Shown here: positions 1 through 64,000 of the stretch, one piece after another
Numbering within the stretch: the first letter of the stretch is position 1
How the letters are laid out: the number at the start of each line of letters is the position of its first letter
Program-made: the position numbers and the translations under genes
The notes under the pieces: model-generated
Databases searched by the model: none
Seen by the model: the letters and a program-made list of their open reading frames with translations, nothing else
What the model was told of the DNA's origin: nothing
Origin: Schmidtea polychroa
Lineage: Eukaryota
Assembly (NCBI GenBank): GCA_044892525.1
Contig: CM097887.1
Coordinates: forward strand, 53,196,001 to 53,260,000
Direction of reading: 5' to 3'
DNA length: 64,000 bases

Positions 1-1328
1 AATATTTTTTGGGACATTTTGGGGGTTTCTGGATATTAAATTAATATAAAACTTTTTTTGTCTATTTCTTGTTGTCTTCAAACAAAAACAAAAATCTGCA
101 AATAAAATCGAACTAATTCATTTAAAGTACCCAAATCTATGTTTATAAATTAAATACTTACTATTTAAATGCAAATTTACTAACGTAGACGTATTTATTT
201 GAATAAATATCAATCGGATTTCAATTTAACTACTGAATTATTATATAACGTTATTGTTATTATTGAATTTAAAAGTAGGTTTCTGAAATTTCGGGTCAAT
301 AAAATAATTAAATCTAGCACATCGCATACTAGAAATATTTGGTTAATGGGATTTATGTTTAAATATCCAAAGCAAAATTAAGTTTAAAATCATTCTTAAA
401 TAAAAATTTTACTTATTTTTAATCTTGATTATTTATATGTTTTTTAGACTTCCAATTATATGACGATCTAGATAATAAATTATCAAATGTTACAAGAAAC
501 TGTTGTAATTTGTACAACATTAATTGAAAAAACATTTTTTTTACTAAAAAACAACGCATGAGTAAAAAAACCAGAAAATTTCACTACAAATAGCTATTGT
601 AATAAAAAAGCGCTTATTTTGAAAATAAATGAACAATTTACTCAATTAAAATAATAAGTTAAATAATGAGCATATGTGGCAATGTTATATTCGTGGACAG
701 ATTAAAATCATTTTGCTTTGTCCAAAAATATTTGCGATGATTTCAAATTGAAAAGTAAATAAATAAATAAAAATACATTCATAACAAAAAACCTTCCTAC
801 ATTATTATTGGATCAGTTCAAATTTCTGAAAAAAACCACGATAAGCAAGCCACCATATTTTTATCAGAGGTTAGGAAATCTAAGCTTATAGTTTGTCGAG
901 TACTCGAAAGTGCTTTTTTGTAAGGGAAGGTTTATTTGCGCGGGTAAAATACAATTCAGAATGCATAAAGTTTTTTTTATTTAACGTTATCATAATTACT
1001 TATAAAACTTTATGCCTAATAATCTATTAGGCATAAAGTTTTTGCATGAGTACTGAAGATATAATAGAGACATTTGTCTTTTTAAATACTAGTTAAATAA
1101 TAAATAGTCAAGAAACAATAAATTTAGTCAGGAAAAATTGTAATTGGTCATGAATTTTACAATTTTTAGTTCTGCATAAACAGTCATGCAAAACCATTAA
1201 TAGTCCTGCATTCGTCAATTTAGTTATGAAAGTCTAATTTATTTTTGCTTAAAAAAGCAATGCCTTATTATTATAATATTTTTTAAGTAAAATTGAGAAA
1301 CAATTTTAAATATTTTTTATATATCCTA

Positions 1329-1425
1329 TACCGGAAATACCGGCATTGATCCAACTCAATACCGGTATTTCGGTACCAGAAAAAAGTCCGGTAATACCGG
1401 TAGTACCGATACCGGTATACTGGTA
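1329..1425. repeat. Cluster of short TACCGG/ACCGGTAT repeats, probably subterminal repeats of a DNA transposon
   Basis: About 8 degenerate taccgg/accggtat units in about 100 bp, directly before a hAT transposase remnant. Confidence 0.45.
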
Positions 1426-1830
1426 TTGAATGCACTAATCATAATGGAGTATCAAATTGAAAACTTTGATGCTGAGGCAGGCACTTGGTTTGAGATGTGG
1501 TCAAATACAAAGTCGGATTTTGAAATCAAAAGTCGCGATGGAATGATGTATTTTTTACAATTCACAGACCTTTTTCTAGCTATTAAGAAAGCAGTTCTTA
1601 TTACTTTAACTTTGCCAGTGTCAACTTGCATGGTTGAAAGATCATTTAGCACACTGAGAAGAGTCAAAATGTGGCTAATGTCAACAATGTGTGAAAATAG
1701 ACTTTAAGGACTTTGCATGATGAGTGTTCATCGTGACAGAATCAATGACAGTAAAAAAAGCGAAAAATAATGGACAAAGTGATCAATAAATTTGGTCAAG
1801 ATCACAGACGTTTGCAGTTTCTTTTCAAAA
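1426..1830 (+). pseudogene. hAT transposase C-terminal dimerisation-domain remnant
   Basis: Translation TLTLPVSTCMVERSFSTLRRVKMWLMSTMCENRL*GLCMMSVHR matches the hAT motif LPxS...ERSFS.L...K..LRS.M...RL..L. It has an in-frame stop and lacks the N-terminus. Confidence 0.8.
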
Positions 1831-2272
1831 AGTAATATTTATGAATAAGTCTGTTATTTGGTTTTATAATTGAATAAATATTTATGGAAAATATACAAAA
1901 AAAGAACTTTTTTTACATTTTTTGATTCTGTTTATTGCTACAATCACATTAATGTTTCAACGATAAAAATGACTTTAATTTAAATCATCAATATACTATT
2001 ATTAATCAGATTATATATAGTAACAATTTTTTTTCGTAAATGAGCATAACAAGAATTTAAATGATACTAATCGTTGTATGTTTAAGTATTACATTAATAT
2101 ATAGAAGTTCTCTACTTTGTTTTTTTTGCCTGCCCCTGGAAAAATTCCGGCTGACGCCCATGATAATGGCGATATGCACATATTTTTCTATCTGTCCGAA
2201 AAAAATATATATTTTTATTTTTTAATTAGAAAGATGGAAATAGAAAGATAAATAACTACATTTATTACCTAA

Positions 2273-2275
<3 letters not shown>

Positions 2276-2347
<72 letters not shown>
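2276..2347. repeat. (TA)n microsatellite
   Basis: Uninterrupted TA run of about 72 bp. Confidence 0.98.
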
Positions 2348-2352
<5 letters not shown>

Positions 2353-5300
2353 TAGTTGTATATTTTTAAGTCCCTAATTTATTATATATTTATTATTTAA
2401 AAATATTATATCATGCTACATAGAGTTTTTTTCTCTTAGTTTTTAATGTTTTTTGGGTTAATTTTTAAATTGATTAATTTCTATTTGATTTCATGTAGTT
2501 TTCTTAATTATTTGATTTTATTTGTTTGTTTATTTCGATTTTATTAGGTCCATGTGGTTGTACTCTTCCTCAGTTTTCCCATGTTTTTATTAATTGTTGA
2601 TTGATTTCCTTTATTAACTGCTACTTAATTTTTATGTATTTTTCGTTGATTATTGGTTTTTATTATTTTCTTAGTTTTGATTTTATTAGTTTTTCTCCCG
2701 ATTAATTCCCCAACAATGAAATTCCTTAATACTAAGGCAAGAAATCCTATGCTCAGGTAAAGTTTATTAAATTTTTTAAGAGCTTATTTATTCCAGCCCA
2801 ACCTCAATAATAATTTACAAAAATGGTCAAACACATTTTGGAAATAAATGAAAATCATAAATTGGTTACTATTAATGAGTGATTACATAGTTTGGTGGTA
2901 ATTAAGAACATAGTAGAATACTAATGAATATATGAATGAGTTGTAACCTATTTCGACAGAACATAAAGTTTGGAACTGAAGGTAGCAATTTATTAATGAG
3001 TAGGAGCATATTTTCAAAGTTGAGGCATTGGAATTAATGATAGTACCCATTTTAACAACCATAAAATTACACCTGTTGAAATTAGTTCCGTGGGCATTTT
3101 GATCTTTAAAAAATTTAAGTGGAGATCTCTTTATCCGATATTACTGATAGTTTAGACGTGATTCGGATTATCGATTACAAGCTTTGTAGTGTGATCATAT
3201 TGAGTCTGGGGTCCTGCCCCGTTTAATGTCCTAATGTTGTGTCGTAGTAAATGACTTTGAATGTACGTTTAGATATATTATTGATGCAAGAAAAAGGTCA
3301 AATTAATAGAAATATGTTGCTTACTTTCGTGGCCACACTGTTCTCACTAAGATAAACCCTATTGTTATGCAAGTAATGCAGCTACAGCCGAACCAAAAAG
3401 CTCGTTGTAACCGCATATAAATCAATTTGAAACATATTTATCACCAACAAAGTTGGTCACCACGAAGTATTTTTAAGCAGATACATTACAACGTATACAC
3501 AGTGCAGTCAACCACCACTCCGGGTTGGTAGATCATTAAATCTTTTGCATTTGTGGGTTGTAGACCTCATACACTAATATAGATGCTGGATTGGTTGGGA
3601 TCTCATGTTGAAATTGTCAACAATCCCTCTCAATCAATCCCTCTAAATCATTGACAAAGATTCGAAGATAAAAATTAAAAATCATATGTACACATAATGA
3701 ATAATGTATTAATGAAAAATTTTTTACTTCTTTCAAAACTGTTAACAAAATAGATTTAACACAATAACTTGATCCTGGCAAAAGAGTGTTTCGCTTTTGG
3801 CAAAAAGAAGTGTTCCACTTTTGGCAAAAAATAGTGTTTTTGCGACTGAAATGCATCGGTATATATACGTTATTTTTGGTGTGCGAGTTTGTGTGCATGT
3901 ATTAGTGCAGTAAAAACAAATCGGAATTATTTTAATTCTAGAATTTTTTATTTTTTATTTTTATTGATTTTCTTGGCGATTTTTTCGCAATAATTTTTAT
4001 TTTATTTTTCAAAATTTTATTTTGCAATTATTTTTTGCTCAATTTGCCTCAATGATGGATCTTGGCCATTTCCAGATCTAACTTAATTTAATTCTTAATT
4101 TTGATATTGTCTTTTGTAAATTTTTCTTAAACATTTTTATATTTTAATTAAACAATTTATATTTTTGACTTTTATTAGGTCGCTCGGCGGCCATGATGGA
4201 TTTTGCCATTTTTATGGATTGTTTTGGGTTTTATAACTGAAATTCACTGTACTTTTCTTTAAATGAGTTTCTTATGAAATTTTTATTTAATTCTTTTCTT
4301 TGAACTTTTAGATCGCCATTATTCGGATTTGTTTTTGGTTGTTTGTATGTTTTTCTGTTATATCTGAGTAAGATTTTGTGCAATACTTCTTGTTGGGTTT
4401 CATTTTATTTTTATTTGGATGTTTTGATTTTTGTGTGTTGTGTTATTATTGTTTAATTGGTGTTTTATATGTTTTGATTTTTAATTAACTTAGTGCTGAG
4501 TTGCAGGTTGTGTACCGACACATTTCAGTCATTAACTTAGTTTTTTTGGGTCTAGAAATCAGTTCTAGCACAACACCCGTTTCCGAAAGTATCAGACCCA
4601 ACAGTGTTAGAAATCATGCTGATTAACCATCTAGTGACAAACATAAATTCTAAAAAAATAAAAAGAAGTATGACTATGAACCTTTTGGTGTAATAACCTG
4701 TAAATAAATGTATCGGTGAAATTGAAAATCGACGAAGTGCGTTTTTGTTTTCTTTCAAGAAGTTGTCTCACTTTTCATTTCCCTCTAAACTAGTTGCGAG
4801 ATTCGAAGAAATCATCAAGAAACATACAAGTTCTGTTAATTAGATATAAGTCCTTCCATCTGATGTCCGTTTGTTTTGGGCCTAAGAAAGCCGAGCAGTC
4901 TGATTGATCAGGTTCATCTTTACTTATTTACGCCGCCACTGCATACAGTATCAACGTGTTTCACACACACGGATATGCAACTGTTTAATTGCAAAATTCG
5001 TGTTTGAAGCTATAGGCGCTATACCACTTACAGAAAAGTTCAAACCCTAGTGTTTTGCTTGATCGCTTGAAGGTCATCTGAGTCTGATAATGTATGTCAC
5101 TAGGACGCCAACAAAAGTATCAAAATCGTTTTGATGCCATACCAGATATAAGAATCCAATTATCATCTATTATGTCTAATATAAAAAAAATTACCAGAAA
5201 AAGAAAATTGTACATTCAAACTAAAATTTTTTTTAATTTTTCATTTTATATATAAGAATTGTAATTAATAAAAAAATTATTGTATATTCTTCTGACATCA

Positions 5301-5626
5301 CCTAATGTATTGACTTACTGGAGGTGTATCTTTTTATATAATAAAATAGAATAAAAATAGGTGTTCGAAATTTTGAAATATAATACACAATTATATTAAA
5401 TTTTTTATTTTTTAATTATTGTTAAGAAACGAAGTCATATTAAAAATCATTTTGCCGGTTTATACATTTTTTATAATTTTTGGGGGTTCGATACAGTTTT
5501 AAAATATGATGAAGGGTTCCATGACCAAAATAAATTGAAAAACGCTGTATTAAGCTAACAGTACAGATAATGTGTTTTAATAACATTTTATAAATCTTTG
5601 TTTTATTACTCAAAAATTACATAAAA

Positions 5627-8600
5627 ATGAAATACATTTTTAAATATATAAAAAATATAAATGTAATTTCGAAAAAAACATTTTCGCTTGATAAGCATTT
5701 TGACGTTTGTATAGTAGGTGGTGGACCTGTTGGTTTTGGACTAGCATCTTTAATAAGTTTTACAAAATTATACAGATAATATTTACCAAAATTAATATAG
5801 GTTCGGAAGCAAGTTTAAAATGGAAGCGAGTGGTAGTACTAGAATCCCAAAGTCTAAAACCATATTCACAAAAAAATGATTTTTCAAATAGAACTGTTGC
5901 TCTGAGCCCTAGTACTCGTATGATTCTTGAAAGTACGAAATAAGAATTTATAATTTATTATTTAATAATTTTTTAAGAATGTGGAGCCTGGAGTATTATT
6001 TCTCAAAACAGACATCATCCAGTTTCGAAAATGTTTGTAAGTTTCATATAATTCTTAGTTTCACTGGTCACTAGAACGTTATGAAATGCAAAATTTATTG
6101 AAAATATATTTAAAAGAAATTTAAATATATCTTATGTGCTCTTTTATTATATTAAGCTTTTAGTCACTGATGTTGAATTTCAAAATAAAATGAAGTTCAT
6201 TTGTTATAACAATTGAGTTTAAGTAAAAATAAATTACAAGTAAAACATTTTTTAATATATTTATTAACATGACAAACCATTTTTGGCAGGTATAATATTT
6301 TGTATTTAATAATCATCCTTAAATTTAAGGTATGGGAACAATCATCTGAATCATTTATTGCATTTGAAAAAGATCACATTGACGACTCGAATCTTGCGTA
6401 TATTGTTGAGACTGACATTTTACAGCATGCGATTACTTCAACTCTTATTGACAAAAAAAATGTTGAAGTGAAATACAACACGACTGTAACAGATTTTGAA
6501 ATAAACCCTAATGAAGCCAAATTGACTTTATCTGATGGATCGAAACTGTCTGCATCGCTTTTAGTGAGCTTGATTTCATAAAAGAAATTCAATTTTTGTT
6601 CAGATTGGTGCAGACGGATTTCACTCCCGAATCCGAAAATTGTCGAATATAAAATCCGTTGAACGAGATCTTAACCAAAGAGCAATAGTCAGTGTTGTAA
6701 AATTCCCTGAAGAAGTGGATAATACTGGAGTAGCATGGCAGCGGTTTACCAGATACGGACCGATTGCATATTTGCCCGTGAGATACTAATATAATTTTAT
6801 TTTAATTACCTTTCAAAGATTGAAAATTATGTCTAAGAAATATTTGTGTAAAAGTATATTAAAATTGAATCGAATTGTATCGAAACTCTCGGTATATATT
6901 AGGGGATAACCGATCTGGAATCCCGACCACACCGGATTGTGACCTCAACTGACTATTCCATATCAATGCCGCCGCTGACTAACGATTCTAATAGTAAAAA
7001 TAGGAAGGAGAATTGTCTGGGAGCCTTATTTTGAGCTATTTAAATTAAGCATCGAATGGGTGATTCGGATTGTACTACCACATAATACACATGATTCCGG
7101 TGAGTGATAATATAGAAACAATTGCAACTGCTATATTTATTATTGATTATCTTCAAAGTTATTTTCAAAAAATTAGAAGCATATAATGAAGTAAATTGTC
7201 TCGATTACCAGCTATTCGGTTACCCCCTAGTAATCACCAACCGGCAATTGATTATCATCGAATGGATATTGATTTGCAAATTTAATAATATAAATATTAA
7301 CTTACCTATAATAAATGTGTGTATGTGTGTCATAGCCAGATGTGACATTAAATTGGCAATTACACTATAGAAAGATAGCAAAAATCGCTGTTAAAAGAAA
7401 AAAAAAGAAAAAAACACAAACACGGTTCACAAAATTTCTATAATAAAAAATACACACAATAGGACATTGATTTACACCAAAGCGCATATGATTACAATAA
7501 ATGAGAAACATTCATTTAGAAATTTCAAATGAGCTTTGTTTTGGATTTTAGTTATATTTTAAGATTTTATGTTAAAATAATGAATAAAGCAGTAAGATAT
7601 TTATTTATTTATTTAAATATACATTACATTTTTCATTGTTCGCCTAAAATATCCAGTTTCTTCAAGCATTTAGGGAAGGATCTTTTGATATGATTATAGT
7701 AATTTGAAAAATTACTATAATCTGGTTTGCTAAGTTCCTCGATAACTGCTTGGGATATTGTCGTAAATCTGTCATTGAAAGTCATCCTGGAAAATCCATT
7801 AGCCGAGGAAACTTTAGTCCTTACCCCATTTTTAATTTTGCTGACTACACACTTTCGATGGGGTTAAAAAATGGACTATATGGAGGCAACTTTTCAATGT
7901 GATTGTTCAAAGATAATACATTATTTTGGATGGATGCATTATCGTGTATCAAAATGAACCCAGAGTCATTCAGTTTCACAGTCAATTCGGTTGTAAATGA
8001 CTGGTATAATTCCTTTCTAAAGGAGCCAATGATGATTTGTGAATGGATTGGCCAATCTTTGGATATTGCCAAAACTAGTGAAATATTGGGACCTCGATTT
8101 ATTGGTACATTGCTGTGCCTACTCGAGATCTACCGAATCTCTTGTTTATCCATGTATTGAAAGAGCATTCATCTATATAAATAGATTTACTGCTCCTCCA
8201 ACCTTCTTTAAGCAGACGTGTAACATATGTCTGCCGAATATCCAATATTCTATTTGAATTTCTTACTTCCACACAAGGCCTGATCCTTTTGAAGGTTGTT
8301 AACCCTTTAATGGACAATGACGTGTATACACGTCATACTACTGCGTTCTGTACACGCAACTAAAAAAGTGCGTCCGCGAAAGGGTTAATTGATTTTTCAG
8401 GTACCTGGAAATTGACTTTGTTGAAATTTCTACATTGTGATTTGTGGATAAAAACAATCTCATTTGATTTGATGTCGAATAATAATTTCTTTCGACATAG
8501 TTCAATAATTCCTGGCCAATAATTGTTGTGATAATTGTTGGTCGATTGCCTCCTCTTGTTCCTGTGGATAAAATTCCAATTTCATAACAATGTTGGTTAT

Positions 8601-11600
8601 TGTATTCCGTTTAATTCCAAGAATACGGCCTAATTCGTAATAATCATGACCATCTTCCATGGATTTAATGATTCTTTCTTTATCAGCAATGGTTATTCTA
8701 TATAGATTTTATAAAATAACTAAAGTTTAATGAAAAACTTACACATTTCTATGAATTTCTTGAAATAGAATAGTCGATTCTGAAGAAGCTTCTGAAATAT
8801 CTTCGAACATTTTGATAATTATTTGTTTTAAAATGAAAATTTTTAGCTAATCCATTTCAAGAAATTCATAAACAAATGCTCTTCAAACATGGACGAACAA
8901 GAGATTCGGTAGATCAAGAGTAGGCAATAGAATTTATAAAAAATTAGGTCCCAATATCCAAAGTTGAGCTGATCCATTCACAATAATATATCTTCATTGA
9001 CTCTTCAAATTGAAAAGTTGCCATATAATTCCCAATGTAGCAGGGAAATTATGCAATAGAGTTGAATCAGCAATATTGTATACTTACCTGGTGCGAGGAG
9101 AAATCTTTGAGTCTCCTGCATAGTACTGATGAGAGCCAAAAGCTCGAAACTAGTCTACTATTGGGATTTGCACTGGGTATCACAAAGCTTGTAATGTTAA
9201 TATTAAAGCATAACATTTATAATAGGTTTGCTTGCTTATATACATACAATATTAATAACATAATAAATGATTTATTTTGTTGTTTTCATATGTATTACAA
9301 ATTTCTTCTCCGAATTGTCCGGTTACCTAATAACTATAGAAATTATAGATTTTTGAATAGATTTATTAATTATATCAAATTTTTAATAAAAATATTTTAT
9401 TCTTTAAAATTTATAAATCAAATATTAAATTATTTTTTTAAATTTTTGCAATCAAATATAAAATTTTAAAATATTGAAATTTAATTTAATAATTTATTAA
9501 TTATATAATTTAACAACAACAATCGATACATACAATATACGAAAAATTATTTTAAAACATTTATAACACAATTATTCACTGCATTCTGCACATTAATTAT
9601 CGGATTCAATGACTTTATCAATAACGCTTCACAAATTGCACGCTGACAATAACGTTGACTATATATAATGTGAATATATCAATATTTCTTTCATTGTTAT
9701 AATACAAAATTAATAATTTGATTAATTTATTCCCATTTGTGTGAGTCGTTGATATTTAGTAATTACTAACAAAATATCTATAATGTATTATATAGTTAGA
9801 CAAACGTCATAGCAACTTAATATGGAGTACCACGGAGGATAATGCAACTCGTTTAATGGGTTTAAATGAAGAACAATTTCTTGCTGAATTAAATCGGGAA
9901 TTTGTAATAATAAATTTATAAAATAATATCAATTATTCTATTCCAACAGTTTACCGATGAGTATCATTCTAAAACATTAGATAAAGTGAACGAAGTGCTG
10001 AATTCAATTATCATGCAATTGCCATCTAAACTTGTTGATATTAATGATTATTGGAAAATTAAACAACTTCCACCAGTCGCAGAGTTAATTGTGCCTAATT
10101 CACGAGCAACTTTTCCACTGGGATTTATGCATGCAACGAATTATGTGTCACAAAATGTCGCATTAGTTGGAGATGCCGCGCATAGAATTTTGCCCTTGGC
10201 AGGTCAAGGAGTTAATTTAGGTTTTGGAGATGACGAATGTCTAGTAAAATGCCTGTCTGAAGGAACTCAAATAGGGGAAACCATAAGTAAGGGATATTCA
10301 TTGGTCATTCATAAATCAATAGTTTATTTTACAGATTTTTTAAAATATTTAGGATCATATATGTTTTACATACCAGATCATATTATAAATAAAATCGTAT
10401 TTATTTATTTAAATAATTATTAATCGTTAAATAAATATTAAATAAATATTAATACGATATTAATATAGCGGTTTAAAAATGATAAATTGGTTGGAGAAAG
10501 TTACATCGGCAGAAGAATAGGAAATAATATGCATGCTTTTTGACATGAAATCATACCAAATGAGCAGCTATGTGTGTATTGCAACAAGAATATGAAGATT
10601 AAAAGATACAATAGACACGTTGAAAGGTACGAATGGCGATGTATGAATGGTAGATGCAATAAATACCAAACAACGTTGAGTTTAAGAAAAGGTTCGTGGT
10701 TAAAAGCTTTTAAAATCCCAGTCAAAGCGATTTTAACATCTTTGATTTATTTATTATATTGCTCAAGACGTTCAACAGGTCTTGATAACTGGTCTGGTCT
10801 GTGGTAAAAAATAGATATTGATAAAATTAAAAAACTGTTACATGAACGGATTGAACACTATTTCAACCAACATCCCATTAGACTGAGTGGTCCCCGGGAA
10901 ATAGTTCAAATCGATGAGCCAAATTTAAACTTTAACGTGAAAAATCATCGTGATAGATTCACTTCTATTTGTTGGGCATTTTGTATCGTTGATACATCCC
11001 ATAAACCAGCATCAGGGTATGCTTCTATTGTTCAAGATAAATCAGCCAAAGCGGAATATAGAAGGTCGGGAAACAGTGATCTTGAAGCCCTAGATCAGGG
11101 ATGTCCAACCTTTTAATTTAATGGGCCCCCTTGCAAACTTAAATATTTAACTGGGCCGCAAAATTACCAGAATATCTTAAGCCTAGGCCGTAGGGAATGG
11201 TCTCAAATTATTTTGAAATTTTTGGGGGGTTTTTTTAATGTTGCAGCCTTTTTTTTCATGGACGTGAAGTTCATAGTGCGCTTGCCGAAGTGTGAATTCT
11301 TTAAAAACGTCGATTTTTTTTTGGTACTATCCCCTTAAATTTAATGGAAAAATTACATTATAAAGCAAACTCATGTGAATACAGTTTATTTACATTATTA
11401 CAACATTCCAAATATTGTAATCTTTATATGTAGCCATACATAAAAAATTGATTTAATTAACCAATATTTATTCAATGAAACTTTTGAATTTGTCTTCTAG
11501 CCATAATGTTTTCAATATTTGCATCGAAGGATGCATTCTTAATTCTAAGAATTTTTGCTAAATTTATGTCAGTCAACCTATTTCTTTCTGCAGTTTTAAT

Positions 11601-14600
11601 GTTTTTCATACTTCAAAAGTTAACTTTAAGTAATCGATTATTACCAGTTAAATTAACTTTATCTCATATATTATATTTAATAAAATAATGATAAATGTTG
11701 TTTATATAAAAATACTAAACAATTTTATTCTTATTTTTTTGTCGCATTTTTGTCTCAACTCGTTGTAATATGAATTTGATAATTTAGTACATAAGGTTGA
11801 GTTACATTAAGGAGAACAAGCCGTCAGAACCCAATACTTATCACGGTGATTCTAGTGCCTATATTGATGACTAGTAATTTCAGGCGTATAGATAAAGGTG
11901 TGGGGGACAATGGTGGGGTGAAGAAGGGCGATGATGTCAATGTAAGAAATGATGATTCTGTTGACACTGATAACAATGATATTAGCACTGATTGGGTAGT
12001 GATATGGTTAACAACCGAACTACATGCCGTAGCAATCTAACCAATAATAATGACCCTGTTAACCATAAGGATAACTTTAGTCCTAATAAGAGTGACACTG
12101 GCATTGAAATTGACATGGATAATAATAATGATAATATTAGCCTGAAAAGATAGTAACCATTATACCGCTACTGAAATGACAATAATTGATTTAAAGAGAA
12201 CGATAAGAATCATGAACCTAATAATGATAGTAACAATATTAATGATGATAACAATAATAATAATAATAATAATAATAACAATGTTAATAATATAAAGTGA
12301 TGATTTCCTGGTAGAAGCATTAATTAAATGTTAAGCATGTACAGTCGAACGTCTCATAATGCGCTAGATACGTTCTCAGAAAAGACTACGTAAAAGGAAA
12401 TCGCATTGTAAGAGATATAAACTTTATAGGAAATATGTAGAGGCCGGTTCCAAATAAGAAGCAATATGTTTCTTGTTTTAACAAAAACTTTATTGGTCGA
12501 TAATCAAAATATAATCAAAATTATATACAATTAAAAAAATCATATGTACTATATAACAAATTTCTGTTTAAATTTAACATAATCCAGGTAAAAAAGAATA
12601 ATGATTTGTAAATTAAATGAAATTAAATTCAAGTTAAAAAATCAAAATATAGATTTAAAAGAAATCCATTTGTATATTCACATAAATTCTTCTTCATCAT
12701 TACCTTTATATTACCTATTTAATAATTTATTCTTACTAATATTCACTGTAAAATAAAAATAATTGTTGTGATCTGTTTGGTTCTATGAATGAAAACAATT
12801 TAAAATGTACATAAAAAACGATCGAAAACTCCAACGTCTCGTAAAAAGTAAATTTGTTTGCTGAATTGGGGATTTCTGTTACGATATACAAAAATCGGGT
12901 TTTAAGAAAAAAAATTGCGCTACAAGAAAAATGTCCGCATTCATTTAACCGCGTTGTAGCGAAACGCGTTACAAGAGTGACGAGTTATAGGATGATTTAT
13001 TGTAAATGATAATATAAGCCTTTTTACTGCAAAATATATATTTAATAGAATGCAATAATTTTCGAATATAACATTAATATTAATTTTTCCTATTCATTAA
13101 CGCAAGATTTTACTCTATTTCTTGACTCTCAGTATGACTCCCCTTCCTGTATATCTCGCTTGCCATATTTGGTGGTCCCTTGCTGGGTTTGTCCAGATGA
13201 TCAAATCTCTCGGGACAGCCGAGTGATCTCCTGTAACTTTGCTACAATAATTGAGAAATGAAGAAAACTAAATTTTTTGCGTCAACTTATGACATTACAA
13301 CAGTTATCTAAAATTAAATAATCCCGAAGAGTAATAATGTTCCAATATATAAATTAACAATATTTCAAAAGGTTAGTAAATAGAAAGTTTGAACAGTCAA
13401 AACTCGTTAGAATTCTGAATTGACCAAAATATTTTTATAACTAAAGATTTGAATGTTTTATTTTCTGTTAATAAATAATAAATAAACTAAAATTTAATTA
13501 TTATAAAAACTTTTTTCCCAATTTCCCCACTGCTTTTTTCCCATTGTATTTATTAAAAAGAGCTTGATTTACAAGAACGTCGATATATTTACTGATTTAT
13601 AGTCTTCAAGCTCTTTTTAATAAATATAATTTAATTCAAATAAATTTTCGCGGTGTTTATTAATTGAAAACGTCAACCCCACAATAAGTCGTGTTAGTTT
13701 CAATAGGAAATTTAAATATTTAAATTTGTTCGATTTATTGTAATTTGAATAAATAGTTAAACATACATGGCAATGATTTAATTATAAGAAAACGCCAATC
13801 AAACACTCTTTTCACGATATATTTCGACAGTTTTCCTGTCATCATCAGGTGGTATATAATAACTATATTAATTTGTTTAAAATCCTTAATTTATATAGTT
13901 TTTATATCCTATCTGATAATGACAGGAAAACTGTCGAAATATATCGTGTAAAGAATGTTTGATTGGCGTTTTCTTATTATTGTACTTTATTATTTTTTTG
14001 AAAGCAAATATCTAGTGAACAACAAGAAATGAAAGAAATATTCATTTAGAAAGATCAGTTAAATTTCTTATTGAAGTGGACAGATCCTAAATTTTTCACT
14101 TATTAACCCTATTATTACCAGGTTGATATACTTACGACGTGACTTTAAGACACATTGAAAATGCATGTAGTTATATTAGTAAAATTATATTTTAATAATC
14201 CGCATAAGGAGTATTATGTTATTGGACAAAAATAAATTTTTAACGAAAATATTATATTATACAAGTAATTATATAAAAAATAAAATAAAAAGTAATCATT
14301 TATTTATACATGTTTTGCAAACGACGATTTTTTGCGAATGTTCATTACATACATTTTTTCCACATGCACTACAACATTGTTTGGAAGCTCGACTTTTTGC
14401 TGATGGACAATAGTTACATCGTCGCGCATATTTTTTTCTGGGACGGTTTTATCAACCACTAGAATATGGGAAGAATTTTCCAAAATTTCGTTCATTGTAT
14501 CAACGGTTGTTTAGGTAAATTTTTTACATTTCTACGTTTTATTTTTGGTATTACTAATTCTTGCACTAAATTCTTCAAAAATAATTTGCGTCACGAATTT

Positions 14601-15469
14601 ACTTTAGTTTTGTTCCAATCTGGATATAAATTTTTCCAAATAATTTCTGCAGCTATACCACATACGTCCACAAGATTATAAAACTGTGCAATCGGCCATC
14701 TTCTGGTTTTAGGTTTTACCGAAAAAGCATGATACTTTTGGTCCAACGTATCAACCCCACCTTTTGTACTATTATAATATAAGGTTACTTCAGACTTATT
14801 CTTATTTGTGCTGACTACTACAGAATTGTGGTGAATTGTGGATAGGAAGACGAAATCACGATTTTTTTGGTACGTAAAATCTTATTCTATTTGAAAGGAA
14901 ATTCGGCGGTATACATCTTTATTTTTAGATTTTTTTGCGAAGAACTTATAAATGATAGAATACATTGTTATCATTTGGAAACATCAATGTATTTGTGTAT
15001 AATATCTAGTAATTAAAACAAAATGTCATTCAAAGTCACAACCTAGTGTTAATAGGGTTAAATACTGCTTATTAAACACTATTTAATTGAATTATGTTTT
15101 CATTAATTCCGCAACCGATGAATTATTATAAGGCTTTACTAAAACTAAACGAAATAACATTTTTAATAATACTTTTATTTTATCTAAATAGATAATTACC
15201 TTCGCCTTCAACAGTACGAAACTGAAAGACAAAGATATGTTCTTCCAGTTGTAGCAACGGTACAGGTTCTTAATGAACTTTATCGTACAAAATTTATGCC
15301 ATTAGTTATTGGAAGAGCAATTGGGTTAAAATTTGTTAATTCCATCAAACCATTAAAGGTTTGCTTGACAATATTTTTTATAATCAAGATATTTTTGTTG
15401 TAGGAATTTTTTTTAGATGGTGCAACTAAAGGAAAACTTTCAATGAAGAGAAAATGTTGTGAAAATTAA
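5627..15469 (+). CDS. COQ6: Ubiquinone biosynthesis FAD monooxygenase COQ6, 9 exons, 468 aa
   Basis: Exons 5627-5756, 5801-5932, 5978-6036, 6330-6563, 6604-6777, 9796-9903, 9950-10286, 15192-15358 and 15404-15469 are all GT-AG and join in frame (1407 nt). Motifs: DVCIVGGGPVG (GxGxxG), [70 protein letters not shown] at 15484-15489. Confidence 0.93.
7633..8810 (-). mobile_element. Degenerate Tc1/IS630-family (DDE_3-type) transposase gene in COQ6 intron 5
   Basis: Minus-strand frames give an HTH-like region (ELGRILGIKRNTITNIV), IYIDECSFN, LIHDNASI and KLPPYSPFFNPIE. It is frameshifted, has a putative 45 bp intron (8742-8698) and is interrupted by a TTAA-flanked insertion. Confidence 0.85.
8299..8388. 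mobile_element. 82 bp piggyBac-type MITE with TTAA target-site duplication
   Basis: TTAA at 8299-8302 and 8385-8388. TIRs are CCCTTTaatGGAC and CCCTTTcgcGGAC. There is a perfect 20 bp internal palindrome at 8317-8336. Removing the insert restores the transposase frame (KNQL-TTFKR). Confidence 0.85.
8876..9010 (+). pseudogene. Second, inverted fragment of a related Tc1/IS630 transposase
   Basis: Reads WTNKRFGRSRVG...GPNI, homologous to WINKRFGRSRVG...GPNI of the adjacent minus-strand copy, with a small internal deletion. Confidence 0.7.
9120..9161 (+). ncRNA. Minimal type I hammerhead ribozyme
   Basis: Stem I AUAGUA (9120-9125) / UACUAU (9156-9161); core CUGAUGA (9126-9132); stem II GAGC-CAAAA-GCUC; GAAA (9146-9149); palindromic mini stem III ACUAGU; GUC cleavage triplet ending at 9155. 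Confidence 0.85.
10500..11050 (+). pseudogene. Merlin (IS1595-like) transposase remnant in COQ6 intron 7
   Basis: Has a zinc-ribbon-like N-terminal part (CVYCNKNM...WRCMNGRC...SLRKGSW) and RLSGPREIVQIDE..., CWAFCIVD, resembling the Merlin LGGPG.IV.IDE motif. Broken by stops and frameshifts. Confidence 0.75.
13490..13626. repeat. Internally deleted copy of a fold-back (palindromic) MITE family
   Basis: Arms tttattaaaaagagcttga / tcaagctctttttaataaa. The same family occurs at 54426-54665, 58262-58445 and 24525-24648. Confidence 0.75.
13784..13977. mobile_element. MITE with about 65 bp terminal inverted repeats
   Basis: ataagaaaacgccaatcaaaca...cacgatatatttcgacagttttcctgtcat is mirrored by atgacaggaaaactgtcgaaatatatcgtg...tgtttgattggcgttttcttat. 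Confidence 0.8.
14103..15061 (-). mobile_element. Internally deleted piggyBac element in COQ6 intron 7
   Basis: TTAA TSDs at 14103-14106 and 15058-15061; 19 bp TIRs with 3 mismatches. The minus strand encodes YNSTKGGVDTLDQ...KTRRWP..FYNLVDV and a terminal Cys-rich domain CNYC...CSACGKNVCNEH...CKTC. Confidence 0.9.
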
Positions 15470-18059
15470 ATGATTTTTTATTGAATAAAATTTATTAAAT
15501 ATTTTGATATATAGTGGTGCAGAATATGTGATTATATCGTGTACGTGTTAGGTTCATAAAGGGGTTTTACGTCAGTAGTATGCTGACGTCTCCATAATGA
15601 GGTTAATGAAAATGTTTACCCCCTTACGCCTCCAAAAAAAAATTTCACAATTCCTGTGCGCTCTGGAAAGTCGGCTTTGCGATTTAAAATTAAGTTTCAC
15701 TTGTTTATTTGATATTCTTATAATTCCCTTTTCAGTTCTTGACTAAGTTCCTCAAATTCCTATTGCTGGTTTATTCTTTGTTTCCTTATATACTCCAATA
15801 ATTGTTGTAATTTCTCCGTTTTTGACTTAATTGGTTTTGACTTCCTTAGTTATCGTTCTCTAATTAATTATTTCTGTTGACCCTTTTAGTCATTCCCATT
15901 CTTTTGTTTATCCGATTGTTTAACTAATTGCCTTCTAAATTCCCAGTTTGTTTGTTTTTCCATTATTGCCTGTTTTCGACCCTTTTTAAACAATTTCTTC
16001 TCACCGTCTTCTTTACAATTCCCTAATCTACACCTCTTCCGTTTTCCAGCTTTAATTTCGATAAAATTTCATTTTATTCCAATTGCTCAGATTTCCGCAT
16101 TTTCCCATTTCGTGTCTGATTGTACCCTTTTATAGTTTTGTTTTCGTCATATCTTTCTTTGCCATTAATTCTCTGCTTGACCGTTATTCTCTTTCGTTGA
16201 ATTTCGGTTTTCTTTTTACTCGAAACTATTCAATTTAACAAAATTTAATAATTTACCTTTAGAATCCTAGCATATCTATCAAATTTAGCATTTCTATTAT
16301 TTTCGATTCCACAGAAGTTGATTCCTCACACGGAGAGCTACTAAGGCATTAACGAGTGACCTTAGACTATAGCGAACACCGACCAAATTTGCAATAAATT
16401 CAGTAAACTAATCGCAAGGGTATTTCCTTAATGAAGGATGGTTGTAATAGTTCTATACCTGGGTGGTTGATCTTTACTCGCAAGCAAGCTAGAAATGGAG
16501 TTTCTTAATTTTTTTATCATCTCTAAAATTGTAGAGGGAGATAGTTTCAATTTTTTATAACAATTACAACTTTCACTTTATTTGAATCTTTCCTTAGACT
16601 AACTGGCAATTTCTTATATTCCGTCTCTCAAAACAATCTGATTGCTATCCAACGATTATTCCCTCATTTTGCGCAAAATTGCTTTGACAATAAGTGTTGG
16701 ACGATGAGAGTAGACGCATCGACACATTCACTTTGAACAAATATTATAAAACAAGGTCAAACAAATACAGGATGAACATATTTGCAGAAGTTCGAAAATG
16801 AGAACCAATTTAAGTAACTTGATTTCGTGAACAATGAATAGTTTCAATCTATATCAGTCCCTCAATTTACTATCTATATCAGTGTTTTCCAACTGAAAAT
16901 CGCGCCAGGCACACTAAATAGACATAAAATCGCTCACGTCACTTTCGTAAAAGCTTAAAATATTTTAAAAGAAAAAACAATACAATTGAAAAATCGTTCA
17001 CATTGAGTATTTATTAATGAGATGCTTGGGCGTTTTGTTTTGATCATATAAGCTCAAATCGCGGCTCGTTGCTTGATTTTAGAGATTTTCGATTTAAATT
17101 CATTTCTAGCTACCATCGTGAAGAAAAAAACAAGTGATAGATTTATTTTTATATACAACTAAACTTAGTAATTTAAAAATTTTACAGAATTCATGGCACA
17201 TCTTTGACAACAATGATCTATAGCAATAACCGCCGCACCATCACATGTTCAACAAGGGAAATCGTATTGTGACCACAAATATTAAATATACTACAAAAAC
17301 TTCTCCAATAGCAAAAAATAACACGAATTGACAAAGAAACAAAGATGGATTAGAAACACCATCGATTGAAAATGGAACAATTGATTAAAATGATTGATTA
17401 ATTTCCCAGAGGGAGAAAAATTGCTTAATAATTTCTCTGTATTATTTTTTTTAATTAAAATCAATAAAATTTTAAATTAAAAAAAATTTATTTATTTTAA
17501 AATTTTCTTCACACGGCATCGAAAAGTTGCACCACGGCGCTGATATCAATCCCTTCAAAACATTTTATTCATTGAACAATATATTGATATAAAAAACGAC
17601 AAAATAACTGCTGGAAAAATGAATAAGTCATACATATATTGTAAAAAAAATTCATAAAAATAAATATCTGATTAGCCAATTTCCGAATAAGGTTTAAAAT
17701 ATTGTGAATACCGAAATTGACATTATTGAAATAGGAGCTTTTTCTGAAAGTAAAAATGTAACAATAAAATGTAAACTATCAATAGAAATCTACCCATCCG
17801 CCATGTTGAATGACAAACAATTTAATCATATCACTCATGAGGAATGAATAAAGAAATTTCATAACGATCGATATAGCATTAGTGACGGACTTGTGGCACT
17901 TTGTGAACCATTTATAACCAAACACAATTAGTATAATCAGTTTTTTTACACTTACTCCATCATCAAATAAACTGAAAAATACTACATTTAAGATATGGAA
18001 TTTAATTAAAATATTTATTTTGTCGTTATATTTAATATAATAATATAATATATTATAAG

Positions 18060-18397
18060 GCTTTATTATAATTTATTTCTAGTTCTATTTCCAATGTTCG
18101 TAAAAATTATTGTTCGCGTTTTGGAAGGAAGTTTTAGTAATAAAGCTCACCTGCTCATTGGCTCTCTACGATTATGTACATTACCAACATGGTTATTGTT
18201 ATGGGTATATAGATGGAATATAAACGATCATGAAAGCGTTTATATGGATATTTCCACTTATATAAATTTGTCCTTATGTATTCAAATTCATATTTTCTTT
18301 TCCCAAACGCCAACAGGTATATTTTTCCAATCGCTTTCTTTTCTAATTTGAAATTTTTGCATTGTTCCTAGTTGTCTTTTTCCTTCAACTAAACAAC
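18060..18397 (+). repeat. Dispersed repeat; an inverted copy lies at 21699-22517, split by an insertion of about 480 bp
   Basis: 18060-18397 is the near reverse complement of 21699-21965 joined to 22448-22517. Confidence 0.85.
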
Positions 18398-18612
18398 CTT
18401 AGTTCCCAACCTTTTCATAGAACCGTACCTGTACGTTGTAAACAATTTGATGGCGTACCGGTAAGCCTAATTTTTTAATGCGGTATAAAATGCAATGGAG
18501 ATTTGTAATAAAGACAAGTAATATTTACTGCTAAAAATATCAATAAAATATAATTATGACTTAAAAAATAGTTAGTGAGAAGGTTGGACCTGTTTATTAT
18601 TAACTAAAGAAG

Positions 18613-18757
18613 AAATATCGGGCTCAATGTTTGTCAGTTTAAGGCGGAGATCCTATTCAATGTCCAGTAAAGCTCTATACTTGGTTTCCATCGCAGTCAC
18701 TGCAGAAAATCCTGTTTCACATAAATATGTGGTCGCAAATGGCATTAAAAATTTTAG
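18613..18757 (-). pseudogene. hAT Buster/Charlie-type transposase C-terminal remnant
   Basis: The minus strand reads LKFLMPFATTYLCETGFSAVTAMETKYRALLDIE*DLRLKLTNIEPDI, matching the Buster C-terminal PF.TTYLCE.GFS motif. Confidence 0.85.
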
Positions 18758-18840
18758 AAAATTAGAAATTGTAAAATATTAAAATGTATCGGTTATTGTA
18801 GCCGTGTTTTTTTTCGCAAAACAGATTTTTATTTTATATA

Positions 18841-19543
18841 TGTTGGGTATTTTGTGCAAGTCGGTATCACTGCCTGACTCCTTTGAGTTCTTCTTGAAAT
18901 TAAATAAACAACCCAACACAAAAATCTTTATTCGAGACTAATACAGTTATACTTTTTATTGATTCAACCACACTTGATACAACCCTTTTTTGGTCTACAT
19001 TAGTAAATCTTACGTAGGAGTAAATCTTCCAACTTGTACGATTTCAAATATACAAAGTTTTCTTTGTTACTCTCGCTAAATTTCTCGTTTTCTTTTACTT
19101 CGACCAACTGGCAATTCTGTTTACTCGCCGGTCGCTTTTATACCCAATTTGTAATTGATTTTACTTTGTAAAATTAGCCTGGATCCAACTTCCCCCAACT
19201 TCCTCTTGTCGCGCTAATTGCTTTGAGAAATATAATTTTAGACGGCTGATTTAATTGCCTTTCCTAAATGATTGATAATTCGGGTTTTCCATTGTCTCGG
19301 TTCTCCATTAGTTAATTAATTTTTGTTTTTTTTAATTTATTCCTTCTACAGACACCCATTGATTTTATTTTATTATAGTTGAAATCGTCTCTTCTACAAT
19401 CACCAGTTTCCCCCGAAAAATATTCATTTTTAATTTTTTGATTTTTTTTAATTAATATTTTGTACTTTAAATTATTATTGTGAATTTTATGTTTTTATTG
19501 ATATTTAACCTCATTTTTGTACCTCTCTTGTTGAACCCCAACA
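18841..19543 (-). mobile_element. Solo LTR (703 bp) of a family related to the main Gypsy element
   Basis: On the minus strand it starts TGTTGGGGTT and ends CCCAACA. It shares ordered motifs with the main LTR (aatgga..ccga, gtataaaag, ttggtcgaag, aaatcgtacaag, gaataaag..tgtgttg, ggagtcag..accgactt). 4 bp TSD TATA at 18837-18840 and 19544-19547. Confidence 0.85.
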
Positions 19544-21698
19544 TATATAGTAAAGTAATTCGCGTACCGGTAGCTGCTTGCCCGCGTACCGTTACTGGCA
19601 CGCGAACCCAAGGTTGGTATTCCCTGCTATAAGGGATTAATAATGGTGACAGATAAAATTTGCTTACGAAACACATTAATAAATGGGAACATTTGACACC
19701 CCTCAAAATTTTAATTTTTAGCGAATGTTTTTTCGATTGGGTTTTAGTTAGTGATCTATTGATTTTCTACTTTAAGGTTCACTTGTTTTATACTTGAGAA
19801 TTCTTTTAGACAATACAAAAAATTTGCATTCACCGTCTGCTTAGCAAGCACCGAATTGCAACATTTGATTGCAGATGGTCCCCGGTGAATTTCAAATCAC
19901 AATGAGCCATATTCAAATAAAAAGTCACAGCATGACACCGTTGATTATTCTCCTCGTCATCCGTCACTAACGGCATAACATATAATATATCCAATCCTCT
20001 TAAATATTAATTGAGTGCAATTCCATATCGGCCCATTGGCATCATTTCGACTTTGAACAACTAATTTAATAACTTCATAGAAAGGCCATTTTTTTGACAA
20101 ATAGAGTAAAATCAGATACATACTTTCTTTTCAGCATTCGATCTTCTATATCTTCATCATTAAATTCAAAATCAAAATCCAAAAAATTCTCGAATTAATA
20201 AATAATCAATATTATTATGAACTAATTTGTTAACTCAATGGCAGCCAATGCGGTCGAAAACATGTTAAAACGCATTCAGTTCTATTTACAGCTCATTGGT
20301 GTAACTTGATGCTCGTCTGATAAATTTATTTATAAGTTGTTTTTGTTTTCGGAAGTTTTAGGATTATTTTCGTTGTTTTTGAAGTTTTATAGCATGCAGA
20401 ACCAACGTGTCTCATCAACAAGGGTATGTAGTCGGTTATTTGTAACAGTCGTGCTTGGCTTTGTAGGATTTTACTACCTGATTTAATGCTTATACTCTAT
20501 CCTATTTTTCGTCGCAAGGTCTACCTGAGTCTTGATAGGAAATCGCCCTTAGAACACCAACACTACTAAACATGTTGCAATTTTATGTTATCTTTCTAAT
20601 TTTGGCAGAGAATTAGTGTCTCAGTAACCTTATCGAATAAAATTAAAATCCATATTTGAGTAATATTTGTTGTATTGAACTTTATATCTAATAAAGTTGT
20701 AATCGTGAATAAATTAATATCATCATTAATATTAGAAAATAACATCAATCGATAATAGTGAATCAAACGGACATTATTTAATCAATCAAATGCTTTTTAA
20801 TTTATCAAAATTGAGTTGAGAAATGAAAATTTAATAAAAATATAGAAATCATTTGAATTTACCCATTTGCTATAGCAACAAAATTATTATAAGCATCTTG
20901 ATGAGATTTAGTCATTTCTTCAAAATTATTAACTAATTCATCAATTTCATTTTCAGTATTAGATAAAATTTTTTTTAAACGATTAGTATATTCCTGCGAA
21001 TCAAACGGATTGCTAAAATCTATTATCAATATTTTCATAAAGGTATTATTATTTACGTCGTATTATTTGCTGTAGTACTTAGAACTATTTCTGCTGATTC
21101 TAAATTGATATTTTGACTGATATCATTTTCAGCTTCAAGGTTAAATATTTCTCGTAAAATATAATTTGATTCAGGTTCTGCATAAGGAATATCGTCATCA
21201 TTAATGTTCTTAGAGGCCATATTTAATAATAAAATGGAAAATAAAGTTTAAAAATCCTGTTTTATTTAAAATTATAAAAAATAAAATAATATATTAAAAC
21301 ACTTTTTTTTTGTATTATATTTATTAACTGTGTATTAATAATTAGGAGGTGAAAATTTTTAAATTGATAAATATCATTATTGTATTTCAAATGCCTTACT
21401 TAATTGACACTATTGAATTAAAATTAATACGTTTTATTAGACGCGTCTTTAAAACTTTATTTGAAAATTCATTTGTGATATCAAATAGAATTTAATTTTG
21501 GAATATTGAAGAAGTGAAGTAAAAAGATGTTAGGTTGCCAGAAATTATTAATAATTTGTGTGGGGTTGTGGATGTAGTCAGCGAAAACGTCACCTGTTAC
21601 AAGTAGTGAGCATTTGTGGTGACCTTTTAAGCTAATATTGGGTTGCGAGTAAGAAAACTTTCTTATTTCTGTTGGGACAAAACTAAGAAAATAAATAA

Positions 21699-22517
21699 TT
21701 GTTTAGTTGAAGGGAAAAACAACTAGGAAAAATACAAAAAATTTAAATTAGAAAGAAAGCGATTGGAAAAATATACCTGTTGACGTTTAGGGAAAGAAAA
21801 GATTAATTTGAATACATAAGGATAAATGTGTACAAGTGGAAATATCCATACAGAGGCTTTCATGATCGTTTATATTCTATCTATATACCCATAACAATAA
21901 CCATGTTGGTAATGTACATAATCGTAGAGAGCCAATGAGCAGGTGAGCTTTATTACTAAAACTATTCCTAATTGTGCTTTATATACGGGTTCTGGGCTGT
22001 CGATAGCATGACTTAGCATGACACTTCGGCTTCCGACAAAATCTCATCTAGATCAAAGAAATTTTAAGTCATATTTAGCGTAAAGGTCATGCCATCGATA
22101 TTAAGATCCATGTCTGGTGGAATCTCCTAGGTATGCAGTTTACTCAAGACCTTCATCGCCCATTGTTTGGCGTATCTGACCACCTTCTTCATTTGCTTTC
22201 ACTTCGGCTTCTGCAATGGTGGATTGGCATTATGAATTGTGGCGCACAAGTAAATTATGAGTGAAGGAATCCAAATCCTAGTAGATGGATCTCACGTCAA
22301 TCATATAATGAGCTAGAATCAGTTTGGCCATTTCAGAAGATTGAAGACTGTGAATTCTGTGCTGTAACTTGGTTTTAGTGTCGACCTGTTATAGGGCATG
22401 CGTCTGTTCCTTTAACTCTAACCGCAACTCTAAACTATCTGAAACTTATTCCTTCCAAAACTCCAACAATAATTTAAACGAACATTGGAATTAGAACTAG
22501 AAATAAATTATAATAAA
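21699..22517 (-). repeat. Inverted copy of the 18060-18397 repeat containing an insertion of about 480 bp
   Basis: Homology breaks at about 21965 and resumes at about 22448; attcct occurs at both junctions. Confidence 0.75.
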
Positions 22518-24524
22518 CTTTAGCAAAACTAAAAATAGAAAAGTCGATTTTCATAAAATCAAGTGAAACTAGAAAAAGAAAAAAATGACGCCAGTCACAT
22601 TCAACAAAAGTATCATCATTTCCTTTGCTCTTTCTCATTAGTCCGCTTCCTGGACTCTGCTGCCCTTCCTCGTCATCACTGTTAGAATTAAAATCGAATT
22701 CATATAATTTGGATCTCATTCCTTACTAAAATTAATATTAACCAATCAATTCAACACTATAAAGGTTTGAGATTCCCTATGAAAGTTATAATATGGTAAG
22801 ATCCTTAACCAAATACAAAAAAAGACAGTTTATTTTTATTAATACGTTATTTAAGAGTTGGATTTGTAAAAATACACATAAGACGAAAATATAATAGATG
22901 TATACTTAAACTATGCCGCAACTAAATCGGGGAAACTGGGGCACTTGTTAGGGACTAGATCGAATGGGGCCAGAAAGACCTCTCGGGAAAAGTTCATCTC
23001 GGTTATTTACTGCTTATTTTGATATACAGAATGGATACAAAAGCGTCGAAAAGCAGTTTAAATTGAGAAATATGATAAATTACACTAACATAAGTTTAAA
23101 AAGGATAGATTTAGTATTTGGGATATTTATATGGCCAATCGCAAACATAATAAAATAATTAATGTAGGGATTTGTTTATAGTTTGGTCTTGAAAAAGATA
23201 TTATACACTAGCGTTATCAGAATGTTGGGACATTCTTTAAAAAAAAATTTTTATTAAAGAGACATTGATTTTCAGAATGAAAGTTTCTTTTGCTATTGAA
23301 CTTTGTGCAAAATTTTTCAAAAAACTTCGCTTGGTGAGCCCTTCGATTTAACTTTTTTATAAACTTCATAAACAATCGTGATATAAATTATAAGTACATA
23401 ATTTTTAGTTACACCTAGTGTGTGTTTGTGTACTATGTATGTATAATTTTTGTGTAATTTTACACCAAACACCACTGAGATACGTTTCCTATAATATAAG
23501 GGAAAATCGATAATCTTACATTATAGAAACATACATACTTACTTCAATTTCACGCTAATGTTCACATTTATAGTGCAATGAGATACATTTTACACCATAT
23601 AAATCTAAAAAAGTGATAGAAAAATTAAATACTACACACAAACACAACATATACTAAAAAACATAGAAATGCGCCGCTGAGATACGTTTCTATAATAACT
23701 TTATATTAGACAATTTTTAGAAAAAAAATCATCGCTAAAAATGTTTTTAAATGTATTTTAAAAGAAACTACGTTAAATTATCATGAAATATCATCACAAG
23801 AATTATTTTTGAGTTAAATTTAAGTTAAATATTCATTAGAATACAATGATATAATTGATGAATTTTACTGAGAGCTAGAAAATTTGCATTATAATTTCTT
23901 AGTATTATTTTTTTAATTAAAATCAATAAAAATGAATGCAATAAAATTTTTTTTTAAATCCCCAACCGTTACATCACGGCGCTGGAATTTAACGATATCT
24001 ACACAATTCTTTCCGAATTAATATGAACGACTTAAAACTTAATACAATTTCTTTCAAGAATTTGCTTATTTTTCTCTTTCATGAATGAGTATTACTATTG
24101 TTGTGATTTAGTCTCAAATGAAATGTTTATCAAATTAGTCTATTAGTGAGACGAATCATGGCAATCTGCCATAGAATAGTTCCTTAAAGAGATGCTCACT
24201 ACATGAATAGTTTCTGAAAGTGATTGTTATACTATTTTCAAATTAATTTGTTATTAAAAGGGAATTTGTATGTTATACTCATATAACATTTTGTTTTTCG
24301 ATAAAAAATACGTCAATACGCAATTAAATCAAAATTATGGACAGTATTCCGTGATTCTGACTGAATACCAATAAAAAGTATGTGTGCATGTATCACACAG
24401 TGTACATTTTTTATAGATTAAATTTGGAAATAGTGTCACGAGTATACCATAGGTAATGAAAAGGATTCGCTTGGGGAAAGGAAACTAAAAGTCAAGTAAC
24501 TACTAACTTGATTATATATTATAA

Positions 24525-24648
24525 GAACTTTTTTCAATATTCACCTCTGATTTCTTTTAAATTGACATTCTTTTCATTAGAAATTTTTTGACTATGAATC
24601 AGTAAAGATATTGATGTATTTTTGTATGTTCACTAATTTTCGACACTG
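24525..24648. repeat. Arm of the fold-back MITE family, truncated by the N gap
   Basis: ataagaactttttt...actatgaatcagtaaagatattgatg is the reverse complement of the arm at 58320-58445. Confidence 0.65.
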
Positions 24649-24852
24649 NNNNNNNNNNNNNNNNNNNNNNNNNNNNNNNNNNNNNNNNNNNNNNNNNNNN
24701 NNNNNNNNNNNNNNNNNNNNNNNNNNNNNNNNNNNNNNNNNNNNNNNNNNNNNNNNNNNNNNNNNNNNNNNNNNNNNNNNNNNNNNNNNNNNNNNNNNNN
24801 NNNNNNNNNNNNNNNNNNNNNNNNNNNNNNNNNNNNNNNNNNNNNNNNNNNN
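24649..24852. other. Assembly gap (204 N)
   Basis: N run; it hides the left junction and the first 20 bp of LTR1. Confidence 1.
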
Positions 24853-25639
24853 TAAAATAAATTTCACAGGGTACCAGAAAACAGAACAAAAAATGGTAAA
24901 ATCAATATAAGTACAAAATTAATTAAAATTTAATAAAAATTAAAAATCAATATTGAACGGGGGTATCGGGTATGGTTGAATGCCAAATTGTTAGACGAGG
25001 TTAGAAAGTATAATAAAAATGTAATAGGGTGACCATAGAAAAAGTTAATAAGGAAAAACAAATTAATTAAAATTAATTAATCTGTAATGGAAAGCCCGAG
25101 CCAATGGAAAGCCCGAGCCCATGGGAAACCCGAGCACTGAAGAAAACCCGATGCGCAGTGAGACCCGAGACACCAGATAAGGGAATAACAATTCGGATAA
25201 TAATCGCAGGGTAAATAAATTTAAATAATTGTCGAACCGTTCCAAATTTACTTAGGGTGCCCGGGGAAATAATTAATTTCATTTTGTTAGATAATTGGCC
25301 TCTTAAAAACAGTATAAAAGGAGAGCTTAGAAATGAGCAAGCCGCCATTTGGTCGAAGAGAAAAAGGAAAAATCTAAACAGAAAGTCCAGCAGGGACAAG
25401 TTAAAAGAGGAAAATTTGTGAGTTATAAAGAAGCTAAATCGTACAAGACAAGGTAATTACCCCTTGGGTTTCTTACCTTAGCGAACCAAATTCAAATTGA
25501 GAGAAAGGTGCAAATAGTGACAAATTGTAATTGTGATAAAAAGTGAATAAAGTTATTCTGTGTTGAGTTTTCGTTGATTTGGTAAAACAAGGACACGAGG
25601 AGTCAGAGACAGGACCGACTTACAAGTAAAAACTCAACA
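24853..25639 (+). repeat. LTR1 (first 20 bp in gap)
   Basis: Matches 38353-39139 and ends CAACA. TATAAAAG at 25313-25320; AATAAA at 25546-25551. Confidence 0.95.
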
Positions 25640-25642
25640 TTT

Positions 25643-25660
25643 TGGTGAGCCCGACGTGAT
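25643..25660 (+). promoter_or_regulatory. Primer binding site, tRNA-Trp
   Basis: TGGTGAGCCCGACGTGAT begins 3 nt after the LTR end. It is 17/18 identical to the classical tRNA-Trp PBS TGGTGACCCCGACGTGAT. Confidence 0.9.
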
Positions 25661-25744
25661 CAAGTCGGCAGTGAATATTGTGGAAAAGTGAAAAGAGAAA
25701 ATTGAAAATAATTGAAAGTTGAATATAATTGCCAAGATATAAAG

Positions 25745-25895
25745 TGAAATTAAATTTGTTAAAGAGAAATTAAATTGAAAAAGAAAAGAAAAAATTGAAA
25801 TTAAATTTGTTAAAGAGAAATTAAATTGAAAAAGAAAAGAAAAAAATTGAAATTAAATTTGTTAAAGAGAAATTAAATTGAAAAAAAAAAGAGAA
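25745..25895 (+). repeat. Three tandem copies of a 51-52 bp unit in the 5' leader
   Basis: tgaaattaaatttgttaaagagaaattaaattgaaaaa... starts at 25745, 25796 and 25848. Confidence 0.9.
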
Positions 25896-26106
25896 ATTGA
25901 ACAAATTGTGAAGTTGAAATAAAAGAGTGAAAGCTAAAAGATATTGAAATTAAGTTGTGGAAAAGTTACAAAAATTTATAAAAACTATTATTGGAAATTA
26001 ATTCAAAATTAAAACAAAAGGTAAAGTTAAAAATTGTAATTTTTTAAAATTTAGACAAGAAACAGTTGTCCAAGAGAAATTATACAATCTAAGAAGTAAA
26101 AAACAC

Positions 26107-29100
26107 TTGGAAAATATGGCGACGAGCAACTCAAATATCAATGAACAAATCTCAGTGTCTACTACTCAAGCGAACAATGGAAATGATTATGCCAGTTGTC
26201 AAAAGTTACCAGTTGAGCAATATGGAGGAGATCCAGTCCAATTTGTTGACTTTATGGCAGATTACTACATGTATGCCACAGCTTATGGATGGAGCCAAGC
26301 AACTATGGTACAACGTCTACCATTATATTTAAAAGGAGCTGCGCGAGAGGCTTGGCAACAGATTGACAAACGACCTATAGCAAATGATTGGACAAGATTG
26401 AAAGATGCATTGGCAGCCAAGTTGATTGGAGGAGATATAAAGAGAATGATGCGCCAAAAGTTCTACAGTCGAGTGCAAAAGCCCGAGGAATCCATAAGTG
26501 AGTTTGCTTATCATTTAACCACTCTTGCAGAGAAAGCGTTCGAAGTAAAGCCAGATCAAGAAGAAGTAGCAAAGCAAGTCAAAGAATTACTTCAGGACCA
26601 ATTTTTGACAGGAGTCAAGAAAGAAATCAAAAAGGCTTTATGTTTTGTTGATTTTACAAATTTTGATGACTTGATTAGAAAAGCCATGAGAATTGAAATG
26701 AATCTTAAAACGACTCAGTCAAAGGCGGAATCATTTGCGATTATCAATGAGCCTCGAGATAGATCTATAACCCCAGTCAGCGATAACTTGCTTCAAAGAT
26801 CAACCAGTCCATCTCCCAAGTTCAGAGTGAAATTTGAACAAAGAAAGTCAACAGACAGTCCAAATGAGGAAAGAGAAAGAACTCTACAATGCAGTCATTG
26901 CCAGAGAATGGGTCATCACATAAATCAATGCTGGTTTAAAAATAACATTCGAAGAAGCCCTAGTCCGGTTCAGTGTGATTACTGTCAAAGAAAAGGACAT
27001 AGCAATAGCCAATGTTGGTTCAAAAATAACGAACAGCGTAGTCCAAAGGGAATGCGGTCAGAATGGCTGAAAAGTAATGGTGAGAAAAGTTTTAACAGAA
27101 CGAATATCAGTAACCAGAGAACTAATGATAACATACAATGCTATAATTGTGGAAGGAAAGGACATGTCACTCGAAATTGTTTTGCAAGATCCAGATCTCT
27201 ATCAACATCACCCTCACCGCAAAGAGACAGAGTTAACTTACAAGGCCAAATCCAATGTCATTCCTGTAGAGGCTATGGACATATGGCTAGATCTTGTCCA
27301 AAGAGTAATAATATATTTCAAAGGCCGATATTAAAGAAGACGAGATTTCAGAAAGACAAATCGCAATCTGACAATATAGCTTTTGCGCAAACAGATGATT
27401 TTAACGAGAGGATTGAAAATGAGATGAAGCAGATGAGTAGACGCTTGGATCGATTAATGTGCAAATTCGAATCGGACGAAGAATTGAGTAACCACATGAT
27501 GTATGAGTCGCAATCAAAAGGATCAGAGGCAGATTCTAAAGAGAAATTGGATAAAGAAGACATAGAAAGAGAAAAAGTAACAATGATTATACTGAGGATC
27601 AACAGATTTATTAAAGAGAGAGCAACAGAAACATCTAAAGTAATCTCATCGCTAAAGGAATTGAGTCAAATGACAATGAGCATACAAAATTTGAAAAATG
27701 TAATTGAGTTATGTGCCGATTATTATGATACCAATTTAAAAGATGAAAAGGAAATTGAAAATGTGATGCAAATATTTGCGAAAACGTATCGAGAAAGTAC
27801 ATGGTTAGATTTTATTTTAATTAATGTTTTAGATGAAAATGAGAAAGAAGTAGCTTGCATTCGGTGTGAAGCAGGAGATTGTGTAGATGATTTAAAGAAT
27901 AGATTAGAAGAAAATAATGGGAAACAGATAATAGAATTGAAGTTTAAAAATCGATGCTTACGCAATGATGAGTTTTTAATTGATTGTGGTTTTATACCAG
28001 GAAATAAAAATAAAGTGATAGCAAAAATGACAAGACGTTATGAAAATGTAAAAAGCGATCCACAGAAAATTGTAAATGAGCTGAGAGAAGCTTTTGATGA
28101 GTGGAATAAAAATGCAATTGATGAAAAGTTGAAATTAGTAGAGGAAACGGAATTTGACGAAAATAGTAAATTAGAAATTGTAAATGTAGTACGTCCATAT
28201 GTATATAAAAACTCGAAATATAAAGAAATATTAAAAGGTTTATTACGAAAATTTGGAAAAGAGATTAGAGAGACCAGGATAGAATTGAAACCATTTGTAA
28301 TAGCGTTAGATTATAAAAATGAAGGAGAAATAGAGTATATAGAAGAACATTGGTGTACCAAGGTTGGTAAATTGCGAAAGAGAGCCGCTGAAAGAATGGG
28401 AAAGGATGGAATTATTCAATTGATATTTAAAAGTGAAGAATTAGATGACGATGAATATTTATACGATTGTGGGTTTATACCTCAAGAATTAGATGTAGAC
28501 GGATATTTATGTTCAGATACAGGATATTCACTAAATTATGTAATAGTAATTAAAAATCAGATATCAAATAAAGGATATGAGTCCGACAGGTCAAATGATG
28601 AGATAGAAAGGGATAATGAAAATGAAAGAAGAGTTGAAAATGAAGGTGTACTAGATAACAAGGACATAGGAACTAATGATAAAGATAAAGGTATAATAAC
28701 AGAAGTATTAAAGGAAGGGCAAGAAACCAAAAGTGAAGTGAATAGTGAAATAAAGACTAAAAAGCCTAGAACTTTGTATGAAATAAAAAAGAGCCTGGTG
28801 AAGTCAGAATTAGAAGTGGGTGAGACAAAAGAGTTATTAAAGAATTTAGATAAATTAATATATCCAATGTTCGAAATAAAATTGAATACAAAGTACGAAT
28901 TGGGAGACACAGTGAATGAAATGGAAAAGAAACTTCCTAGTGTTATGCAGAGATTTGGTGAAAATGATGACTTTTGTAATAGAGGGGTCATGAAAACTTT
29001 GACGAAAAATGGAATTGATAAAGAAGTAGTACTAACAAGCTTAACATATGCAGTTTTAGAGATAGGAGCTCATAAGATAATGGAATCAGATGAATTAGAG

Positions 29101-32100
29101 AATTTGATAGATGCAGCTGCTCGAGTTTTAAATGAATATTTAATGAATTGGATAAAAAGGAATGGAGGTTGGACCAAACTGGTAAAAGTGCTTACGATAA
29201 ATGAAAATAACGAAATTAATATACCCCATAAATCGCTAAATGGGAGAGTTAGCCCAATATTGAGAAAAACGATGGTATTTCCATGGGTAATGTTTATGAT
29301 AATTGTTTTGTGCGCAATAATTACCCAGACAACCTGTATGACTGCATTTGATTGTTCACAAACGGAAATGGGAAAAATTTATTCGGTAGTAGATGTGTCA
29401 GAATGTTCGGATGCATACCCGAGAAAACTAAAGGTTGAAAAAGATGTAAAATATCATGTATATCAAGAGTCTGATTTAAGACGAACGAAGGTTCGAGAAT
29501 GTATAGTCAAAAGTACCACATTTATATTTTATTGTTGGAAGTGGAGCCATACTTCATTGATAAAGATGTATACAATCCCAAGGCCAGTGGAAGTTATGCC
29601 AGAAAATTGTTTAGCAGCATTTCAAACAGAAGAATTGAAAATAAGTTCGAAAATTAAATTGAAGGCAAAAATAAATCATAGGACGAGAGAAACGGTGGTT
29701 ACGAAAGGATTAATGAAGCAAGACGGAGATTGTGAAGGGGAACCGTACAAAGTCAGTGGTAAAATTATTCAAAAAGCAGTAGTGATAGAAGAATATCTAA
29801 CGGAATTGAGAGAATTTGAAGGAGCTTTTGATGATGATACGGGGAAGTTACAGACCCACCCATTTTGTAATATGAAACAAAATAACTGTCAAACGGGGGG
29901 ATCAATTCTTGTTTATGAAGTAAAAACTAATGTATGTAACTTAGCGCATTTAAAAACGATGAATTTCAAAGAAATTAGTGGAGAGCAGTTTAGGGAAAGG
30001 CCTGACAATATTAATGTAAATTATGGAGTAAATATGACAATCAGATCAACGCCCGTTTGGACAAGAAAAACAGCGACTGTATTAATGTCGATAATTCCGA
30101 TGGACGCCATGCGTTTTATATTAAAGGAAGTTACCAATAAATGTGGTCAGACGGTATACTCCACAAATTACAAAGGAGTTTACGTATCAACAGTAAGAGT
30201 ACAGGAAGCTAAAACGAGAATTCATACGGGTGATATTAAATTAACCCATTACTTTAACAATAAAATTGATTACTTATTTCATTATAGTCAGAACACCATG
30301 GAGAATATCTATCGAGAAATAATCTTAAATGATTGTAAATTAAATAAAGAAATACTTCGAAATCGAATGGCAATGGCCATCACAAACCCAAATTTGGTTG
30401 CACCCATGTTAATATCAGAAAATGGAGTATTTGCGAGAATCTTCGGAGAAGCTTTATATAGTTATAAATGCAAGGAAGTGTCAGTAAAAATAATGAAATA
30501 CGAAAAATGTACTAATGAATTGCCAGTTAGCGTCGATGGGAAGATGCGATTTATGGAACCAATAACACGGATATTACTTGACGAAAACACAAAACCAAAA
30601 TTGCTCCAGTGCAATAGATTGCTAGCCCCGTTATATCTTTTGGCACCAGACTCTTGGGTAGCATTACCCGATTACCGAGGAGTTAGAACTCCAGATAAAT
30701 TGGAATTAATCAATTTAGAGTATTTAGTGAACTTTACATCCCTAAATAAAATGGCACAACTAGGTCTCTACGCAAGCGAGGATATAGAAGAAGCTCAAAG
30801 AAATTTATTATTTCCATCAAAGAAAGAACGGGTGATATCAGAAATGATTGATACAATATTACCAAACGGAGAGAGTAAAGTTAATTATGAATATCTCCTA
30901 ACGCCAGATCATTTCAAAAAAGCAACGTACAAAACGATGGAAAAGATTTGGGGAAAATTTATGTTCTTAGGACAAGCGTGTGCTGGTTTGATTGGCATCT
31001 ATGTGATCGTAGTAACAATAAAGGTGATACTATCTCAAATTTTATCTGCTCATAGAATATATAAAATATCCGGATGGTCGTGGAAAATAATTATTGGTTG
31101 TATTCCGTTTATAGCAAGATTTTTTATTACTCATCATCAATATAAAGAAATGGAGAATGTGAGAGCACAGTTAAAAACGGATCAAAAGAGTGAAGAATCC
31201 TTGTGTGAATCGAGGGATAGAAATAGTGGCAATAACACCAACAATGACAATGGCAGAAACGAGCAAATGTATTTTAGAAAAGAAATAATGAAAAGCGAGG
31301 TAAAACCAGAGTCACGGTGCCTACTAGAACAGATGCCAAAACTTACAGGAATCGACACTCTCTCAAAATGGTATACACCGGTATTCCTTCCAACAGCACC
31401 AACATATCTAAGTGAAAGGCTAAAAGAAATGAAACCAGTAGAACATATTAAACTAGAAGCTGAAAGGATTGAACCAACAAGTGCCGAAATAGAACGGAAA
31501 AACATGCTCGGATTACCATGTAGTTATGCGTTGATGACAATAGGAAATAGAGGCAAACAACCTCGAACAAATATACTATTTAACGAGAGAAAGGTCAAAG
31601 CCTTGTTAGACTCCGGTTCCAGTCATACTATAGTGTCAGATAAACTGTTGACAAGGGAAGAGAGAGCAAAGATGAAACCGACGAATAAAATTATTAAATC
31701 AATGTCTCACAATGTACTGAATATAATCGGGAAGCTAGAAGTCAAATTAATTATTGGTAATCAAGAAATAACACATTATGTGTCAGTAATGAGTAAAAGC
31801 CCTGTTGAATGTCTAATTGGTATGGATGTTATGGAGCAACTGCGAGGAATTGCGCTGGATCTGACAACAGGAAAATTAATAAAGGGACAATTAGATACAG
31901 TTGCAAATAAACCAAGAGAAGTTGTTTTAAATCAAACGTTGGAAATACCAGCAAGAAGCGAAATAATATGTTATGCTAGTGTAGCAAACACGTCAGATGA
32001 CGAATGTGTTTTCGAACCCAGTCGAAAACTAGTAGAGAAATACGAATTGCCAATGTGCGACGAGATAGTACAGGTAAAAGATCAGGCAGTCCCAGTGAGA

Positions 32101-35100
32101 ATGGCTAATCTTAGCACAAAATCTATCCAAATGAAACCTAACACGAAGTTAGGAAAGTTAATGAAATTTAAAACAGAAGAAGCCCAAAAATTACCGAGAA
32201 ACATTAAAATTTATAGAAAACCACAAGTGACGAGCAATGATTTGACAGACGCACAAAAACAACAGTTTATGGCATTATTAAAAAAGTACAAAAGAGTATT
32301 TGCAAAGCACGAGTACGATTTGGGACTTACCCAGGTGATCGAACATGAGATACCACTACTCGATGAAACTCCTATTAAATTACGACCGTATAGAATCCCT
32401 TATATACATCAAGAGGAAAGTGATAGACAGATAAAAGCGATGAAAGAGTTTGACATAATAAGAGACAGTTCATCACCATTCTCATCCTCAATAGTAGTAG
32501 TCAAAAAGAAAGACGGCGATTTACGGTTTTGTGTGGATTATAGAAAATTGAATCAGGCTACAAGAAAAGACCCCTACCCTATTCCAGTTCCACCGGAAAT
32601 GTTTGATCAAATGGGAGAAGTACAATTCATCACAGTAATCGATTTGAATAAGGGATATAATCAATTTAAAGTAAAAGAAGAAGATAGAAGGAAAACGGCA
32701 TTTTCAGATGGTAAAGGTTTGTACGAATTCAATGTGTTACCATTTGGCTTAACGGGAGCGCCAGCCACGTTCCAGCGAGGTATGAATTTTGTATTAAGAG
32801 ACATCCCACACGCATTAGTTTATATTGATGATATAATAATATTTTCGAATAATTTTCAGGAACATTTGGAAGATGTAGAAACAGTATTCCAAAGATTGTT
32901 AAAGGCGAATTTAAAAATAAAACCCTCAAAATGTGAATGGGGGAAATCAGAGGTAGTCTATGTTGGTCATATTATATCCCGAAGAGGATTACAGCCAAAC
33001 CCAGAAAATGTAGAAAAAATTAAAAATTATCCAATTCCAAAAAATGTAGATCATGTTAGACAATTTCTCGGATTAGCCAGTTATTATAGAAAATTCATTA
33101 AAAATTTTGCGCATGTAGCACAACCCCTGAACATATTATTAAAAAAGCAGGCTCAATTTAAATGGACAAAAACACAACAGGAAGCGTTCGAATCGTTGAA
33201 AGAAAGTTTGATTAAAAAACCAATATTGAGATGTCCAAATTTTAAAATACCATTTATCCTAATGACAGATGCGAGCAATTTTGCGTTGGGCGCAGTGCTA
33301 GGACAACAGGTTGAAGGAGAAAGAGATCACGTTATCGCATATGCGAGTAGAACTTTGAAACCGCATGAAAAGAATTATTCTACGATTGAAAAAGAAACGT
33401 TGGCATTAGTTTATGGAATAACTACATTTCGACAGTATTTAGTTGGGAGAAGATTTGTTGTCTTTACGGACCATAACCCTTTACAATGGCTCATGAAGCA
33501 TAGAGATTCAACAAGTAAGTTGATTAGATGGTCAATCGCACTACAGGAATATGATTTTGAAATCAAATACCGTACGGGTAAATCAAATGCAAATGCAGAC
33601 ACACTGTCGAGAATCCCTGAGGAAAATAATAATAATAATGAAAAAACGAACTATAATGATACAATATTTATGGTAATTAAATCAGCAAATAATATAAAGG
33701 AATTACAATATGATCAAGAAAATGATGAGGAACTAAATCAATTACGAAAAAATGCAGTAACAATTAAAAAGGAGAGTGATTGGAAACATATTGTTGAGGA
33801 AAAACATAAATATATTATCCACGAGGGTTTATTAAAATGTGTAAAAAATGAAAATTTGCTAATTATAGTTCCAGCAAAACATCGAGAAGCATTATTGTTG
33901 ATTTACCACGATGGAGCACTAGGAGGACATTTATCGGCTCGAAAAACATTATCAAGACTGAAATTGAAGTATTATTGGGAGACAATGGAACAAGATGTCA
34001 AACAATGGTGCCATACTTGTAAAGTATGTTTGACAAGACGAAATACAGGAAGGAAAATAAAAGTTCCACTAAGACCTATGCCGGTGCCAGCAGCGCCAAT
34101 GGAAATGACAGCAATGGACATTGTCGGTCCATTGCCGGAAACAATAAATGGCAATAAATATATTGTTGTATTTTGCGACTATCTAACTAAGTGGCCAGAA
34201 GCATATGCCATGCAAAATCAAAAGGCAGAAACAGTTGCAAAAATATTAGTAGAAAACATTATTTTCCGATATGGAGCACCAAAGAAATTACTTACAGATC
34301 AGGGAACGAATTTTCAAAGTGAATTATTTAGTTCGATATCGGAGCTATTTGGTATATTAAAACTTAGTACATCACCATATCATCCACAAACAGATGGCCT
34401 AGTAGAAAGGTTTAACGGAACATTAATTAATATGATATCATCTTATGTAAATCGAAAACAAAGAGATTGGGATTTATTTATCAAACCATGTTTATTCGCA
34501 TATCGAAACGCAGTTAATGAAAGCACTGGTGAAACACCCTTTTATCTTATGTATCTACGGCGAAATAATATGCCAATTGATTTGAAATTTCAAACACCTA
34601 TATCACAGTATATGGATATATCCGATTATAAAGTAATCATGCATGAGAGATTACAGTCAGTGTGGGCTCAAGCTGGTTTAAAAATAAGACATAGCCAAGA
34701 AACGTATAAAGAATCCTACTACAAGAAAGCACATGCTCATAATATTAAAATAGGAGATTTAGTCTATGTGAATAAACCAGAACCAGAAAAGGGCTTGTCA
34801 CCAAAGTTACAACGACCGTTTAAAGGACCGTATATTGTATGTGATACAACAGAAACCAACCTCAAATTACATCCACAGAATAATAAAAAGGCTGGGACAA
34901 TTATAGTTCATGCAAATCGTTGTAAGAAAGTGCCGGCAATGGAGAGTGATAGATATCCATTAAGATCGAAAAAGAACAAATCAGTAGAAGAAAAAGTGGT
35001 CAAGCAAAAAGTTATTAAAAACCCAGTACCCTTAGGATATACCACGAAAGTCTTATTGATAACAACAATGATGCTACTAAATGTTTTGGGAACAAAGGCA

Positions 35101-36261
35101 GGTAGATCTTTTCCAAAGTATGCAATAAAAAGGGTCCCATTATTGGATAAAATTCATATATATTCAACATGTACCCAAATAGTATGGTTTTATCTGTGTG
35201 GGTCAACGGAAGAAATAGAAATAAGTAATCTATTAAATCACTTTAACCCACCTGTAAGATTGAATTTCAATAAAAATATTTTCGTGGCTCGTCAATTAAC
35301 AGTCAATTATGAATACACTTGGCAAATAACAGAGTTACTATTTCAAAATAATAATACAAAAATACGTAATATAATCCAAATTGAAATATTAACAAAAAAT
35401 TTAAACAGTCTGGTTTCAATAGAACCAGTAGTGAATGGAATCGACGTATATTGGGAACCCCACGAATCCCAAAAAGTGAAATTAATATTCCAAAATAATA
35501 TTATCGATACATTAAACATCAGAAAACCCTTTGTCCATTACAATAATTTAAAATTAAATCAAACGTATGATATCGTTGTGCAATATTATGAAAAGCTTTT
35601 GCGGGAAAATGGTACCGAAATCGATAACCAGTGGGTAAAAATTGAGTCTACTCGACAATCCATAAAATTAGAAAATGAACCAAATCGTATTATTTTACGA
35701 TATGATAATCAAAAATGGATAGCCACACGACAAGCGATAACCAATAACAAAGTGGAAATTTATTATTGCGGAAAACTGCAAGCTATATTGCAAGGTAATA
35801 TTACATCTAAAATATTAACATTTCAGCAAATACGTTCAAAGTCAACTTCAAAAATTGTGATTGTAAAGATAAAATATTATCAACGTGCTTTTCATCCCGA
35901 TCATTGGAAAATCGTTCTAGTGGAAAGTAAATCTATTCGAGTACCATTTGATACAGCTGAGGTAGAAAGCTCAAAAAATATGCACAATTCATCAACCAAT
36001 GTGATTCATCAACTCATAAATGACATTAATTCTTCTTTTATTAATGGAACACAAATTCCAAGAAATAAAACTACATTCTCATTATCAAATGATTTTGAAA
36101 ATACTTATGTTATTTTGTCATCTATCATCATCAGTGTGACACCATTTTCCATTATCATTCTTCTCACTCTACTGATTTACTTTCAAAGACTGAACAGACA
36201 ATATGAATGTCAATCCAAGACCTCACAACCTTGGATTGTCTACGAGGAAACATGGGTCTAG
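26107..36261 (+). CDS. Gag-UBL-UBL-Bcl2-like-Env-PR-RT-RH-IN-membrane protein polyprotein, copy 1 (3384 aa; first ATG 26116)
   Basis: Retrotransposon Gag core; 4 CX2CX4HX4C knuckles (26890-27297); WIKRNGGW (29149); signal segment (29272-29337); Cys-rich glycoprotein with TM (29338-31131); LLDSGS (31609); YIDD (32821); TDAS..E..TDH (33268 onward); HHCC, DDE and GPY integrase (about 33850-34940); C-terminal TM (36109-36183). Confidence 0.97.
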   Translation: MENMATSNSNINEQISVSTTQANNGNDYASCQKLPVEQYGGDPVQFVDFMADYYMYATAYGWSQATMVQRLPLYLKGAAREAWQQIDKRPIANDWTRLKDALAAKLIGGDIKRMMRQKFYSRVQKPEESISEFAYHLTTLAEKAFEVKPDQEEVAKQVKELLQDQFLTGVKKEIKKALCFVDFTNFDDLIRKAMRIEMNLKTTQSKAESFAIINEPRDRSITPVSDNLLQRSTSPSPKFRVKFEQRKSTDSPNEERERTLQCSHCQRMGHHINQCWFKNNIRRSPSPVQCDYCQRKGHSNSQCWFKNNEQRSPKGMRSEWLKSNGEKSFNRTNISNQRTNDNIQCYNCGRKGHVTRNCFARSRSLSTSPSPQRDRVNLQGQIQCHSCRGYGHMARSCPKSNNIFQRPILKKTRFQKDKSQSDNIAFAQTDDFNERIENEMKQMSRRLDRLMCKFESDEELSNHMMYESQSKGSEADSKEKLDKEDIEREKVTMIILRINRFIKERATETSKVISSLKELSQMTMSIQNLKNVIELCADYYDTNLKDEKEIENVMQIFAKTYRESTWLDFILINVLDENEKEVACIRCEAGDCVDDLKNRLEENNGKQIIELKFKNRCLRNDEFLIDCGFIPGNKNKVIAKMTRRYENVKSDPQKIVNELREAFDEWNKNAIDEKLKLVEETEFDENSKLEIVNVVRPYVYKNSKYKEILKGLLRKFGKEIRETRIELKPFVIALDYKNEGEIEYIEEHWCTKVGKLRKRAAERMGKDGIIQLIFKSEELDDDEYLYDCGFIPQELDVDGYLCSDTGYSLNYVIVIKNQISNKGYESDRSNDEIERDNENERRVENEGVLDNKDIGTNDKDKGIITEVLKEGQETKSEVNSEIKTKKPRTLYEIKKSLVKSELEVGETKELLKNLDKLIYPMFEIKLNTKYELGDTVNEMEKKLPSVMQRFGENDDFCNRGVMKTLTKNGIDKEVVLTSLTYAVLEIGAHKIMESDELENLIDAAARVLNEYLMNWIKRNGGWTKLVKVLTINENNEINIPHKSLNGRVSPILRKTMVFPWVMFMIIVLCAIITQTTCMTAFDCSQTEMGKIYSVVDVSECSDAYPRKLKVEKDVKYHVYQESDLRRTKVRECIVKSTTFIFYCWKWSHTSLIKMYTIPRPVEVMPENCLAAFQTEELKISSKIKLKAKINHRTRETVVTKGLMKQDGDCEGEPYKVSGKIIQKAVVIEEYLTELREFEGAFDDDTGKLQTHPFCNMKQNNCQTGGSILVYEVKTNVCNLAHLKTMNFKEISGEQFRERPDNINVNYGVNMTIRSTPVWTRKTATVLMSIIPMDAMRFILKEVTNKCGQTVYSTNYKGVYVSTVRVQEAKTRIHTGDIKLTHYFNNKIDYLFHYSQNTMENIYREIILNDCKLNKEILRNRMAMAITNPNLVAPMLISENGVFARIFGEALYSYKCKEVSVKIMKYEKCTNELPVSVDGKMRFMEPITRILLDENTKPKLLQCNRLLAPLYLLAPDSWVALPDYRGVRTPDKLELINLEYLVNFTSLNKMAQLGLYASEDIEEAQRNLLFPSKKERVISEMIDTILPNGESKVNYEYLLTPDHFKKATYKTMEKIWGKFMFLGQACAGLIGIYVIVVTIKVILSQILSAHRIYKISGWSWKIIIGCIPFIARFFITHHQYKEMENVRAQLKTDQKSEESLCESRDRNSGNNTNNDNGRNEQMYFRKEIMKSEVKPESRCLLEQMPKLTGIDTLSKWYTPVFLPTAPTYLSERLKEMKPVEHIKLEAERIEPTSAEIERKNMLGLPCSYALMTIGNRGKQPRTNILFNERKVKALLDSGSSHTIVSDKLLTREERAKMKPTNKIIKSMSHNVLNIIGKLEVKLIIGNQEITHYVSVMSKSPVECLIGMDVMEQLRGIALDLTTGKLIKGQLDTVANKPREVVLNQTLEIPARSEIICYASVANTSDDECVFEPSRKLVEKYELPMCDEIVQVKDQAVPVRMANLSTKSIQMKPNTKLGKLMKFKTEEAQKLPRNIKIYRKPQVTSNDLTDAQKQQFMALLKKYKRVFAKHEYDLGLTQVIEHEIPLLDETPIKLRPYRIPYIHQEESDRQIKAMKEFDIIRDSSSPFSSSIVVVKKKDGDLRFCVDYRKLNQATRKDPYPIPVPPEMFDQMGEVQFITVIDLNKGYNQFKVKEEDRRKTAFSDGKGLYEFNVLPFGLTGAPATFQRGMNFVLRDIPHALVYIDDIIIFSNNFQEHLEDVETVFQRLLKANLKIKPSKCEWGKSEVVYVGHIISRRGLQPNPENVEKIKNYPIPKNVDHVRQFLGLASYYRKFIKNFAHVAQPLNILLKKQAQFKWTKTQQEAFESLKESLIKKPILRCPNFKIPFILMTDASNFALGAVLGQQVEGERDHVIAYASRTLKPHEKNYSTIEKETLALVYGITTFRQYLVGRRFVVFTDHNPLQWLMKHRDSTSKLIRWSIALQEYDFEIKYRTGKSNANADTLSRIPEENNNNNEKTNYNDTIFMVIKSANNIKELQYDQENDEELNQLRKNAVTIKKESDWKHIVEEKHKYIIHEGLLKCVKNENLLIIVPAKHREALLLIYHDGALGGHLSARKTLSRLKLKYYWETMEQDVKQWCHTCKVCLTRRNTGRKIKVPLRPMPVPAAPMEMTAMDIVGPLPETINGNKYIVVFCDYLTKWPEAYAMQNQKAETVAKILVENIIFRYGAPKKLLTDQGTNFQSELFSSISELFGILKLSTSPYHPQTDGLVERFNGTLINMISSYVNRKQRDWDLFIKPCLFAYRNAVNESTGETPFYLMYLRRNNMPIDLKFQTPISQYMDISDYKVIMHERLQSVWAQAGLKIRHSQETYKESYYKKAHAHNIKIGDLVYVNKPEPEKGLSPKLQRPFKGPYIVCDTTETNLKLHPQNNKKAGTIIVHANRCKKVPAMESDRYPLRSKKNKSVEEKVVKQKVIKNPVPLGYTTKVLLITTMMLLNVLGTKAGRSFPKYAIKRVPLLDKIHIYSTCTQIVWFYLCGSTEEIEISNLLNHFNPPVRLNFNKNIFVARQLTVNYEYTWQITELLFQNNNTKIRNIIQIEILTKNLNSLVSIEPVVNGIDVYWEPHESQKVKLIFQNNIIDTLNIRKPFVHYNNLKLNQTYDIVVQYYEKLLRENGTEIDNQWVKIESTRQSIKLENEPNRIILRYDNQKWIATRQAITNNKVEIYYCGKLQAILQGNITSKILTFQQIRSKSTSKIVIVKIKYYQRAFHPDHWKIVLVESKSIRVPFDTAEVESSKNMHNSSTNVIHQLINDINSSFINGTQIPRNKTTFSLSNDFENTYVILSSIIISVTPFSIIILLTLLIYFQRLNRQYECQSKTSQPWIVYEETWV

Positions 36262-36622
36262 TGAGATACATTTATTTTGCATGCAATTATGATATTATAA
36301 TAGTACTGTATTAGTAGTAACTTTTATGATAGTTGTAAAATTTGCACCTTTCAATCAAAGAGAAATATGATTGGCTGAGAGGGATAGAAAAATAAATATG
36401 AACTAAATTTTATGGGAAAGAAAATTTAATAACTGTACATAAGGGGTCGTAAAAATAATTAAAATCAGTTTAATTAATTCAATCAAAAAATTAAGATCTT
36501 TCAAAATTGAATAGGTAAATTTTTATTAATATTTATTATTTATACAGTGATCACCAAGGCAGTGCCCCTGAGGTACTCTACCGTGTTGATCACTTCAATC
36601 TTAAATTCTAACAAATTTAATA

Positions 36623-38065
36623 GTGAATATTTCAGTAATGGAACAAATCCAAAGAACTAGAGCAATTTATGATGGATATTTGAAGATACACCGCAACCAC
36701 GTGGGACAAGATGCCATCACCATCAATGACAACCTGAAAATCCCAAACTACTTGAGGGTGGACGACAGAAAAATGAAAACTCAAATTTTTAAAGTGAGCC
36801 GGAAATCGGTGAAAATAATAGAAGAAGATGAAATCAAGGATGGAAATGAGTACACGCTACACGTGATCAAAGGGAAAGTGGAGGTAATAGACGAACGACA
36901 AAAAGTCTATTGGGAATTACACCAAGGATCATCGTGGAAACTGCAGAAAGAAACCTTGAGGAAAAGGTTGAGAGCATCCAATGAAGATTCAAGAGTTGTT
37001 GTGGAAACACGAAGCCCGAACGAGGAAAATGAAATTCCACAAACCACTTCAAAATTGCCAGATGATCCAACCATGCTTCCAATTACTACAGAAATGCTGA
37101 AAAGAAGATGGTCATTTATTCGAAAAGAAATGAGTTTGGAGGAGATACGGAACCGAATTGTGTTTATGGATGCAGAATATGGAACATCAGAAAATAATAA
37201 AATGATTCCATTGTCAATAGCGATGATGAATTATGAAGGGAAAATAATTAAAAATTCATATTTGACACCAAGAGGAAGATTGCGTCATTTCAATTCCAGC
37301 ATTCATGGTATCACAGAGATTGCCAGTAGAAACCAATGCGACCAGTACACGGAGATGCGAGAAGTGCAAAAACTAACTGTTGGAAAAATTTTAGTGGGAC
37401 ATGATCTTCATGCAGAATTGGAATATTTGAAAATCTGGACAAATCAGTTGTACGGAATTAGGGATTTAGCAACAGCACAGGCACTCCAACTGAAAGGAAT
37501 AACAAGGAAAGGAGAATTCTTTAAACTTAAAACAGTGGTTGAAGAAGTACTCGGAGAACAAACACAAACTGGTATTCACTCAGCATTGGAAGATGTCAAA
37601 AAAGTACGGAGAGTGTACAGGGAAATTGAGAATTTATGGGAAGATGATGTAAAAATCCAGAAAATAGTCCCATCAAAGAAATATTCTTTAGCCGAATATC
37701 AAAAACTTCATGCGATGGACAAAATACCAACAACGAGTGGAACATCCTGTGAGATAGTAGAACAAGTTGATCTAACAATTGAGGAACAAATGGAAATTGA
37801 CGAAGCACCGTTGAAATGGGCAACGGAAGAATATTTGGAGCCGATCAAGGAAAGCCTCGAAATGATAATAAGTTCATCGATCCACAGAATTCCGGCATCA
37901 TTCGAACATGGGCCTATACTTCATTTAGAGAATAGGAAAAGAAAATCGACAACAAAAATCGAAGCCAGCGAATCCATCATGGTGAATGGAATAGTCTATT
38001 ATCGGGAGAAAACATATATCCGCTACAAGAGTGAGGCGGGAGAAATAGAATTAAAAATTGATTAA
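36623..38065 (+). CDS. ORF2, copy 1: REX4/ISG20-like DEDDh 3'-5' exonuclease with N-terminal beta-rich domain (first ATG 36638)
   Basis: VFMDAEYG (Exo I, 37169), IHGIT, ILVGHDLHAEL (Exo II, 37397), IRDL, GIHSALEDV (Exo III, 37577). Confidence 0.9.
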   Translation: MNISVMEQIQRTRAIYDGYLKIHRNHVGQDAITINDNLKIPNYLRVDDRKMKTQIFKVSRKSVKIIEEDEIKDGNEYTLHVIKGKVEVIDERQKVYWELHQGSSWKLQKETLRKRLRASNEDSRVVVETRSPNEENEIPQTTSKLPDDPTMLPITTEMLKRRWSFIRKEMSLEEIRNRIVFMDAEYGTSENNKMIPLSIAMMNYEGKIIKNSYLTPRGRLRHFNSSIHGITEIASRNQCDQYTEMREVQKLTVGKILVGHDLHAELEYLKIWTNQLYGIRDLATAQALQLKGITRKGEFFKLKTVVEEVLGEQTQTGIHSALEDVKKVRRVYREIENLWEDDVKIQKIVPSKKYSLAEYQKLHAMDKIPTTSGTSCEIVEQVDLTIEEQMEIDEAPLKWATEEYLEPIKESLEMIISSSIHRIPASFEHGPILHLENRKRKSTTKIEASESIMVNGIVYYREKTYIRYKSEAGEIELKID

Positions 38066-38319
38066 TTATTGTTATATATGTTATGATTAATAAAAACTTT
38101 CCCTCGTCTTATATATATAGTAACAAATTATTATTATTATTATTATTGTTATTGTTACTATTATCATATTATTATTATTACTATTATTATTAATTCACTA
38201 CTATTATTAGTGATACTATTATTATAAAATTATTATAAAGTATCGTTATGGTATTGAGAATACTCTTCCATCTTAATAAATAATTAATAATCGAATAGAT
38301 TCGAGGGCGAATCTTAATT

Positions 38320-38330
38320 AAAGGGGGAGA
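38320..38330 (+). promoter_or_regulatory. Polypurine tract, copy 1
   Basis: AAAGGGGGAGA, separated by 2 nt from the LTR start TGTTG at 38333. Confidence 0.9.
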
Positions 38331-38332
38331 TA

Positions 38333-39139
38333 TGTTGGGGTTAGAGCAAAAATAAAATAAATTTCACAGGGTACCAGAAAACAGAACAAAAAATGGTAAA
38401 ATCAATATAAGTACAAAATTAATTAAAATTTAATAAAAATTAAAAATCAATATTGAACGGGGGTATCGGGTATGGTTGAATGCCAAATTGTTAGACGAGG
38501 TTAGAAAGTATAATAAAAATGTAATAGGGTGACCATAGAAAAAGTTAATAAGGAAAAACAAATTAATTAAAATTAATTAATCTGTAATGGAAAGCCCGAG
38601 CCAATGGAAAGCCCGAGCCCATGGGAAACCCGAGCACTGAAGAAAACCCGATGCGCAGTGAGACCCGAGACACCAGATAAGGGAATAACAATTCGGATAA
38701 TAATCGCAGGGTAAATAAATTTAAATAATTGTCGAACCGTTCCAAATTTACTTAGGGTGCCCGGGGAAATAATTAATTTCATTTTGTTAGATAATTGGCC
38801 TCTTAAAAACAGTATAAAAGGAGAGCTTAGAAATGAGCAAGCCGCCATTTGGTCGAAGAGAAAAAGGAAAAATCTAAACAGAAAGTCCAGCAGGGACAAG
38901 TTAAAAGAGGAAAATTTGTGAGTTATAAAGAAGCTAAATCGTACAAGACAAGGTAATTACCCCTTGGGTTTCTTACCTTAGCGAACCAAATTCAAATTGA
39001 GAGAAAGGTGCAAATAGTGACAAATTGTAATTGTGATAAAAAGTGAATAAAGTTATTCTGTGTTGAGTTTTCGTTGATTTGGTAAAACAAGGACACGAGG
39101 AGTCAGAGACAGGACCGACTTACAAGTAAAAACTCAACA
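38333..39139 (+). repeat. LTR2 (shared middle LTR, 807 bp)
   Basis: TGTTG...CAACA termini, preceded by the PPT and followed by the PBS. Confidence 0.97.
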
Positions 39140-39142
39140 TTT

Positions 39143-39160
39143 TGGTGAGCCCGACGTGAT
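39143..39160 (+). promoter_or_regulatory. Primer binding site, tRNA-Trp, copy 2
   Basis: TGGTGAGCCCGACGTGAT. Confidence 0.9.
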
Positions 39161-39244
39161 CAAGTCGGCAGTGAATATTGTGGAAAAGTGAAAAGAGAAA
39201 ATTGAAAATAATTGAAAGTTGAATATAATTGCCAAGATATAAAG

Positions 39245-39395
39245 TGAAATTAAATTTGTTAAAGAGAAATTAAATTGAAAAAGAAAAGAAAAAATTGAAA
39301 TTAAATTTGTTAAAGAGAAATTAAATTGAAAAAGAAAAGAAAAAAATTGAAATTAAATTTGTTAAAGAGAAATTAAATTGAAAAAAAAAAGAGAA
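39245..39395 (+). repeat. 5' leader tandem repeat, copy 2
   Basis: Identical to 25745-25895. Confidence 0.9.
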
Positions 39396-39606
39396 ATTGA
39401 ACAAATTGTGAAGTTGAAATAAAAGAGTGAAAGCTAAAAGATATTGAAATTAAGTTGTGGAAAAGTTACAAAAATTTATAAAAACTATTATTGGAAATTA
39501 ATTCAAAATTAAAACAAAAGGTAAAGTTAAAAATTGTAATTTTTTAAAATTTAGACAAGAAACAGTTGTCCAAGAGAAATTATACAATCTAAGAAGTAAA
39601 AAACAC

Positions 39607-42600
39607 TTGGAAAATATGGCGACGAGCAACTCAAATATCAATGAACAAATCTCAGTGTCTACTACTCAAGCGAACAATGGAAATGATTATGCCAGTTGTC
39701 AAAAGTTACCAGTTGAGCAATATGGAGGAGATCCAGTCCAATTTGTTGACTTTATGGCAGATTACTACATGTATGCCACAGCTTATGGATGGAGCCAAGC
39801 AACTATGGTACAACGTCTACCATTATATTTAAAAGGAGCTGCGCGAGAGGCTTGGCAACAGATTGACAAACGACCTATAGCAAATGATTGGACAAGATTG
39901 AAAGATGCATTGGCAGCCAAGTTGATTGGAGGAGATATAAAGAGAATGATGCGCCAAAAGTTCTACAGTCGAGTGCAAAAGCCCGAGGAATCCATAAGTG
40001 AGTTTGCTTATCATTTAACCACTCTTGCAGAGAAAGCGTTCGAAGTAAAGCCAGATCAAGAAGAAGTAGCAAAGCAAGTCAAAGAATTACTTCAGGACCA
40101 ATTTTTGACAGGAGTCAAGAAAGAAATCAAAAAGGCTTTATGTTTTGTTGATTTTACAAATTTTGATGACTTGATTAGAAAAGCCATGAGAATTGAAATG
40201 AATCTTAAAACGACTCAGTCAAAGGCGGAATCATTTGCGATTATCAATGAGCCTCGAGATAGATCTATAACCCCAGTCAGCGATAACTTGCTTCAAAGAT
40301 CAACCAGTCCATCTCCCAAGTTCAGAGTGAAATTTGAACAAAGAAAGTCAACAGACAGTCCAAATGAGGAAAGAGAAAGAACTCTACAATGCAGTCATTG
40401 CCAGAGAATGGGTCATCACATAAATCAATGCTGGTTTAAAAATAACATTCGAAGAAGCCCTAGTCCGGTTCAGTGTGATTACTGTCAAAGAAAAGGACAT
40501 AGCAATAGCCAATGTTGGTTCAAAAATAACGAACAGCGTAGTCCAAAGGGAATGCGGTCAGAATGGCTGAAAAGTAATGGTGAGAAAAGTTTTAACAGAA
40601 CGAATATCAGTAACCAGAGAACTAATGATAACATACAATGCTATAATTGTGGAAGGAAAGGACATGTCACTCGAAATTGTTTTGCAAGATCCAGATCTCT
40701 ATCAACATCACCCTCACCGCAAAGAGACAGAGTTAACTTACAAGGCCAAATCCAATGTCATTCCTGTAGAGGCTATGGACATATGGCTAGATCTTGTCCA
40801 AAGAGTAATAATATATTTCAAAGGCCGATATTAAAGAAGACGAGATTTCAGAAAGACAAATCGCAATCTGACAATATAGCTTTTGCGCAAACAGATGATT
40901 TTAACGAGAGGATTGAAAATGAGATGAAGCAGATGAGTAGACGCTTGGATCGATTAATGTGCAAATTCGAATCGGACGAAGAATTGAGTAACCACATGAT
41001 GTATGAGTCGCAATCAAAAGGATCAGAGGCAGATTCTAAAGAGAAATTGGATAAAGAAGACATAGAAAGAGAAAAAGTAACAATGATTATACTGAGGATC
41101 AACAGATTTATTAAAGAGAGAGCAACAGAAACATCTAAAGTAATCTCATCGCTAAAGGAATTGAGTCAAATGACAATGAGCATACAAAATTTGAAAAATG
41201 TAATTGAGTTATGTGCCGATTATTATGATACCAATTTAAAAGATGAAAAGGAAATTGAAAATGTGATGCAAATATTTGCGAAAACGTATCGAGAAAGTAC
41301 ATGGTTAGATTTTATTTTAATTAATGTTTTAGATGAAAATGAGAAAGAAGTAGCTTGCATTCGGTGTGAAGCAGGAGATTGTGTAGATGATTTAAAGAAT
41401 AGATTAGAAGAAAATAATGGGAAACAGATAATAGAATTGAAGTTTAAAAATCGATGCTTACGCAATGATGAGTTTTTAATTGATTGTGGTTTTATACCAG
41501 GAAATAAAAATAAAGTGATAGCAAAAATGACAAGACGTTATGAAAATGTAAAAAGCGATCCACAGAAAATTGTAAATGAGCTGAGAGAAGCTTTTGATGA
41601 GTGGAATAAAAATGCAATTGATGAAAAGTTGAAATTAGTAGAGGAAACGGAATTTGACGAAAATAGTAAATTAGAAATTGTAAATGTAGTACGTCCATAT
41701 GTATATAAAAACTCGAAATATAAAGAAATATTAAAAGGTTTATTACGAAAATTTGGAAAAGAGATTAGAGAGACCAGGATAGAATTGAAACCATTTGTAA
41801 TAGCGTTAGATTATAAAAATGAAGGAGAAATAGAGTATATAGAAGAACATTGGTGTACCAAGGTTGGTAAATTGCGAAAGAGAGCCGCTGAAAGAATGGG
41901 AAAGGATGGAATTATTCAATTGATATTTAAAAGTGAAGAATTAGATGACGATGAATATTTATACGATTGTGGGTTTATACCTCAAGAATTAGATGTAGAC
42001 GGATATTTATGTTCAGATACAGGATATTCACTAAATTATGTAATAGTAATTAAAAATCAGATATCAAATAAAGGATATGAGTCCGACAGGTCAAATGATG
42101 AGATAGAAAGGGATAATGAAAATGAAAGAAGAGTTGAAAATGAAGGTGTACTAGATAACAAGGACATAGGAACTAATGATAAAGATAAAGGTATAATAAC
42201 AGAAGTATTAAAGGAAGGGCAAGAAACCAAAAGTGAAGTGAATAGTGAAATAAAGACTAAAAAGCCTAGAACTTTGTATGAAATAAAAAAGAGCCTGGTG
42301 AAGTCAGAATTAGAAGTGGGTGAGACAAAAGAGTTATTAAAGAATTTAGATAAATTAATATATCCAATGTTCGAAATAAAATTGAATACAAAGTACGAAT
42401 TGGGAGACACAGTGAATGAAATGGAAAAGAAACTTCCTAGTGTTATGCAGAGATTTGGTGAAAATGATGACTTTTGTAATAGAGGGGTCATGAAAACTTT
42501 GACGAAAAATGGAATTGATAAAGAAGTAGTACTAACAAGCTTAACATATGCAGTTTTAGAGATAGGAGCTCATAAGATAATGGAATCAGATGAATTAGAG

Positions 42601-45600
42601 AATTTGATAGATGCAGCTGCTCGAGTTTTAAATGAATATTTAATGAATTGGATAAAAAGGAATGGAGGTTGGACCAAACTGGTAAAAGTGCTTACGATAA
42701 ATGAAAATAACGAAATTAATATACCCCATAAATCGCTAAATGGGAGAGTTAGCCCAATATTGAGAAAAACGATGGTATTTCCATGGGTAATGTTTATGAT
42801 AATTGTTTTGTGCGCAATAATTACCCAGACAACCTGTATGACTGCATTTGATTGTTCACAAACGGAAATGGGAAAAATTTATTCGGTAGTAGATGTGTCA
42901 GAATGTTCGGATGCATACCCGAGAAAACTAAAGGTTGAAAAAGATGTAAAATATCATGTATATCAAGAGTCTGATTTAAGACGAACGAAGGTTCGAGAAT
43001 GTATAGTCAAAAGTACCACATTTATATTTTATTGTTGGAAGTGGAGCCATACTTCATTGATAAAGATGTATACAATCCCAAGGCCAGTGGAAGTTATGCC
43101 AGAAAATTGTTTAGCAGCATTTCAAACAGAAGAATTGAAAATAAGTTCGAAAATTAAATTGAAGGCAAAAATAAATCATAGGACGAGAGAAACGGTGGTT
43201 ACGAAAGGATTAATGAAGCAAGACGGAGATTGTGAAGGGGAACCGTACAAAGTCAGTGGTAAAATTATTCAAAAAGCAGTAGTGATAGAAGAATATCTAA
43301 CGGAATTGAGAGAATTTGAAGGAGCTTTTGATGATGATACGGGGAAGTTACAGACCCACCCATTTTGTAATATGAAACAAAATAACTGTCAAACGGGGGG
43401 ATCAATTCTTGTTTATGAAGTAAAAACTAATGTATGTAACTTAGCGCATTTAAAAACGATGAATTTCAAAGAAATTAGTGGAGAGCAGTTTAGGGAAAGG
43501 CCTGACAATATTAATGTAAATTATGGAGTAAATATGACAATCAGATCAACGCCCGTTTGGACAAGAAAAACAGCGACTGTATTAATGTCGATAATTCCGA
43601 TGGACGCCATGCGTTTTATATTAAAGGAAGTTACCAATAAATGTGGTCAGACGGTATACTCCACAAATTACAAAGGAGTTTACGTATCAACAGTAAGAGT
43701 ACAGGAAGCTAAAACGAGAATTCATACGGGTGATATTAAATTAACCCATTACTTTAACAATAAAATTGATTACTTATTTCATTATAGTCAGAACACCATG
43801 GAGAATATCTATCGAGAAATAATCTTAAATGATTGTAAATTAAATAAAGAAATACTTCGAAATCGAATGGCAATGGCCATCACAAACCCAAATTTGGTTG
43901 CACCCATGTTAATATCAGAAAATGGAGTATTTGCGAGAATCTTCGGAGAAGCTTTATATAGTTATAAATGCAAGGAAGTGTCAGTAAAAATAATGAAATA
44001 CGAAAAATGTACTAATGAATTGCCAGTTAGCGTCGATGGGAAGATGCGATTTATGGAACCAATAACACGGATATTACTTGACGAAAACACAAAACCAAAA
44101 TTGCTCCAGTGCAATAGATTGCTAGCCCCGTTATATCTTTTGGCACCAGACTCTTGGGTAGCATTACCCGATTACCGAGGAGTTAGAACTCCAGATAAAT
44201 TGGAATTAATCAATTTAGAGTATTTAGTGAACTTTACATCCCTAAATAAAATGGCACAACTAGGTCTCTACGCAAGCGAGGATATAGAAGAAGCTCAAAG
44301 AAATTTATTATTTCCATCAAAGAAAGAACGGGTGATATCAGAAATGATTGATACAATATTACCAAACGGAGAGAGTAAAGTTAATTATGAATATCTCCTA
44401 ACGCCAGATCATTTCAAAAAAGCAACGTACAAAACGATGGAAAAGATTTGGGGAAAATTTATGTTCTTAGGACAAGCGTGTGCTGGTTTGATTGGCATCT
44501 ATGTGATCGTAGTAACAATAAAGGTGATACTATCTCAAATTTTATCTGCTCATAGAATATATAAAATATCCGGATGGTCGTGGAAAATAATTATTGGTTG
44601 TATTCCGTTTATAGCAAGATTTTTTATTACTCATCATCAATATAAAGAAATGGAGAATGTGAGAGCACAGTTAAAAACGGATCAAAAGAGTGAAGAATCC
44701 TTGTGTGAATCGAGGGATAGAAATAGTGGCAATAACACCAACAATGACAATGGCAGAAACGAGCAAATGTATTTTAGAAAAGAAATAATGAAAAGCGAGG
44801 TAAAACCAGAGTCACGGTGCCTACTAGAACAGATGCCAAAACTTACAGGAATCGACACTCTCTCAAAATGGTATACACCGGTATTCCTTCCAACAGCACC
44901 AACATATCTAAGTGAAAGGCTAAAAGAAATGAAACCAGTAGAACATATTAAACTAGAAGCTGAAAGGATTGAACCAACAAGTGCCGAAATAGAACGGAAA
45001 AACATGCTCGGATTACCATGTAGTTATGCGTTGATGACAATAGGAAATAGAGGCAAACAACCTCGAACAAATATACTATTTAACGAGAGAAAGGTCAAAG
45101 CCTTGTTAGACTCCGGTTCCAGTCATACTATAGTGTCAGATAAACTGTTGACAAGGGAAGAGAGAGCAAAGATGAAACCGACGAATAAAATTATTAAATC
45201 AATGTCTCACAATGTACTGAATATAATCGGGAAGCTAGAAGTCAAATTAATTATTGGTAATCAAGAAATAACACATTATGTGTCAGTAATGAGTAAAAGC
45301 CCTGTTGAATGTCTAATTGGTATGGATGTTATGGAGCAACTGCGAGGAATTGCGCTGGATCTGACAACAGGAAAATTAATAAAGGGACAATTAGATACAG
45401 TTGCAAATAAACCAAGAGAAGTTGTTTTAAATCAAACGTTGGAAATACCAGCAAGAAGCGAAATAATATGTTATGCTAGTGTAGCAAACACGTCAGATGA
45501 CGAATGTGTTTTCGAACCCAGTCGAAAACTAGTAGAGAAATACGAATTGCCAATGTGCGACGAGATAGTACAGGTAAAAGATCAGGCAGTCCCAGTGAGA

Positions 45601-48600
45601 ATGGCTAATCTTAGCACAAAATCTATCCAAATGAAACCTAACACGAAGTTAGGAAAGTTAATGAAATTTAAAACAGAAGAAGCCCAAAAATTACCGAGAA
45701 ACATTAAAATTTATAGAAAACCACAAGTGACGAGCAATGATTTGACAGACGCACAAAAACAACAGTTTATGGCATTATTAAAAAAGTACAAAAGAGTATT
45801 TGCAAAGCACGAGTACGATTTGGGACTTACCCAGGTGATCGAACATGAGATACCACTACTCGATGAAACTCCTATTAAATTACGACCGTATAGAATCCCT
45901 TATATACATCAAGAGGAAAGTGATAGACAGATAAAAGCGATGAAAGAGTTTGACATAATAAGAGACAGTTCATCACCATTCTCATCCTCAATAGTAGTAG
46001 TCAAAAAGAAAGACGGCGATTTACGGTTTTGTGTGGATTATAGAAAATTGAATCAGGCTACAAGAAAAGACCCCTACCCTATTCCAGTTCCACCGGAAAT
46101 GTTTGATCAAATGGGAGAAGTACAATTCATCACAGTAATCGATTTGAATAAGGGATATAATCAATTTAAAGTAAAAGAAGAAGATAGAAGGAAAACGGCA
46201 TTTTCAGATGGTAAAGGTTTGTACGAATTCAATGTGTTACCATTTGGCTTAACGGGAGCGCCAGCCACGTTCCAGCGAGGTATGAATTTTGTATTAAGAG
46301 ACATCCCACACGCATTAGTTTATATTGATGATATAATAATATTTTCGAATAATTTTCAGGAACATTTGGAAGATGTAGAAACAGTATTCCAAAGATTGTT
46401 AAAGGCGAATTTAAAAATAAAACCCTCAAAATGTGAATGGGGGAAATCAGAGGTAGTCTATGTTGGTCATATTATATCCCGAAGAGGATTACAGCCAAAC
46501 CCAGAAAATGTAGAAAAAATTAAAAATTATCCAATTCCAAAAAATGTAGATCATGTTAGACAATTTCTCGGATTAGCCAGTTATTATAGAAAATTCATTA
46601 AAAATTTTGCGCATGTAGCACAACCCCTGAACATATTATTAAAAAAGCAGGCTCAATTTAAATGGACAAAAACACAACAGGAAGCGTTCGAATCGTTGAA
46701 AGAAAGTTTGATTAAAAAACCAATATTGAGATGTCCAAATTTTAAAATACCATTTATCCTAATGACAGATGCGAGCAATTTTGCGTTGGGCGCAGTGCTA
46801 GGACAACAGGTTGAAGGAGAAAGAGATCACGTTATCGCATATGCGAGTAGAACTTTGAAACCGCATGAAAAGAATTATTCTACGATTGAAAAAGAAACGT
46901 TGGCATTAGTTTATGGAATAACTACATTTCGACAGTATTTAGTTGGGAGAAGATTTGTTGTCTTTACGGACCATAACCCTTTACAATGGCTCATGAAGCA
47001 TAGAGATTCAACAAGTAAGTTGATTAGATGGTCAATCGCACTACAGGAATATGATTTTGAAATCAAATACCGTACGGGTAAATCAAATGCAAATGCAGAC
47101 ACACTGTCGAGAATCCCTGAGGAAAATAATAATAATAATGAAAAAACGAACTATAATGATACAATATTTATGGTAATTAAATCAGCAAATAATATAAAGG
47201 AATTACAATATGATCAAGAAAATGATGAGGAACTAAATCAATTACGAAAAAATGCAGTAACAATTAAAAAGGAGAGTGATTGGAAACATATTGTTGAGGA
47301 AAAACATAAATATATTATCCACGAGGGTTTATTAAAATGTGTAAAAAATGAAAATTTGCTAATTATAGTTCCAGCAAAACATCGAGAAGCATTATTGTTG
47401 ATTTACCACGATGGAGCACTAGGAGGACATTTATCGGCTCGAAAAACATTATCAAGACTGAAATTGAAGTATTATTGGGAGACAATGGAACAAGATGTCA
47501 AACAATGGTGCCATACTTGTAAAGTATGTTTGACAAGACGAAATACAGGAAGGAAAATAAAAGTTCCACTAAGACCTATGCCGGTGCCAGCAGCGCCAAT
47601 GGAAATGACAGCAATGGACATTGTCGGTCCATTGCCGGAAACAATAAATGGCAATAAATATATTGTTGTATTTTGCGACTATCTAACTAAGTGGCCAGAA
47701 GCATATGCCATGCAAAATCAAAAGGCAGAAACAGTTGCAAAAATATTAGTAGAAAACATTATTTTCCGATATGGAGCACCAAAGAAATTACTTACAGATC
47801 AGGGAACGAATTTTCAAAGTGAATTATTTAGTTCGATATCGGAGCTATTTGGTATATTAAAACTTAGTACATCACCATATCATCCACAAACAGATGGCCT
47901 AGTAGAAAGGTTTAACGGAACATTAATTAATATGATATCATCTTATGTAAATCGAAAACAAAGAGATTGGGATTTATTTATCAAACCATGTTTATTCGCA
48001 TATCGAAACGCAGTTAATGAAAGCACTGGTGAAACACCCTTTTATCTTATGTATCTACGGCGAAATAATATGCCAATTGATTTGAAATTTCAAACACCTA
48101 TATCACAGTATATGGATATATCCGATTATAAAGTAATCATGCATGAGAGATTACAGTCAGTGTGGGCTCAAGCTGGTTTAAAAATAAGACATAGCCAAGA
48201 AACGTATAAAGAATCCTACTACAAGAAAGCACATGCTCATAATATTAAAATAGGAGATTTAGTCTATGTGAATAAACCAGAACCAGAAAAGGGCTTGTCA
48301 CCAAAGTTACAACGACCGTTTAAAGGACCGTATATTGTATGTGATACAACAGAAACCAACCTCAAATTACATCCACAGAATAATAAAAAGGCTGGGACAA
48401 TTATAGTTCATGCAAATCGTTGTAAGAAAGTGCCGGCAATGGAGAGTGATAGATATCCATTAAGATCGAAAAAGAACAAATCAGTAGAAGAAAAAGTGGT
48501 CAAGCAAAAAGTTATTAAAAACCCAGTACCCTTAGGATATACCACGAAAGTCTTATTGATAACAACAATGATGCTACTAAATGTTTTGGGAACAAAGGCA

Positions 48601-49761
48601 GGTAGATCTTTTCCAAAGTATGCAATAAAAAGGGTCCCATTATTGGATAAAATTCATATATATTCAACATGTACCCAAATAGTATGGTTTTATCTGTGTG
48701 GGTCAACGGAAGAAATAGAAATAAGTAATCTATTAAATCACTTTAACCCACCTGTAAGATTGAATTTCAATAAAAATATTTTCGTGGCTCGTCAATTAAC
48801 AGTCAATTATGAATACACTTGGCAAATAACAGAGTTACTATTTCAAAATAATAATACAAAAATACGTAATATAATCCAAATTGAAATATTAACAAAAAAT
48901 TTAAACAGTCTGGTTTCAATAGAACCAGTAGTGAATGGAATCGACGTATATTGGGAACCCCACGAATCCCAAAAAGTGAAATTAATATTCCAAAATAATA
49001 TTATCGATACATTAAACATCAGAAAACCCTTTGTCCATTACAATAATTTAAAATTAAATCAAACGTATGATATCGTTGTGCAATATTATGAAAAGCTTTT
49101 GCGGGAAAATGGTACCGAAATCGATAACCAGTGGGTAAAAATTGAGTCTACTCGACAATCCATAAAATTAGAAAATGAACCAAATCGTATTATTTTACGA
49201 TATGATAATCAAAAATGGATAGCCACACGACAAGCGATAACCAATAACAAAGTGGAAATTTATTATTGCGGAAAACTGCAAGCTATATTGCAAGGTAATA
49301 TTACATCTAAAATATTAACATTTCAGCAAATACGTTCAAAGTCAACTTCAAAAATTGTGATTGTAAAGATAAAATATTATCAACGTGCTTTTCATCCCGA
49401 TCATTGGAAAATCGTTCTAGTGGAAAGTAAATCTATTCGAGTACCATTTGATACAGCTGAGGTAGAAAGCTCAAAAAATATGCACAATTCATCAACCAAT
49501 GTGATTCATCAACTCATAAATGACATTAATTCTTCTTTTATTAATGGAACACAAATTCCAAGAAATAAAACTACATTCTCATTATCAAATGATTTTGAAA
49601 ATACTTATGTTATTTTGTCATCTATCATCATCAGTGTGACACCATTTTCCATTATCATTCTTCTCACTCTACTGATTTACTTTCAAAGACTGAACAGACA
49701 ATATGAATGTCAATCCAAGACCTCACAACCTTGGATTGTCTACGAGGAAACATGGGTCTAG
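39607..49761 (+). CDS. Gag-UBL-UBL-Bcl2-like-Env-Pol-membrane protein polyprotein, copy 2 (3384 aa)
   Basis: Translation is the same as copy 1, offset by 13,500 bp. Confidence 0.97.
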   Translation: MENMATSNSNINEQISVSTTQANNGNDYASCQKLPVEQYGGDPVQFVDFMADYYMYATAYGWSQATMVQRLPLYLKGAAREAWQQIDKRPIANDWTRLKDALAAKLIGGDIKRMMRQKFYSRVQKPEESISEFAYHLTTLAEKAFEVKPDQEEVAKQVKELLQDQFLTGVKKEIKKALCFVDFTNFDDLIRKAMRIEMNLKTTQSKAESFAIINEPRDRSITPVSDNLLQRSTSPSPKFRVKFEQRKSTDSPNEERERTLQCSHCQRMGHHINQCWFKNNIRRSPSPVQCDYCQRKGHSNSQCWFKNNEQRSPKGMRSEWLKSNGEKSFNRTNISNQRTNDNIQCYNCGRKGHVTRNCFARSRSLSTSPSPQRDRVNLQGQIQCHSCRGYGHMARSCPKSNNIFQRPILKKTRFQKDKSQSDNIAFAQTDDFNERIENEMKQMSRRLDRLMCKFESDEELSNHMMYESQSKGSEADSKEKLDKEDIEREKVTMIILRINRFIKERATETSKVISSLKELSQMTMSIQNLKNVIELCADYYDTNLKDEKEIENVMQIFAKTYRESTWLDFILINVLDENEKEVACIRCEAGDCVDDLKNRLEENNGKQIIELKFKNRCLRNDEFLIDCGFIPGNKNKVIAKMTRRYENVKSDPQKIVNELREAFDEWNKNAIDEKLKLVEETEFDENSKLEIVNVVRPYVYKNSKYKEILKGLLRKFGKEIRETRIELKPFVIALDYKNEGEIEYIEEHWCTKVGKLRKRAAERMGKDGIIQLIFKSEELDDDEYLYDCGFIPQELDVDGYLCSDTGYSLNYVIVIKNQISNKGYESDRSNDEIERDNENERRVENEGVLDNKDIGTNDKDKGIITEVLKEGQETKSEVNSEIKTKKPRTLYEIKKSLVKSELEVGETKELLKNLDKLIYPMFEIKLNTKYELGDTVNEMEKKLPSVMQRFGENDDFCNRGVMKTLTKNGIDKEVVLTSLTYAVLEIGAHKIMESDELENLIDAAARVLNEYLMNWIKRNGGWTKLVKVLTINENNEINIPHKSLNGRVSPILRKTMVFPWVMFMIIVLCAIITQTTCMTAFDCSQTEMGKIYSVVDVSECSDAYPRKLKVEKDVKYHVYQESDLRRTKVRECIVKSTTFIFYCWKWSHTSLIKMYTIPRPVEVMPENCLAAFQTEELKISSKIKLKAKINHRTRETVVTKGLMKQDGDCEGEPYKVSGKIIQKAVVIEEYLTELREFEGAFDDDTGKLQTHPFCNMKQNNCQTGGSILVYEVKTNVCNLAHLKTMNFKEISGEQFRERPDNINVNYGVNMTIRSTPVWTRKTATVLMSIIPMDAMRFILKEVTNKCGQTVYSTNYKGVYVSTVRVQEAKTRIHTGDIKLTHYFNNKIDYLFHYSQNTMENIYREIILNDCKLNKEILRNRMAMAITNPNLVAPMLISENGVFARIFGEALYSYKCKEVSVKIMKYEKCTNELPVSVDGKMRFMEPITRILLDENTKPKLLQCNRLLAPLYLLAPDSWVALPDYRGVRTPDKLELINLEYLVNFTSLNKMAQLGLYASEDIEEAQRNLLFPSKKERVISEMIDTILPNGESKVNYEYLLTPDHFKKATYKTMEKIWGKFMFLGQACAGLIGIYVIVVTIKVILSQILSAHRIYKISGWSWKIIIGCIPFIARFFITHHQYKEMENVRAQLKTDQKSEESLCESRDRNSGNNTNNDNGRNEQMYFRKEIMKSEVKPESRCLLEQMPKLTGIDTLSKWYTPVFLPTAPTYLSERLKEMKPVEHIKLEAERIEPTSAEIERKNMLGLPCSYALMTIGNRGKQPRTNILFNERKVKALLDSGSSHTIVSDKLLTREERAKMKPTNKIIKSMSHNVLNIIGKLEVKLIIGNQEITHYVSVMSKSPVECLIGMDVMEQLRGIALDLTTGKLIKGQLDTVANKPREVVLNQTLEIPARSEIICYASVANTSDDECVFEPSRKLVEKYELPMCDEIVQVKDQAVPVRMANLSTKSIQMKPNTKLGKLMKFKTEEAQKLPRNIKIYRKPQVTSNDLTDAQKQQFMALLKKYKRVFAKHEYDLGLTQVIEHEIPLLDETPIKLRPYRIPYIHQEESDRQIKAMKEFDIIRDSSSPFSSSIVVVKKKDGDLRFCVDYRKLNQATRKDPYPIPVPPEMFDQMGEVQFITVIDLNKGYNQFKVKEEDRRKTAFSDGKGLYEFNVLPFGLTGAPATFQRGMNFVLRDIPHALVYIDDIIIFSNNFQEHLEDVETVFQRLLKANLKIKPSKCEWGKSEVVYVGHIISRRGLQPNPENVEKIKNYPIPKNVDHVRQFLGLASYYRKFIKNFAHVAQPLNILLKKQAQFKWTKTQQEAFESLKESLIKKPILRCPNFKIPFILMTDASNFALGAVLGQQVEGERDHVIAYASRTLKPHEKNYSTIEKETLALVYGITTFRQYLVGRRFVVFTDHNPLQWLMKHRDSTSKLIRWSIALQEYDFEIKYRTGKSNANADTLSRIPEENNNNNEKTNYNDTIFMVIKSANNIKELQYDQENDEELNQLRKNAVTIKKESDWKHIVEEKHKYIIHEGLLKCVKNENLLIIVPAKHREALLLIYHDGALGGHLSARKTLSRLKLKYYWETMEQDVKQWCHTCKVCLTRRNTGRKIKVPLRPMPVPAAPMEMTAMDIVGPLPETINGNKYIVVFCDYLTKWPEAYAMQNQKAETVAKILVENIIFRYGAPKKLLTDQGTNFQSELFSSISELFGILKLSTSPYHPQTDGLVERFNGTLINMISSYVNRKQRDWDLFIKPCLFAYRNAVNESTGETPFYLMYLRRNNMPIDLKFQTPISQYMDISDYKVIMHERLQSVWAQAGLKIRHSQETYKESYYKKAHAHNIKIGDLVYVNKPEPEKGLSPKLQRPFKGPYIVCDTTETNLKLHPQNNKKAGTIIVHANRCKKVPAMESDRYPLRSKKNKSVEEKVVKQKVIKNPVPLGYTTKVLLITTMMLLNVLGTKAGRSFPKYAIKRVPLLDKIHIYSTCTQIVWFYLCGSTEEIEISNLLNHFNPPVRLNFNKNIFVARQLTVNYEYTWQITELLFQNNNTKIRNIIQIEILTKNLNSLVSIEPVVNGIDVYWEPHESQKVKLIFQNNIIDTLNIRKPFVHYNNLKLNQTYDIVVQYYEKLLRENGTEIDNQWVKIESTRQSIKLENEPNRIILRYDNQKWIATRQAITNNKVEIYYCGKLQAILQGNITSKILTFQQIRSKSTSKIVIVKIKYYQRAFHPDHWKIVLVESKSIRVPFDTAEVESSKNMHNSSTNVIHQLINDINSSFINGTQIPRNKTTFSLSNDFENTYVILSSIIISVTPFSIIILLTLLIYFQRLNRQYECQSKTSQPWIVYEETWV

Positions 49762-50122
49762 TGAGATACATTTATTTTGCATGCAATTATGATATTATAA
49801 TAGTACTGTATTAGTAGTAACTTTTATGATAGTTGTAAAATTTGCACCTTTCAATCAAAGAGAAATATGATTGGCTGAGAGGGATAGAAAAATAAATATG
49901 AACTAAATTTTATGGGAAAGAAAATTTAATAACTGTACATAAGGGGTCGTAAAAATAATTAAAATCAGTTTAATTAATTCAATCAAAAAATTAAGATCTT
50001 TCAAAATTGAATAGGTAAATTTTTATTAATATTTATTATTTATACAGTGATCACCAAGGCAGTGCCCCTGAGGTACTCTACCGTGTTGATCACTTCAATC
50101 TTAAATTCTAACAAATTTAATA

Positions 50123-51565
50123 GTGAATATTTCAGTAATGGAACAAATCCAAAGAACTAGAGCAATTTATGATGGATATTTGAAGATACACCGCAACCAC
50201 GTGGGACAAGATGCCATCACCATCAATGACAACCTGAAAATCCCAAACTACTTGAGGGTGGACGACAGAAAAATGAAAACTCAAATTTTTAAAGTGAGCC
50301 GGAAATCGGTGAAAATAATAGAAGAAGATGAAATCAAGGATGGAAATGAGTACACGCTACACGTGATCAAAGGGAAAGTGGAGGTAATAGACGAACGACA
50401 AAAAGTCTATTGGGAATTACACCAAGGATCATCGTGGAAACTGCAGAAAGAAACCTTGAGGAAAAGGTTGAGAGCATCCAATGAAGATTCAAGAGTTGTT
50501 GTGGAAACACGAAGCCCGAACGAGGAAAATGAAATTCCACAAACCACTTCAAAATTGCCAGATGATCCAACCATGCTTCCAATTACTACAGAAATGCTGA
50601 AAAGAAGATGGTCATTTATTCGAAAAGAAATGAGTTTGGAGGAGATACGGAACCGAATTGTGTTTATGGATGCAGAATATGGAACATCAGAAAATAATAA
50701 AATGATTCCATTGTCAATAGCGATGATGAATTATGAAGGGAAAATAATTAAAAATTCATATTTGACACCAAGAGGAAGATTGCGTCATTTCAATTCCAGC
50801 ATTCATGGTATCACAGAGATTGCCAGTAGAAACCAATGCGACCAGTACACGGAGATGCGAGAAGTGCAAAAACTAACTGTTGGAAAAATTTTAGTGGGAC
50901 ATGATCTTCATGCAGAATTGGAATATTTGAAAATCTGGACAAATCAGTTGTACGGAATTAGGGATTTAGCAACAGCACAGGCACTCCAACTGAAAGGAAT
51001 AACAAGGAAAGGAGAATTCTTTAAACTTAAAACAGTGGTTGAAGAAGTACTCGGAGAACAAACACAAACTGGTATTCACTCAGCATTGGAAGATGTCAAA
51101 AAAGTACGGAGAGTGTACAGGGAAATTGAGAATTTATGGGAAGATGATGTAAAAATCCAGAAAATAGTCCCATCAAAGAAATATTCTTTAGCCGAATATC
51201 AAAAACTTCATGCGATGGACAAAATACCAACAACGAGTGGAACATCCTGTGAGATAGTAGAACAAGTTGATCTAACAATTGAGGAACAAATGGAAATTGA
51301 CGAAGCACCGTTGAAATGGGCAACGGAAGAATATTTGGAGCCGATCAAGGAAAGCCTCGAAATGATAATAAGTTCATCGATCCACAGAATTCCGGCATCA
51401 TTCGAACATGGGCCTATACTTCATTTAGAGAATAGGAAAAGAAAATCGACAACAAAAATCGAAGCCAGCGAATCCATCATGGTGAATGGAATAGTCTATT
51501 ATCGGGAGAAAACATATATCCGCTACAAGAGTGAGGCGGGAGAAATAGAATTAAAAATTGATTAA
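50123..51565 (+). CDS. ORF2, copy 2: DEDDh exonuclease
   Basis: Translation is the same as 36623-38065. Confidence 0.9.
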   Translation: MNISVMEQIQRTRAIYDGYLKIHRNHVGQDAITINDNLKIPNYLRVDDRKMKTQIFKVSRKSVKIIEEDEIKDGNEYTLHVIKGKVEVIDERQKVYWELHQGSSWKLQKETLRKRLRASNEDSRVVVETRSPNEENEIPQTTSKLPDDPTMLPITTEMLKRRWSFIRKEMSLEEIRNRIVFMDAEYGTSENNKMIPLSIAMMNYEGKIIKNSYLTPRGRLRHFNSSIHGITEIASRNQCDQYTEMREVQKLTVGKILVGHDLHAELEYLKIWTNQLYGIRDLATAQALQLKGITRKGEFFKLKTVVEEVLGEQTQTGIHSALEDVKKVRRVYREIENLWEDDVKIQKIVPSKKYSLAEYQKLHAMDKIPTTSGTSCEIVEQVDLTIEEQMEIDEAPLKWATEEYLEPIKESLEMIISSSIHRIPASFEHGPILHLENRKRKSTTKIEASESIMVNGIVYYREKTYIRYKSEAGEIELKID

Positions 51566-51819
51566 TTATTGTTATATATGTTATGATTAATAAAAACTTT
51601 CCCTCGTCTTATATATATAGTAACAAATTATTATTATTATTATTATTGTTATTGTTACTATTATCATATTATTATTATTACTATTATTATTAATTCACTA
51701 CTATTATTAGTGATACTATTATTATAAAATTATTATAAAGTATCGTTATGGTATTGAGAATACTCTTCCATCTTAATAAATAATTAATAATCGAATAGAT
51801 TCGAGGGCGAATCTTAATT

Positions 51820-51830
51820 AAAGGGGGAGA
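51820..51830 (+). promoter_or_regulatory. Polypurine tract, copy 2
   Basis: AAAGGGGGAGA before TGTTG at 51833. Confidence 0.9.
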
Positions 51831-51832
51831 TA

Positions 51833-52639
51833 TGTTGGGGTTAGAGCAAAAATAAAATAAATTTCACAGGGTACCAGAAAACAGAACAAAAAATGGTAAA
51901 ATCAATATAAGTACAAAATTAATTAAAATTTAATAAAAATTAAAAATCAATATTGAACGGGGGTATCGGGTATGGTTGAATGCCAAATTGTTAGACGAGG
52001 TTAGAAAGTATAATAAAAATGTAATAGGGTGACCATAGAAAAAGTTAATAAGGAAAAACAAATTAATTAAAATTAATTAATCTGTAATGGAAAGCCCGAG
52101 CCAATGGAAAGCCCGAGCCCATGGGAAACCCGAGCACTGAAGAAAACCCGATGCGCAGTGAGACCCGAGACACCAGATAAGGGAATAACAATTCGGATAA
52201 TAATCGCAGGGTAAATAAATTTAAATAATTGTCGAACCGTTCCAAATTTACTTAGGGTGCCCGGGGAAATAATTAATTTCATTTTGTTAGATAATTGGCC
52301 TCTTAAAAACAGTATAAAAGGAGAGCTTAGAAATGAGCAAGCCGCCATTTGGTCGAAGAGAAAAAGGAAAAATCTAAACAGAAAGTCCAGCAGGGACAAG
52401 TTAAAAGAGGAAAATTTGTGAGTTATAAAGAAGCTAAATCGTACAAGACAAGGTAATTACCCCTTGGGTTTCTTACCTTAGCGAACCAAATTCAAATTGA
52501 GAGAAAGGTGCAAATAGTGACAAATTGTAATTGTGATAAAAAGTGAATAAAGTTATTCTGTGTTGAGTTTTCGTTGATTTGGTAAAACAAGGACACGAGG
52601 AGTCAGAGACAGGACCGACTTACAAGTTAAAACTCAACA
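51833..52639 (+). repeat. LTR3 (3' LTR, 807 bp)
   Basis: TGTTG...CAACA followed by TATATA flank. It has one visible difference from LTR1/2 (T at 52628 versus A). Confidence 0.97.
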
Positions 52640-52841
52640 TATATATATATTTAATAAAATTTTAAAGATTGTACAAAATATTCTTTTTCTGGCATTTTAT
52701 TTCTTTTCATTCATATTTAACACAAATTCAAGTCCAAATTTATTATTTAATACAATAAGATTTGTATTCTATAACATCAACATAATTTACATCTAAATGG
52801 ATTACAAAAATTGTACATTAATCCATACATAAATGTACATC

Positions 52842-55800
52842 TTAAATATCATATTGCGCATAAGATGGATAGGAAATATTACTTTCTTCTTTTATTGTTT
52901 GTTGCAAAGGGGGATAAGTTATTGGGGAATAAGAATACCCAAAGCCGTTGCAAGAATTAGTAAATGTTCCATTCAAAGGAAAATGAGAATCTGGATATCC
53001 ATAGGAATTTCTATAATCCAATTGATTATAGCCAAGAACCCATTTATTAATGACTTGGTTAATATTAATGAAATATCCTAGGTTTATCATTTCTCCAAAT
53101 AACACCTCCTCAATAAGCGGTTGATTGAAGATCACAAAAGATGGAACATTTAGTAAAAGTTTGGAATGAATCAGAACATTTTCCTTTGTTAGATCAGTGA
53201 TTACCGAATCTAACAATGCCTGCTGGATGTTGCTGACTAGATGGGGTGCAGATAACCCATAAGTATCTAGAATATAGTTGATTATAATTAATAATTCATA
53301 ATAAATTCGCCTAAAACGATCGCATAAAAACTGGGGACAATCTTCCAAATTTACCTTTTCGTACCTTTCATTTTTAAACCCCTTTTAAGTATTTGATGTA
53401 TTTTTATAAAAATTTTGATTTTCAGGTTGATACTAATTTGAAAATTTTTATCAACAAAAATTTTAATCTGATTTTCATTGTACACTTTTGATCAAAGATA
53501 TTCAAAATGTCTCTTTTCTTGATGAAAATTGATCAATAAATTATATTTGTGACTAGATTAAAACTAATTTACTTATCGATTGTCAACTTGGAAAATGAAA
53601 GGATTTTACTCTAAAATGAAAAGTAAAAGTTATCTGAACTTAGCACTATGCAACTTTTCATTCATATAATTCGGTGATGCATTGGTGCTACATAAAATGT
53701 GCTATATATTTTTTGTGTTATATAAAAAGTGATATTAGTAGCACGAAACATAACAAAAAAAGGCAGCCGCTTATATCCAATGCTGGCACTAGATACAATA
53801 GAAATGATCATTTTAAATGATTTCTTTTTATAGTTTTATTCTTAACATTTTGAATATTGTCATGGGTTTCTTATATTAAATTTCATCACAGAATTTGGGA
53901 GTATTACCAGCTCTCCTTCAATAAATTATGCCAAAATTTTAAATCATTAAATTATTATTTTAACTGTTACGCTGCTGAAGTGGTTGAAGAGACATACTAC
54001 GCGTCAATTTATTGACTCTCCGCAGTCTAATTGTTAAATAGTTTGTGAATCATATTAATTCACCACTTTTGCTTTCAAGTAATACATAAACATACATACA
54101 TTCATTAATAGAATTTTCACTAATTTTTTCTGCCCTTTCTGGAATCCTATAATAAATTGGCAGGCGTAATTGCTAATGATTTTTAGTACACGTATGAGTT
54201 TGGATGTATCTAATAATATAGGTTTTGAGTATTTTTTATATTACAGACTTTTTTTATCAAATGCGAAGCTGTGTATAAATTGTTTTGTTAGTATAAAATC
54301 AGTAGGGATGTGAATGTAATGTAATAATTGTATACTAGTCGTTGTTCGTAATTATAATCATGAATAATGAAAATGTTACATTAAAAAATTATTTCAATAT
54401 TAATGAATTTAATTATGTAGTCTGAAATTTATTAAAAAGAGCTTGAAGACTATAAATCAGTAATATATCGATGTTTGTTGATATTCAGGAATTTTTGGCA
54501 CTGCCTTTTTCAAGTGAATTTTCAAGTGAAAAGGCAGTGCCGAAAATTCGTGAGTATCAACTAACATCGATATATTACTGATTTATAGTCTTCAAGCTCT
54601 CTTTTTAATAAATTCAATGGAAAAAATAATCAGTTGTGAAATTGGAAGAAAAAAAGTTCTTATAGTAGTCTGAAATGTTTTGTTAATTTTTATTTCATAT
54701 TTAGACAAAAAATTACATTATATTTTTGGTTCTGTTAAATATGTCCCTTGTTTTAGACACAAAATGAATCCGACGCTGTGATTAAATTTATAGTTTCATA
54801 AGCCGTTTTTAAACTTAGAAAATAATTAGAAAATCATGAAATTTATTAAAAATGAATACAAAAAATGGTATTATGGTCGACTATATATTAAAAAACTCTT
54901 AATATTTTCACTGTTTATTTAATAAATTAAAAAAAGTTTTTTTTGGAAATGATTTTGCAATAAAAAATCCATATAAATATATAATGAATACCGTATATTT
55001 CGGCGTATAAGGCGACCGTCAGATAAGACGAGGTACAAAATTAGAGCAAATTTTTATGATTTATCATATATCGGTTATATAAGACGACTGCTAAATAACG
55101 AAACCATGTTTGTTTAGCCTAGGCTAGAGATTGCAGCACCCGGTATCTTATGAAATATTGGTTATGTAAAGATGATTTTTTGACTTTAAGGGTCGTCTTA
55201 TACGCCGAAATATACGGTAATTAAAAATGTCAAAATTCCAAAAAATTGGATACAAAAAAGATAAACAAAAGGTGATGAATGAGTTTTGCCATCATACGAT
55301 ATCGAAGTTTTATATCGTCTGCGTTGCGGTGTATTAAATTGTCCATTAAAGGTGATGGGAAATAATCTGACCCTGTCCCTTCGTCGGTATATAGAACATA
55401 AGTAAAATTATGTGCCTTAACAAATAAATAACAAGGTCAACACTAGTTCAAACAATTACAACACCAAATTTTCGGTACCCCCTACAGTCGAAACGATTTT
55501 TAAATTTATTTATTATTTAGGGAGATTCCGAAATATTTTTATAAGTAAATTCAACTTTTGTAAACTAATCGGTGAAATATCATTTTTAGTCTGACTAACT
55601 CCAAATAAAAGCTGTGCAGAAAATTTGTTATTTTTAATAATTTATTGGCCTATTGTCTTTGGAAGATAAAGTATTAATTGATTTGATGTGTACAATATAC
55701 AAAAATACAATAATATAATGAATTGCTTATAATTATGATTAAAAATATTAATATACTAATAATATATTAATAAATATAAATATCCTTCTCTCTCCTCTCA

Positions 55801-57214
55801 TAGTATGAGATTTTTAATCATTTTTATTATTTATCTTAATATTTATTTTAAAATGGTAAAATATTTCCGTAATTATATTTGATAGCGTTATAATTGACAG
55901 GAGGTCATATTAATATACTCTTCATTTTTTTCAATATTGTAAAAGCTAAATATGGGTCTCCATTCATTTGGCATAGTTTTATTGCTCCATAAATTTTTTC
56001 ACATAAACATGGGGGGTTGTCATATAATAACTCTAATATTGCCTTTAGACGTCTACTGATAATTNNNNNNNNNNNNNNNNNNNNNNNNNNNNNNNNNNNN
56101 NNNNNNNNNNNNNNNNNNNNNNNNNNNNNNNNNNNNNNNNNNNNNNNNNNNNNNNNNNNNNNNNNNNNNNNNNNNNNNNNNNNNNNNNNNNNNNNATGAC
56201 TATTTCTCTGATTGTAATAAATAATAAAATAGAGTTATTACTATATGATTCTTCCCTAAACAGAATAGTCTAGTGGGAAATCTAAGTAAAGGGTCAAATT
56301 AAAAAAAATTTACTCAGCTGGGTCATACTTCAGGAGCTGAGAAATTTTAATTACATTTTGAATTATATTATAATGCAAATTATTGGTGTAAATAGTAAAG
56401 TTGATTTTAGAATTTATTTTTTATGGATATTAAATATAAATTTAAAAAATTACATAAATATACTAGGAGGGCCACGGGTACTACCCGTCGGGTAGCTCAT
56501 CACAGGTCTAGCTGCATTCAAAATAGGATATAAAAACAACAGATAAATTTCAGATAGTTTAGATAATCATTTATTACTTTATATAACTTGGTAATTTATG
56601 TTGTATTTACATTATTCGCTCACAGATCTTTATGGAATATTGTTCCTATTATGTTTTTCGGTGAATTATTTAAAAATCAATTAAATATAATTATAAATTA
56701 CTTTACTCATTTATCAATTTTATTCTAAAAAACATTCTAAGACTGAATTGATAAACTTATCAAATTGGCACATGCGCATTTAGAAATAGTATATTTTCAT
56801 TGGCTAATAAATAAATCAAAATATTTTTTTTTATTTTAATTGTCCTTTCAAAGGTAGTCCGGATATTATTCACAATTTTACTGACAAATTCAGAAATAAA
56901 ATTCTCACAAAAATCGAAAACATTATACCAATAAAAATAAATTAAATTACCTGGATTATAAAGAATAACATTGAAAAGCCAATTATATTGTTTAAAATTG
57001 GGTTTTAAATTTTGAATTTTTCTCAAGTGATTTTCAATGAAATTCAAATGGGGAACCGTGTGAATTAATCCATTATTATTGTAAGACATTTTCTCAGAGA
57101 TCCAAGAGTTAAATGGCAATTGAATTTGATTCTGTTAAAAAAAAGTAATTTAAATCTGTTAATCTTCAAAAGAAATGTTACAATAAAATTTTATTTGTGG
57201 AAAATTATTAGAAC

Positions 57215-57284
<70 letters not shown>

Positions 57285-60200
57285 TAGAATTTAAGTTAAT
57301 AAACATTATAATTAAAAATATTAGGATCAGGTAAAAAGTTCTTGAGCAAATTATGGTCTTTATATGAATATAAATTAAAAAACTAGATATCAGTGATTAA
57401 AACTACGCTTAGAAGTTATTTTCAATTTTCGTATCCATTTTCGTAGTCTGGATCTATAAAAGCCTATTTTTATTTTCGTAATTATTGTGGAACATTTAAC
57501 AGTCTTACCTAACATTTAGAGTGGAAATTTCCTATCTAATTATCAAAATTTCAAACCATGCATCGTAGAATGTTTCTAAGTGGTCCGGACACCCATTCCT
57601 TTCACTATTACTTCCTGACTCAAGTTCAAGTATTAAAAATTAAGCTTAATTTTATTCTTTGTCTGCTTTTCATTCGGTGGATCATGTGAAAGATAAAGTA
57701 TTGGAGCGTTTCTTCCTGACCCACCCATTTTACAAATCCGTCAACCCTAACTTTGGTAAGTGAAATCTGTTTAACAATATTAAAATGAAATTTGAATTAC
57801 ATTGTTTCTAATTTTTCAACTTTTAAATCTTTTTTTTATATGAAAAATTTTCTTCAACAGATTTAATAACTGAGATAAAAAATCATATCAAAAACATAAG
57901 AAAATAATTAGATATTTTTAACATAAGTTGTGAATTCATTTGTTTAAATATTCACTTGTTAAATTTATTAAAATTTCTTAATTTAAAATTAAGTATTACC
58001 TTATGAAAGTTTTTTCTGAATTATTTATAAATATTTTCAATTAAATTTTATTAAAATACATTAGAAACTTATGGAAAAATTAGTGAAACTAAATATTTGA
58101 AATAGTATTTTCAAAAACCTCAAAAATATTTTTCTCCTATTTTTGTTTGAGGAAGAATTTTTTAAATATTTTTATTCCTATTTTTAGAATGCACTTTAAA
58201 TATTATTTTTTTACCCATATAAGTCAACCAAATATAATTTTTCATGTATTTTTCAAATACGTTTTTTCGAGACGGCCTTTTCAAGTGATCTTTCATCAAA
58301 GTCACTTGAAAAGGTTGTGCCGAAAATTTGTGAATATCAAAAAAAACATCGATATCTTTACTGATTCATAGTAAGTTTTTTAATAAATACAATGTCGATT
58401 GAAAATAAATCAAAAGTAAAAATTGAAAAAAGTTCTTATAATATTACATGAAAACACAAATTTACTCTTGTCCGGCCAGTAATTCAAATTAATTGAAATA
58501 TTAGACAATTAAAAATAATATTTTTAATATCTTGACAAATAATAAAAAGTTAATAAATGAAGGATATTATCTCGCATTAACGAAGCACATTATTTATTAG
58601 AAATTGTCAAAATAATAACGTAGTTTTTATATTGAAATAGTTCATGTTTAAAATTAATTATAAATTCTGTAAAGATTAACAAATATTAGATAACGGATCT
58701 TTGAGAAAGATTTAATTATTCAAATAAATTTGAATTGAGTATAGGATAAATTCAGCAGAAAAGTACATAAAATCCATTTATATTCGTAATTTGTTTCAAT
58801 TTTGATTGGATAAAAATTCTTTAATTACTTTTTTTGACAATTTATCATTAATTTAGTATTTATTATTTATTAAAAGAAACAAAATGAAAAGAATTTTAGG
58901 AAGAATTCCGAATTTTTTTCCCATTAATAAGCAACCATAGCTTCGGAAATTTTCTTTGTAAAAGAAATTAAGTGAATGAAAAATCAAATCACTATCTACA
59001 ATTTGGTGATGTGCTTTAGTGTACAGCCAATTAAATTACGAACCGAAATTCTACTTTTTCCTCAATATTTCTGGATTAAAAGAACACTGTGACACATATT
59101 TAAAGAAAATGAAACAAAATAATTTATTTTTCTTTCCAACCACTCCTAGAAAAACCCACGAAATAAAGAATAAATAGATTTTTTGTTACAAAATTACGTA
59201 AAAATATATCATTCTTGCGTAAATTCTTACATTGAAATGAAATTTTGTTCGAGACAAACGAAATCCAATAATAATTTTAATGTTCCCAATTAAATGGTAT
59301 TATTGAGAGACCCTAACCTTGCACACTTTCATTGTTTTAATTAATTTCCTGGTGATAAAGACGTAATGATCATTCAACCTCCTCACCATCACTATAGACT
59401 GATAACAAATAAAACATTAGCTGGGTTGGTATTGACAAAAATGAGTCTGAACACGACTGATAGTAGCACGTGTTTAGTCCTTTGGTCAATCTATTTACTA
59501 TCATCCCCCTATGCAGGCACTGGCCATCTATGACTCAATTGCTGACCATCTGTGAGACTGACTGACCAACGAGTCCATCGATAGAAAAAACCTACTTCGT
59601 TCATTATACGGTCATTGTTTTTGTCAACAGCTCTGTATCAACAAAATCAAAACCTTTTAAAATAGTTCTGGTGACAATCTTGCTGTCAATGCAATTCCAA
59701 TAAATCCAATTGAGAATCAATTAAAAAATTCAATGAATAAAACAAATCAATTACCTGACAGGCAATTAAAACCAGGATAATGTGCCAATTGGATTTAATT
59801 AAAAGAAACTGATCGCTCATCGATAAGCCGCATTTTCTCAACCGGAAATCTTGCCCAATGCAATCGAGAGTTGACATGAGCAAACTCCATGACAATCCGT
59901 ATTGACTGATTTCCGGTGCCGACAGGTAATCCATTAATCGAGATTGGTTGTAATTCAATGAATTGATTGGCATAGTTTTGGAGATCGGGATCTCCAATTT
60001 GTCTGTTTTGCAGATTATTGATCCTGTCGTTGACAAGCATCTTCCAGTTTGTACAGCTGGGAAAAAATTGTCATTAATTATTAATTTAATTAAATTTTTA
60101 TTATTTAAATAAGTCCTGCAAATAAACCCTTATTTATCATATGAAAAATCCTCGAAACGAATCTTTATTAATAAAAGAACCTTAGAATGACTACCTAAAA

Positions 60201-61054
60201 TGATATAAAAGAACTAAGAAACATTTTTTTAAATAGTTTTTATTTTTTAGATTAATAATCATTACCTTCTATTAAAGGACAGTAATCAAAAAACATTTTC
60301 TGTTCACTCTAGGTAAAGTTTTATTTCCTCGTAGCAATAATAAAAAATCTTTGGAATGTTCTATGTTAATACAAACAAATATCGAATATAATTTATTTTA
60401 TATGCACACTAATGCATAATAATAATAAATATTATTATTAATAATAATTATAATTGCAATATTACGTCGACAACTGCTAAACAAAACGAAAAAAGGATTT
60501 TTAAAAATTAGTTATTTTTTTGATATCCTACACCCCGAATTACGCAACAACAGTGATTTGATGATGGGATTTTTTGTAATATTATTTAACATTGTTGCGG
60601 GTATGAGTCATCACAATAAAAAAGTCCCATTCAAGAAACATTAACCCAAAAATTAACTAGATAATAAAATTTTACCTTCTTTACGCATTCCGCAAGCAAA
60701 GCATTTTTGTAATCGACAGAACTGGCAATTGTTTCTTCTTTGAATATCGATAACACATTCTCCATTGGCATAACATTGATAATTGCTTTGGTTTCGAACA
60801 GATCTCTTGAAAAAACTTTTGCATCCTTCACAAGTATACTGACCGTAGTGTCTACCACTACTTTTGTCACCACAAACTTTGCAGTCGGGTTCAGATTTTC
60901 TTCTTAGCTTTTCGGAAATAATGTTGTCATTAGACGAATACGTATCACTTTGCATGTCTTGGGTGAACTGTGGTGAATTCTCTATCATGAAACACCGGTC
61001 GAGGGTCATTGAACTTTTAATTGAGCATACCGGATCATTGGTAGTTGTTATCAT
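52842..61054 (-). CDS. NR2F: COUP-TF/seven-up-like nuclear receptor (NR2F group), 4 exons, 428 aa
   Basis: Exons 61054-60676, 60056-59755, 57131-56951 and 53266-52842 are GT-AG with consistent phases (1287 nt). [33 protein letters not shown] carries the NR2F-type P-box, followed by EAVQTGR. LBD motifs: [38 protein letters not shown]. Confidence 0.88.
54426..54665. mobile_element. Fold-back palindromic MITE (most complete copy of the family)
   Basis: About 190 bp imperfect palindrome at 54426-54614, plus a right extension ending aaaagttcttata. Confidence 0.85.
54989..55219. mobile_element. Tc1/mariner-pogo type MITE with TA TSD
   Basis: TA-CCGTATATTTCGGCGTATAAGGCGACC ... GGTCGTCTTATACGCCGAAATATACGG-TA; 26 bp TIR with 1 mismatch. 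Confidence 0.9.
56065..56195. other. Assembly gap (131 N) in NR2F intron 3
   Basis: N run. Confidence 1.
57217..57279. repeat. (AT)n microsatellite
   Basis: Uninterrupted AT run of about 63 bp. Confidence 0.98.
58262..58445. repeat. Partial copy of the fold-back MITE family
   Basis: ccttttcaagtga...cacttgaaaagg...gccgaaaatt...catcgatat...actgatt.atag is homologous to 54500-54665. Confidence 0.75.
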
Positions 61055-62845
61055 TTAATTGTTTTTTAATTCAGAAAAAAGTGCTGTGAAATTTGTGCTT
61101 CCTTGATGTTATTGGAGAACATTTAGTGCATATGGAACCGGAACCAATGATATTTGAGTATCACTGTAACACGGTGTATGTGTGTGTATCACCGTGCTTG
61201 CAATTTCCTGATGTGATCTAATTGGAAATGTTGCTCAGTTTATTATTATGTAATAGCTCAAATTTTATGATTTATCACTTAATTTTAATTTTTTTTTAAA
61301 TCAATTATTTAATCAAAAATTTTAATAATAAATCACTGTATTTTCATAATAATTATTAATTGATTATTTTATAATTTTATTTTATTAGTTAAAAAATTAA
61401 CTTTATAAAATTATAAATTGCTTATAAAAACCTTTCAAATATTTCTGACAGGTTAAAAAACAAGAGATTCTTTGTTACAAGCAAACCTTCATCGTTTTGA
61501 ACCCCTAAATAGGAAAATCATTCCCATAATAAGAAATCAAAGGAAATATAAAAGTGACCTGAGGAAGGAAAAATATAACAATATGAAAACCTTTATTTGA
61601 AAAGTAAAAATAACAATCTGCTTGTAGGTGAGACTGACTATTTTTAAATTTGTGAAGTCCGGAATGAATTAAATTGTGAAAGCTTCAAGGCAAGCAATGA
61701 GGGGTTCAATTGTTTCAAAAAACGATTTTAAGTAAAGACATTTTTTAATCAGAGATAACAAAGGAGTTGAGTGAATCTTTCTCTCATATCACCATTCTAC
61801 CTTTAAAGCGATTTATAGAAATTTAAGGCGTAAATGATTCCTCGTTAATAAAACCTGTCTATTTTACAAATTACTATTTGGAGAAACATTTGCATTAAAA
61901 GGCTAAAAAATTTCAATGTGAACGTACTTGGCACAGGCGAGATACGAAACAAGATAATAATCAAATTGCTTCAAAGGTATAAGATTATTTCCAGCTGAAA
62001 GCTATTCAACAAAATGCATGGATGAATGGAACAATTTCTGAAAAATGTCTCCTTAAATTGGATGAAAAGTTTATGAAACAAAATCAAAAAGTTGTATTTC
62101 TGCAGCAATTTCCCTCAAAATCTCATTGCACTTATCCAACGAATTGATAATAATAAAAATTAGTTAATTACTGAAATGATCTAGCAAGTACATTGTGGAA
62201 GTGAATCGAAAAGAAAGAATTTGCGCTAAAAAAACTTGTATTGGCTTTATATAGGGTTGTCAGTTATTTACCACACGAAACCGGGACGTCTCGCAACCCT
62301 AATTTATAACGTTTTTGGTAAGATTCTTACTTCATTTTCAGATTCTCAGTTCATTCCATTTAACACAATAAATCAAATTTTCTTTAATTTTTCACTTGCA
62401 ATCTGTTTCCACTGGTTGTCCTCTAAAAGATATTGATCTTCAGATTATGGATACCGGCGTAACCTATGGGTACAGAGCGATTTTCTCCAAAAGTATAAGG
62501 CACATATCAAAGGCTTCTACATCATTATTTAAAACTTATAATGACGAACATTTTGAGATCAAAAACAAATTTTTATCATATTCATATTATCAATTTTTTA
62601 AAATAAGCCTTTTTCAAAGTGAAAAAATTCATGAAACATAAATTGTTTGATAGAACAACTATCGATCATATATGGGTAGAAAAACTTTATAGAAAGTTGA
62701 AGTAAAACCCACTTTTGAAAAATTTTGAATTTGAATAATTTAGAAATCTCTGAACCAAATTTGCAAACATCCACGGTATTTCATCTTTACAAGATGAAAA
62801 ATACAAAATTTAGCTTTTAGAACTTTTCTATAAAATTTTAGAATG

Positions 62846-62968
62846 TTCTAGAACAGCGGTCTTCAAACTGTGTTCCGCGGAACCCTAGGGTTCCATGAAA
62901 TCCCTCAAATTAGGCCATCACATAAGGGTTCCGCGAGCTTTTGAAGTTTGAAGACCACTGTTCTAGAA
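62846..62968. mobile_element. 107 bp hAT (Buster/Charlie-like) MITE with 8 bp TSD
   Basis: TSD TTCTAGAA at 62846-62853 and 62961-62968. TIRs are CAGCGGTCTTCAAACT and AGTTTGAAGACCACTG. Confidence 0.92.
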
Positions 62969-63112
62969 GAAAATATTTGATATAAATAGCCATCAATAAA
63001 TCATTTGTTATTAAAAATTTGATTAGTTAGCATCAATAAATAAAAGTTCTCTGAATTTGTACTAAGTGAAATTTGAGTCAGTGCCTTCTTTAATATTCTA
63101 TCAAAGTAATCC

Positions 63113-63696
63113 TTGTCAAACTACATTAATCCAGTTATTTTTTGTGCCAAAATGGAGGATTTCTTTACTTGGATTCGAAGATATATTATTGATTGGACAG
63201 ATGAGGATCTGGATCCGATAATTCATACATTTTCTGAACAACATCAAGTTGAACTGAACCCAATTGATATACTTGAACATTTTTTCGATGAAGAAATGGT
63301 GAACCACATCGTGCGGGAAAAAAATTTATATCAAAACCAGAACAAAATATGCATCAATCGTGAAAATATGAAAAACTGGGAAAAAATAACAAATGAGGAA
63401 TTGTATTATTTCTTTGCGCTGATATTTCTTACCGGAATGTTATCCAAAAGCAAAATGAAAGACTATTGGTCATTGGATCCATTACTTCTAACTCCAGTAT
63501 TCAATCGGCATATGTCAAGAAATCGATTTTATGATATTTTGAGATGCCTTCACTTCAGCAATAATCGTAAAAAGAGTACAAGAAAGTTGAGCATTATTTT
63601 TCTCAAATTTTTGAAACGGGTAAAATGATTATCATGAAGTAATCTTCCAAATAAATTTACTTTGGTTGAAAAAAAAATCGGGACTCAAAGGGTTAA
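63113..63696 (+). pseudogene. piggyBac (PGBD4-like) transposase fragment ending in a TIR and TTAA
   Basis: HFFDEEMVNHIV...EELYYFFALIFLTG...DYWS...MSRNRFYDILRCLHFSNN. Truncated before the DDD core; AAAGGG-TTAA at 63687-63696. Confidence 0.85.
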
Positions 63697-64000
63697 TTAA
63701 TTTTTAATGAACTTTTATCGTATGCTTTTGTAAAGCTGTTGAAGAAAACAGTGGAGATGTGGAAGGACTTTTATAATGAAGTCATATTTAAATTCTCAAA
63801 TGTTATAGAATGAATTAGTTTAACAATAATCAGTTTCTATTACTTTCTTCAAAGCACTGGTTGAGTGGGAAAAATTTTTTGAAACAATTTTGAAAATTCT
63901 TTACATATTCACCATCCAAGCAATTTTTAAATTTCACTTCGATACGTTTACTTACGTTAAGTTGATTTCAACCTTTTAATATGTCTTTAGTCAGTGGTGA

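What the first reader, a model, noticed from the sequence alone, without database searches (positions are those of the whole stretch)
24833..39139. Candidate new system: enveloped Gypsy retroelement with a virus-like accessory set
Seen: an intact element with near-identical LTRs, PBS, PPT, a 10 kb ORF and a second ORF. Beyond Gag and Pol it carries two ubiquitin-like domains, a Bcl-2-like domain, a Cys-rich fusion glycoprotein, a PTAP motif, a second type-I membrane glycoprotein and a DEDDh exonuclease. Established: Metaviridae normally encode gag-pol with or without a 3' env, while viral Bcl-2 homologues, receptor mimics and immune-evasion exonucleases are typical of large DNA viruses or arenaviruses. 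Inference: this may be an infectious, complex retrovirus-like lineage that modulates host cell death and RNA sensing. From memory, giant planarian Gypsy elements (Burro) were described with large single polyproteins and extra domains; that prior art is unverified and must be checked before claiming novelty.
Basis: partly seen in the sequence, partly recalled or inferred. Interest (0 to 1): 0.95.

Follow-up and report, generated by a model that had tools for sequence, protein, structure and literature searches.

The report
Compact Burro-like enveloped Gypsy retroelement, tandem
This is a young, fully open-reading virus-like Gypsy retroelement in an animal genome whose giant polyprotein carries two ubiquitin-like domains, a Bcl-2-like domain and an RNA-virus-type fusion glycoprotein between Gag and Pol, plus a separate exonuclease gene; the core layout was already published for planarian "Burro" elements, so it is a new variant of a known kind rather than a new system.

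Summary
The element has 807-bp LTRs (TGTTG…CAACA), a PPT, a PBS-like TGG, an uninterrupted 3381-aa ORF1 and a 475-aa ORF2. Profile searches recover the fusion glycoprotein (PF24664, E = 2e-87), two ubiquitin-like domains, a Bcl-2-like domain (best E = 2e-5 against Bcl-xL) and an ISG20-type DEDDh exonuclease with all five catalytic residues. The "second membrane glycoprotein" rests on sequence features alone.

The element is a head-to-tail dimer (LTR–int–LTR–int–LTR, 24853–52639) with 100% identical units. The first LTR's 5' end is hidden in the assembly gap, so the fully read unit is 38333–52639.

The novelty claim fails on its own criterion. Arkhipova & Yushenova 2019 (PMC6431247) describe planarian Burro/GYPSM1 polyproteins as Gag–SUMO-like(PF11976)–BCL2–in-frame Env (mononegavirus-like)–PR–RT–RH–IN, and already suggest proviruses that meddle with apoptosis and ubiquitination.

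Possibly new: the compact size (14.3 kb); an exonuclease ORF downstream of the polyprotein in five of the six relatives with enough downstream sequence; and an orphan C-terminal membrane module. All functions are inferred.

The parts
24649..24852 (.). Assembly gap (N run, 204) at the 5' edge of the array. It hides the start of LTR1 and the left junction.
24853..25639 (+). LTR1, visible part (787 of 807 nt), identical to LTR2.
25643..25661 (+). PBS-like site (begins TGG, 3 nt after the LTR). tRNA not identified. The same site lies at 39143-39161 in unit 2.
25683..25947 (+). 51-52-nt tandem repeats in the 5' leader (also at 39183-39447).
26116..36261 (+). ORF1, a 3381-aa polyprotein, uninterrupted (0 stops, 0 frameshifts). 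Its copy in unit 2 is 39616-49761.
26116..27315 (+). Gag region (residues 1-400): Retrotrans_gag at 69-152 and four CCHC knuckles at 259-394.
27721..28011 (+). Ubiquitin-like domain 1 (residues ~536-632).
28198..28500 (+). Ubiquitin-like domain 2 (residues ~695-795). This block is conserved in relatives; the P0009 equivalent hits PF00240 and PF11976.
28912..29217 (+). Bcl-2-like domain (residues ~933-1034) with an invariant GGW motif at 1017-1019.
29269..31272 (+). Env, a Monjiviricetes-type fusion glycoprotein (PF24664). Signal-like segment 1052-1070, ectodomain with 12 family-invariant Cys, TM 1621-1645, tail to 1719.
31390..31401 (+). PTAP motif (residues 1759-1762) between the Env tail and protease.
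31555..31845 (+). Aspartic protease (residues 1814-1910).
32500..33552 (+). Reverse transcriptase (2129-2287, YIDD) and RNase H (2350-2479).
33868..34950 (+). Integrase (H2C2 zinc finger, catalytic core, C-terminal part; residues 2585-~2945).
34993..36258 (+). Orphan C-terminal module (residues 2960-3381): signal-like segment 2979-2993, 9 N-x-S/T sites, TM 3333-3355. No homologue found and fold unknown.
36638..38065 (+). ORF2 (475 aa). ISG20/REX4-type DEDDh exonuclease domain at residues ~170-340 (nt 37145-37657), with D178, E180, D256, H314 and D319 present. Its copy in unit 2 is 50138-51565.
38320..38329 (+). Polypurine tract AAAGGGGGAG (also at 51820-51829).
38333..39139 (+). LTR2 (807 bp), shared by both units. 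TATAAA at 38813, AATAAA at 39046, 17-nt repeats at 38586-38635.
39140..51832 (+). Internal region of unit 2, 100% identical to that of unit 1. With LTR2 and LTR3 it forms the fully read unit 38333-52639 (14,307 bp).
51833..52639 (+). LTR3 (806/807 identical to LTR2), followed by AT-rich host flank.

Best explanation
**What it is.** A very young Ty3/Gypsy (Metaviridae-type) endogenous retrovirus-like element with intact coding capacity. It belongs to, or sits next to, the planarian 'Burro' lineage. It is present as a head-to-tail dimer that shares the middle LTR.

**Shown.**
- One uninterrupted ORF encodes Gag, UBL, UBL, a Bcl-2-like domain, Env, PR, RT, RNase H, IN and a C-terminal membrane module.
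- A second ORF encodes an ISG20-type DEDDh exonuclease.
- The same gene order recurs in relatives that share only ~50% (Pol) and 24-40% (Env) identity.

**Inferred mechanism.**
- The genomic RNA is transcribed from the LTR, which carries a TATA box and an AATAAA signal.
- The polyprotein is translated as one chain. The hydrophobic segment 1052-1070, which aligns to the start of the glycoprotein family model, acts as an internal signal sequence.
- The Env ectodomain therefore enters the ER lumen. The TM at 1621-1645 returns the chain to the cytosol, where PR-RT-RH-IN stay.
- Signal peptidase and the element's protease would release the parts. Cleavage after the signal would leave the Gag-UBL-Bcl-2-like product membrane-anchored at its C-terminus, as cellular Bcl-2 proteins are.
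- Env would allow enveloped particles and cell-to-cell spread.
- The Bcl-2-like and UBL domains would act on host cell-death and ubiquitin-type pathways.
- The exonuclease would act on RNA 3' ends. My preferred reading is host small RNAs or RNA that triggers sensing. Processing of the element's own nucleic acid is the alternative.
For: - **Anatomy and integrity:**
- **Env:** PF24664 at E = 2e-87 over nearly the whole model, including its N-terminus at the hydrophobic segment. Twelve Cys are invariant across 9 sequences.
- **UBLs:** the family profile returns only ubiquitin, ISG15 and NEDD8 among its top 60 PDB hits. The two copies match each other at E = 4e-11. The P0009 equivalent hits PF00240 and PF11976.
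- **Bcl-2-like:** sub-threshold PF00452 hits in three members at the same position. A 3-member profile gives only Bcl-xL, Bcl-2 and Bok in its top 60, best E = 2e-5.
- **Exonuclease:** profile hits to ISG20L2 (1.4e-22), ISG20 (8e-19) and SDN1 (1e-14). PF00929 is found in 4 of 5 members. The DEDDh pentad is conserved.
- **Lineage conservation of order and of ORF2:** L002, L003, L004, L006 and L007.
- **Youth:** LTRs differ at 1 of 807 positions.
- **Published Burro architecture:** PMC6431247.
Against: - No expression, protein-processing or particle data exist; every functional step is inference.
- The Bcl-2-like hit is below Pfam's gathering score (25.9 against 31.4 bits), and its model was unusable (pLDDT 43). 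I found no BH1- or BH3-type core.
- The window's own UBL segments hit no Pfam model on their own.
- A second hydrophobic stretch (1653-1672) follows the Env TM. If it also spans the membrane, the proposed topology would be wrong.
- The PBS tRNA is unidentified.
- No Burro reference sequence could be compared, so lineage membership rests on architecture alone.
- The host is unidentified. It is an animal with AT-rich DNA, but planarian origin is not shown.
Confidence: 0.78

Rival explanations
1. The tandem dimer is an assembly artefact. The genome holds a single element (LTR-int-LTR) at this locus, and the assembler laid the repeat down twice next to a scaffold gap.
For: - The two units are 100% identical over 14,275 bp.
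- The array abuts an N gap.
- Giant Gypsy repeats are a documented assembly problem in AT-rich planarian genomes (PMC11410931).
Against: - LTR3 differs from LTR1 and LTR2 at one base. That pattern is what an unequal LTR-LTR exchange in a real dimer would give, and a pure duplication artefact would not be expected to produce it.
- The right junction with host sequence is contiguous.
- LTR-int-LTR-int-LTR arrays are a known natural product of unequal recombination (established knowledge).
Confidence: 0.35
2. The element is a strictly intracellular retrotransposon. Env, the Bcl-2-like domain, the UBLs and the exonuclease are passenger sequences with no role in its life cycle.
For: - No furin-type cleavage site was found in Env.
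- Env sits inside the polyprotein, an unusual position for expression as a membrane protein.
- There is no direct evidence of particles.
Against: - The same parts keep the same order in relatives at 24-50% identity, with long open frames.
- 12 Cys are invariant in Env, and the DEDDh pentad is conserved in ORF2 homologues. Both indicate purifying selection.
- A signal-like segment and a TM flank the ectodomain at the positions the family model predicts.
Confidence: 0.12
3. The element is not a Burro relative. It is an independent Gypsy lineage that assembled a similar accessory set by convergence.
For: - It is half the size of Burro (14.3 kb against more than 30 kb).
- It lacks the MATH, BIR, ankyrin and dUTPase motifs listed for Burro.
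- No sequence comparison with Burro was possible.
Against: - The order Gag, SUMO-like/UBL (the same Pfam PF11976 in relatives), BCL2-like, in-frame mononegavirus-type Env, PR-RT-RH-IN is specific. The 2019 paper called it the first case of its kind.
- Relatives of the window element carry ankyrin repeats.
- Convergence on this whole order is unlikely.
Confidence: 0.15
4. The sequence is unintegrated or contaminating viral DNA (for example a concatemer) wrongly joined to host sequence.
For: - The structure is head to tail.
- The left junction is unreadable (the gap).
- Relatives occur in environmental metagenomes.
Against: - The right LTR runs directly into AT-rich sequence of the same composition as the rest of the window, which carries animal gene and transposon fragments.
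- The collection of viral contigs holds no relative.
- A PPT, a PBS-like site and TG...CA LTRs are the marks of an integrated provirus.
Confidence: 0.04

Closest known systems
Burro / GYPSM1 giant Gypsy-like LTR retrotransposons of planarians (Jurka 2007; Grohme et al. 2018; re-annotated by Arkhipova & Yushenova 2019, PMC6431247)
   Same: - A single huge ORF1 with Gag (Retrotrans_gag plus CCHC knuckles), a Ubi2/SUMO-like motif, a BCL2-like motif and an env in frame between gag and pol that hits mononegavirus fusion glycoproteins, then PR-RT-RH-IN.
- Accessory ORFs and tandem repeats in the element.
- An AT-rich animal host.
   Different: - This element is 14.3 kb against more than 30 kb, and ORF1 is 3381 aa against 4873-5140 aa.
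- No MATH, AIR1, Smc, BIR, ankyrin or dUTPase motif was detected here.
- It has two UBLs in tandem.
- An ISG20-type DEDDh exonuclease ORF and an orphan C-terminal membrane module are not mentioned in the Burro description I could read.
- No direct sequence comparison was possible.
Anakin (BEL/Pao retrotransposon with a captured chuvirus glycoprotein, mosquitoes; PMC7642597)
   Same: An LTR retroelement carrying a glycoprotein of Monjiviricetes (Jingchuvirales) type, which its authors interpret as the origin of a retrovirus-like agent.
   Different: - It belongs to another superfamily (BEL/Pao, not Gypsy).
- Its glycoprotein lies downstream of pol, not in frame between gag and pol.
- It has no UBL, Bcl-2-like or exonuclease genes.
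Errantiviruses (gypsy, ZAM and relatives of insects)
   Same: Ty3/Gypsy elements with an env gene and infectious properties (established knowledge).
   Different: - Their env is a separate 3' ORF expressed from a spliced mRNA.
- It is related to baculovirus F protein, not to PF24664.
ISG20 / ISG20L2 / REX4 / SDN1 DEDDh 3'-5' exonucleases (PDB 1wlj, 7yw5, 5z9x)
   Same: The ORF2 family profile matches them at E = 1e-22 to 1e-14, with the D-E-D-H-D catalytic positions conserved.
   Different: - ORF2 has extra N-terminal (~170 aa) and C-terminal (~135 aa) regions of unknown fold.
- It is encoded by a retroelement, not a host gene.
- The window's own ORF2 does not reach PF00929 by itself.
Cellular and viral Bcl-2 family proteins
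   Same: Profile similarity to Bcl-xL, Bcl-2 and Bok over ~85-90 residues, with a GGW-containing motif followed by a hydrophobic segment.
   Different: - It lies below Pfam's gathering score.
- No BH1- or BH3-type core was found.
- It is embedded in a polyprotein.
- The fold is not confirmed.
Other mobile elements with accessory DEDD exonucleases: KolobokD DNA transposons (DEDDh; PMC9587614) and rotifer Terminons (DEDDy; PMC6431247)
   Same: A mobile element that carries its own 3'-5' exonuclease as an accessory gene.
   Different: - They belong to different element classes (a DNA transposon and a Penelope-like retroelement).
- Their exonucleases belong to different subfamilies (TREX/ERI1-like and DEDDy).

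Membership tests
Ty3/Gypsy (Metaviridae-type) LTR retroelement | Direct LTRs with TG...CA termini | tested here: met
   The LTRs are 807 bp with TGTTG...CAACA ends. LTR2 and LTR3 are 806/807 identical.
Ty3/Gypsy (Metaviridae-type) LTR retroelement | Domain order PR-RT-RNase H-IN, with Gag upstream | tested here: met
   Pfam places the domains in that order. Motifs were checked. The integrase C-terminal part hits the Ty3 structure 7q5b.
Ty3/Gypsy (Metaviridae-type) LTR retroelement | PPT before the 3' LTR and a tRNA-complementary PBS after the 5' LTR | tested here: inconclusive
   A PPT is present. A TGG-initiated site lies 3 nt after the LTR, but no tRNA was available to match it.
Ty3/Gypsy (Metaviridae-type) LTR retroelement | Target-site duplication | not testable with these tools
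   The left junction lies in the N gap, which must not be filled.
Ty3/Gypsy (Metaviridae-type) LTR retroelement | RT phylogeny within Metaviridae | not tested
   No reference set (GyDB or Repbase) was available. The nearest non-family hits are Gypsy-type polyproteins.
Burro-like lineage (planarian giant Gypsy) | Env in frame between gag and pol, related to mononegavirus fusion glycoproteins | tested here: met
   PF24664 lies inside ORF1 between the Bcl-2-like domain and PR.
Burro-like lineage (planarian giant Gypsy) | Ubi2/SUMO-like and BCL2-like motifs upstream of env | tested here: met
   (PF11976 in P0009).
Burro-like lineage (planarian giant Gypsy) | Gigantic size (over 30 kb) with MATH, BIR, ankyrin and dUTPase motifs | tested here: not met
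   The element is 14.3 kb and none of these motifs was found in the window. Ankyrin repeats occur only in relatives.
Burro-like lineage (planarian giant Gypsy) | Sequence relatedness to the Burro-1 to -4 / GYPSM1 references, and a planarian host | not testable with these tools
   No reference sequence or host identity could be obtained.
PF24664 Monjiviricetes fusion glycoprotein | Score above the curated cut-off over most of the model, with a signal peptide and a C-terminal TM | tested here: met
   293.9 bits against a cut-off of 27, covering model positions 5-647 of 653. Hydrophobic segments lie at 1052-1070 and 1621-1645.
Bcl-2 family (PF00452) | Score above Pfam's gathering threshold | tested here: not met
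   25.9 bits against a threshold of 31.4.
Bcl-2 family (PF00452) | Profile-level homology to solved Bcl-2 proteins | tested here: met
   The top 60 hits of profile A5 are all Bcl-xL, Bcl-2 or Bok, with E = 2e-5 to 5e-4.
Bcl-2 family (PF00452) | Helical-bundle fold with a BH3-binding groove | tested here: inconclusive
   The AlphaFold2 model has pLDDT 43, so no fold search was run.
Ubiquitin-like (beta-grasp) domains | Profile-level homology to ubiquitin, NEDD8 or ISG15 | tested here: met
   The top 60 hits of profile A1 are all ubiquitin-family proteins. The best single-domain hits are ISG15 (1.3e-4) and NEDD8 (9e-4).
Ubiquitin-like (beta-grasp) domains | Pfam threshold reached, and the fold confirmed | tested here: not met
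   The window's segments give no Pfam hit. P0009 reaches 23.6 bits against a threshold of 25.4.
DEDDh exonuclease (RNase_T PF00929; ISG20/REX4 subfamily) | Homology plus all five catalytic residues (D, E, D, H, D) | tested here: met

The most novel reading that the evidence does not exclude
The ISG20/SDN-type DEDDh exonuclease ORF is a conserved accessory gene of a whole lineage of enveloped Gypsy retroelements, and has not been described before. Two readings remain open. It could be a counter-defence that removes host small RNAs (piRNA or siRNA) or RNA that triggers sensing. It could instead provide 3'-end editing that helps these unusually large retro-genomes to be copied faithfully. The orphan C-terminal membrane module would be a further, lineage-private surface or ER protein.
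Probability: 0.25. Interest if true: 0.8.

Novelty: new variant of a known kind. Interest (0 to 1): 0.5.

Why it matters
- **A tractable example.** Burro-type elements are the only Gypsy elements reported with env fused in frame between gag and pol and with apoptosis- and ubiquitin-related domains, but they are huge and hard to study. A compact 14.3-kb member with every frame open gives a clean example of the architecture.
- **Conservation across a wider family.** The metagenome relatives show that the accessory set is kept across a broader family, not just in one genome.
- **The exonuclease.** If the ORF's linkage to this lineage holds, it adds a retroelement to the short list of reverse-transcribing or RNA agents that carry their own 3'-5' exonuclease. 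It also gives a concrete candidate for interplay with PIWI/small-RNA control, which is known to restrain Burro in planarians (PMC8532177).
- **Assembly quality.** The perfect tandem dimer next to a gap is a flag for anyone using this assembly.

Tried and rejected
- **Structure models.** The AlphaFold2 model of the Bcl-2-like segment with a 7-sequence alignment reached only pLDDT 43. The single-sequence model of the C-terminal module reached 31.6. Both are too poor to use, so I ran no fold search.
- **Mixed Bcl-2 profile.** A 7-member profile (A2) lost the Bcl-2 signal. The cleaner 3-member profile (A5) recovered it.
- **Single-sequence searches.** The window's UBL segments and ORF2 gave nothing in Pfam on their own. 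The 400-935 segment and Env gave nothing in PDB sequence searches.
- **Accessory region.** An exhaustive search of residues 400-1055 found only 9 relatives and no cellular homologue.
- **C-terminal module.** No homologue was found.
- **Exact-product look-ups.** ORF1, ORF2 and P0035 are not on record, so the host and a copy census could not be obtained.
- **RNA features.** No tRNA gene or Rfam family was found in the window. The hairpin at the PBS is no better than shuffled sequence (z = -0.63) and was dropped.
- **Collection scans.** The viral-contig scan with the Env alignment found nothing. The exonuclease alignment was too divergent for a pattern scan.
- **Literature.** Grohme et al. 2018 is not held, so I could not check whether an exonuclease ORF was already listed for Burro.
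In one search, and again, I also searched for the PTAP letters quoted in the finding. Treat all of these as leads, not tests.
  - While reasoning, I also recalled the BH2 motif of two cellular proteins.
  - I used none of the consensus lines that the alignment tool printed by itself.

Full report
**1. The gap and the overall structure**

The window has two N runs, 24649-24852 and 56065-56195. The first sits exactly at the element's 5' edge.
- Sequence resumes at 24853 inside an LTR.
- The 1 kb to the left of the gap has no similarity to any part of the element. As far as can be read, the array therefore begins at this LTR.
- No reading frame crosses the gap, since ORF1 starts at 26116.
- Continuity across the gap and a target-site duplication cannot be tested.

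A self-comparison shows that 24853-39127 is 100% identical to 38353-52627, an offset of 13,500. Both long ORFs occur twice.

Reading the junctions gives the following.
- The LTRs are 807 bp with TGTTG...CAACA ends.
- LTR2 is 38333-39139. LTR3 is 51833-52639 and is 806/807 identical to LTR2.
- LTR1 is visible from 24853 to 25639 and matches LTR2 at 787/787. Its first 20 nt would lie in the N run if the gap size were exact.

Other landmarks:
- PPT AAAGGGGGAG lies 3 nt upstream of LTR2 and LTR3.
- A TGG-initiated PBS-like site lies 3 nt downstream of LTR1 and LTR2. No tRNA gene is available to match it, and a hairpin there is not significant.
- The LTR carries TATAAA (38813) and AATAAA (39046).
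- 52-nt tandem repeats occupy the leader.

**2. Coding capacity**

ORF1 (26116-36261, 3381 aa from the ATG) and ORF2 (36638-38065, 475 aa) contain no stops in either unit. Nothing is broken: 0 stops and 0 frameshifts. At this base composition, the chance of such open frames is 3e-127 for ORF1 and 5e-16 for its last 422 codons.

Pfam places the following in ORF1, numbered from the ATG:

| Feature | Residues |
|---|---|
| Retrotrans_gag | 69-152 |
| CCHC knuckle (Pfam hit; one of four) | 341-355 |
| Bcl-2 (25.9 bits, below the 31.4 cut-off) | 933-1019 |
| PF24664 Monjiviricetes fusion glycoprotein (E = 2.3e-87, model positions 5-647 of 653) | ~1059-1719 |
| Protease | 1814-1910 |
| Reverse transcriptase (YIDD) | 2129-2287 |
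| RNase H | 2350-2479 |
| Integrase | from 2585 |

Hydrophobic segments lie at 1052-1070 (aligned to the start of the glycoprotein model), 1621-1645 and 3333-3355.

**3. The claimed accessory domains**

*Fusion glycoprotein: confirmed.* Twelve cysteines are invariant across nine family sequences of 24-40% identity. It has no solved relative by sequence.

*Two ubiquitin-like domains: supported.*
- Residues ~536-632 and ~695-795 match each other (36% identity, E = 4e-11).
- Both align to a single conserved block in relatives.
- The profile of that block returns only ubiquitin-family chains among its top 60 PDB hits, for example ISG15 at 1.3e-4 and NEDD8 at 9e-4.
- The equivalent block of relative P0009 hits PF00240 and PF11976.
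- The window's own segments do not reach Pfam by themselves.

*Bcl-2-like domain: supported at profile level, but the fold is unconfirmed.*
- Three members give sub-threshold PF00452 hits at the same pre-Env position.
- A profile of the window, L007 and L001 segments returns only Bcl-xL, Bcl-2 and Bok in its top 60, with E = 2e-5 to 5e-4 over ~85-90 residues.
- A GGW motif is invariant.
- The AlphaFold2 model was unusable (pLDDT 43).

*DEDDh exonuclease: confirmed in ORF2.*
- ORF2 alone hits ISG20L2 (1.2e-7) and ISG20.
- The family profile hits ISG20L2 (1.4e-22), ISG20 (7.9e-19) and SDN1 (1.3e-14).
- Four of five members match PF00929.
- D178, E180, D256, H314 and D319 align with the catalytic positions.

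*PTAP.* It is present once, at residue 1759, between the Env tail and protease; 0.013 is expected by chance. Three relatives carry PPxY or P(T/S)AP in the equivalent tail, so the motif recurs but is not universal.

*Second type-I membrane glycoprotein: not verifiable.* After the integrase ends (~2945) there is a signal-like segment (2979-2993), about 335 residues with 9 N-x-S/T sites, a TM segment and a short tail. The module has no homologue in relatives or in the large protein collection, and its model has pLDDT 31.6.

**4. Relatives**

The large protein collection holds a small family of 2,100-4,057-aa polyproteins that carry PF24664 together with PR-RT-RH-IN. They share about 50% identity in Pol, 31-40% in Env and 25-31% in Gag, and they keep the UBL block.

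Their contigs come from ENA and JGI metagenome assemblies. Nothing related is in the viral-contig collection.

An ORF2 homologue lies directly downstream of the polyprotein in L002, L003, L004, L006 and L007.
- L002 has two paralogues, and the first has lost all five catalytic residues.
- L009 has none within the 3.1 kb that follow its integrase.
- L001 ends too early to tell.

L007 carries the entire set (UBL, Bcl-2-like, Env, PR, RT, IN) in one 3426-codon open frame, followed by the exonuclease ORF.

The accessory region itself is rare. Only 9 of 1.84 billion representative proteins match it.

**5. Host context**

The flanks hold a nuclear-receptor zinc-finger exon (E = 5e-29), a FAD-binding exon-like ORF, a hAT fragment and a piggyBac-type fragment. 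Their G+C content is about 28%. The host is therefore an animal with very AT-rich DNA. That is compatible with a planarian (over 70% A/T is reported for S. mediterranea, PMC11410931) but does not prove it.

**6. Prior art**

Arkhipova & Yushenova 2019 (PMC6431247) describe Burro (Grohme et al. 2018), which is the same as GYPSM1 (Jurka 2007).
- ORF1 is 4,873-5,140 aa, with Gag plus CCHC knuckles.
- A Ubi2/SUMO-like motif (PF11976) lies upstream of BCL-2.
[quoted passage not shown] - They propose that Burro elements are integrated proviruses that meddle with apoptosis and ubiquitination.

This is the same core order and the same idea as the finding. A full-text search for that combination of terms returned only this paper.

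Burro expression is restrained by the PIWI protein SMEDWI-2 (PMC8532177).

The Burro description I could read names no exonuclease. A search for DEDDh exonucleases in LTR retrotransposons found none, although KolobokD DNA transposons carry DEDDh and Terminons carry DEDDy. The primary genome paper is not held, so this gap in the prior art is provisional.

A comparable glycoprotein capture is known in mosquitoes (Anakin). It involves a Pao element, with env downstream of pol (PMC7642597).

**7. Mechanism (inferred)**

- The polyprotein would be threaded through the ER membrane by its internal signal segment and the Env TM. That places the Env ectodomain in the lumen and both Gag-UBL-Bcl-2-like and PR-RT-RH-IN in the cytosol.
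- Signal peptidase and the element's protease would separate the parts. Cleavage after the signal would leave the Bcl-2-like product anchored at its C-terminus.
- A second hydrophobic stretch at 1653-1672 is a caveat for this topology.
- The Bcl-2-like and UBL domains plausibly act on host death and ubiquitin-type pathways.
- For the exonuclease I favour an action on host small RNAs or on RNA that triggers sensing. The SDN1 and ISG20 likeness and the known PIWI control of Burro point that way. A role in processing the element's own nucleic acid is the alternative.
- None of this has been tested.

**8. The tandem dimer**

Perfect identity next to a gap makes an assembly artefact a serious possibility (about one in three). 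Against it, LTR1 and LTR2 are identical and differ from LTR3 at one base, which is the pattern expected from an unequal LTR-LTR exchange in a real dimer.

**9. Verdict**

- The interpretation as a new system is not supported, because the core architecture is published.
- The compact form, the lineage-wide ISG20-type exonuclease ORF and the orphan membrane module make it a new variant of a known kind, of moderate interest.

**10. Slips**

They are leads only. I did not use the consensus lines that the alignment tool printed.

Noticed in passing
window 56065-56195: A second assembly gap (131 N) lies in the right flank, outside the element.
   Followed up: no
window 60656-61054 (-): An exon-like ORF encodes a nuclear-receptor C4 zinc-finger DNA-binding domain (PF00105, E = 5e-29). 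It shows that the host is an animal.
   Followed up: partly
window 1297-1704 (+), 63110-63625 (+), 9914-10420 (+): A hAT dimerisation-domain fragment, a piggyBac-type transposase fragment (PF13843, E = 7e-24) and a FAD_binding_3 exon-like ORF lie in the flanks.
   Followed up: no
window 19280-19467 (-): A weak match (67%, E = 9e-11) to LTR positions 76-283. It may be a decayed fragment of a related LTR, or simply AT-rich similarity.
   Followed up: no
window 38586-38635, 39241-39401, 51627-51736: A 17-nt x 2.9 repeat in the LTR U3 region, a 52-nt x 3.2 repeat in the 5' leader, and an (ATT)n tract between ORF2 and the PPT.
   Followed up: no
L002 12411-13973 and 14249-15688: This relative carries two exonuclease paralogues in tandem. 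The first has lost all five DEDDh residues and the second keeps them.
   Followed up: partly
P0006-P0012 (L001-L006): The relatives carry two or three protease-like domains per polyprotein. P0009 has ankyrin repeats between Env and PR, so the accessory slots vary between members.
   Followed up: partly
P0013; L005 17034-24564: One relative is labelled as a Flavobacteriaceae MAG protein. Another contig shows bacterial-type genes next to the element. These are probably mis-binned or chimeric metagenome contigs, not bacterial carriage.
   Followed up: no
window ORF1 residues 1653-1672 (nt ~31072-31131): A second hydrophobic stretch lies a few residues after the Env transmembrane segment, inside the part covered by the PF24664 model. 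Whether it spans the membrane bears on the proposed polyprotein topology.
   Followed up: no

Follow-up and report, generated by a model that had tools for sequence, protein, structure and literature searches.

The window analysed here is a 64,000-nt stretch of the Schmidtea polychroa contig CM097887.1 (assembly GCA_044892525.1, positions 53,196,001 to 53,260,000 of the forward strand), and all coordinates below refer to it. Positions 24853-52639 hold an arrangement of LTR-internal-LTR-internal-LTR, in which two tandem copies of a 14.3-kb element, with one LTR in common, match at 100% identity over 14,275 nt; the pair reflects either a recent unequal crossing-over or an assembly duplication. 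The LTRs are 807-nt TG..CA repeats accompanied by a purine tract and a primer-binding site, presumably of the tRNA-Trp type, and the third LTR diverges near its own 3' end from the others. Copy 1 contains one stop-free frame (26002-36261, + strand; first ATG at 26116; 3384 aa counted from 26107), which agrees with the single ORF proposed in an earlier sequence-only reading of this DNA, and neither a frameshift nor a readthrough is needed to read it. Elsewhere in the window there are an exon of a host FAD-dependent monooxygenase (9914-10423), long inverted repeats that are probably a DNA transposon (18062-22517) and a fragment of a piggyBac-type (DDE_Tnp_1_7) transposase (63110-63628). The tandem pair comprises:

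24853..25639, + strand: readable part of the copy-1 5' LTR, with no difference from the middle LTR
25643..25660, + strand: primer-binding site, read in copy 2 at 39143-39160; the same in a sister family (family 2, see below)
26021..26054, + strand: 34-nt GT..AG segment in the 5' leader, a candidate donor and acceptor, conserved in family 2
26116..36261, + strand: single polyprotein ORF of 3381 aa, counted from its first ATG
36515..36547, + strand: 33-nt GT..AG segment ahead of ORF2, strong acceptor, conserved in family 2
36638..38065, + strand: ORF2, ISG20-like 3'-5' exonuclease (phmmer: ISG20L2 E 1.2e-7, ISG20 E 2e-6)
38333..39139, + strand: middle LTR, shared, TG..CA, with a polypurine tract just before it
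39616..49761, + strand: second identical copy of the polyprotein ORF, 13,500 nt downstream of the first
51833..52639, + strand: 3' LTR

On the basis of its domain order, its Pfam matches and the likeness of its Env to a published element, we classify the element as a gypsy-type (Ty3/gypsy, Metaviridae) LTR retrotransposon. Its family (family 1) has 40 scored matches in the genome at 96-100% identity, and family 2 shows 74% nucleotide identity to it. Among the best-scoring candidates only, an intact frame is found in 2 of 43 gag matches of family 1, and 21 of 107 gag matches of family 2 lie in frames of at least 3400 aa. A family-1 copy carrying an internal inversion (L023, L010) and a tandem array of truncated family-2 pieces with ~6.7-kb spacing (G000:C2 near 99.87-99.90 Mb, L020) were also observed. 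ORF2 is kept in family 2, is preceded by a strong splice acceptor, and found no match in a phage search. A near-exact deletion of ORF2 (window equivalent ~36613-38055) recurs in copies with and without Pol alike (L023, L024, L025), and one further copy (L026) has no match beyond the window equivalent of 36652 within the stretch fetched.

The polyprotein is made up of the following parts, with H1 to H5 denoting its hydrophobic segments:

26116..27390, + strand: Gag, capsid and zinc knuckles (Pfam Retrotrans_gag E 2e-5, zf-CCHC E 1e-4)
27883..28497, + strand: two ubiquitin-like repeats (BLASTP E 2e-9 and 1e-3 against the part of the relative P0010 that is PF00240-positive)
28912..29172, + strand: Bcl-2-like domain, residues 936-1022 (Pfam E 1.4e-4, below the curated cut-off)
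29272..29337, + strand: H1, putative internal signal sequence for Env; residue 1077 is the last before the predicted cut
29338..30957, + strand: Env ectodomain, predicted class III fusion fold, 14 Cys (Pfam PF24664 E 2e-87)
30958..31020, + strand: H2, putative Env transmembrane anchor
31075..31131, + strand: H3, likely an interfacial amphipathic helix, non-spanning
31390..31401, + strand: PTAP late-domain-type motif, residue 1762, in the linker between Env tail and protease
31525..31545, + strand: candidate viral-protease site, ~25 residues before the catalytic Asp
31555..34869, + strand: Pol, PR-RT-RNase H-integrase (Pfam)
35050..35100, + strand: H4, putative internal signal sequence of a second membrane protein
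35101..36105, + strand: second ectodomain, likely FN3-like (fn3 feature matches 0.90-0.93, Atlas)
36106..36183, + strand: H5, putative transmembrane anchor
36247..36258, + strand: ETWV C-terminus, which we take to be a class I PDZ-binding-type motif

The comparison drew on a first set of ten polyproteins (the window, family 2 and P0003-P0010; 37-42% identity over Env), on held-out polyproteins, including three full-length ones (P0013, P0017 and P0025), and, for H2 and H3, on 96 stand-alone glycoprotein homologues; since these sequences are kin, counts over them overstate independence. A candidate viral-protease site, recognized by a recurring hydrophobic pattern, follows the zinc knuckles and marks the end of Gag. 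The ubiquitin-like repeats have no direct Pfam match, and the Bcl-2-like domain has weak matches to Bcl-2 structures in the PDB (best E 0.07). The candidate site ahead of PR is based on a hydrophobic pattern that recurs, by eye, before the PR domains of relatives; a YP motif considered as the N-terminal cut of PR was rejected in favor of this separate site. Two to five aspartic-protease-like domains are seen in the relatives P0003-P0010, among them one lying between integrase and H4, and the window has one; P0010 carries ankyrin repeats and P0009 is devoid of RT.

The Pfam model matched by Env is that of the Monjiviricetes fusion glycoprotein. A structural model built from 100 sequences (pLDDT 89.9) retrieved chuvirus glycoprotein G (E 1e-43) and herpesvirus gB (E 1.5e-15) in Foldseek searches, and on this model Env is a class III fusogen of the chuvirus G/herpes gB type; a phage search with Env gave no match. 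The second ectodomain shows no Pfam, PDB or sequence match, BLAST reveals no resemblance between it and the domains found in its place in P0003-P0010, and its single-sequence fold prediction reaches a pLDDT of 31 only. Its FN3 likeness comes from language-model features only, with low recognition that is weak by the tool's own criteria. The sequence-only reading had described regions rich in glycosylation sites between the hydrophobic segments. This is true of the second ectodomain (8 sequons vs 4.8 expected; 60 vs 31.6 over eight relatives) but not of Env, which is sequon-poor (2 vs 4.0 expected in the window; 15 vs 28.1 over eight relatives), while the Env tail and Pol are near neutral (93 vs 77.4 expected, eight relatives).

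All five hydrophobic stretches picked out in the sequence-only reading are present where it placed them, H1, H2 and H5 being strong and H3 and H4 weak in the window. Their Kyte-Doolittle peaks over 19 residues are 2.43 (H1), 2.44 (H2), 1.38 (H3), 1.45 (H4) and 2.56 (H5), and soluble strands of RT and RNase H used as controls score 1.31 and 1.40, so H3 and H4 are not above chance on the window alone. The end of H1 has small residues at -3 and -1, always in register, in all 10 proteins of the first set (background 0.10), and by eye the same rule holds in 12 of 14 further proteins. H1 corresponds to the N-terminal signal peptide of the stand-alone homologues, and the Pfam model was matched from position 5 in P0003. 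At H2 a 21-residue uncharged run is found in 9 of 10 proteins. H4, despite its weak score in the window, is accepted on the grounds that it is present and more hydrophobic in relatives: H4 and H5 occur together in 8 of 8 full-length relatives of the first set and in all three held-out ones, and the upstream side of H4 is net positive in 8 of 8.

H3, unlike H4, is not rescued by the comparison. Its uncharged core is 10 residues long in 10 of 10 proteins and is flanked by Lys/Arg at both ends with a Pro in the center, at which the helix is broken in the Env model; in 33 of 96 stand-alone homologues the center is Asp. On an approximate insertion scale, the mean for H3 is 3.8, compared with 0.0 for H1, 0.4 for H2, and 5.6 and 7.7 for the soluble controls; a score of 1.5 or less is reached by H3 in 11% and by H2 in 66% of the 96 stand-alone homologues, in which H3 is longer (median uncharged run 16). 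H3 is thus likely to lie on the membrane surface at the cytosolic leaflet without spanning. Further hydrophobic peaks appear in relatives inside the protease-like and Bcl-2-like domains, including an extra helix within the Bcl-2-like domain of family 2 (KD 1.7-2.1), and probably belong to buried cores.

The pattern H1/H2/H4/H5 is kept in 11 full-length polyproteins with the window counted (eight plus the three held-out ones); P0007 and P0027 stop after Pol and have neither H4 nor H5. We consider it quite probable, from sequence comparison, that the chain crosses the membrane four times, with H1 and H4 as signals and H2 and H5 as anchors, in a flavivirus-style alternation of signal and stop-transfer segments with predicted signal-peptidase sites. 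The crossing number is even and does not place Pol in the lumen. The comparative tests support the predicted arrangement that the sequence-only reading had proposed, with Gag cytosolic, Env lumenal, Pol cytosolic, the second ectodomain lumenal and the C-terminal tail cytosolic.

Sidedness was also judged from short motifs. In retroviruses, PTAP and YPXL serve as docking sites for the ESCRT factors TSG101 and ALIX (PMC8952333). Our motif set (P[TS]AP, YPxL, YPx3[LIV] and PPxY) was picked after inspection of the first ten proteins, so that its presence in the linker between H3 and PR in 10 of 10 of them (1.3 expected) concerns the sequences on which it was chosen; among held-out polyproteins six of 12 linkers contain a motif (1.2 expected) and the other six do not. 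Fifty of 95 stand-alone glycoprotein tails after H3 have one (8.3 expected), with P[TS]AP in 17 (1.1 expected) and YPxL in 29 (1.2 expected) and with no enrichment of PPxY (4 vs 3.5 expected). Counted as P[TS]AP or hydrophobic-YP motifs, the chuvirus-like tails score 52 of 95 against 4.0 expected; we found no statement in the literature searched that ESCRT-type motifs are common in such tails. In the Gag part of the first set PTAP occurs in 0 of 10 proteins and any motif of the set in three of 10. Late-type motifs downstream of H3 place the tail and Pol in the cytosol; as these motifs arrived with Env, they indicate sidedness and not selection for Pol packaging. At the far end, the PDZ-type terminus is seen in 7 of 8 close and in 0 of 3 more distant full-length relatives (chance ~0.03 each), and between families 1 and 2 it is conserved when the linker preceding it is not. 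Taken together, this terminus and the sequon-enriched second ectodomain argue for the same orientation of the far end as the tail motifs.

Splicing was assessed on genomic copies only, from the best-scoring copies, 21 of 43 gag matches being pairable. Internal deletions between gag and PR have GT..AG ends in 0 of 6 cases, hence these copies bear no trace of the env-skipping splice against which the sequence-only reading was to be checked; the three of them that remove Env are all different and all out of frame. A crude scan of both families revealed no conserved in-phase donor/acceptor pair around env. At 31147 there is a conserved but weak acceptor, followed by an in-frame Met that some relatives lack. 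The GT..AG segment of the leader is retained in 7 of 7 copies examined and that before ORF2 in 4 of 4; they could act as micro-introns or as trans-splice acceptors, or together form a donor/acceptor pair that serves ORF2. A 33-nt GT..AG segment in gag (26498-26530), common to both families, was rejected as likely due to chance, as it lies within conserved coding sequence, and slippery-type heptamers and AATAAA are plentiful in this A-rich DNA and thus uninformative. The recurring deletion class takes out Pol, not Env. It defines a Pol-less subfamily (L024, L025 and L026; six of 29 paired copies; window equivalent 31885-34893) with a deletion of 3009-3010 nt at a 10-nt microhomology and with none of the four membrane segments lost; its members may at one time have provided Gag and Env in trans.

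Elements with this gene order have been published. Chary and Hayashi (eLife, PMC13524379) described flatworm GAG-ENV-POL errantiviruses (Smed_errantivirus_1-6), multicopy elements of ~14.5-18 kb with a Gypsy Pol and an HSV/gB-type Env, and reported GAG-ENV-POL elements with a gB-type Env from flatworms, nematodes and bryozoans. The window element likewise has env between gag and pol, a class III gB-like fold and multiple near-identical copies, and inspection by eye shows a close similarity of the window Env to the Env stretch given for Smed_errantivirus_1 in the supplement. The main text of that paper contains no occurrence of "polyprotein", "fibronectin", "late domain" or "ESCRT", and we did not find the post-integrase protein, ORF2 or Pol packaging in it, although its figures may differ. 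Burro/GYPSM1 of planarians was presented by Arkhipova and Yushenova (2019, PMC6431247) as the first instance in which env stands in frame between gag and pol, in one ORF with Gag, zinc knuckles and Ubi/SUMO-like and BCL2-like domains. The window element shares the latter two kinds of domain before env, with weak scores. Burro exceeds 30 kb and has a ~4900-aa ORF with MATH, BIR, ankyrin and dUTPase families, whereas the window element has 14.3 kb and 3381 aa and Pfam finds none of these families in it; it is a Burro-like relative, not Burro. The section on Burro in PMC6431247 describes neither a topology nor a second membrane protein. Nematode NERVs also have env before pol and are assigned to a separate clade in PMC13524379.

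The window element thus adds topology and motifs only, the in-frame gag-env-pol order being already in print. A continuous gag-env-pro-pol ORF is reportedly present in nematode NERVs (Sacco et al. 2022), for which we know of no ubiquitin-like domain, Bcl-2 domain or second membrane protein. In the literature searched we found no account of the Env-tail motifs, the topology or the post-integrase protein, which Sacco 2022, Grohme 2018, Repbase or figures may hold. Atlas virus and other Belpaoviridae make a single Gag-Pol-Env polyprotein that contains internal transmembrane helices as well as sites for host proteases (PMC9094657), so processing at internal transmembrane segments already has a precedent among retroelement polyproteins; their Env is C-terminal and class II and their Gag and Pol are contiguous, whereas the window fusogen precedes Pol and is class III. 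Foamy viruses package Pol without a Gag-Pol fusion (PMC7828637), and Tf1 and Ty5, which have a single ORF, arrive at an excess of Gag by turning over Pol (26:1 in Tf1, ~5:1 in Ty5; PMC7175516). Neither foamy viruses nor Tf1/Ty5 part Gag from Pol by a membrane-threaded Env.

We are inclined to favor, on balance, a scheme in which a four-crossing polyprotein would yield three anchored pieces and Pol would be packaged by a membrane tether instead of as Gag-Pol. Host signal peptidase would cut the chain into Gag-UBL-UBL-Bcl2-H1, with Gag and its cargo held by H1; Env-H2-tail-Pol-H4, in which the cytosolic tail of the Env trimer runs on into Pol; and ectodomain-H5-tail, likely an FN3-type surface protein. 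The separation of Gag from Pol by signal peptidase, as envisaged in the sequence-only reading, agrees with the conserved predicted site, with the addition that signal cleavage would leave H1 on Gag and H4 on integrase, so that all parts would be membrane-held. Pol could plausibly enter particles through its tether to the Env tail, whose PTAP/YPxL-type motifs, inherited with the RNA-virus glycoprotein, would recruit ESCRT where Gag and Pol concentrate; the viral protease would then free capsid at the site after the zinc knuckles and PR at the site after the late motif. All parts would be synthesized 1:1, and surplus Pol would stay on the membrane or be degraded. By our computation a 45-nm lumen has room for at most ~300 Pol chains of 129 kDa, and the Ty3 capsid has ~540 subunits, which makes 1:1 packaging unlikely. 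Unfused to Gag, surplus Pol can be excluded or degraded, as for Tf1. By that analogy turnover, one of the sources of Gag excess named in the sequence-only reading, would suffice and an excess at synthesis would not be required; splicing or early polyadenylation would be unnecessary, as a separated Pol need not be co-packaged 1:1.

The same topology would also permit a transient tether, in which PR, and at H4 an intramembrane protease, would set Pol free at an early stage and the genomic RNA would recruit it to capsids, as in foamy viruses. Candidate PR sites do flank the N-terminal end of Pol, and foamy Pol is synthesized separately from Gag, with RNA elements mediating its packaging (PMC7828637). 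Nevertheless, we regard this as rather unlikely, given that foamy Pol is translated from a spliced mRNA and has no anchor, that neither the window nor family 2 shows an evident PR-type site in the stretch from integrase to H4, and that the two families show no window of clearly raised synonymous-site conservation in what is, with few sites, a weak test. Less probable again is that cleavage at H1 is delayed or incomplete, leaving Gag and Pol linked via the lumenal Env loop until budding, or that some chains skip H1 and stay cytosolic and Gag-Pol-like. H1 does lie more than 1000 residues into the chain, and signal cleavage is delayed in flavivirus C-prM; the foamy Env leader peptide is likewise cleaved late and retained in particles (PMC7828637). 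Against delayed cleavage, the (-3,-1) site of H1 is kept in 22 of 24 proteins, and against skipping, a 540-residue ectodomain with 14 Cys would likely misfold in the cytosol.

If a spliced or trans-spliced mRNA dropped env, ordinary Gag-Pol or Pol alone would be made and the long frame would serve Env only. The splice-like sites conserved in non-coding DNA of the leader and ahead of ORF2, together with the weak acceptor at 31147 before an in-frame Met, could be taken in this sense, and a spliced RNA may leave no DNA copy, the survey having covered the best-scoring copies only. With no conserved in-phase pair flanking env in a crude scan, none of six deletion junctions of the GT..AG type and a Met missing in some relatives, we give splicing slightly less credence than a change at H1. 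We find it very improbable that H3 spans the membrane, which would make Pol lumenal and the long product non-productive for enzymes. H3 is indeed hydrophobic and conserved, and in about one in ten stand-alone homologues it is as hydrophobic as a spanning helix, but its short core, bounded on either side by Lys/Arg and carrying a Pro or Asp in the middle, the ESCRT-type motifs downstream and the orientation of H4 and H5 as signal and anchor all speak against it.

Retroelement enzymes normally enter particles fused to Gag, foamy viruses being the textbook exception. The membrane topology of the tethered-Pol scheme, which separates Gag from Pol and for which exact cut sites and motifs are given here, points to a third packaging route. 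A captured RNA-virus glycoprotein would, on its in-frame insertion, have kept its signal peptide, anchor and late-domain tail. It is conceivable, though we suggest it only tentatively, that a clade of gypsy elements swapped the Gag-Pol fusion for membrane co-assembly of Gag, Env-Pol and a second, FN3-like attachment protein, each a membrane-anchored product of the one chain, with the ESCRT signal in the Env tail instead of Gag, and that the PDZ-type tail could steer a particle with two glycoproteins to cell junctions for cell-to-cell spread in flatworms.

Follow-up and report, generated by a model that had tools for sequence, protein, structure and literature searches.

Viral Bcl-2 proteins are known from large DNA viruses, and retroelements rarely carry one. 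Why does a Bcl-2-like segment stand directly before the envelope protein (Env) in the polyprotein of a planarian retroelement? The question arises in a window of 64,000 nucleotides from Schmidtea polychroa (CM097887.1, positions 53,196,001 to 53,260,000), the whole stretch analysed here, which contains an intact, multi-copy, retrovirus-like Ty3/gypsy element. In planarians such cargo bears on the coexistence of transposons with adult stem cells. The answer to which we incline, with somewhat less than even confidence, is that a divergent Bcl-2 domain precedes Env in an intact Ty3/gypsy polyprotein, probably at the cytosolic face of the ER, and probably helps to keep the particle-producing cell alive.

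The element is 14,307 bp long with LTRs of 807 bp (self-BLAST, LTR ends read directly). The window carries two intact copies of it in tandem, the second displaced by +13,500, with 1 mismatch in 14,288 nt. The features are as follows.

24833..25639, +, 5' LTR, 807 bp; the first 20 bases lie under N and the start is inferred from the other two LTRs (self-BLAST)
26116..36261, +, ORF1, polyprotein of 3,381 aa without stop or frameshift (ORF translation, Pfam)
26203..27306, +, capsid region of Gag, with CCHC zinc knuckles (Pfam Retrotrans_gag E 2.1e-5, zf-CCHC E 1.2e-4)
27802..28560, +, two ubiquitin-like units, aa ~563-640 and ~726-815 (weak Pfam ubiquitin match; mutual match)
28798..29193, +, Bcl-2-fold domain, aa 895-1026 (Pfam, profile searches, predicted models)
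28900-28926, +, BH3 position inside the Bcl-2-fold domain
28999-29040, +, BH1 position inside the Bcl-2-fold domain, without NWGR
29137-29181, +, BH2 inside the Bcl-2-fold domain
29194..29256, +, linker of 21 aa, polar and variable (lineage comparison)
29257..29337, +, predicted internal Env signal peptide, which may anchor the Bcl-2 product at the ER (hydropathy; PF24664 model start; geometry kept in 6 sequences)
29338..31032, +, gB/chuvirus-type Env ectodomain and transmembrane helix (Pfam PF24664 E 2.3e-87; TM aa 1621-1639)
31555..34605, +, protease, RT, RNase H and integrase in Ty3/gypsy order (Pfam scan)
35032..36165, +, predicted second signal-like segment, FN3-like ectodomain and C-terminal TM (sequence scans)
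36605..38065, +, ORF2, which encodes a DEDDh/RNase T-type exonuclease domain (PF00929 E 3e-5, over the cut-off with the domain scanned alone)
38333..39139, +, middle LTR (TG...CA), common to both tandem units (self-BLAST, ends read)
42298..42837, +, second Bcl-2 domain and signal, an identical copy in the second tandem unit (self-BLAST)
51833..52639, +, 3' LTR; a TA run comes directly after it (ends read)

ORF1 is thus ordered as Gag, two ubiquitin-like units, Bcl-2-like domain, Env, PR-RT-RH-IN and FN3-like membrane protein. The ubiquitin-like units are 45% identical to each other. The Pfam ubiquitin match has E 0.015 in the window polyprotein and E 0.0032 in sister family C; scanned alone the units gave no match in Pfam, a PDB search with them gave none, and no C-terminal GG was seen in them. 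Pfam scans of ORF1 and ORF2 gave no MATH, BIR or ankyrin match. A spacer of ~200 aa between PR and RT, where Burro elements have a dUTPase-like region, aligns with that of a Burro1-like element of the same genome, and the sister subfamily A2 has many open frames of 3,427-3,442 aa. Splicing at a loose end at 29350 was considered and rejected; the loose end reads as subfamily A2.

The segment upstream of Env is a divergent Bcl-2-type domain, with homology beyond what chance would give. Pfam PF00452 matches it with E 1.4e-5 and 26 bits along profile positions 5-100 of 100, across BH3-BH1-BH2, which is below the curated cut-off of 31.4 bits. The sister lineages A2, B and C score 19-29 bits, all below the cut-off, with family B reaching 29 bits, and the Burro1-like domain scanned alone gave no Pfam Bcl-2 match. 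A profile derived only from 7 Bcl-2-family loci of the same genome, outside these elements, scored 33.6 bits with the 136-aa domain, 0.1 with the reversed domain and at most 6.6 bits with the shuffled one (495 of 500 shuffles scored); along the whole polyprotein it matched aa 931-1025 only (E 5.6e-10). With a profile built from the elements alone, a PDB search matched Bcl-2/Bcl-xL along BH1-BH2 (E 1.6e-5), and in the single-sequence PDB search Bcl-2 was not significant (best E 0.031).

A Bcl-2 helical bundle is also the predicted fold. For the element-only model (pLDDT 43, low confidence) the best 19 of the 50 VIA matches listed are Bcl-2 folds, and for a second model (pLDDT 71), which is biased and not independent because its alignment took in 7 non-element Bcl-2 rows, the best 34 of 50 are. 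The best matches have Z 9.2 (rmsd 3.6, 121 aligned) and Z 12.3 (rmsd 3.5, 125 aligned), respectively, and with the second model the first fold of another kind has Z 5.4. For a helical bundle the tool rates Z 9-12 as weak. The nearest Atlas clusters are BCL2L15 (0.90) and BID (0.89). The fold comparison proposed in the preliminary description of this DNA put Bcl-2 folds first with both models; Foldseek E-values were above 1e-3 for both. The Bcl-2-like domain claimed there is upheld by Pfam, both kinds of profile search and the models. That WIxxNGGW merely recurs by chance in an unrelated helical region is very improbable: this reading draws on the Pfam score below cut-off and on the single-sequence PDB result, and was rejected on the profile, shuffle and predicted-fold results, including the Atlas clusters and the 29 bits of family B.

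The three motifs quoted previously are real and in frame within ORF 26116-36261, namely ELGDTVNE at aa 928 (nt 28897), LTKNGIDKEVV at aa 962 (nt 28999) and WIKRNGGW at aa 1012 (nt 29149). As had been stated, BH2 (W-x4-GGW) is kept as WIKRNGGW, the final W being invariant in 28 rows, and NWGR is lost from BH1, where GIDKEV occupies its place; W-G-R is absent in 5/5 lineages (GIDKEV, EINKEV/GINKDV, GVNRDKV, ELDRDV, SEDQNRF). The likeness of ELGDTVNE to a partial BH3 does not extend to its 'GD'. In the BH3 register, L929-G-D-T-V-N-E-M, the places of G and D are taken by V and N, so the visible 'GD' falls outside the register; it is also missing from the sister lineages. The leucine and the later hydrophobic residue of L-x3-G-D are kept while G and D are replaced, so that this pattern is not matched. 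The domain begins near aa 895 (nt 28798), and the start formerly placed at 28850 cuts helix 1.

The segment that follows the domain and its linker is hydrophobic, with a peak at aa 1052-1070 in the hydropathy plot, but has the geometry of a signal peptide: a basic n-region, a hydrophobic core of ~16 aa and TQTTC. The viral-fusogen model PF24664 starts at model position 1-5 inside this core in 4/4 scanned lineages and in the metagenome protein P0005, and because of this alignment the segment is very likely the signal peptide of Env. Signal-peptidase cleavage is predicted after ...TQTTC1074, a site placed by homology and the -3/-1 rule without a predictor; small residues occupy -3/-1 in 5/6 sequences (in family B copy L075 has N at -3 and copy L081 has S). 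On cleavage the Env signal would stay on the C-terminus of the upstream product. Unlike mitochondrial tail anchors, the core is short, at ~16 aa, and no basic tail follows it. As insertion would be co-translational, the signal would tether the Bcl-2 domain to the ER and not to mitochondria. Four membrane passes are predicted (signal 1, Env TM, signal 2, C-terminal TM), which would keep Gag-Ubl-Ubl-Bcl-2 and Pol cytosolic and place Env, like the FN3-like protein, on the lumenal side.

A similar arrangement is described for flavivirus anchor C and HCV Core-E1, where an internal signal of Env doubles as the C-terminal tether of the upstream cytosolic protein; in those viruses the capsid takes this upstream place, and its tether is trimmed away, in flaviviruses by the viral protease NS2B/NS3 and in HCV by signal peptide peptidase (SPP) (PMC7601889). 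Of the earlier suggestion that the Env signal serves as the C-terminal anchor, the identity of the signal and its C-terminal position after cleavage are supported by the PF24664 start and the conserved geometry; the anchor itself may not persist, since both analogues are trimmed off. The idea of the signal as an anchor was not found in the literature searched, and Grohme 2018, Lee 2026 and their supplements may cover it.

The module of Bcl-2 domain, 42-70 aa, signal-like segment and Env is conserved in five lineages of the genome (A1, A2, B, C and Burro1-like) and in one metagenome protein, P0005, the one with a BH2 end upstream among 5 proteins found with the Env query. The distance from GGW to the inferred Env start is 55, 57, 70, 42, 62 and 58 aa in A1, A2, B, C, Burro1-like and P0005, respectively. 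The Bcl-2 domain is thus the cargo common to 5/5 gB-Env lineages examined, families without IAP among them, while the other cargo (MATH, BIR, second Ubl) varies. Outside the source genome, homologues of the domain numbered 0/141 candidates, 0/7,999 longer candidates by an alignment-based search and 0 among 1.84 billion representatives, each of which is weak evidence only.

The domain is under purifying selection. Its dN/dS against three A2 copies is 0.22-0.25 (~0.23), as compared with 0.46-0.52 for the upstream linker and 0.06-0.07 for Env, and against decayed A3 copies it is 0.37-0.39; these values are rough because dS is near saturation (1.3-1.4). The domain is 54% identical where Env is 82% and the Gag capsid region 85% identical, and the dN/dS pattern fits that of a faster-evolving accessory protein. 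It is quite unlikely that the domain is a decaying passenger, that is, a captured Bcl-2 fragment required only to keep the frame and to fold harmlessly. The lost signature residues and the identity of only 17-19% between the domains of lineages A and B would agree with decay, but dN/dS is about half that of the neighbouring linker, and BH2 GGW and the helix pattern are kept across lineages with RTs only 50-53% identical.

These same rates bear on a role in assembly, in which the domain would be a matrix-like, membrane-facing spacer off the death pathway and, with the signal remnant, would tether Gag at the ER beside Env for budding, as flavivirus anchor C does. Its position directly before the Env signal is fixed in 6/6 sequences while other cargo varies, the death-pathway signature residues are lost, and the flavivirus case is a precedent (PMC7601889). 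However, the domain evolves ~four times faster than Env and also faster than the Gag capsid region, and the GAG-ENV-POL layout may not need Bcl-2, since elements of other phyla are described in PMC13524379 with no mention of it. We consider the assembly role rather unlikely.

The architecture as such is not new, and the novelty implied for it previously was too high. Burro/GYPSM1 are giant gypsy-like planarian LTR retrotransposons (Jurka 2007; Grohme 2018, as described in PMC6431247), and according to PMC6431247 the single long ORF of Burro encodes Gag with CCHC knuckles, Ubi/SUMO-like and BCL2-like domains, an in-frame Env like mononegavirus fusion proteins, and PR-RT-RH-IN. An order of SUMO-like, BCL2 and in-frame Env has been in print since 2018-2019. 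The window element shares the in-frame Gag - Ubl/SUMO-like - BCL2 - Env - PR-RT-RH-IN series (with weak Ubl support) but has 14.3 kb with 807-bp LTRs in place of a giant size (>30 kb with LTRs), an ORF of 3,381 aa vs 4,873, no MATH, BIR or ankyrin matches, and the exonuclease ORF2. The Burro1-like element of the same genome has a period of 30.6 kb, 5.1-kb LTRs, MATH and a BIR ORF; its Bcl-2-signal-Env junction is as in the window element, with RT 50% and Env 35% identical. What is new is the retention of the domain in compact IAP-less families, together with the evidence on its structure, selection and topology.

The window element also resembles the errantiviruses of the HSV/gB-type GAG-ENV-POL group (PMC13524379) in its Ty3/gypsy pol and its gB-type env between gag and pol, and likewise in having LTRs and more than one intact copy. 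Smed_errantivirus_1, a 14.8-kb element with this layout in the supplements of PMC13524379, has an Env fragment identical to that of the window in 198/251 residues (79%, hand count); it is a distinct subfamily but a close relative of the window family, and presumably carries the Bcl-2 domain as well. Judged by eye, ~5 of 251 residues separate family C from Smed_errantivirus_2; family B is similar to Smed_errantivirus_3. The main text of PMC13524379 has 0 occurrences of 'BCL' and 'apoptosis'.

With viral Bcl-2 proteins (CNP058, A179L, BHRF1, M11L, A52/B14/K7; PMC5691641) the domain shares a divergent Bcl-2 fold on a mobile genome. According to that source they are free-standing, mostly mitochondrial proteins with anchors of their own, nearly all apoptosis-inhibiting members having a membrane anchor, whereas the window domain lies inside a retroelement polyprotein with only the Env signal as candidate anchor. 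The loss of NWGR, taken previously as a clue to function, is undecisive, because M11L, whose sequence shows no detectable similarity to that of Bcl-2, binds Bak/Bax/Bim all the same, while A52/B14/K7 do not bind them (PMC5691641). It is unlikely that the domain acts as a soluble modulator, released when the element's protease or SPP removes the anchor and inhibiting innate or stress signalling without BH3 binding, like A52/B14/K7. NWGR is lost, the polar and variable 21-aa linker could hold a cut site, two Ubl units adjoin (in Burro1 also MATH domains), and both SPP release of HCV Core (PMC7601889) and A52/B14/K7 (PMC5691641) are precedents. On the other hand, inspection of the linker by eye revealed no conserved protease-like motif, and the second model, biased as it is by its non-element rows, is closer to cellular and BH3-binding viral Bcl-2s, with CNP058 (Z 12.3) and A179L (11.9) among its best matches, than to A52 (6.7), B14 (5.8) or A46 (5.3).

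The tentatively preferred reading, survival of the particle-producing cell, can be put as a sequence of steps. The domain would have been captured long ago from a host Bcl-2-family mRNA; its product would be freed from Gag by the element's own protease and held at the ER, at least for a time, by the predicted Env signal peptide. There it may exert a pro-survival or stress-damping action through a surface that would be non-canonical, because NWGR and the BH3 signature residues are gone. A comparable role is ascribed to the Burro1 IAP, which is said to shield stem cells from caspase-mediated apoptosis (PMC13465017). A stronger version appears doubtful: a clade-wide captured Bcl-2 without its own anchor, kept since before the RTs diverged to ~50% identity, with the Env signal as a permanent ER anchor, would actively inhibit death or stress, would be older and more widely distributed than the Burro1 IAP, and would protect the cells in which compact IAP-less families replicate. 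No such functional Bcl-2 of a reverse-transcribing element came up in the literature searched. Since the domain is short and intact, with defined borders and a predicted topology, it can be tested as a small fragment. A complex predicted between the domain and a 34-aa BH3-like stretch of locus L045 scored 0.01, with the alignment not used, which counts neither for nor against binding. Contigs of run X1 cover 30/30 bins; X1 is RNA only by guess, and the coverage has no bearing on transcription.

The origin of the domain was considered in trees that left out L060-L066, L068-L074, near-identical copies and outside reference Bcl-2 sequences. The first tree puts all 7 element rows on one side, with support 56/88. 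Once L053 is added, family A joins the BOK-like L053/L055 with support 56/90, and the test does not reject a single capture (p-AU 0.49). L067 exists in several copies and may be carried by a transposon itself.

The retroelement with the Bcl-2-like domain is arranged as an LTR-internal-LTR-internal-LTR tandem. Its features, together with a separate Bcl-2-like exon, are as follows (window coordinates).

24833-52639: tandem holding the Bcl-2-like domain
24833-25639: first LTR, 807 bp, TG...CA (first 20 bases under N)
38333-39139: middle LTR, 807 bp, TG...CA
51833-52639: third LTR, 807 bp, TG...CA
26116-36261: ORF1, 3,381 aa, one per tandem unit
36605-38065: ORF2, 486 aa, one per unit, DEDDh/RNase T exonuclease domain
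35032-36165: post-integrase region with a second signal-like segment, FN3-like ectodomain and C-terminal TM helix (predicted)
17794-18000, minus strand: Bcl-2-like exon outside the element, divergent and ending at GGW (BH1 "LFDDGVSVKKL"; Pfam E 1.7e-6)

The tandem period is 13,500 nt, and the two units, compared with each other, differ at 1 of 14,288 nt (39128/52628); such a near-perfect tandem is either very recent or an assembly artefact. A tandem is also seen in family B (L075-L076), and ORF2 has a similarly placed counterpart in B and in the sister subfamily A2. The first LTR is directly followed by a primer-binding-site-like sequence (25644-25661), which we take to resemble the 3' end of tRNA-Trp.

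By Pfam, ORF1 is ordered as Gag, CCHC knuckles, Bcl-2 (aa 933-1019), Monjiviricetes fusion glycoprotein (E 2e-87), protease, RT, RNase H and integrase; upstream of the Bcl-2 region there are weak indications of two ubiquitin-like units. The Bcl-2 domain proposed in the preliminary description is real. The Pfam match (E 1.4e-5) spans nearly the whole model, yet is below the cut-off. A profile of 7 non-element Bcl-2 loci of the searched genome gives the domain 33.6 bits versus at most 6.6 for shuffles, and a PDB search with a profile of element sequences alone picks up Bcl-2 and Bcl-xL (E 1.6e-5), aligning KNGIDKEVV on RDGVNWGRI. A single-sequence PDB search gave no significant Bcl-2 match. The fold check suggested with that description gave two predicted models, both matching Bcl-2 folds first. 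For the element-only model, which is poor (pLDDT 43), the best 19 VIA matches and every Foldseek match among those listed belong to the Bcl-2 family, but the Foldseek E-values exceed 0.1. The second model (pLDDT 71) is not independent, since 7 non-element sequences helped to build its alignment; among the matches listed its best 34 VIA hits have the Bcl-2 fold (Z up to 12.3; 5.4 for the first hit of another fold), Foldseek gives E 4e-3, and viral Bcl-2s rank at the top in BFVD. The first Atlas entries are BCL2L15 (0.90) and BID (0.89), with low recognition. A chance resemblance to Bcl-2 is hardly credible.

As described previously, BH2 is kept and NWGR is lost. The reading of ELGDTVNE as a partial BH3 needs correction: in the Pfam register, calibrated on loci L045, L053 and L031, L929 is BH3 position 1 and V933-N934 fill the G-D sites, so that its "GD" is out of register; nor is it conserved in A2, B or C.

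The domain query has at least 151 matches in the genome, a lower bound with 150 of 1,620 candidates scored. Four further lineages share the domain order of the window element (subfamily A1):

A2: 3,437 aa, RT 94% to window
C: 3,334 aa, RT 86% to window
B: about 3,055 aa, RT 53% to window
Burro1-like element: 30.6-kb period, 5.1-kb LTRs, MATH, BIR ORF, RT 50% to window

In each lineage the domain ends in GGW, followed by 42-70 aa, a basic-hydrophobic-polar segment and an Env start xx-[AV]-[YF]-D-C. The metagenome protein P0005 has the same junction, with the BH2 end only of the domain. Between A1 and A2 the domain dN/dS is 0.22-0.25 (dS near saturation), the upstream linker 0.46-0.52 and Env 0.06-0.07; against decayed A3 copies the domain value is 0.37-0.39. 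That the domain is a decaying passenger seems improbable.

With introns read by eye, the frame of L052, L056-L059 and the window exon appears to be interrupted by a splice donor immediately behind GGW, whereas the element frame continues, as would be expected of mRNA capture. The exon lies some 7 kb before the start of the element and in trees is no close kin of the element's domain.

In P0005 and in each of the four lineages that were scanned, the fusogen Pfam model starts inside the hydrophobic core, and small residues occupy -3/-1 of the inferred Env start in 5 of 6; the segment after the Bcl-2 domain is therefore very likely the Env signal. Cleavage would leave it attached to the upstream Bcl-2 product, which would sit at the ER facing the cytosol. 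The dual role proposed earlier for this segment, signal and C-terminal anchor, is thus predicted by topology for a time. Its persistence as anchor has about even odds, because the core is ~16 aa without a basic tail and the equivalent segment is removed by a viral protease or SPP in flaviviruses and HCV (excerpts of PMC7601889). We tentatively rank first a putative ER-tethered, pro-survival or stress-damping domain. An assembly tether appears rather unlikely, and a released signalling inhibitor slightly more so; motif loss does not discriminate among these functions (excerpts of PMC5691641).

Published accounts give Burro ORF1 as Gag, Ubi2/SUMO-like, BCL2, in-frame Env and PR, credit the BCL2 motif of Burro-2, -3 and -4 to Grohme 2018 and already suggest interference with host apoptosis (all PMC6431247); Burro is large and expressed on PIWI loss (PMC8532177, PMC13238120), and Burro1's IAP protects stem cells, as reported second-hand (PMC13465017). 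Six Schmidtea gB-type errantiviruses are catalogued in PMC13524379, whose main text lacks the terms "BCL" and "apoptosis". The Env fragment given there for Smed_errantivirus_1 (14.8 kb) is identical to the window's at 198/251 positions (hand count), and that of Smed_errantivirus_2 is nearly identical to family C (L114-L115, 3,334-aa ORF; about 5/251 differences by eye). These similarities point to a planarian as the host. The window element is a compact errantivirus, related to Burro and carrying the Ubl-BCL2-Env module already published. New here are the fold support, selection and signal geometry of the domain, and its presence in all five lineages examined, IAP-less ones included.

The post-integrase FN3-like region (Atlas 0.93) carries 8 N-glycosylation sequons in 336 aa of ectodomain. 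This product of the Pol end is a candidate attachment or receptor-like protein, and the accessible parts of the literature searched on such elements do not mention it. The pair of hydrophobic passes recurs in A2 and the Burro1-like element, more weakly in B.

Elsewhere in the genome, small Bcl-2-like genes form two multi-copy families (L060-L065, L067-L074), which are spread over chromosomes and are probably transposon cargo; one apparently has an intron and a C-terminal hydrophobic tail. Contig C4 carries a cluster of seven near-identical, apparently intronless BAK-like Bcl-2 genes (L045-L051) with NWGR intact.

Follow-up and report, generated by a model that had tools for sequence, protein, structure and literature searches.

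A duplicated helical and ubiquitin-like unit in the polyprotein of a Burro-type LTR element of Schmidtea polychroa

The window analysed here, a stretch of 64,000 nucleotides of the Schmidtea polychroa genome, contains an LTR element whose polyprotein carries two successive, similar segments upstream of its envelope region. These segments raise two questions: what they are, and what a retroelement may gain from placing a ubiquitin-like domain (UBL) inside its own polyprotein. The initial annotation described them as a duplicated helical and ubiquitin-like module between nucleocapsid and Bcl-2-like domain, a description borne out below by a fold model and by a profile match of the helical halves. 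The functions suggested with it, namely processing by host proteases, proteasome shuttling or a decoy role, are weighed in the last section.

The element and the place of the repeat

Self-BLAST of the window revealed two head-to-tail copies of a 14.3-kb LTR element with a common middle LTR. This tandem (24853-52639), in which the copies show 1 difference in 14,288 bases over the whole element, either arose very recently or reflects a duplication in the assembly. The visible part of the 5' LTR of copy 1 (24853..25639, forward strand, as are all features of the element given below) ends in CA, its first bases falling inside a stretch of Ns. It is followed by the primer-binding site (25643..25660), which we take to be tRNA-Trp-like; no tRNA genes were found in the window. 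The middle LTR (38333..39139, 807 bp) has TG...CA ends and is preceded by a polypurine tract, and the 3' LTR of copy 2 lies at 51833..52639. Of 27 LTR loci examined elsewhere than the three of the window, 11 are solo LTRs, and each of these 11 has a 4-bp target-site duplication. TG...CA ends, primer-binding site, polypurine tract and short target-site duplication are as expected for a Burro-type Gag-Env-Pol Ty3/gypsy element. The flanks contain palindromic MITE-like elements at 13780-13981 and 54426-54614, and an inverted pair at 18130-18396 and 21699-21963 (267 bp, 92%).

ORF1 (26002..36261) comprises 3419 codons from stop to stop, with a first methionine at 26116. Among the first 20 places listed for this family, the full frame was found only in the two copies of the window. 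Pfam recognised in it, in order, a retrotransposon Gag, CCHC knuckles, a Bcl-2-like domain, a Monjiviricetes fusion glycoprotein, an aspartyl protease (PR), a reverse transcriptase (RT), an RNase H (RH) and an integrase (IN). The complete order is Gag capsid, four CCHC knuckles, the two modules, Bcl-2-like domain, Env, PR, RT, RNase H, IN and a C-terminal membrane-anchored domain. The modules are separated from the Bcl-2-like domain (28768..29199; Pfam stretch aa 971-1057, E 2e-5 for the excised piece, short of the cut-off) by an acidic and poorly conserved linker (28561..28767). A hydrophobic segment (29257..29349), detected by hydropathy and predicted to be the Env signal peptide, then leads into the Monjiviricetes/chuvirus-type fusion glycoprotein and its transmembrane segment (29338..31272; PF24664, E 2e-87). 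The position of the modules, between nucleocapsid and Env signal segment, is fixed. In copy 2 they occupy 41056..42060, inside an ORF (39502-49761) with 0 differences from copy 1 in 10,260 bases. Contigs from four sequencing runs, none of them recorded as RNA, cover the stretch. A contig of run X1 spans 27301-28480, so that both modules assemble together outside the present assembly, from which this run may not be independent.

Downstream of the integrase, the frame runs on for about 450 residues (~34900-36258), where a signal-like segment is followed by a beta-rich domain and, at the C-terminus, by a transmembrane segment. No convincing Pfam match was found for this beta-rich domain, and the region is possibly a second surface protein. 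In ORF2 (36605..38065, 486 codons), an N-terminal part of about 130 residues precedes a DEDDh exonuclease-like domain (PF00929, E 7e-5, just under the cut-off).

This organization is that of the giant gypsy-like Burro/GYPSM1 elements of planarians, for which a Ubi2/SUMO-like domain preceding BCL-2 has been described, together with an env located between gag and pol (PMC6431247). The present element likewise has a single ORF with Gag, CCHC knuckles, a UBL before the BCL-2-like domain, an in-frame env between gag and pol, then PR-RT-RH-IN. It differs from Burro-1/GYPSM1 proper in its size, 14.3 kb instead of >30 kb, and in having neither MATH nor BIR. The UBL before BCL-2 in Burro is thus already published, and the initial annotation, correct in its fold call, had missed that its module is a lineage-wide, partly published Burro-type feature. 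The Gag-Env-Pol order and the chuvirus-like fusion protein are shared with the GAG-ENV-POL errantiviruses whose env is of the HSV/gB type, and which have been reported from Platyhelminthes, Nematoda and Bryozoa (PMC13524379). The main text of that paper contains 0 occurrences of ubiquitin, Bcl or Burro.

Fold, ends and surface of the unit

Each module is composed of a helical bundle followed by a UBL. Bundle 1 (27556..27798, aa 519-599), with four predicted helices, precedes UBL1 (27808..28032), a beta-grasp domain with Lys at the position of ubiquitin Ile44. Bundle 2 (28057..28284, aa 686-761) precedes UBL2 (28285..28560), which has Ile at this position and an insertion of about 15 residues before its last strand. 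The similarity claimed for the two repeats was confirmed by profile, the two bundles belonging to the same family, and neither UBL ends in di-Gly, as originally noted. The proposed beta-grasp fold, with a conserved hydrophobic core, was found by structure prediction for module 1 and holds by homology for module 2. The two-domain model of module 1 (bundle and UBL) has a pTM of 0.86, which indicates a fixed packing of the bundle on the UBL; single-sequence AlphaFold of both modules gave a pLDDT of 41, too low to be of use. Homology to the ubiquitin family is supported by a profile match to ISG15 (E 2e-7) and by ESM Atlas ubiquitin clusters at 0.91. Sequence identity is low, about 10-24% against ubiquitin-family chains, and single UBL sequences stay under Pfam cut-offs (UBL2 against PF00240, E 0.04). 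Word-indexed homologue searches with the module region returned no match at near or longer lengths, and the one match obtained with phmmer against the PDB was judged to be due to chance.

Cleavage by host deubiquitinases needs a C-terminal Gly. No GG was present within about 30 residues at 20 of the 21 UBL ends listed. The sole exception, in the Burro-1-like unit F2, is missing in the F2 orthologue in P0023, and the UBL end of family D, outside the pattern used for these 21, displayed no GG on separate reading. The di-Gly that follows the last strand in the pestivirus type is thus not a feature of these UBLs, and processing by host ubiquitin proteases, as first envisaged, is unsupported.

The binding surface of ubiquitin has been eroded as well. 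In an alignment of 24 modules, whose counts leave out ubiquitin positions 1-15 as not reliably aligned, the core positions are kept, and Arg42 and His68 are each kept in 0/24. Position 44 is hydrophobic in 16/24, mainly in module-2 and single-module types, and is Ile in 3/24; in module 1 of families A (that of the window's element), B and C it is Lys or Arg. The L8/I44/H68/V70 patch appears lost in module 1 and partly kept in module 2, position 70 being often polar and L8 not reliably alignable. An alternative surface is conserved: His 18 (11/24), a basic residue at 27 (19/24), Glu54 (19/24), an aromatic residue at 55 (17/24), Gly60 (22/24) and Asn67 (17/24). Part of it may pack on the bundle, and the sequences point to a non-canonical binding surface. 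The missing di-Gly and the eroded Ile44/His68/Arg42 patch together mark it as an integral UBL rather than a pestivirus-type cleavage tag. Rad23, Dsk2, BAG6 and parkin likewise possess integral beta-grasp UBLs without di-Gly; the UBL of the element differs by its eroded canonical patch and by the four-helix bundle that always precedes it.

Distribution and history of the unit

A genome search yielded at least 150 scored matches, mainly in family A (mostly 90-100% identical) and family B (~53%); families C, D, E and F were located by Bcl-2, fusion-protein and BIR family scans. Elements of families A, B and C contain two units, those of D and E a single one, and those of F three, two before MATH and one after. 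Family F, giant and MATH-bearing with a BIR-RING ORF, resembles Burro-1/GYPSM1 as described (PMC6431247), and is 35-62% identical to the present element in Env, RT, RH and IN. Its separate ORFs (L052:2853-4289, L064:4255-5433) are TRAF-like, with RING, zinc fingers and MATH recognised by eye, and BIR-RING. Section 7 of the 2019 review notes one UBL for Burro, between MATH and BCL-2, and mentions neither the helical bundle paired with it nor the duplication, the additional two units that family F has before MATH or the AT-hook-like motif discussed below (PMC6431247). No description of the paired bundle, of the copy-number variation or of an IBD-like or AT-hook feature was found in the literature, covered mostly as listings and abstracts; repeat-library annotations and the supplements of PMC13524379 may bear on this point.

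A search of a library of 1.84 billion proteins gave 429 matches with E ≤ 0.001, most of them to poly-UBL proteins. Among the 150 library matches listed, 12 align over both halves; 11 of them are genuine units, several of which belong to proteins recognisable as Gag or Gag-Env, and the remaining one proved to be a repeat-protein false positive.

The four domains of the two units are under purifying selection. Between families A and B, for which dS is near saturation, dN/dS amounts to 0.29 for helix 1, 0.31 for UBL1, 0.23 for helix 2 and 0.17 for UBL2, against 0.52 for the following linker; it is 0.17 for the Bcl-2-like domain. Between A and C, helix 2 gave 0.72, most values for this pair not being computable. 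In a tree of 24 units, the second modules of A, B and C cluster in a starred group; their first modules make up another, together with one library unit. The duplication therefore predates the split of these three families. The link between module 2 and the single module of D and E, drawn open, has a support of 85/89 only; the ancestral type is likely represented by module 2, with module 1 as its diverged duplicate.

Possible roles of the unit

The reading favored here is a joint one: both repeats represent the same unit, in which a predicted four-helix bundle packs on a ubiquitin-fold domain, and this unit would serve, on the membrane beside Env, as an in-built adaptor for protein binding rather than as a cutting signal. 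It is put forward as a serious but tentative proposal. Gag and the modules would be cytosolic, and the aspartyl protease of the element would cut Gag off upstream of module 1. Candidate sites for this protease were picked by eye, as conserved hydrophobic islands in the alignment of the A, B and C linkers. A repeated motif of the R/K-I-N-M/L-hydrophobic type, observed at domain borders in L056, L051 and P0124 and flanking the modules in family F, is probably a cut site of the element protease. The signal segment would leave a product made of module, module, linker, Bcl-2-like domain and anchor next to Env, on the cytosolic side of the membrane, with the hydrophobic segment 29257..29349 doubling as its tail anchor. 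This topology is supported by the hydropathy of ORF1, with its signal-like segment after the Bcl-2-like domain, its Env transmembrane segment and one C-terminal segment. Through a conserved surface of their own, the modules may then contact capsid or host proteins, which would help envelopment and dampen the ubiquitin or cell-death signalling of the host. Arkhipova and Yushenova have suggested that Burro elements possibly meddle with host ubiquitination and apoptosis by means of their extra domains (PMC6431247).

The bundle could instead belong to a self-encoded chromatin tether. Host LEDGF, which carries AT-hooks, guides the lentiviral integration complex and is used by the HIV integrase for site selection. 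A bundle of the LEDGF-IBD/TFIIS-N (TND) type would by analogy bind the integrase of the element or host TND-interacting motifs and, with the AT-hook of the relatives, guide the integration complex. The likeness was guessed by eye before the searches described next, and the bundle shares with the IBD of LEDGF/p75 and HRP-2 its size and the pattern of its first two to three helices. In helix-only searches of 177,635 PDB sequences, the LEDGF IBD came at rank 7 (E 0.24) with a 10-row profile and at rank 1 (E 0.071, 42 ungapped columns) with a 17-row profile; the two profiles share rows and neither match is significant. The best non-element match of the whole-module profile, among the loci examined then, was a host TFIIS-type exon (E 0.085). 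Moreover, of the 10 elements for which sufficient sequence was available, 6 (L030, L051, P0031, P0041, P0045 and P0124) carry a [KR]GRP AT-hook-like motif downstream of the last unit, before the Bcl-2 or signal region, against 0.07 expected by shuffling, and a nuclear or DNA-binding role fits this motif better than a membrane role.

On the other hand, the motif is absent from families A, B and C, and the IBD match was not reproduced. LEDGF was not listed at E up to 10 with a profile of the nine library relatives alone, and neither LEDGF nor Med26 was among the 25 of 30 Pfam families listed for 17 helical blocks. Genome scans with PF11467 and PF08711 retrieved no element copies among the loci checked. 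A 24-row profile against 3,824 sequences left host IBD/TND pieces outside the top 15 non-element matches, with a reversed control scoring as high; hhalign against these pieces was negative, its reversed control scoring higher, in a test that also missed IBD against TND. Neither domain appeared in the fold-search lists of the module 1 model, which were filled by the UBL half, so that this absence speaks neither for nor against the likeness. The bundle model has four helices and TNDs have five (PMC9987994); the bundle is also fused to a UBL, and no chromatin-reader domain was seen. The LEDGF-IBD/TND lead is accordingly weak. The tether is rather unlikely. Its full form, in which Burro-type elements would encode their own LEDGF-like tether, an IBD-like bundle with a ubiquitin fold and, in most relatives, an AT-hook, cut from Gag and docking the integration complex on chromatin without a host factor, is unlikely.

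Other searches on the helical half gave six phmmer matches of helix 1 to the PDB, all attributed to chance, no usable ESM Atlas match for helix 1, and a weak helix-profile match in a downstream ORF of family F that proved to be a coiled-coil membrane protein. The genome also harbors an expanded cluster of intron-poor TND genes, presumably IWS1-like, at about 14 places (G000:C2:170.8-172.5 Mb, C2:164.2 Mb and C31).

Two further alternatives were considered. As a built-in late domain, the UBL would replace ubiquitin on Gag and recruit ESCRT for budding. None of the 10 Gag-side regions scanned contains PTAP/PSAP, PPxY or YPxnL, position 44 is hydrophobic in two thirds of the modules, and fusing ubiquitin to Gag can compensate for missing late domains (PMC2958808). 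This rescue nevertheless needs L8 and I44 (PMC2958808), at odds with the rarity of Ile at 44, the loss of His68, the often polar position 70 and the basic residue 44 of module 1, and the obligate helical partner is left unexplained; a late domain is quite improbable. The unit might also be a proteasome shuttle, or a decoy for ubiquitin-binding host proteins, adjusting how fast Gag or the Bcl-2-like protein is turned over, which we regard as about equally improbable. Proteasome shuttling or ESCRT recruitment through the canonical patch, both raised initially, are weakly supported at best: position 44 is mostly hydrophobic but rarely Ile, Arg42 and His68 are kept in none of the modules, and module 1 of the element has Lys at 44. 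A small chance is left for roles other than those discussed here.

Pestivirus polyproteins do contain ubiquitin inserts (PMC13517609), which are among the viral fold matches of the module. In cytopathogenic pestiviruses these inserts are of host origin and act as cleavage signals. A processing signal of this type cut by host deubiquitinases is nevertheless very improbable here and largely refuted by sequence, the UBLs of the element being old, diverged and conserved domains of low identity to ubiquitin-family chains, without a conserved di-Gly at their ends, in an element that has its own aspartyl protease.

Near-canonical ubiquitin occurs elsewhere in this genome, directly before the Gag of BEL/Pao-type elements (DUF1759 Gag; L044:2467-6513, minus strand; L045:3674-7858, plus strand; L046:2550-6008, minus strand), of which many ubiquitin-bearing copies exist. 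These elements carry one or two copies of it, and in L044 and L045 the first copy terminates in RGG. Host-like fragments lie upstream in frame, a dual-specificity phosphatase in L045 and EAP30/Vps36 and proteasome-subunit pieces in L046. These ubiquitins are far better candidates for a cleavable ubiquitin leader than the modules of the window.

For the Burro-type lineage, a region left half-annotated by the 2019 review now has a defined unit, compact, well-folding and of 160 residues, found in one to three copies in every member examined, and cleavage by host deubiquitinases has become very unlikely. This unit can be expressed and tested alone. If its bundle is indeed IBD-like, these elements would represent a retroelement with its own version of the host factor that the HIV integrase uses for site selection.

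What the first reader, a model, noticed from the sequence alone, without database searches (positions are those of the whole stretch)
29272..31140. Chuvirus-type (class III, gB-like) env fused in frame between gag and pol
Seen: a hydrophobic signal (VFPWVMFMIIVLCAIITQTTC), then AFDC...DVSEC, YC..WSHTS, CG.TVYSTN, YFNNKIDY and GE.LYSYKC..V.V...C.NELPV...FMEPITRIL. The ectodomain has 14 Cys and two sequons (NMT 30031, NFT 30730), followed by a TM and a second hydrophobic segment. Established: this pattern characterises Chuviridae/Monjiviricetes-like glycoproteins, which have been captured by LTR elements, usually as a 3' ORF. Here env lies upstream of the protease with no stop or frameshift.
Basis: partly seen in the sequence, partly recalled or inferred. 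Interest (0 to 1): 0.9.

Follow-up and report, generated by a model that had tools for sequence, protein, structure and literature searches.

The report
Flatworm retroelement with built-in envelope gene
This is a retrovirus-like jumping gene of a planarian flatworm whose membrane-fusion (envelope) protein sits in the middle of one long protein, an arrangement already published, and it also carries a second predicted surface protein behind the integrase that may help its particles attach to cells.

Summary
Bases 29272-31140 are residues 1091-1713 of one stop-free 3,419-codon frame in a Ty3/gypsy provirus, present as a tandem LTR-internal-LTR-internal-LTR. The segment scores 291 bits against PF24664 (cut-off 27). 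Its model (pLDDT 92) matches herpesvirus gB and chu-like glycoproteins.

The arrangement is not new. In-frame env between BCL2 and protease was reported for planarian Burro (PMC6431247). GAG-ENV-POL gB-type elements were catalogued in flatworms, nematodes and bryozoans (PMC13524379). This env is about 79% identical (198/251, by eye) to Smed_errantivirus_1.

Not found in the papers I could read: (1) a second predicted signal peptide, FN3-like ectodomain and TM after integrase. A signal/ectodomain/hydrophobic-anchor module stands there in 3 of 3 families compared in this genome and 7 of 8 database relatives, with ectodomains that differ. (2) An ISG20-like exonuclease ORF2.

Best model: one multi-pass polyprotein cut by signal peptidase and the element's protease, giving an enveloped particle with a class III fusogen and possibly an attachment protein. 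No expression, cleavage or fusion is shown.

The parts
24833..25639 (+). 5' LTR (807 bp by period; its first 20 bases read N)
   Evidence: 0 differences to the middle LTR over 787 comparable bases
25643..25660 (+). Primer-binding site for host tRNA-Trp (second copy 39143-39160)
   Evidence: Matches the 3' end of tRNA-Trp(CCA) genes found in G000
26002..36261 (+). ORF1, single polyprotein frame, 3,419 codons stop to stop (3,381 aa from Met at 26116)
26179..27297 (+). Gag: capsid and four CCHC zinc knuckles
   Evidence: Retrotrans_gag E 2e-5 and zf-CCHC; 4 CCHC motifs
27559..28551 (+). Two tandem units, each a helical part plus a ubiquitin-like domain
   Evidence: Internal repeat E 4e-9; a profile of 6 repeats hits ISG15/ubiquitin at E 3e-7
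28792..29187 (+). Bcl-2-like domain directly before the env signal peptide
   Evidence: PF00452 E 6.5e-6, 27.1 bits, below the cut-off of 31.4; also hit in 2 of 2 sister families; weak PDB Bcl-2 hits
29275..29337 (+). Internal signal peptide of Env (predicted; cleavage before residue 1113)
   Evidence: Hydropathy; 19 of 20 aligned elements have a small residue at -1 of the same site
29338..30960 (+). Env ectodomain, PF24664, class III (gB-like) fold, 14 Cys, 2 sequons
30976..31041 (+). Env transmembrane helix
   Evidence: KD 2.44; conserved in relatives
31078..31128 (+). Second hydrophobic stretch with central Cys-x-Pro; inferred not to cross the membrane
   Evidence: KD17 1.63, amphipathic moment up to 0.49; parity argument is inference
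31555..34941 (+). Pol: protease (DSG at 1870), short dUTPase-position insert, RT (YxDD at 2274), RNase H, integrase
   Evidence: Pfam; motifs; the insert has no Pfam hit
35035..35100 (+). Second predicted internal signal peptide after integrase
   Evidence: Weak hydropathy (KD19 1.45; KD17 1.62); equivalent segment in both sister families
35101..35949 (+). Ectodomain of about three FN3-like beta-sandwiches, followed by a Ser/Thr/Asn-rich stalk
   Evidence: Model pLDDT 58; Foldseek E 8e-7 to fibronectin 10-12; VIA Z 8.3 to fibronectin and CD45, top row Z 8.7 a bacterial glycan-binding protein; Atlas FN3 0.93 with low recognition; 8 sequons between signal and TM
36109..36183 (+). C-terminal transmembrane helix, then a tail of about 25 residues
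   Evidence: KD 2.56
36638..38065 (+). ORF2, 475 aa from ATG: weak cupin-like N-terminus and ISG20/ISG20L2-like DEDDh exonuclease domain; splice-acceptor-like AG just upstream
   Evidence: phmmer E 1.2e-7 to ISG20L2 and 2e-6 to ISG20; Atlas RNase_T 0.86; Cupin_3 E 0.07; acceptor seen by eye in window and sister family
38321..38329 (+). Polypurine tract
   Evidence: sequence
38333..39139 (+). Shared middle LTR, 807 bp, TG...CA ends
39502..49761 (+). Second copy of ORF1 (env at 42772-44640)
   Evidence: Identical protein; 0 differences in 12,693 internal bases
50138..51565 (+). Second copy of ORF2
51833..52639 (+). 3' LTR, followed by a TA run
   Evidence: 1 difference to the middle LTR; flank

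Best explanation
A recently inserted gB-type GAG-ENV-POL Ty3/gypsy provirus (errantivirus) of a planarian, a compact relative of Burro and a sister family of Smed_errantivirus_1. SHOWN: the gene order, the fusogen family and predicted fold, LTRs, tRNA-Trp primer site, multi-copy families, and purifying selection on env. INFERRED: ORF1 is translated as one multi-pass polyprotein at the ER. Gag-Ubl-Ubl-Bcl2 stays cytosolic and is tethered by the first internal signal. Signal peptidase frees the Env ectodomain into the lumen, and the Env TM stops transfer. The next hydrophobic stretch lies along the membrane, so PR-RT-RH-IN is cytosolic and is released by the element's protease. The second signal sends the FN3-like protein into the lumen and the last TM anchors it. 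Capsid, enzymes and both membrane proteins would be made on one membrane and bud as an enveloped particle. Env would fuse through two hydrophobic loops as other class III proteins do, probably as a trimer and perhaps at low pH. Bcl-2, Ubl and the separately expressed exonuclease are accessory cargo that may dampen cell death or RNA defence.
For: One frame with the domain order CA-NC-Ubl-Ubl-Bcl2-Env-PR-RT-RH-IN. PF24664 at 291 bits; model pLDDT 92, pTM 0.77; all 38 Foldseek PDB rows shown are herpesvirus gB. Env is 82% identical to a sister family with pN 0.10 against pS 0.73 (dN/dS about 0.04, dS near saturation). All 7 long database hits carry PF24664 before a protease. A signal-like segment with a small -1 residue is present in 19 of 20 elements. 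Four strong or moderate hydrophobic segments alternate signal-TM-signal-TM, which puts Pol in the cytosol and both sequon-bearing domains in the lumen only if the fifth, weaker stretch does not cross (inference). 17 of 52 sister-family matches have open frames of 3,413 aa or more. The same order is published for Burro and for Smed_errantivirus_1-6.
Against: No protein-level evidence of cleavage, topology, particles or fusion. A single frame implies equal amounts of Gag, Env and Pol, which is unusual for retroelements (own knowledge) and may be offset by splicing or early termination that I could not see. The second signal is weak by hydropathy. The Bcl-2 match is below the Pfam cut-off. In the window's own family only the two window units of 28 env matches have the full frame. 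They carry a private substitution at residue 1179, in the inferred first fusion loop, where 27 of the other 28 loci share another residue and 1 has a stop, so this particular copy may fuse poorly. Global rmsd to gB is high (8-14 A in the postfusion rows) and identity is 10-13%.
Confidence: 0.7

Rival explanations
1. The frame is continuous but is not used as one polyprotein: splicing or early 3' end formation makes separate Gag, Gag-Pol (env skipped) and Env messages, as in ordinary errantiviruses.
For: ORF2 seems to need a spliced RNA (acceptor-like AG before its ATG in two families), so the element probably splices. Retroelements normally make far more Gag than Pol (own knowledge).
Against: The frame is kept without stop across both env borders in three families of this genome and in the long relatives, which separate messages would not require. 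The internal signal and stop-transfer layout works without splicing.
Confidence: 0.15
2. Env no longer makes infectious particles. It and the FN3-like protein act inside the cell or at its surface, for example to anchor assembly at the ER, for cell-to-cell passage or for receptor blocking, and the element spreads as an intracellular retrotransposon.
For: No particle or infection data here. PMC13524379 treats copy number as a sign of expansion, not of activity. This copy has a private change in an inferred fusion loop.
Against: All 14 Cys and a confidently predicted full gB-like fold are kept under strong purifying selection. Env is more conserved between families than protease (82% against 79%). 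Another family in this genome is 246/251 identical in env to Smed_errantivirus_2 (by eye).
Confidence: 0.12
3. The tandem duplication, and possibly the perfect integrity of the frame, is an assembly artefact.
For: The two units differ by 1 base in 13.5 kb, and other copies of this family are 2-6% diverged or more and broken.
Against: This bears only on the duplication. The gag-env-pol frame recurs at many independent loci and in database proteins. Unequal crossover between the LTRs of one provirus gives the same pattern (inference).
Confidence: 0.03

Closest known systems
Smed_errantivirus_1 to _6, HSV/gB-type GAG-ENV-POL errantiviruses of Schmidtea mediterranea (Chary and Hayashi, PMC13524379)
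   Same: GAG-ENV-POL order, gB-type env, gypsy pol. Env domains I-II are 198/251 identical to Smed_errantivirus_1 without gaps (by eye). A third family in G000 is 246/251 identical to Smed_errantivirus_2.
   Different: A separate family at about 79%. The paper lists no LTR or primer tRNA for these six. Its main text has 0 occurrences of fibronectin, Bcl, exonuclease, polyprotein or accessory, so the second membrane protein, ORF2 and the topology are not described there as far as searched.
Burro / GYPSM1 giant gypsy elements of planarians (as described in PMC6431247)
   Same: Single ORF1 with Gag, CCHC knuckles, Ubl, BCL2, in-frame env, PR, dUTPase-position insert, RT, RH, IN.
   Different: Burro exceeds 30 kb with a 4,873-aa ORF1 and has MATH, BIR and ankyrin motifs. 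This provirus is 14,307 bp with 3,381 aa and no such Pfam hits. That paper likened the env to F-type/mononegavirus fusion proteins; here it is class III.
Non-canonical nematode endogenous retroviruses (Sacco et al. 2022, doi 10.1099/jgv.0.001739)
   Same: Env before pol, RNA-virus glycoprotein in a metavirus (title and citation in PMC13524379 only).
   Different: Paper not held, so its cargo and any post-integrase protein could not be compared.
Anakin BEL/Pao elements and Chuviridae/Jingchuvirales glycoproteins (PMC7642597, listing only; mentioned in PMC12440569 and PMC13524379)
   Same: Same fusogen family (PF24664); BFVD best hits are chu-like glycoproteins at 17-21% identity.
   Different: Anakin is BEL/Pao; this element is gypsy with env in the middle. 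Polyprotein envs group apart from 31 of the 32 short or stand-alone glycoproteins in the tree.
Herpesvirus gB (class III fusogen)
   Same: Predicted fold, with a long central helix and beta-hairpin fusion domain.
   Different: 10-13% identity and a shorter ectodomain. gB needs gH/gL and a receptor-binding partner (own knowledge); whether the FN3-like protein plays such a part here is unknown.
Bdelloid Vesta/Juno LTR elements with DEDDy exonuclease ORF3 (PMC5408684)
   Same: An accessory 3' ORF encoding a DEDD exonuclease.
   Different: Those are RNase D-like DEDDy and replace env. ORF2 here is ISG20-like DEDDh and comes in addition to env.

Membership tests
Ty3/gypsy (Metaviridae) LTR retrotransposon | LTRs with TG...CA ends, tRNA primer site, polypurine tract | tested here: met
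Ty3/gypsy (Metaviridae) LTR retrotransposon | Pol order PR-RT-RH-IN with gypsy-type Pfam domains | tested here: met
Ty3/gypsy (Metaviridae) LTR retrotransposon | 4-6 bp target-site duplication | tested here: inconclusive
   The left junction reads N and the right flank is a TA run
Ty3/gypsy (Metaviridae) LTR retrotransposon | RT phylogeny within gypsy | not tested
   No RT tree with named references was built
PF24664 Monjiviricetes fusion glycoprotein / class III fusogen | HMM score above the curated cut-off | tested here: met
   291 bits against 27
PF24664 Monjiviricetes fusion glycoprotein / class III fusogen | gB-like fold | tested here: met
   (predicted monomer; Z 10.0, rmsd 10.9, 436 aligned)
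PF24664 Monjiviricetes fusion glycoprotein / class III fusogen | Signal peptide and C-terminal TM | tested here: met
   Hydropathy and -1/-3 pattern only
PF24664 Monjiviricetes fusion glycoprotein / class III fusogen | Trimer and membrane-fusion activity | not testable with these tools
   Three full ectodomains exceed the 1,000-residue limit of the complex tool; no assay possible
Chuviridae glycoprotein in the strict sense (captured from a chuvirus) | Nested among chuvirus glycoproteins in a rooted tree | tested here: inconclusive
   Quick midpoint-rooted tree: 19 polyprotein envs plus one 748-aa protein (probably a fragment) form a branch at SH-aLRT 98; stand-alone rows are unnamed; 62 of 114 rows left out
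HSV/gB-type GAG-ENV-POL errantivirus (PMC13524379) | [quoted passage not shown] | tested here: met
HSV/gB-type GAG-ENV-POL errantivirus (PMC13524379) | Several near-identical intact copies (typical, not required) | tested here: inconclusive
   Only the tandem pair in this family (2 of 28 matches); 17 of 52 in the sister family
Burro / GYPSM1 | Ubl and BCL2 followed by in-frame env before PR | tested here: met
Burro / GYPSM1 | Giant size (over 30 kb, ORF1 about 4,900-5,100 aa) | tested here: not met
   14,307 bp and 3,381 aa
Burro / GYPSM1 | MATH, BIR and ankyrin cargo | tested here: inconclusive
   No such Pfam hit in ORF1 or ORF2 at E up to 0.1; HHpred not available
Classical errantivirus layout (gag-pol-env) | Env as a separate ORF after pol | tested here: not met
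   Env lies inside ORF1 before PR

The most novel reading that the evidence does not exclude
GAG-ENV-POL gypsy elements are two-glycoprotein retrovirus-like viruses. A single polyprotein, processed like that of a flavivirus, yields a conserved class III fusogen and, from a slot behind integrase, an exchangeable type I attachment or immune-decoy protein (FN3-like here, Ig or Cys-rich in relatives) that sets cell tropism, as gD or gH/gL do for herpesvirus gB. Bcl-2, ISG15-like Ubl repeats and an ISG20-like nuclease would counter host defence. The slot is filled in 3 of 3 families compared in this genome and 7 of 8 database relatives that run past integrase, and it evolves faster than env (58% against 82% identity) while under purifying selection.
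Probability: 0.3. Interest if true: 0.75.

Novelty: new member of a known kind. Interest (0 to 1): 0.42.

Why it matters
The headline feature is already in print, so on its own it adds a family and confirms the class III fold. What could matter is the rest of the anatomy. How a gag-env-pol frame can work has not been discussed in the sections I read, and the alternating signal/TM layout gives a testable answer. A second surface protein in a fixed post-integrase slot would be a new design for retrovirus-like elements and a candidate tropism determinant. Planarians are an experimental model, and these families are abundant and partly intact, so RNA, proteomic and fusion tests are feasible. They would address whether env-bearing gypsy elements outside insects are infectious.

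Tried and rejected
Sequence search of the env against the PDB: 0 hits as a single sequence; with a 117-sequence profile only weak gB hits, best E 0.0025.

Post-integrase protein: no Pfam hit for the window member at E up to 5, no PDB sequence hit, none of 2,819 candidates among proteins of 226-720 aa (longer forms not searched). phmmer found no similarity between it and the post-integrase proteins of database relatives, so only position and layout are shared, not sequence.

Complex prediction of Env ectodomain with the FN3-like ectodomain: no answer, score 0.00, alignments not used; no evidence either way.

Expression: no RNA holder listed. Four runs laid were contigs only, three guessed RNA and one of unrecorded kind. 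None of the 15 joints shown (of 43) has GT..AG ends, which cannot show absence of splicing. Run X2 has poly(A) loose ends at 38872 and 38906 in the LTR and at 41414 in ORF1, a weak hint only.

Related loci: none confirmed among 55 stretches in metagenome contigs; the viral-contig scan with alignment A1 could not run. ORF2 context in database relatives was therefore not checked. The third family has no ORF of 150 aa or more in the 3.8 kb after ORF1.

Slippery heptamers are frequent in this AT-rich frame (49 in all) and were not taken as evidence of frameshifting. No furin-type R-x-K/R-R site in the Env ectodomain. dUTPase identity of the PR-RT insert: no Pfam hit.

BEL/Pao (Anakin) rejected: gypsy-type pol domains, no BEL-specific Pfam hits. 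Burro itself rejected on size. The careful tree did not finish; the quick tree is reported. Earlier-scan look-ups by sequence and by words were empty. Grohme 2018 and Sacco 2022 are not held.
Full report
OBSERVATION. The finding lies in a stop-free frame at 26002-36261 (3,419 codons) that is repeated identically at 39502-49761. It covers residues 1091-1713. The quoted motifs, the 14 ectodomain cysteines, both sequons (30031, 30730) and the two strong hydrophobic peaks are present. The segment scores 291 bits against PF24664 Monjiviricetes_fusion, cut-off 27, E 1.3e-86.

THE ELEMENT. Repeats with a period of 13,500 bp define LTR-internal-LTR-internal-LTR from 24833 to 52639. The LTRs are 807 bp with TG...CA ends. 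The middle and right LTR differ at 1 base, the left and middle at 0 of 787 comparable bases, and the internal regions at 0 of 12,693, so the insertion is very recent and the tandem is either an LTR crossover or an assembly duplication. The primer site matches host tRNA-Trp. The target-site duplication cannot be checked because the left junction reads N. ORF1 reads capsid, four zinc knuckles, two helical+ubiquitin-like units (profile hit to ISG15/ubiquitin, E 3e-7), a Bcl-2-like domain (27.1 bits, below the cut-off of 31.4, hit in all three families tested), Env, PR, RT, RNase H and integrase, then 439 more residues. ORF2 (36638-38065) has an ISG20/ISG20L2-like DEDDh nuclease domain (E 1.2e-7); in that alignment one acidic site residue is Glu where ISG20 has Asp. 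The host is inferred to be a Schmidtea-like planarian from env identity to published elements; the species was not determined.

FOLD. AlphaFold2 with 117 sequences gave pLDDT 92 and pTM 0.77. All Foldseek PDB rows shown are herpesvirus gB, best E 6e-15, TM-scores 0.39-0.46. VIA-align gives Z 10.0, rmsd 10.9, 436 aligned. In BFVD the best hits are chu-like virus glycoproteins, E 9e-38, TM-score up to 0.77, 17-21% identity. The class III reading is sound. In a quick tree of 52 rows (all polyprotein envs and every third shorter one; 62 of 114 rows left out), 19 of 20 polyprotein envs plus one 748-aa protein (probably a fragment) form a branch at SH-aLRT 98. The tree has no outgroup and its stand-alone rows are unnamed, so the donor and direction are not shown.

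COPIES AND SELECTION. Of 80 scored env matches in G000, 28 belong to the window's family (87-100%), and only the two window units have the full frame. The other 52 belong to a sister family (82-83%), of which 17 have open frames of 3,413 aa or more (lower bounds). A third family (env 70%, integrase 86%) has the same ORF1 layout. Against the sister family, identity and approximate dN/dS are: RT 95%, Env 82% and 0.04, PR 79% and 0.10, FN3-like 58% and 0.28, Bcl-2 53% and 0.20, exonuclease 71% (pN 0.18, pS 0.75) (own counting script, synonymous sites near saturation). The window units have a private substitution at residue 1179 in the inferred first fusion loop; 27 of the other 28 loci share another residue and 1 has a stop. 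Its effect is unknown.

RELATIVES. Seven long database proteins carry the same env at 34-42% identity before a protease, and 1,304 cluster representatives match at E up to 0.001. A signal-like segment ending in a small residue precedes the mature N-terminus in 19 of 20 elements aligned.

WHAT IS KNOWN. PMC6431247 (passages, and section 7 read whole) describes planarian Burro with Ubl, BCL2, then env, then PR, and calls it the first in-frame env between gag and pol. PMC13524379 (abstract, passages, first parts of sections 5 and 6, section 14, supplement rows) finds gB-type GAG-ENV-POL elements in Nematoda, Bryozoa and Platyhelminthes, predicts trimers for representatives, and lists six in S. 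mediterranea. By eye, the window env is 198/251 and the sister family 199/251 identical to Smed_errantivirus_1, and the third family is 246/251 identical to Smed_errantivirus_2. Sacco 2022 and Grohme 2018 were not held and are known to me only by citation. I also saw passages of the bioRxiv version (supplements not opened), PMC5408684 and PMC12125541, the first part of PMC12440569, and PMC7642597 as a listing only.

WHAT MAY BE UNDESCRIBED. After integrase the frame continues with a weak signal-like segment (3012-3033), a beta-rich ectodomain and stalk with 8 sequons, and a TM (3370-3394). The model is poor (pLDDT 58; the other four models 48 or lower) but matches tandem FN3 chains (Foldseek E 8e-7; VIA Z 8.3 for the middle domain, near the level that common sandwiches reach). 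The Atlas gives FN3 at 0.93 with low recognition. Pfam and PDB sequence searches give nothing. FN3-like is thus likely, not proven. The module is present in all three families compared in G000 (58% and 41% identity). Among 8 database relatives that extend past integrase, 7 have a signal-like segment, an ectodomain and a later hydrophobic segment (weak and terminal in P0007); P0002 lacks it. The ectodomains are not alignable to ours, and P0007 has an Ig domain. This looks like a fixed slot with exchangeable cargo. The terms fibronectin, Bcl, exonuclease, polyprotein and accessory do not occur in the main text of PMC13524379, nor fibronectin in the preprint. Searches listed no paper on it (in one search, 0 of the 20 listed, of 133, held 'fibronectin type III'). 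The two unread papers, Burro figure details and unseen supplements may describe it.

MECHANISM. Shown: order, families, predicted folds, conservation. Inferred: signal 1 (in to out), Env TM (out to in), a Cys-Pro-containing stretch that stays on the cytosolic leaflet, signal 2 and TM 2. This parity keeps Gag and Pol cytosolic and both sequon-bearing domains lumenal; a crossing by the fifth stretch would invert Pol. The Env signal could double as the tail anchor of the Bcl-2-like domain and tether Gag to the membrane, since the first Met is not followed by a myristoylation glycine (sequence). The analogy to flavivirus polyproteins and to herpesvirus partner glycoproteins is from my own knowledge. 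ORF2 probably comes from a spliced RNA (acceptor-like AG before the ATG in two families). None of this is tested at RNA or protein level.

VERDICT. Real, correctly read, and a new family of a published kind. Interest 0.42, carried mostly by the post-integrase membrane protein and the topology model. Novel case probability 0.3, interest 0.75 if true.

Noticed in passing
window 34954-34968 and 26083-26097: A Y-x-L-R motif like the foamy-virus Gag chromatin-binding sequence (peptide seen in PMC12125541) follows integrase in the window and in 7 of 8 relatives (0.007 expected per 120 aa; pattern chosen after seeing it). It also stands in frame upstream of the first AUG in all three families, which hints at a non-AUG start and at nucleosome tethering.
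   Followed up: partly
G000:C4 from about 55,022,400 (L037): A tandem array of tRNA-Trp genes with a 284-bp period; 821 genome-wide matches to the pattern, 99 of the 100 listed in this array; 6 of 6 units in L037 called tRNA-Trp. This is the primer tRNA of the element.
   Followed up: partly
L033:3750-5372: The env of a third family is 246/251 identical (by eye) to Smed_errantivirus_2, while two other families are about 79% to Smed_errantivirus_1. If the host is not S. mediterranea, this is a candidate for recent transfer between planarian species; host species not determined.
   Followed up: no
L035:1-3150: A sister-family copy in which a deletion joins the FN3-like protein in frame to the ORF2 exonuclease.
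   Followed up: no
window 60653-61054 (-), 59686-60129 (-), 52842-53384 (-): Nuclear-receptor C4 zinc finger (PF00105 E 5e-29). Two further minus-strand open stretches might be later exons, the last ending about 200 bp from the right LTR, but they gave no Pfam hit and the last no PDB hit.
   Followed up: partly
window 9914-10423 and 6273-6581 (+): Exon of an FAD-dependent monooxygenase (PF01494 E 3e-8; COQ6-like by my recall) and a possible earlier exon without a Pfam hit.
   Followed up: partly
window 63110-63628 (+), 1297-1707 (+), 18062-22517: PiggyBac-like transposase piece (PF13843), hAT dimerisation piece, and long inverted repeats about 3.4-4.3 kb apart that suggest a DNA transposon.
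   Followed up: no
P0001-P0005, P0010, P0018: Several relatives carry two to four protease-like domains in one polyprotein, some after integrase; the window element has one.
   Followed up: no
window 25683-25947 and 38127-38268: A 51-nt A-rich tandem repeat in the 5' leader and an ATT-rich repeat before the polypurine tract.
   Followed up: no

What the first reader, a model, noticed from the sequence alone, without database searches (positions are those of the whole stretch)
35050..36261. Second type-I membrane glycoprotein fused after integrase, FN3-like, ending in PDZ ligand ETWV
Seen: signal-like KVLLITTMMLLNVLGTKAG, then a beta-rich ectodomain of about 335 aa with 8 N-x-S/T sequons and an FN3-like stretch (IDVYWEP...LKLNQTYDIVVQY). 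A TM follows at 36109-36183, then a 25 aa tail ending YEETWV-stop. Established: terminal E-T-W-V fits class I PDZ ligands and is the preferred motif of Erbin/LAP-type PDZ domains, and viral proteins use such motifs to target polarity/junction scaffolds. Inference: this could be a receptor-binding partner for the class III fusogen, a captured receptor decoy or a superinfection-exclusion factor. It occupies the usual env position.
Basis: partly seen in the sequence, partly recalled or inferred. Interest (0 to 1): 0.8.

Follow-up and report, generated by a model that had tools for sequence, protein, structure and literature searches.

The report
Hidden second membrane protein, planarian retroelements
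A retrovirus-like element of a planarian-type genome ends its single giant protein with a second, apparently undescribed membrane protein (predicted fibronectin-type outer part, scaffold-binding-type tail), kept in all five related families examined in this genome, which likely docks the element at contacts between host cells.

Summary
The window holds two tandem copies of a 13.5-kb Burro-like gag-env-pol Ty3/gypsy element, a known planarian kind. Its 3419-aa frame ends, after integrase, in a weak signal, about three FN3-like repeats, a stalk, a TM and ETWV-stop. Repeat 2 folds in AlphaFold2 (pLDDT 82.5) and matches FN3 structures (Z about 9); repeats 1 and 3 are weaker. All 5 families examined in this genome end in signal-ectodomain-TM-class I PDZ pattern (ETWV, ETFV, ETRL, ATLV, STLV/SSLV), including the giant Burro type, whose ectodomain looks unrelated. 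Of 10 integrase-bearing database relatives, 9 share the layout and 4 of those 9 the class I end. The class is conserved, not ETWV, so Erbin specificity is unsupported; 8 sequons (4.9 expected) is unremarkable. Best reading (inferred): an accessory surface protein, cut from the polyprotein, that binds host PDZ scaffolds and places the element at cell contacts. Expression, cleavage and binding are untested. The papers searched do not mention it. This scan had one note on a Burro element in this genome, on cleavage motifs, and none on this protein.

The parts
24833..25639 (+). 5' LTR (807 bp; first bases lie under N, start inferred from the 13,500 offset)
25643..25661 (+). primer-binding-site-like sequence (TGG...) just after the LTR; tRNA-Trp type is recalled, not tested
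   Evidence: sequence
26002..36261 (+). single open frame, 3419 aa (first Met 26116): gag, zinc knuckles, ubiquitin-like (weak), Bcl-2-like, env, protease, RT, RNase H, integrase, second membrane protein
28912..29172 (+). Bcl-2-like domain (PF00452 E 1.4e-4, below the curated cut-off)
29269..31272 (+). gB/class III-type env: hydrophobic start at 29269, PF24664 E 2.2e-87, TM at 30976
31555..34869 (+). protease, RT, RNase H, integrase with C-terminal domain
34954..34968 (+). YPLRS motif closing the integrase; Y-x-[LI]-R-[SP] is present after integrase in 15 of 16 polyproteins examined
35047..35106 (+). internal signal-like segment (weak here, stronger in relatives); cleavage inferred
35131..35400 (+). 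ectodomain repeat 1, FN3-like (weak support)
   Evidence: score 15.1 vs shuffle maximum 14.6, 0 of 40 shuffles, probability 1.8%
35395..35658 (+). ectodomain repeat 2, predicted FN3 seven-strand sandwich
35650..35946 (+). ectodomain repeat 3, similar to repeat 2 (E 3.5e-4) but no direct match to host FN3 (18 of 40 shuffles score as high)
35947..36105 (+). variable Ser/Thr/Asn-rich stalk, 4 of the 8 sequons; 35% identity A-B over aa 3313-3368
36109..36183 (+). transmembrane helix (KD 2.56)
36184..36258 (+). 25-aa tail ending PWIVYEETWV; class I PDZ pattern ETWV at 36247-36258
36605..38065 (+). ORF2, 486 aa, with a DEDD-type exonuclease domain (PF00929 E 4.9e-5 on 37100-37700)
38333..39139 (+). 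shared middle LTR (TG...CA), preceded by a polypurine tract
39502..49761 (+). second tandem copy of the 3419-aa frame; the membrane segment is at 48547-49761
51833..52639 (+). 3' LTR, one base different from the middle LTR, followed by a TA run

Best explanation
The segment is the C-terminal module of a Burro-type gag-env-pol retroelement polyprotein, a predicted type I membrane protein with FN3-like repeats outside and a class I PDZ-type tail inside, which likely is cut free, binds host PDZ scaffolds and so places the element's budding and fusion machinery at cell-cell contacts. Shown: the layout, its conservation across families, purifying selection, the terminal pattern. Predicted: the FN3 fold of repeat 2. 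Inferred: four main hydrophobic segments (aa 1090, 1659, 3011, 3370) alternate, so gag/Bcl-2 and pol would be cytosolic and env and this ectodomain luminal; the internal signal would reopen translocation after integrase and signal peptidase would release the protein; a protease cut upstream would free integrase from the signal stub. Because env sits mid-polyprotein it has no natural free C-terminus; this last module would supply one, as the ESSL tail of HTLV-1 Env does. The ectodomain would be an exchangeable adhesion or ligand-binding part.
For: Layout and class I end in 5 of 5 families examined in G000: A ETWV (20 of 20 loci), B ETFV (23 of 24 loci), C ETRL (6 of 7 loci covering the end), D ATLV (4 of 4), E STLV/SSLV (6 of 6), with RT-integrase identity to A of 88, 79, 49, 49%. 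Of 12 database polyproteins found through env, 10 reach integrase, 9 of these 10 have signal-ectodomain-TM-tail and 4 of the 9 end class I (ATTV, TTLV, TSWV, ATFV). Grouping by non-alignable ectodomains gives 5 of 8 lineages class I against a background of 0.027 by composition or 10 of 435 frame ends (binomial 7.5e-7, lineages not fully independent). Last 10 residues 90% identical A-B against 13% just upstream. Repeat 2: pLDDT 82.5, pTM 0.71, seven strands; Foldseek top rows FN3 (E 1.5e-3); VIA Z 9.2 to an FN3 chain, rmsd 2.3 over 79 residues; profile match to 28 host FN3 exons E 1e-4, 0 of 40 shuffles. 8 of the 10 database relatives carry a further retropepsin-like motif between integrase and the signal, fitting a need to cut there. 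Precedent: HTLV-1 Env ESSL binds hDlg at T-cell contacts (PMC3185783, passages); BURRO1 RNA is intestine-enriched and rises in epidermal cells after smedwi-2 RNAi (PMC8532177, passages).
Against: No step of the mechanism is measured. 5 of 9 database relatives lack a class I end (EVFV, YEVV, DALF end hydrophobic; IQRM, KLTK do not). The signal in this copy is weak and has no Met ahead of it; a further mildly hydrophobic stretch after the env TM (KD 1.38 at aa 1691) would invert the topology if it spanned the membrane. The ectodomain is not FN3-like in family D or P0014/P0015, so one adhesion function for all is not assured. Foldseek gave no hit at E <= 0.001 and the top VIA row (Z 9.7) is a bacterial glycan-binding protein, tied with the FN3 rows; a shared fold shows no function. 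All elements examined carry env, so linkage to env could not be tested. The other cargo (Bcl-2, TRAF-like, BIR, ankyrin) points as well to host-signalling manipulation.
Confidence: 0.45

Rival explanations
1. Host-signalling decoy or modulator: a cell-surface mimic of an FN3 receptor (cytokine-receptor or guidance-receptor type) that binds a host ligand or co-receptor, while its tail occupies PDZ, SH2 or WW proteins to blunt stress, immune or death signalling in the cell that expresses the element.
For: These elements carry Bcl-2-like, TRAF-like, BIR and ankyrin cargo; the ectodomain evolves faster than env (58% vs 82% A-B); tails hold 1-10 Tyr in all 14 examined and PPxY in 3 (C, P0014, P0015); fold neighbours include cytokine receptors, DCC/neogenin and Dscam; Atlas leads FNDC9, FNDC5, IL11R at 0.86-0.89 (lead only).
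Against: No host paralogue among the scored matches in G000 (only the best candidates are scored) or among 1.84 billion representatives (3 hits); the fold matches are generic FN3; ectodomains are swapped between lineages while the tail pattern stays.
Confidence: 0.27
2. Virion attachment partner of the gB-type fusogen: the protein is packed into particles beside Env and binds the entry receptor, as class III fusion systems of herpesviruses use separate receptor-binding proteins (recalled).
For: Made one-to-one with Env from the same frame; present in 14 of 15 env-bearing elements that reach integrase (counting E and E2 once); fast-evolving surface fits receptor binding.
Against: Env is 71-82% conserved among A, B, C while the partner changes fold between lineages; a PDZ-type tail acts in the producing cell, not in a free particle; the eLife survey treats most gB-type errantiviruses as three-gene elements (PMC13524379, passages).
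Confidence: 0.17
3. Superinfection exclusion or receptor down-regulation: it binds the entry receptor and removes it through PPxY/PDZ-linked trafficking.
For: PPxY in 3 of 15 tails; type I layout with short trafficking-type tail.
Against: PPxY is absent from this family; hundreds of same-family copies exist in the genome, though these may arise without reinfection.
Confidence: 0.06
4. Membrane tether only: signal and TM hold Pol at the membrane for packaging, and the ectodomain and tail are passengers.
For: Gag and Pol are far apart in one frame, so a tether could aid packaging (inference).
Against: Purifying selection on the ectodomain and a sharp island of conservation in the last 10 residues; class I pattern kept across non-alignable tails.
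Confidence: 0.05

Closest known systems
Burro / GYPSM1 gypsy-like LTR retroelements of planarians (PMC6431247, section 7 read whole; figure not visible)
   Same: One frame with gag, CCHC knuckles, ubiquitin-like, BCL2-like, env between gag and pol, then PR-RT-RH-IN; family D of this genome is the giant type with MATH-like, ankyrin, TRAF and BIR parts.
   Different: This element is compact (13.5 kb, 3419 aa) and has a DEDD exonuclease ORF2; the section names no membrane protein after integrase, no FN3 and no PDZ motif.
GAG-ENV-POL errantiviruses with HSV/gB-type env, Smed_errantivirus_1-6 (PMC13524379; passages and supplement rows seen)
   Same: Same order and env type; the published Smed_errantivirus_2 env fragment differs from family C at about 4 of 251 residues by eye, and Smed_errantivirus_1 is close to A/B.
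   Different: The paper treats GAG, ENV, POL only; 'fibronectin', 'accessory', 'exonuclease', 'Bcl-2' have 0 occurrences in its main text and the tail and ectodomain motifs 0 in 7 supplements.
HTLV-1 Env cytoplasmic PDZ-binding motif ESSL and hDlg (PMC3185783, passages)
   Same: A retroviral membrane protein ending in a class I PDZ ligand, linked to cell-contact sites.
   Different: There the motif is on the fusogen itself; here it is on a separate FN3-type module at the end of Pol.
sORF2 of Drosophila MDG1-group retrotransposons (PMC11952523, abstract and outline)
   Same: An accessory transmembrane protein of a gypsy element tied to cell-to-cell transfer.
   Different: sORF2 is short, FAST-like and replaces Env; this protein is about 385 aa, has a folded ectodomain and coexists with Env.
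Extra ORF3 types of bdelloid LTR retrotransposons: DEDDy exonuclease, TM proteins (PMC5408684, passages)
   Same: DEDD exonuclease and TM cargo downstream of pol.
   Different: Those are separate ORFs; 'fibronectin' has 0 occurrences there.

Membership tests
Ty3/gypsy LTR retroelement | LTRs with TG...CA, PBS, PPT; order PR-RT-RH-IN | tested here: met
Burro-like / GAG-ENV-POL errantivirus | gB-type env in frame between gag and pol | tested here: met
   PF24664 E 2.2e-87 between gag and protease
Burro-like / GAG-ENV-POL errantivirus | BCL2-like and ubiquitin-like cargo before env | tested here: inconclusive
   Bcl-2 E 1.4e-4, below the curated cut-off; ubiquitin E 0.039
Burro proper (giant, over 30 kb, MATH, ankyrin, BIR) | giant size and MATH/ankyrin/BIR cargo | tested here: not met
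   13.5-kb unit without these; family D has them; RT-IN identity A-D 49%
Fibronectin type III fold | seven-strand beta sandwich with Trp in strand B and L-x-x-N/T-x-x-Y before strand F (repeat 2) | tested here: met
   predicted model pLDDT 82.5; Foldseek and VIA FN3 rows, Z 8-9.2; hhalign E 1e-4
Fibronectin type III fold | repeats 1 and 3 have the same fold | tested here: inconclusive
   not folded alone; weak profile scores; whole-segment model failed
Pfam fn3 (PF00041) | HMM score over the cut-off | tested here: not met
   no hit at E <= 1 or 5
Class I PDZ ligand | X-S/T-X-hydrophobic at a free C-terminus (pattern per PMC8393326) | tested here: met
   ETWV-stop; kept in 5 of 5 families
Class I PDZ ligand | measured binding to a PDZ domain | not testable with these tools
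   needs peptide binding assays
Erbin/LAP-selective ligand | W(-1) and E(-3) conserved (TGWETWV is the phage-display Erbin ligand, PMC8393326) | tested here: not met
   W(-1) only in family A and P0010; others F, R, L, T
Type I membrane glycoprotein | cleavable signal, luminal domain, one TM, cytosolic tail | tested here: inconclusive
   hydropathy pattern in 14 polyproteins; net charge after the TM higher than before it in 12 of 14; no signal-peptide predictor on hand; translocation not measured

The most novel reading that the evidence does not exclude
A whole clade of gag-env-pol errantiviruses encodes a two-membrane-protein system in one polyprotein with alternating internal signals, like RNA-virus polyproteins: a gB-type fusogen in the middle and, at the end, an exchangeable adhesion receptor that docks on host junction scaffolds and builds a contact through which the element passes from differentiated cells into stem or germ cells. 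It would be the first retrotransposon-encoded FN3 adhesion protein with a PDZ ligand.
Probability: 0.3. Interest if true: 0.85.

Novelty: new variant of a known kind. Interest (0 to 1): 0.66.

Why it matters
Burro-type elements are among the most abundant repeats of a major stem-cell model animal, yet whether and how they move between cells is open. A conserved surface protein with a scaffold-binding tail gives a concrete, testable handle (localisation, PDZ partner, presence in particles). It also shows that the three-gene picture of gB-type errantiviruses misses a fourth, clade-wide module hidden at the end of 'pol', and implies an unusual topology in which Pol is made tethered between two membrane anchors.

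Tried and rejected
Whole-segment AlphaFold2 on alignment A1 failed (pLDDT 31.5) and was not searched. Pfam fn3, PDB sequence search (0 hits) and BFVD fold search (none at E <= 0.001) gave nothing firm. Word-index searches for the segment: 0 of 2549 candidates among 1880-5984-aa proteins; 1 of 5918 among 99-707-aa proteins; lengths between were not searched this way. The representative search gave 3 fragments: P0002 ends in TM and VTQV, P0003 holds signal and repeats 1-2, P0001 aligns only over repeat 3 and ends differently. Host paralogue: none among the scored matches (103 of 1367, 148 of 853, 150 of 700 candidates); the lists are filled by element copies, so absence is not shown. Expression: no RNA holder listed; only contigs could be laid, and no GT-AG joint into the signal appeared among the joints shown; no pyrimidine-rich acceptor upstream of the signal in A or B (the same scan also found none before ORF2 in A, so it is insensitive). 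Complex prediction of the tail with a host Dlg-PDZ3-like domain (L118): no answer, 0.31 against a mark of 0.34, no evidence either way. dUTPase search found no further element families. The FN3 comparison of other elements' repeats is partly circular, since windows were picked by the signature. Family D ectodomain: no match to FN3 or to A. Papers: searches found none describing this module; Grohme 2018 and Ilinskaya 2010 were not held, Sacco 2022 was not found, Repbase and figures could not be seen, so a prior mention there is not excluded. Target-site duplication could not be checked (left flank under N).

Full report
Setting. The finding lies in an LTR retroelement present twice in tandem (LTR-unit-LTR-unit-LTR, period 13,500); the units differ at 1 base. 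Each unit has one 3419-aa frame and a 486-aa ORF2. Pfam places gag, zinc knuckles, a weak Bcl-2, a Monjiviricetes-type fusion glycoprotein (E 2.2e-87), protease, RT, RNase H and integrase in this order; ORF2 holds a DEDD-type exonuclease domain. This is the layout published for planarian Burro/GYPSM1 elements (PMC6431247, section 7 read) and for GAG-ENV-POL errantiviruses (PMC13524379, passages and supplement rows). A published S. mediterranea env fragment differs from family C of this genome at about 4 of 251 residues by eye, so the host is taken to be a planarian (inference).

Observation. The last 404 residues follow integrase and a YPLRS motif: weak hydrophobic start (KD 1.45), 334-residue ectodomain with 8 sequons (4.9 expected), TM (2.56), 25-residue tail, ETWV-stop. 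The sequon count carries no weight: only NGT is common to families A, B and C.

Conservation in this genome. The segment finds 103 scored matches (of 1367 candidates): 62 of its own family (64-100% identity) and 41 of a sister family B at 51-52%, 40 of which have no stop in the segment. Of the 20 best family-A loci 7 have a stop inside the segment, as expected of ageing copies; 20 of 20 still end ETWV and 23 of 24 B loci end ETFV (two diverged broken loci, L026 and L027, were not in that count). Searching by env, BIR and Bcl-2 rather than by the segment brought three more families. C (3334 aa) has a homologous ectodomain (39% over 329 residues) and ends PPSYYETRL in 6 of 7 loci that cover the end, the seventh ending early. 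D, the giant Burro type, has ankyrin repeats after integrase, then a signal-like segment, a Cys-bearing ectodomain with no detectable likeness, a TM and a tail of about 88 residues ending ATLV in 4 of 4 loci. E (about 3053 aa) has a shorter ectodomain with one FN3-like signature and ends STLV or SSLV in 6 of 6 loci. RT-integrase identity to A is 88, 79, 49 and 49%. Other stretches fetched from the Bcl-2 list were unrelated elements.

Selection. Between single natural copies of A and B the folded ectodomain is 58% identical (dN 0.31, dS 0.90), env 82%, RT 95%, stalk 35%, TM 31%, the 15 residues after the TM 13% and the last ten residues 90%; A-C gives 40% for the ectodomain (dN 0.58, dS 2.1). 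dS is near saturation, so ratios are rough. The segment is a maintained, fast-evolving protein with an island of constraint at its very end.

Beyond this genome. The segment itself finds little: 3 fragments among 1.84 billion representatives, one of which (P0002) ends in a TM and VTQV. Searching with env found 12 polyproteins from unnamed records. Two end before RT, 10 reach integrase, 9 of these have signal-ectodomain-TM-tail and one (P0007) ends earlier. Ends: ATTV, TTLV, TSWV, ATFV (class I, 4 of 9); EVFV, YEVV, DALF (hydrophobic last residue); IQRM, KLTK (none). Grouped by non-alignable ectodomains, 5 of 8 lineages end class I, against 0.027 by composition or 10 of 435 other frame ends (7.5e-7 by binomial; the lineages share ancestry, so this overstates independence). 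Eight of the 10 carry a further D-[ST]-G-S retropepsin-like motif between integrase and the signal; A-E do not.

Fold. The whole segment did not fold. The alignment suggested three repeats. Repeat 2 matches a profile of 28 host FN3 exons (E 1e-4, 54 columns, 0 of 40 shuffles); repeat 1 weakly (0 of 40, margin small); repeat 3 not directly (18 of 40) but it matches repeat 2 (E 3.5e-4) and the repeats of other elements (E 6.6e-4); E's repeat 1 of 40. Folded with the repeats as alignment, repeat 2 gave pLDDT 82.5 and seven strands. Foldseek's best rows are FN3 domains of fibronectin, Dscam and neogenin (E 1.5e-3 to 2e-3, none at or under 1e-3); VIA gives Z 9.7 to a bacterial glycan-binding protein and 9.2-8.0 to mostly FN3 chains. 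The fold is generic and names no donor gene.

The motif. The class I pattern follows PMC8393326 (passages), which also gives TGWETWV as a designed Erbin ligand that binds PSD95-PDZ2 but not PDZ3. W(-1) occurs only in A and P0010, so selection keeps the class, not an Erbin-type ligand.

How it most likely works. Shown: layout, conservation, terminal pattern. Inferred: the four main hydrophobic segments of A alternate, giving cytosolic gag/Bcl-2, luminal env, cytosolic pol, luminal FN3 ectodomain and a cytosolic tail; a milder hydrophobic stretch after the env TM must then not span the membrane. Signal peptidase would release the last module and a retropepsin cut would free integrase. With env in the middle, the only natural free C-terminus on a membrane protein belongs to this module, and it would do what ESSL does for HTLV-1 Env, which binds hDlg at cell contacts (PMC3185783, passages). 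BURRO1 RNA is reported in intestinal and epidermal cells after piRNA loss (PMC8532177, passages), epithelia where junction scaffolds lie (general knowledge). I give this 0.45; a signalling decoy 0.27, given the Bcl-2, TRAF, BIR and ankyrin cargo and Tyr/PPxY motifs; virion attachment 0.17; exclusion 0.06; mere tether 0.05.

Novelty. The element kind is known; the module is not mentioned in the texts searched. Grohme 2018, Repbase, Sacco 2022 and all figures were out of reach. The scan's earlier notes hold one report on a 30-kb Burro element of this genome, about a cleavage motif, and none on this protein. Verdict: new variant of a known kind, interest 0.66.

Noticed in passing
window 24833-52639: Two units in tandem sharing a middle LTR, identical but for 1 base; the only two of 62 family-A matches with the full 3419-aa frame. 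A very recent tandem event or an assembly duplication; not resolved.
   Followed up: partly
window 26002-26116 and 34954-34968: A Y-x-L-R-[SN] motif lies both upstream of the first Met (in a reading frame conserved in A, B, C, E) and after integrase; suggests a non-AUG or spliced start and a cleavage or chromatin-binding motif (likeness to the foamy-virus Gag chromatin-binding site is recalled, untested).
   Followed up: partly
P0005-P0011, P0015, after integrase: A further retropepsin-like domain between integrase and the membrane module in 8 of 10 database relatives; Pfam counts up to three protease-like stretches per polyprotein.
   Followed up: partly
window 36605-38065; L022:2459-3949; L048/L049: ORF2 with a DEDD exonuclease domain in A, with counterparts in B and E; none of 100 aa or more seen on the + strand downstream in the family C locus scanned.
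   Followed up: partly
L037-L038 (G000:C1:10252800-10259300): Giant family D carries downstream ORFs: TRAF-like, BIR-RING IAP-like, coiled-coil ORFs and another signal-plus-TM ORF of 341 aa.
   Followed up: no
L053-L060, L063-L066: Multi-copy Bcl-2-like frames lie beside Polinton/Maverick-like genes (ATPase, integrase, capsid-like, polymerase-like by eye), a second mobile family with Bcl-2 cargo.
   Followed up: no
P0014, P0015: The post-integrase ectodomain is a short Cys-rich domain unlike FN3, with PPxY tails: a third ectodomain type in the same slot.
   Followed up: no
window 9914-10420 (+), 59689-61054 (-), 1297-1704 (+), 63110-63625 (+): Host exons of an FAD monooxygenase and a nuclear receptor (zf-C4), and hAT and piggyBac-type transposase remnants.
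   Followed up: no
window 18062-22517: Long inverted repeats (212 nt at 94%; 69 nt at 93%), probably a DNA-transposon remnant.
   Followed up: no
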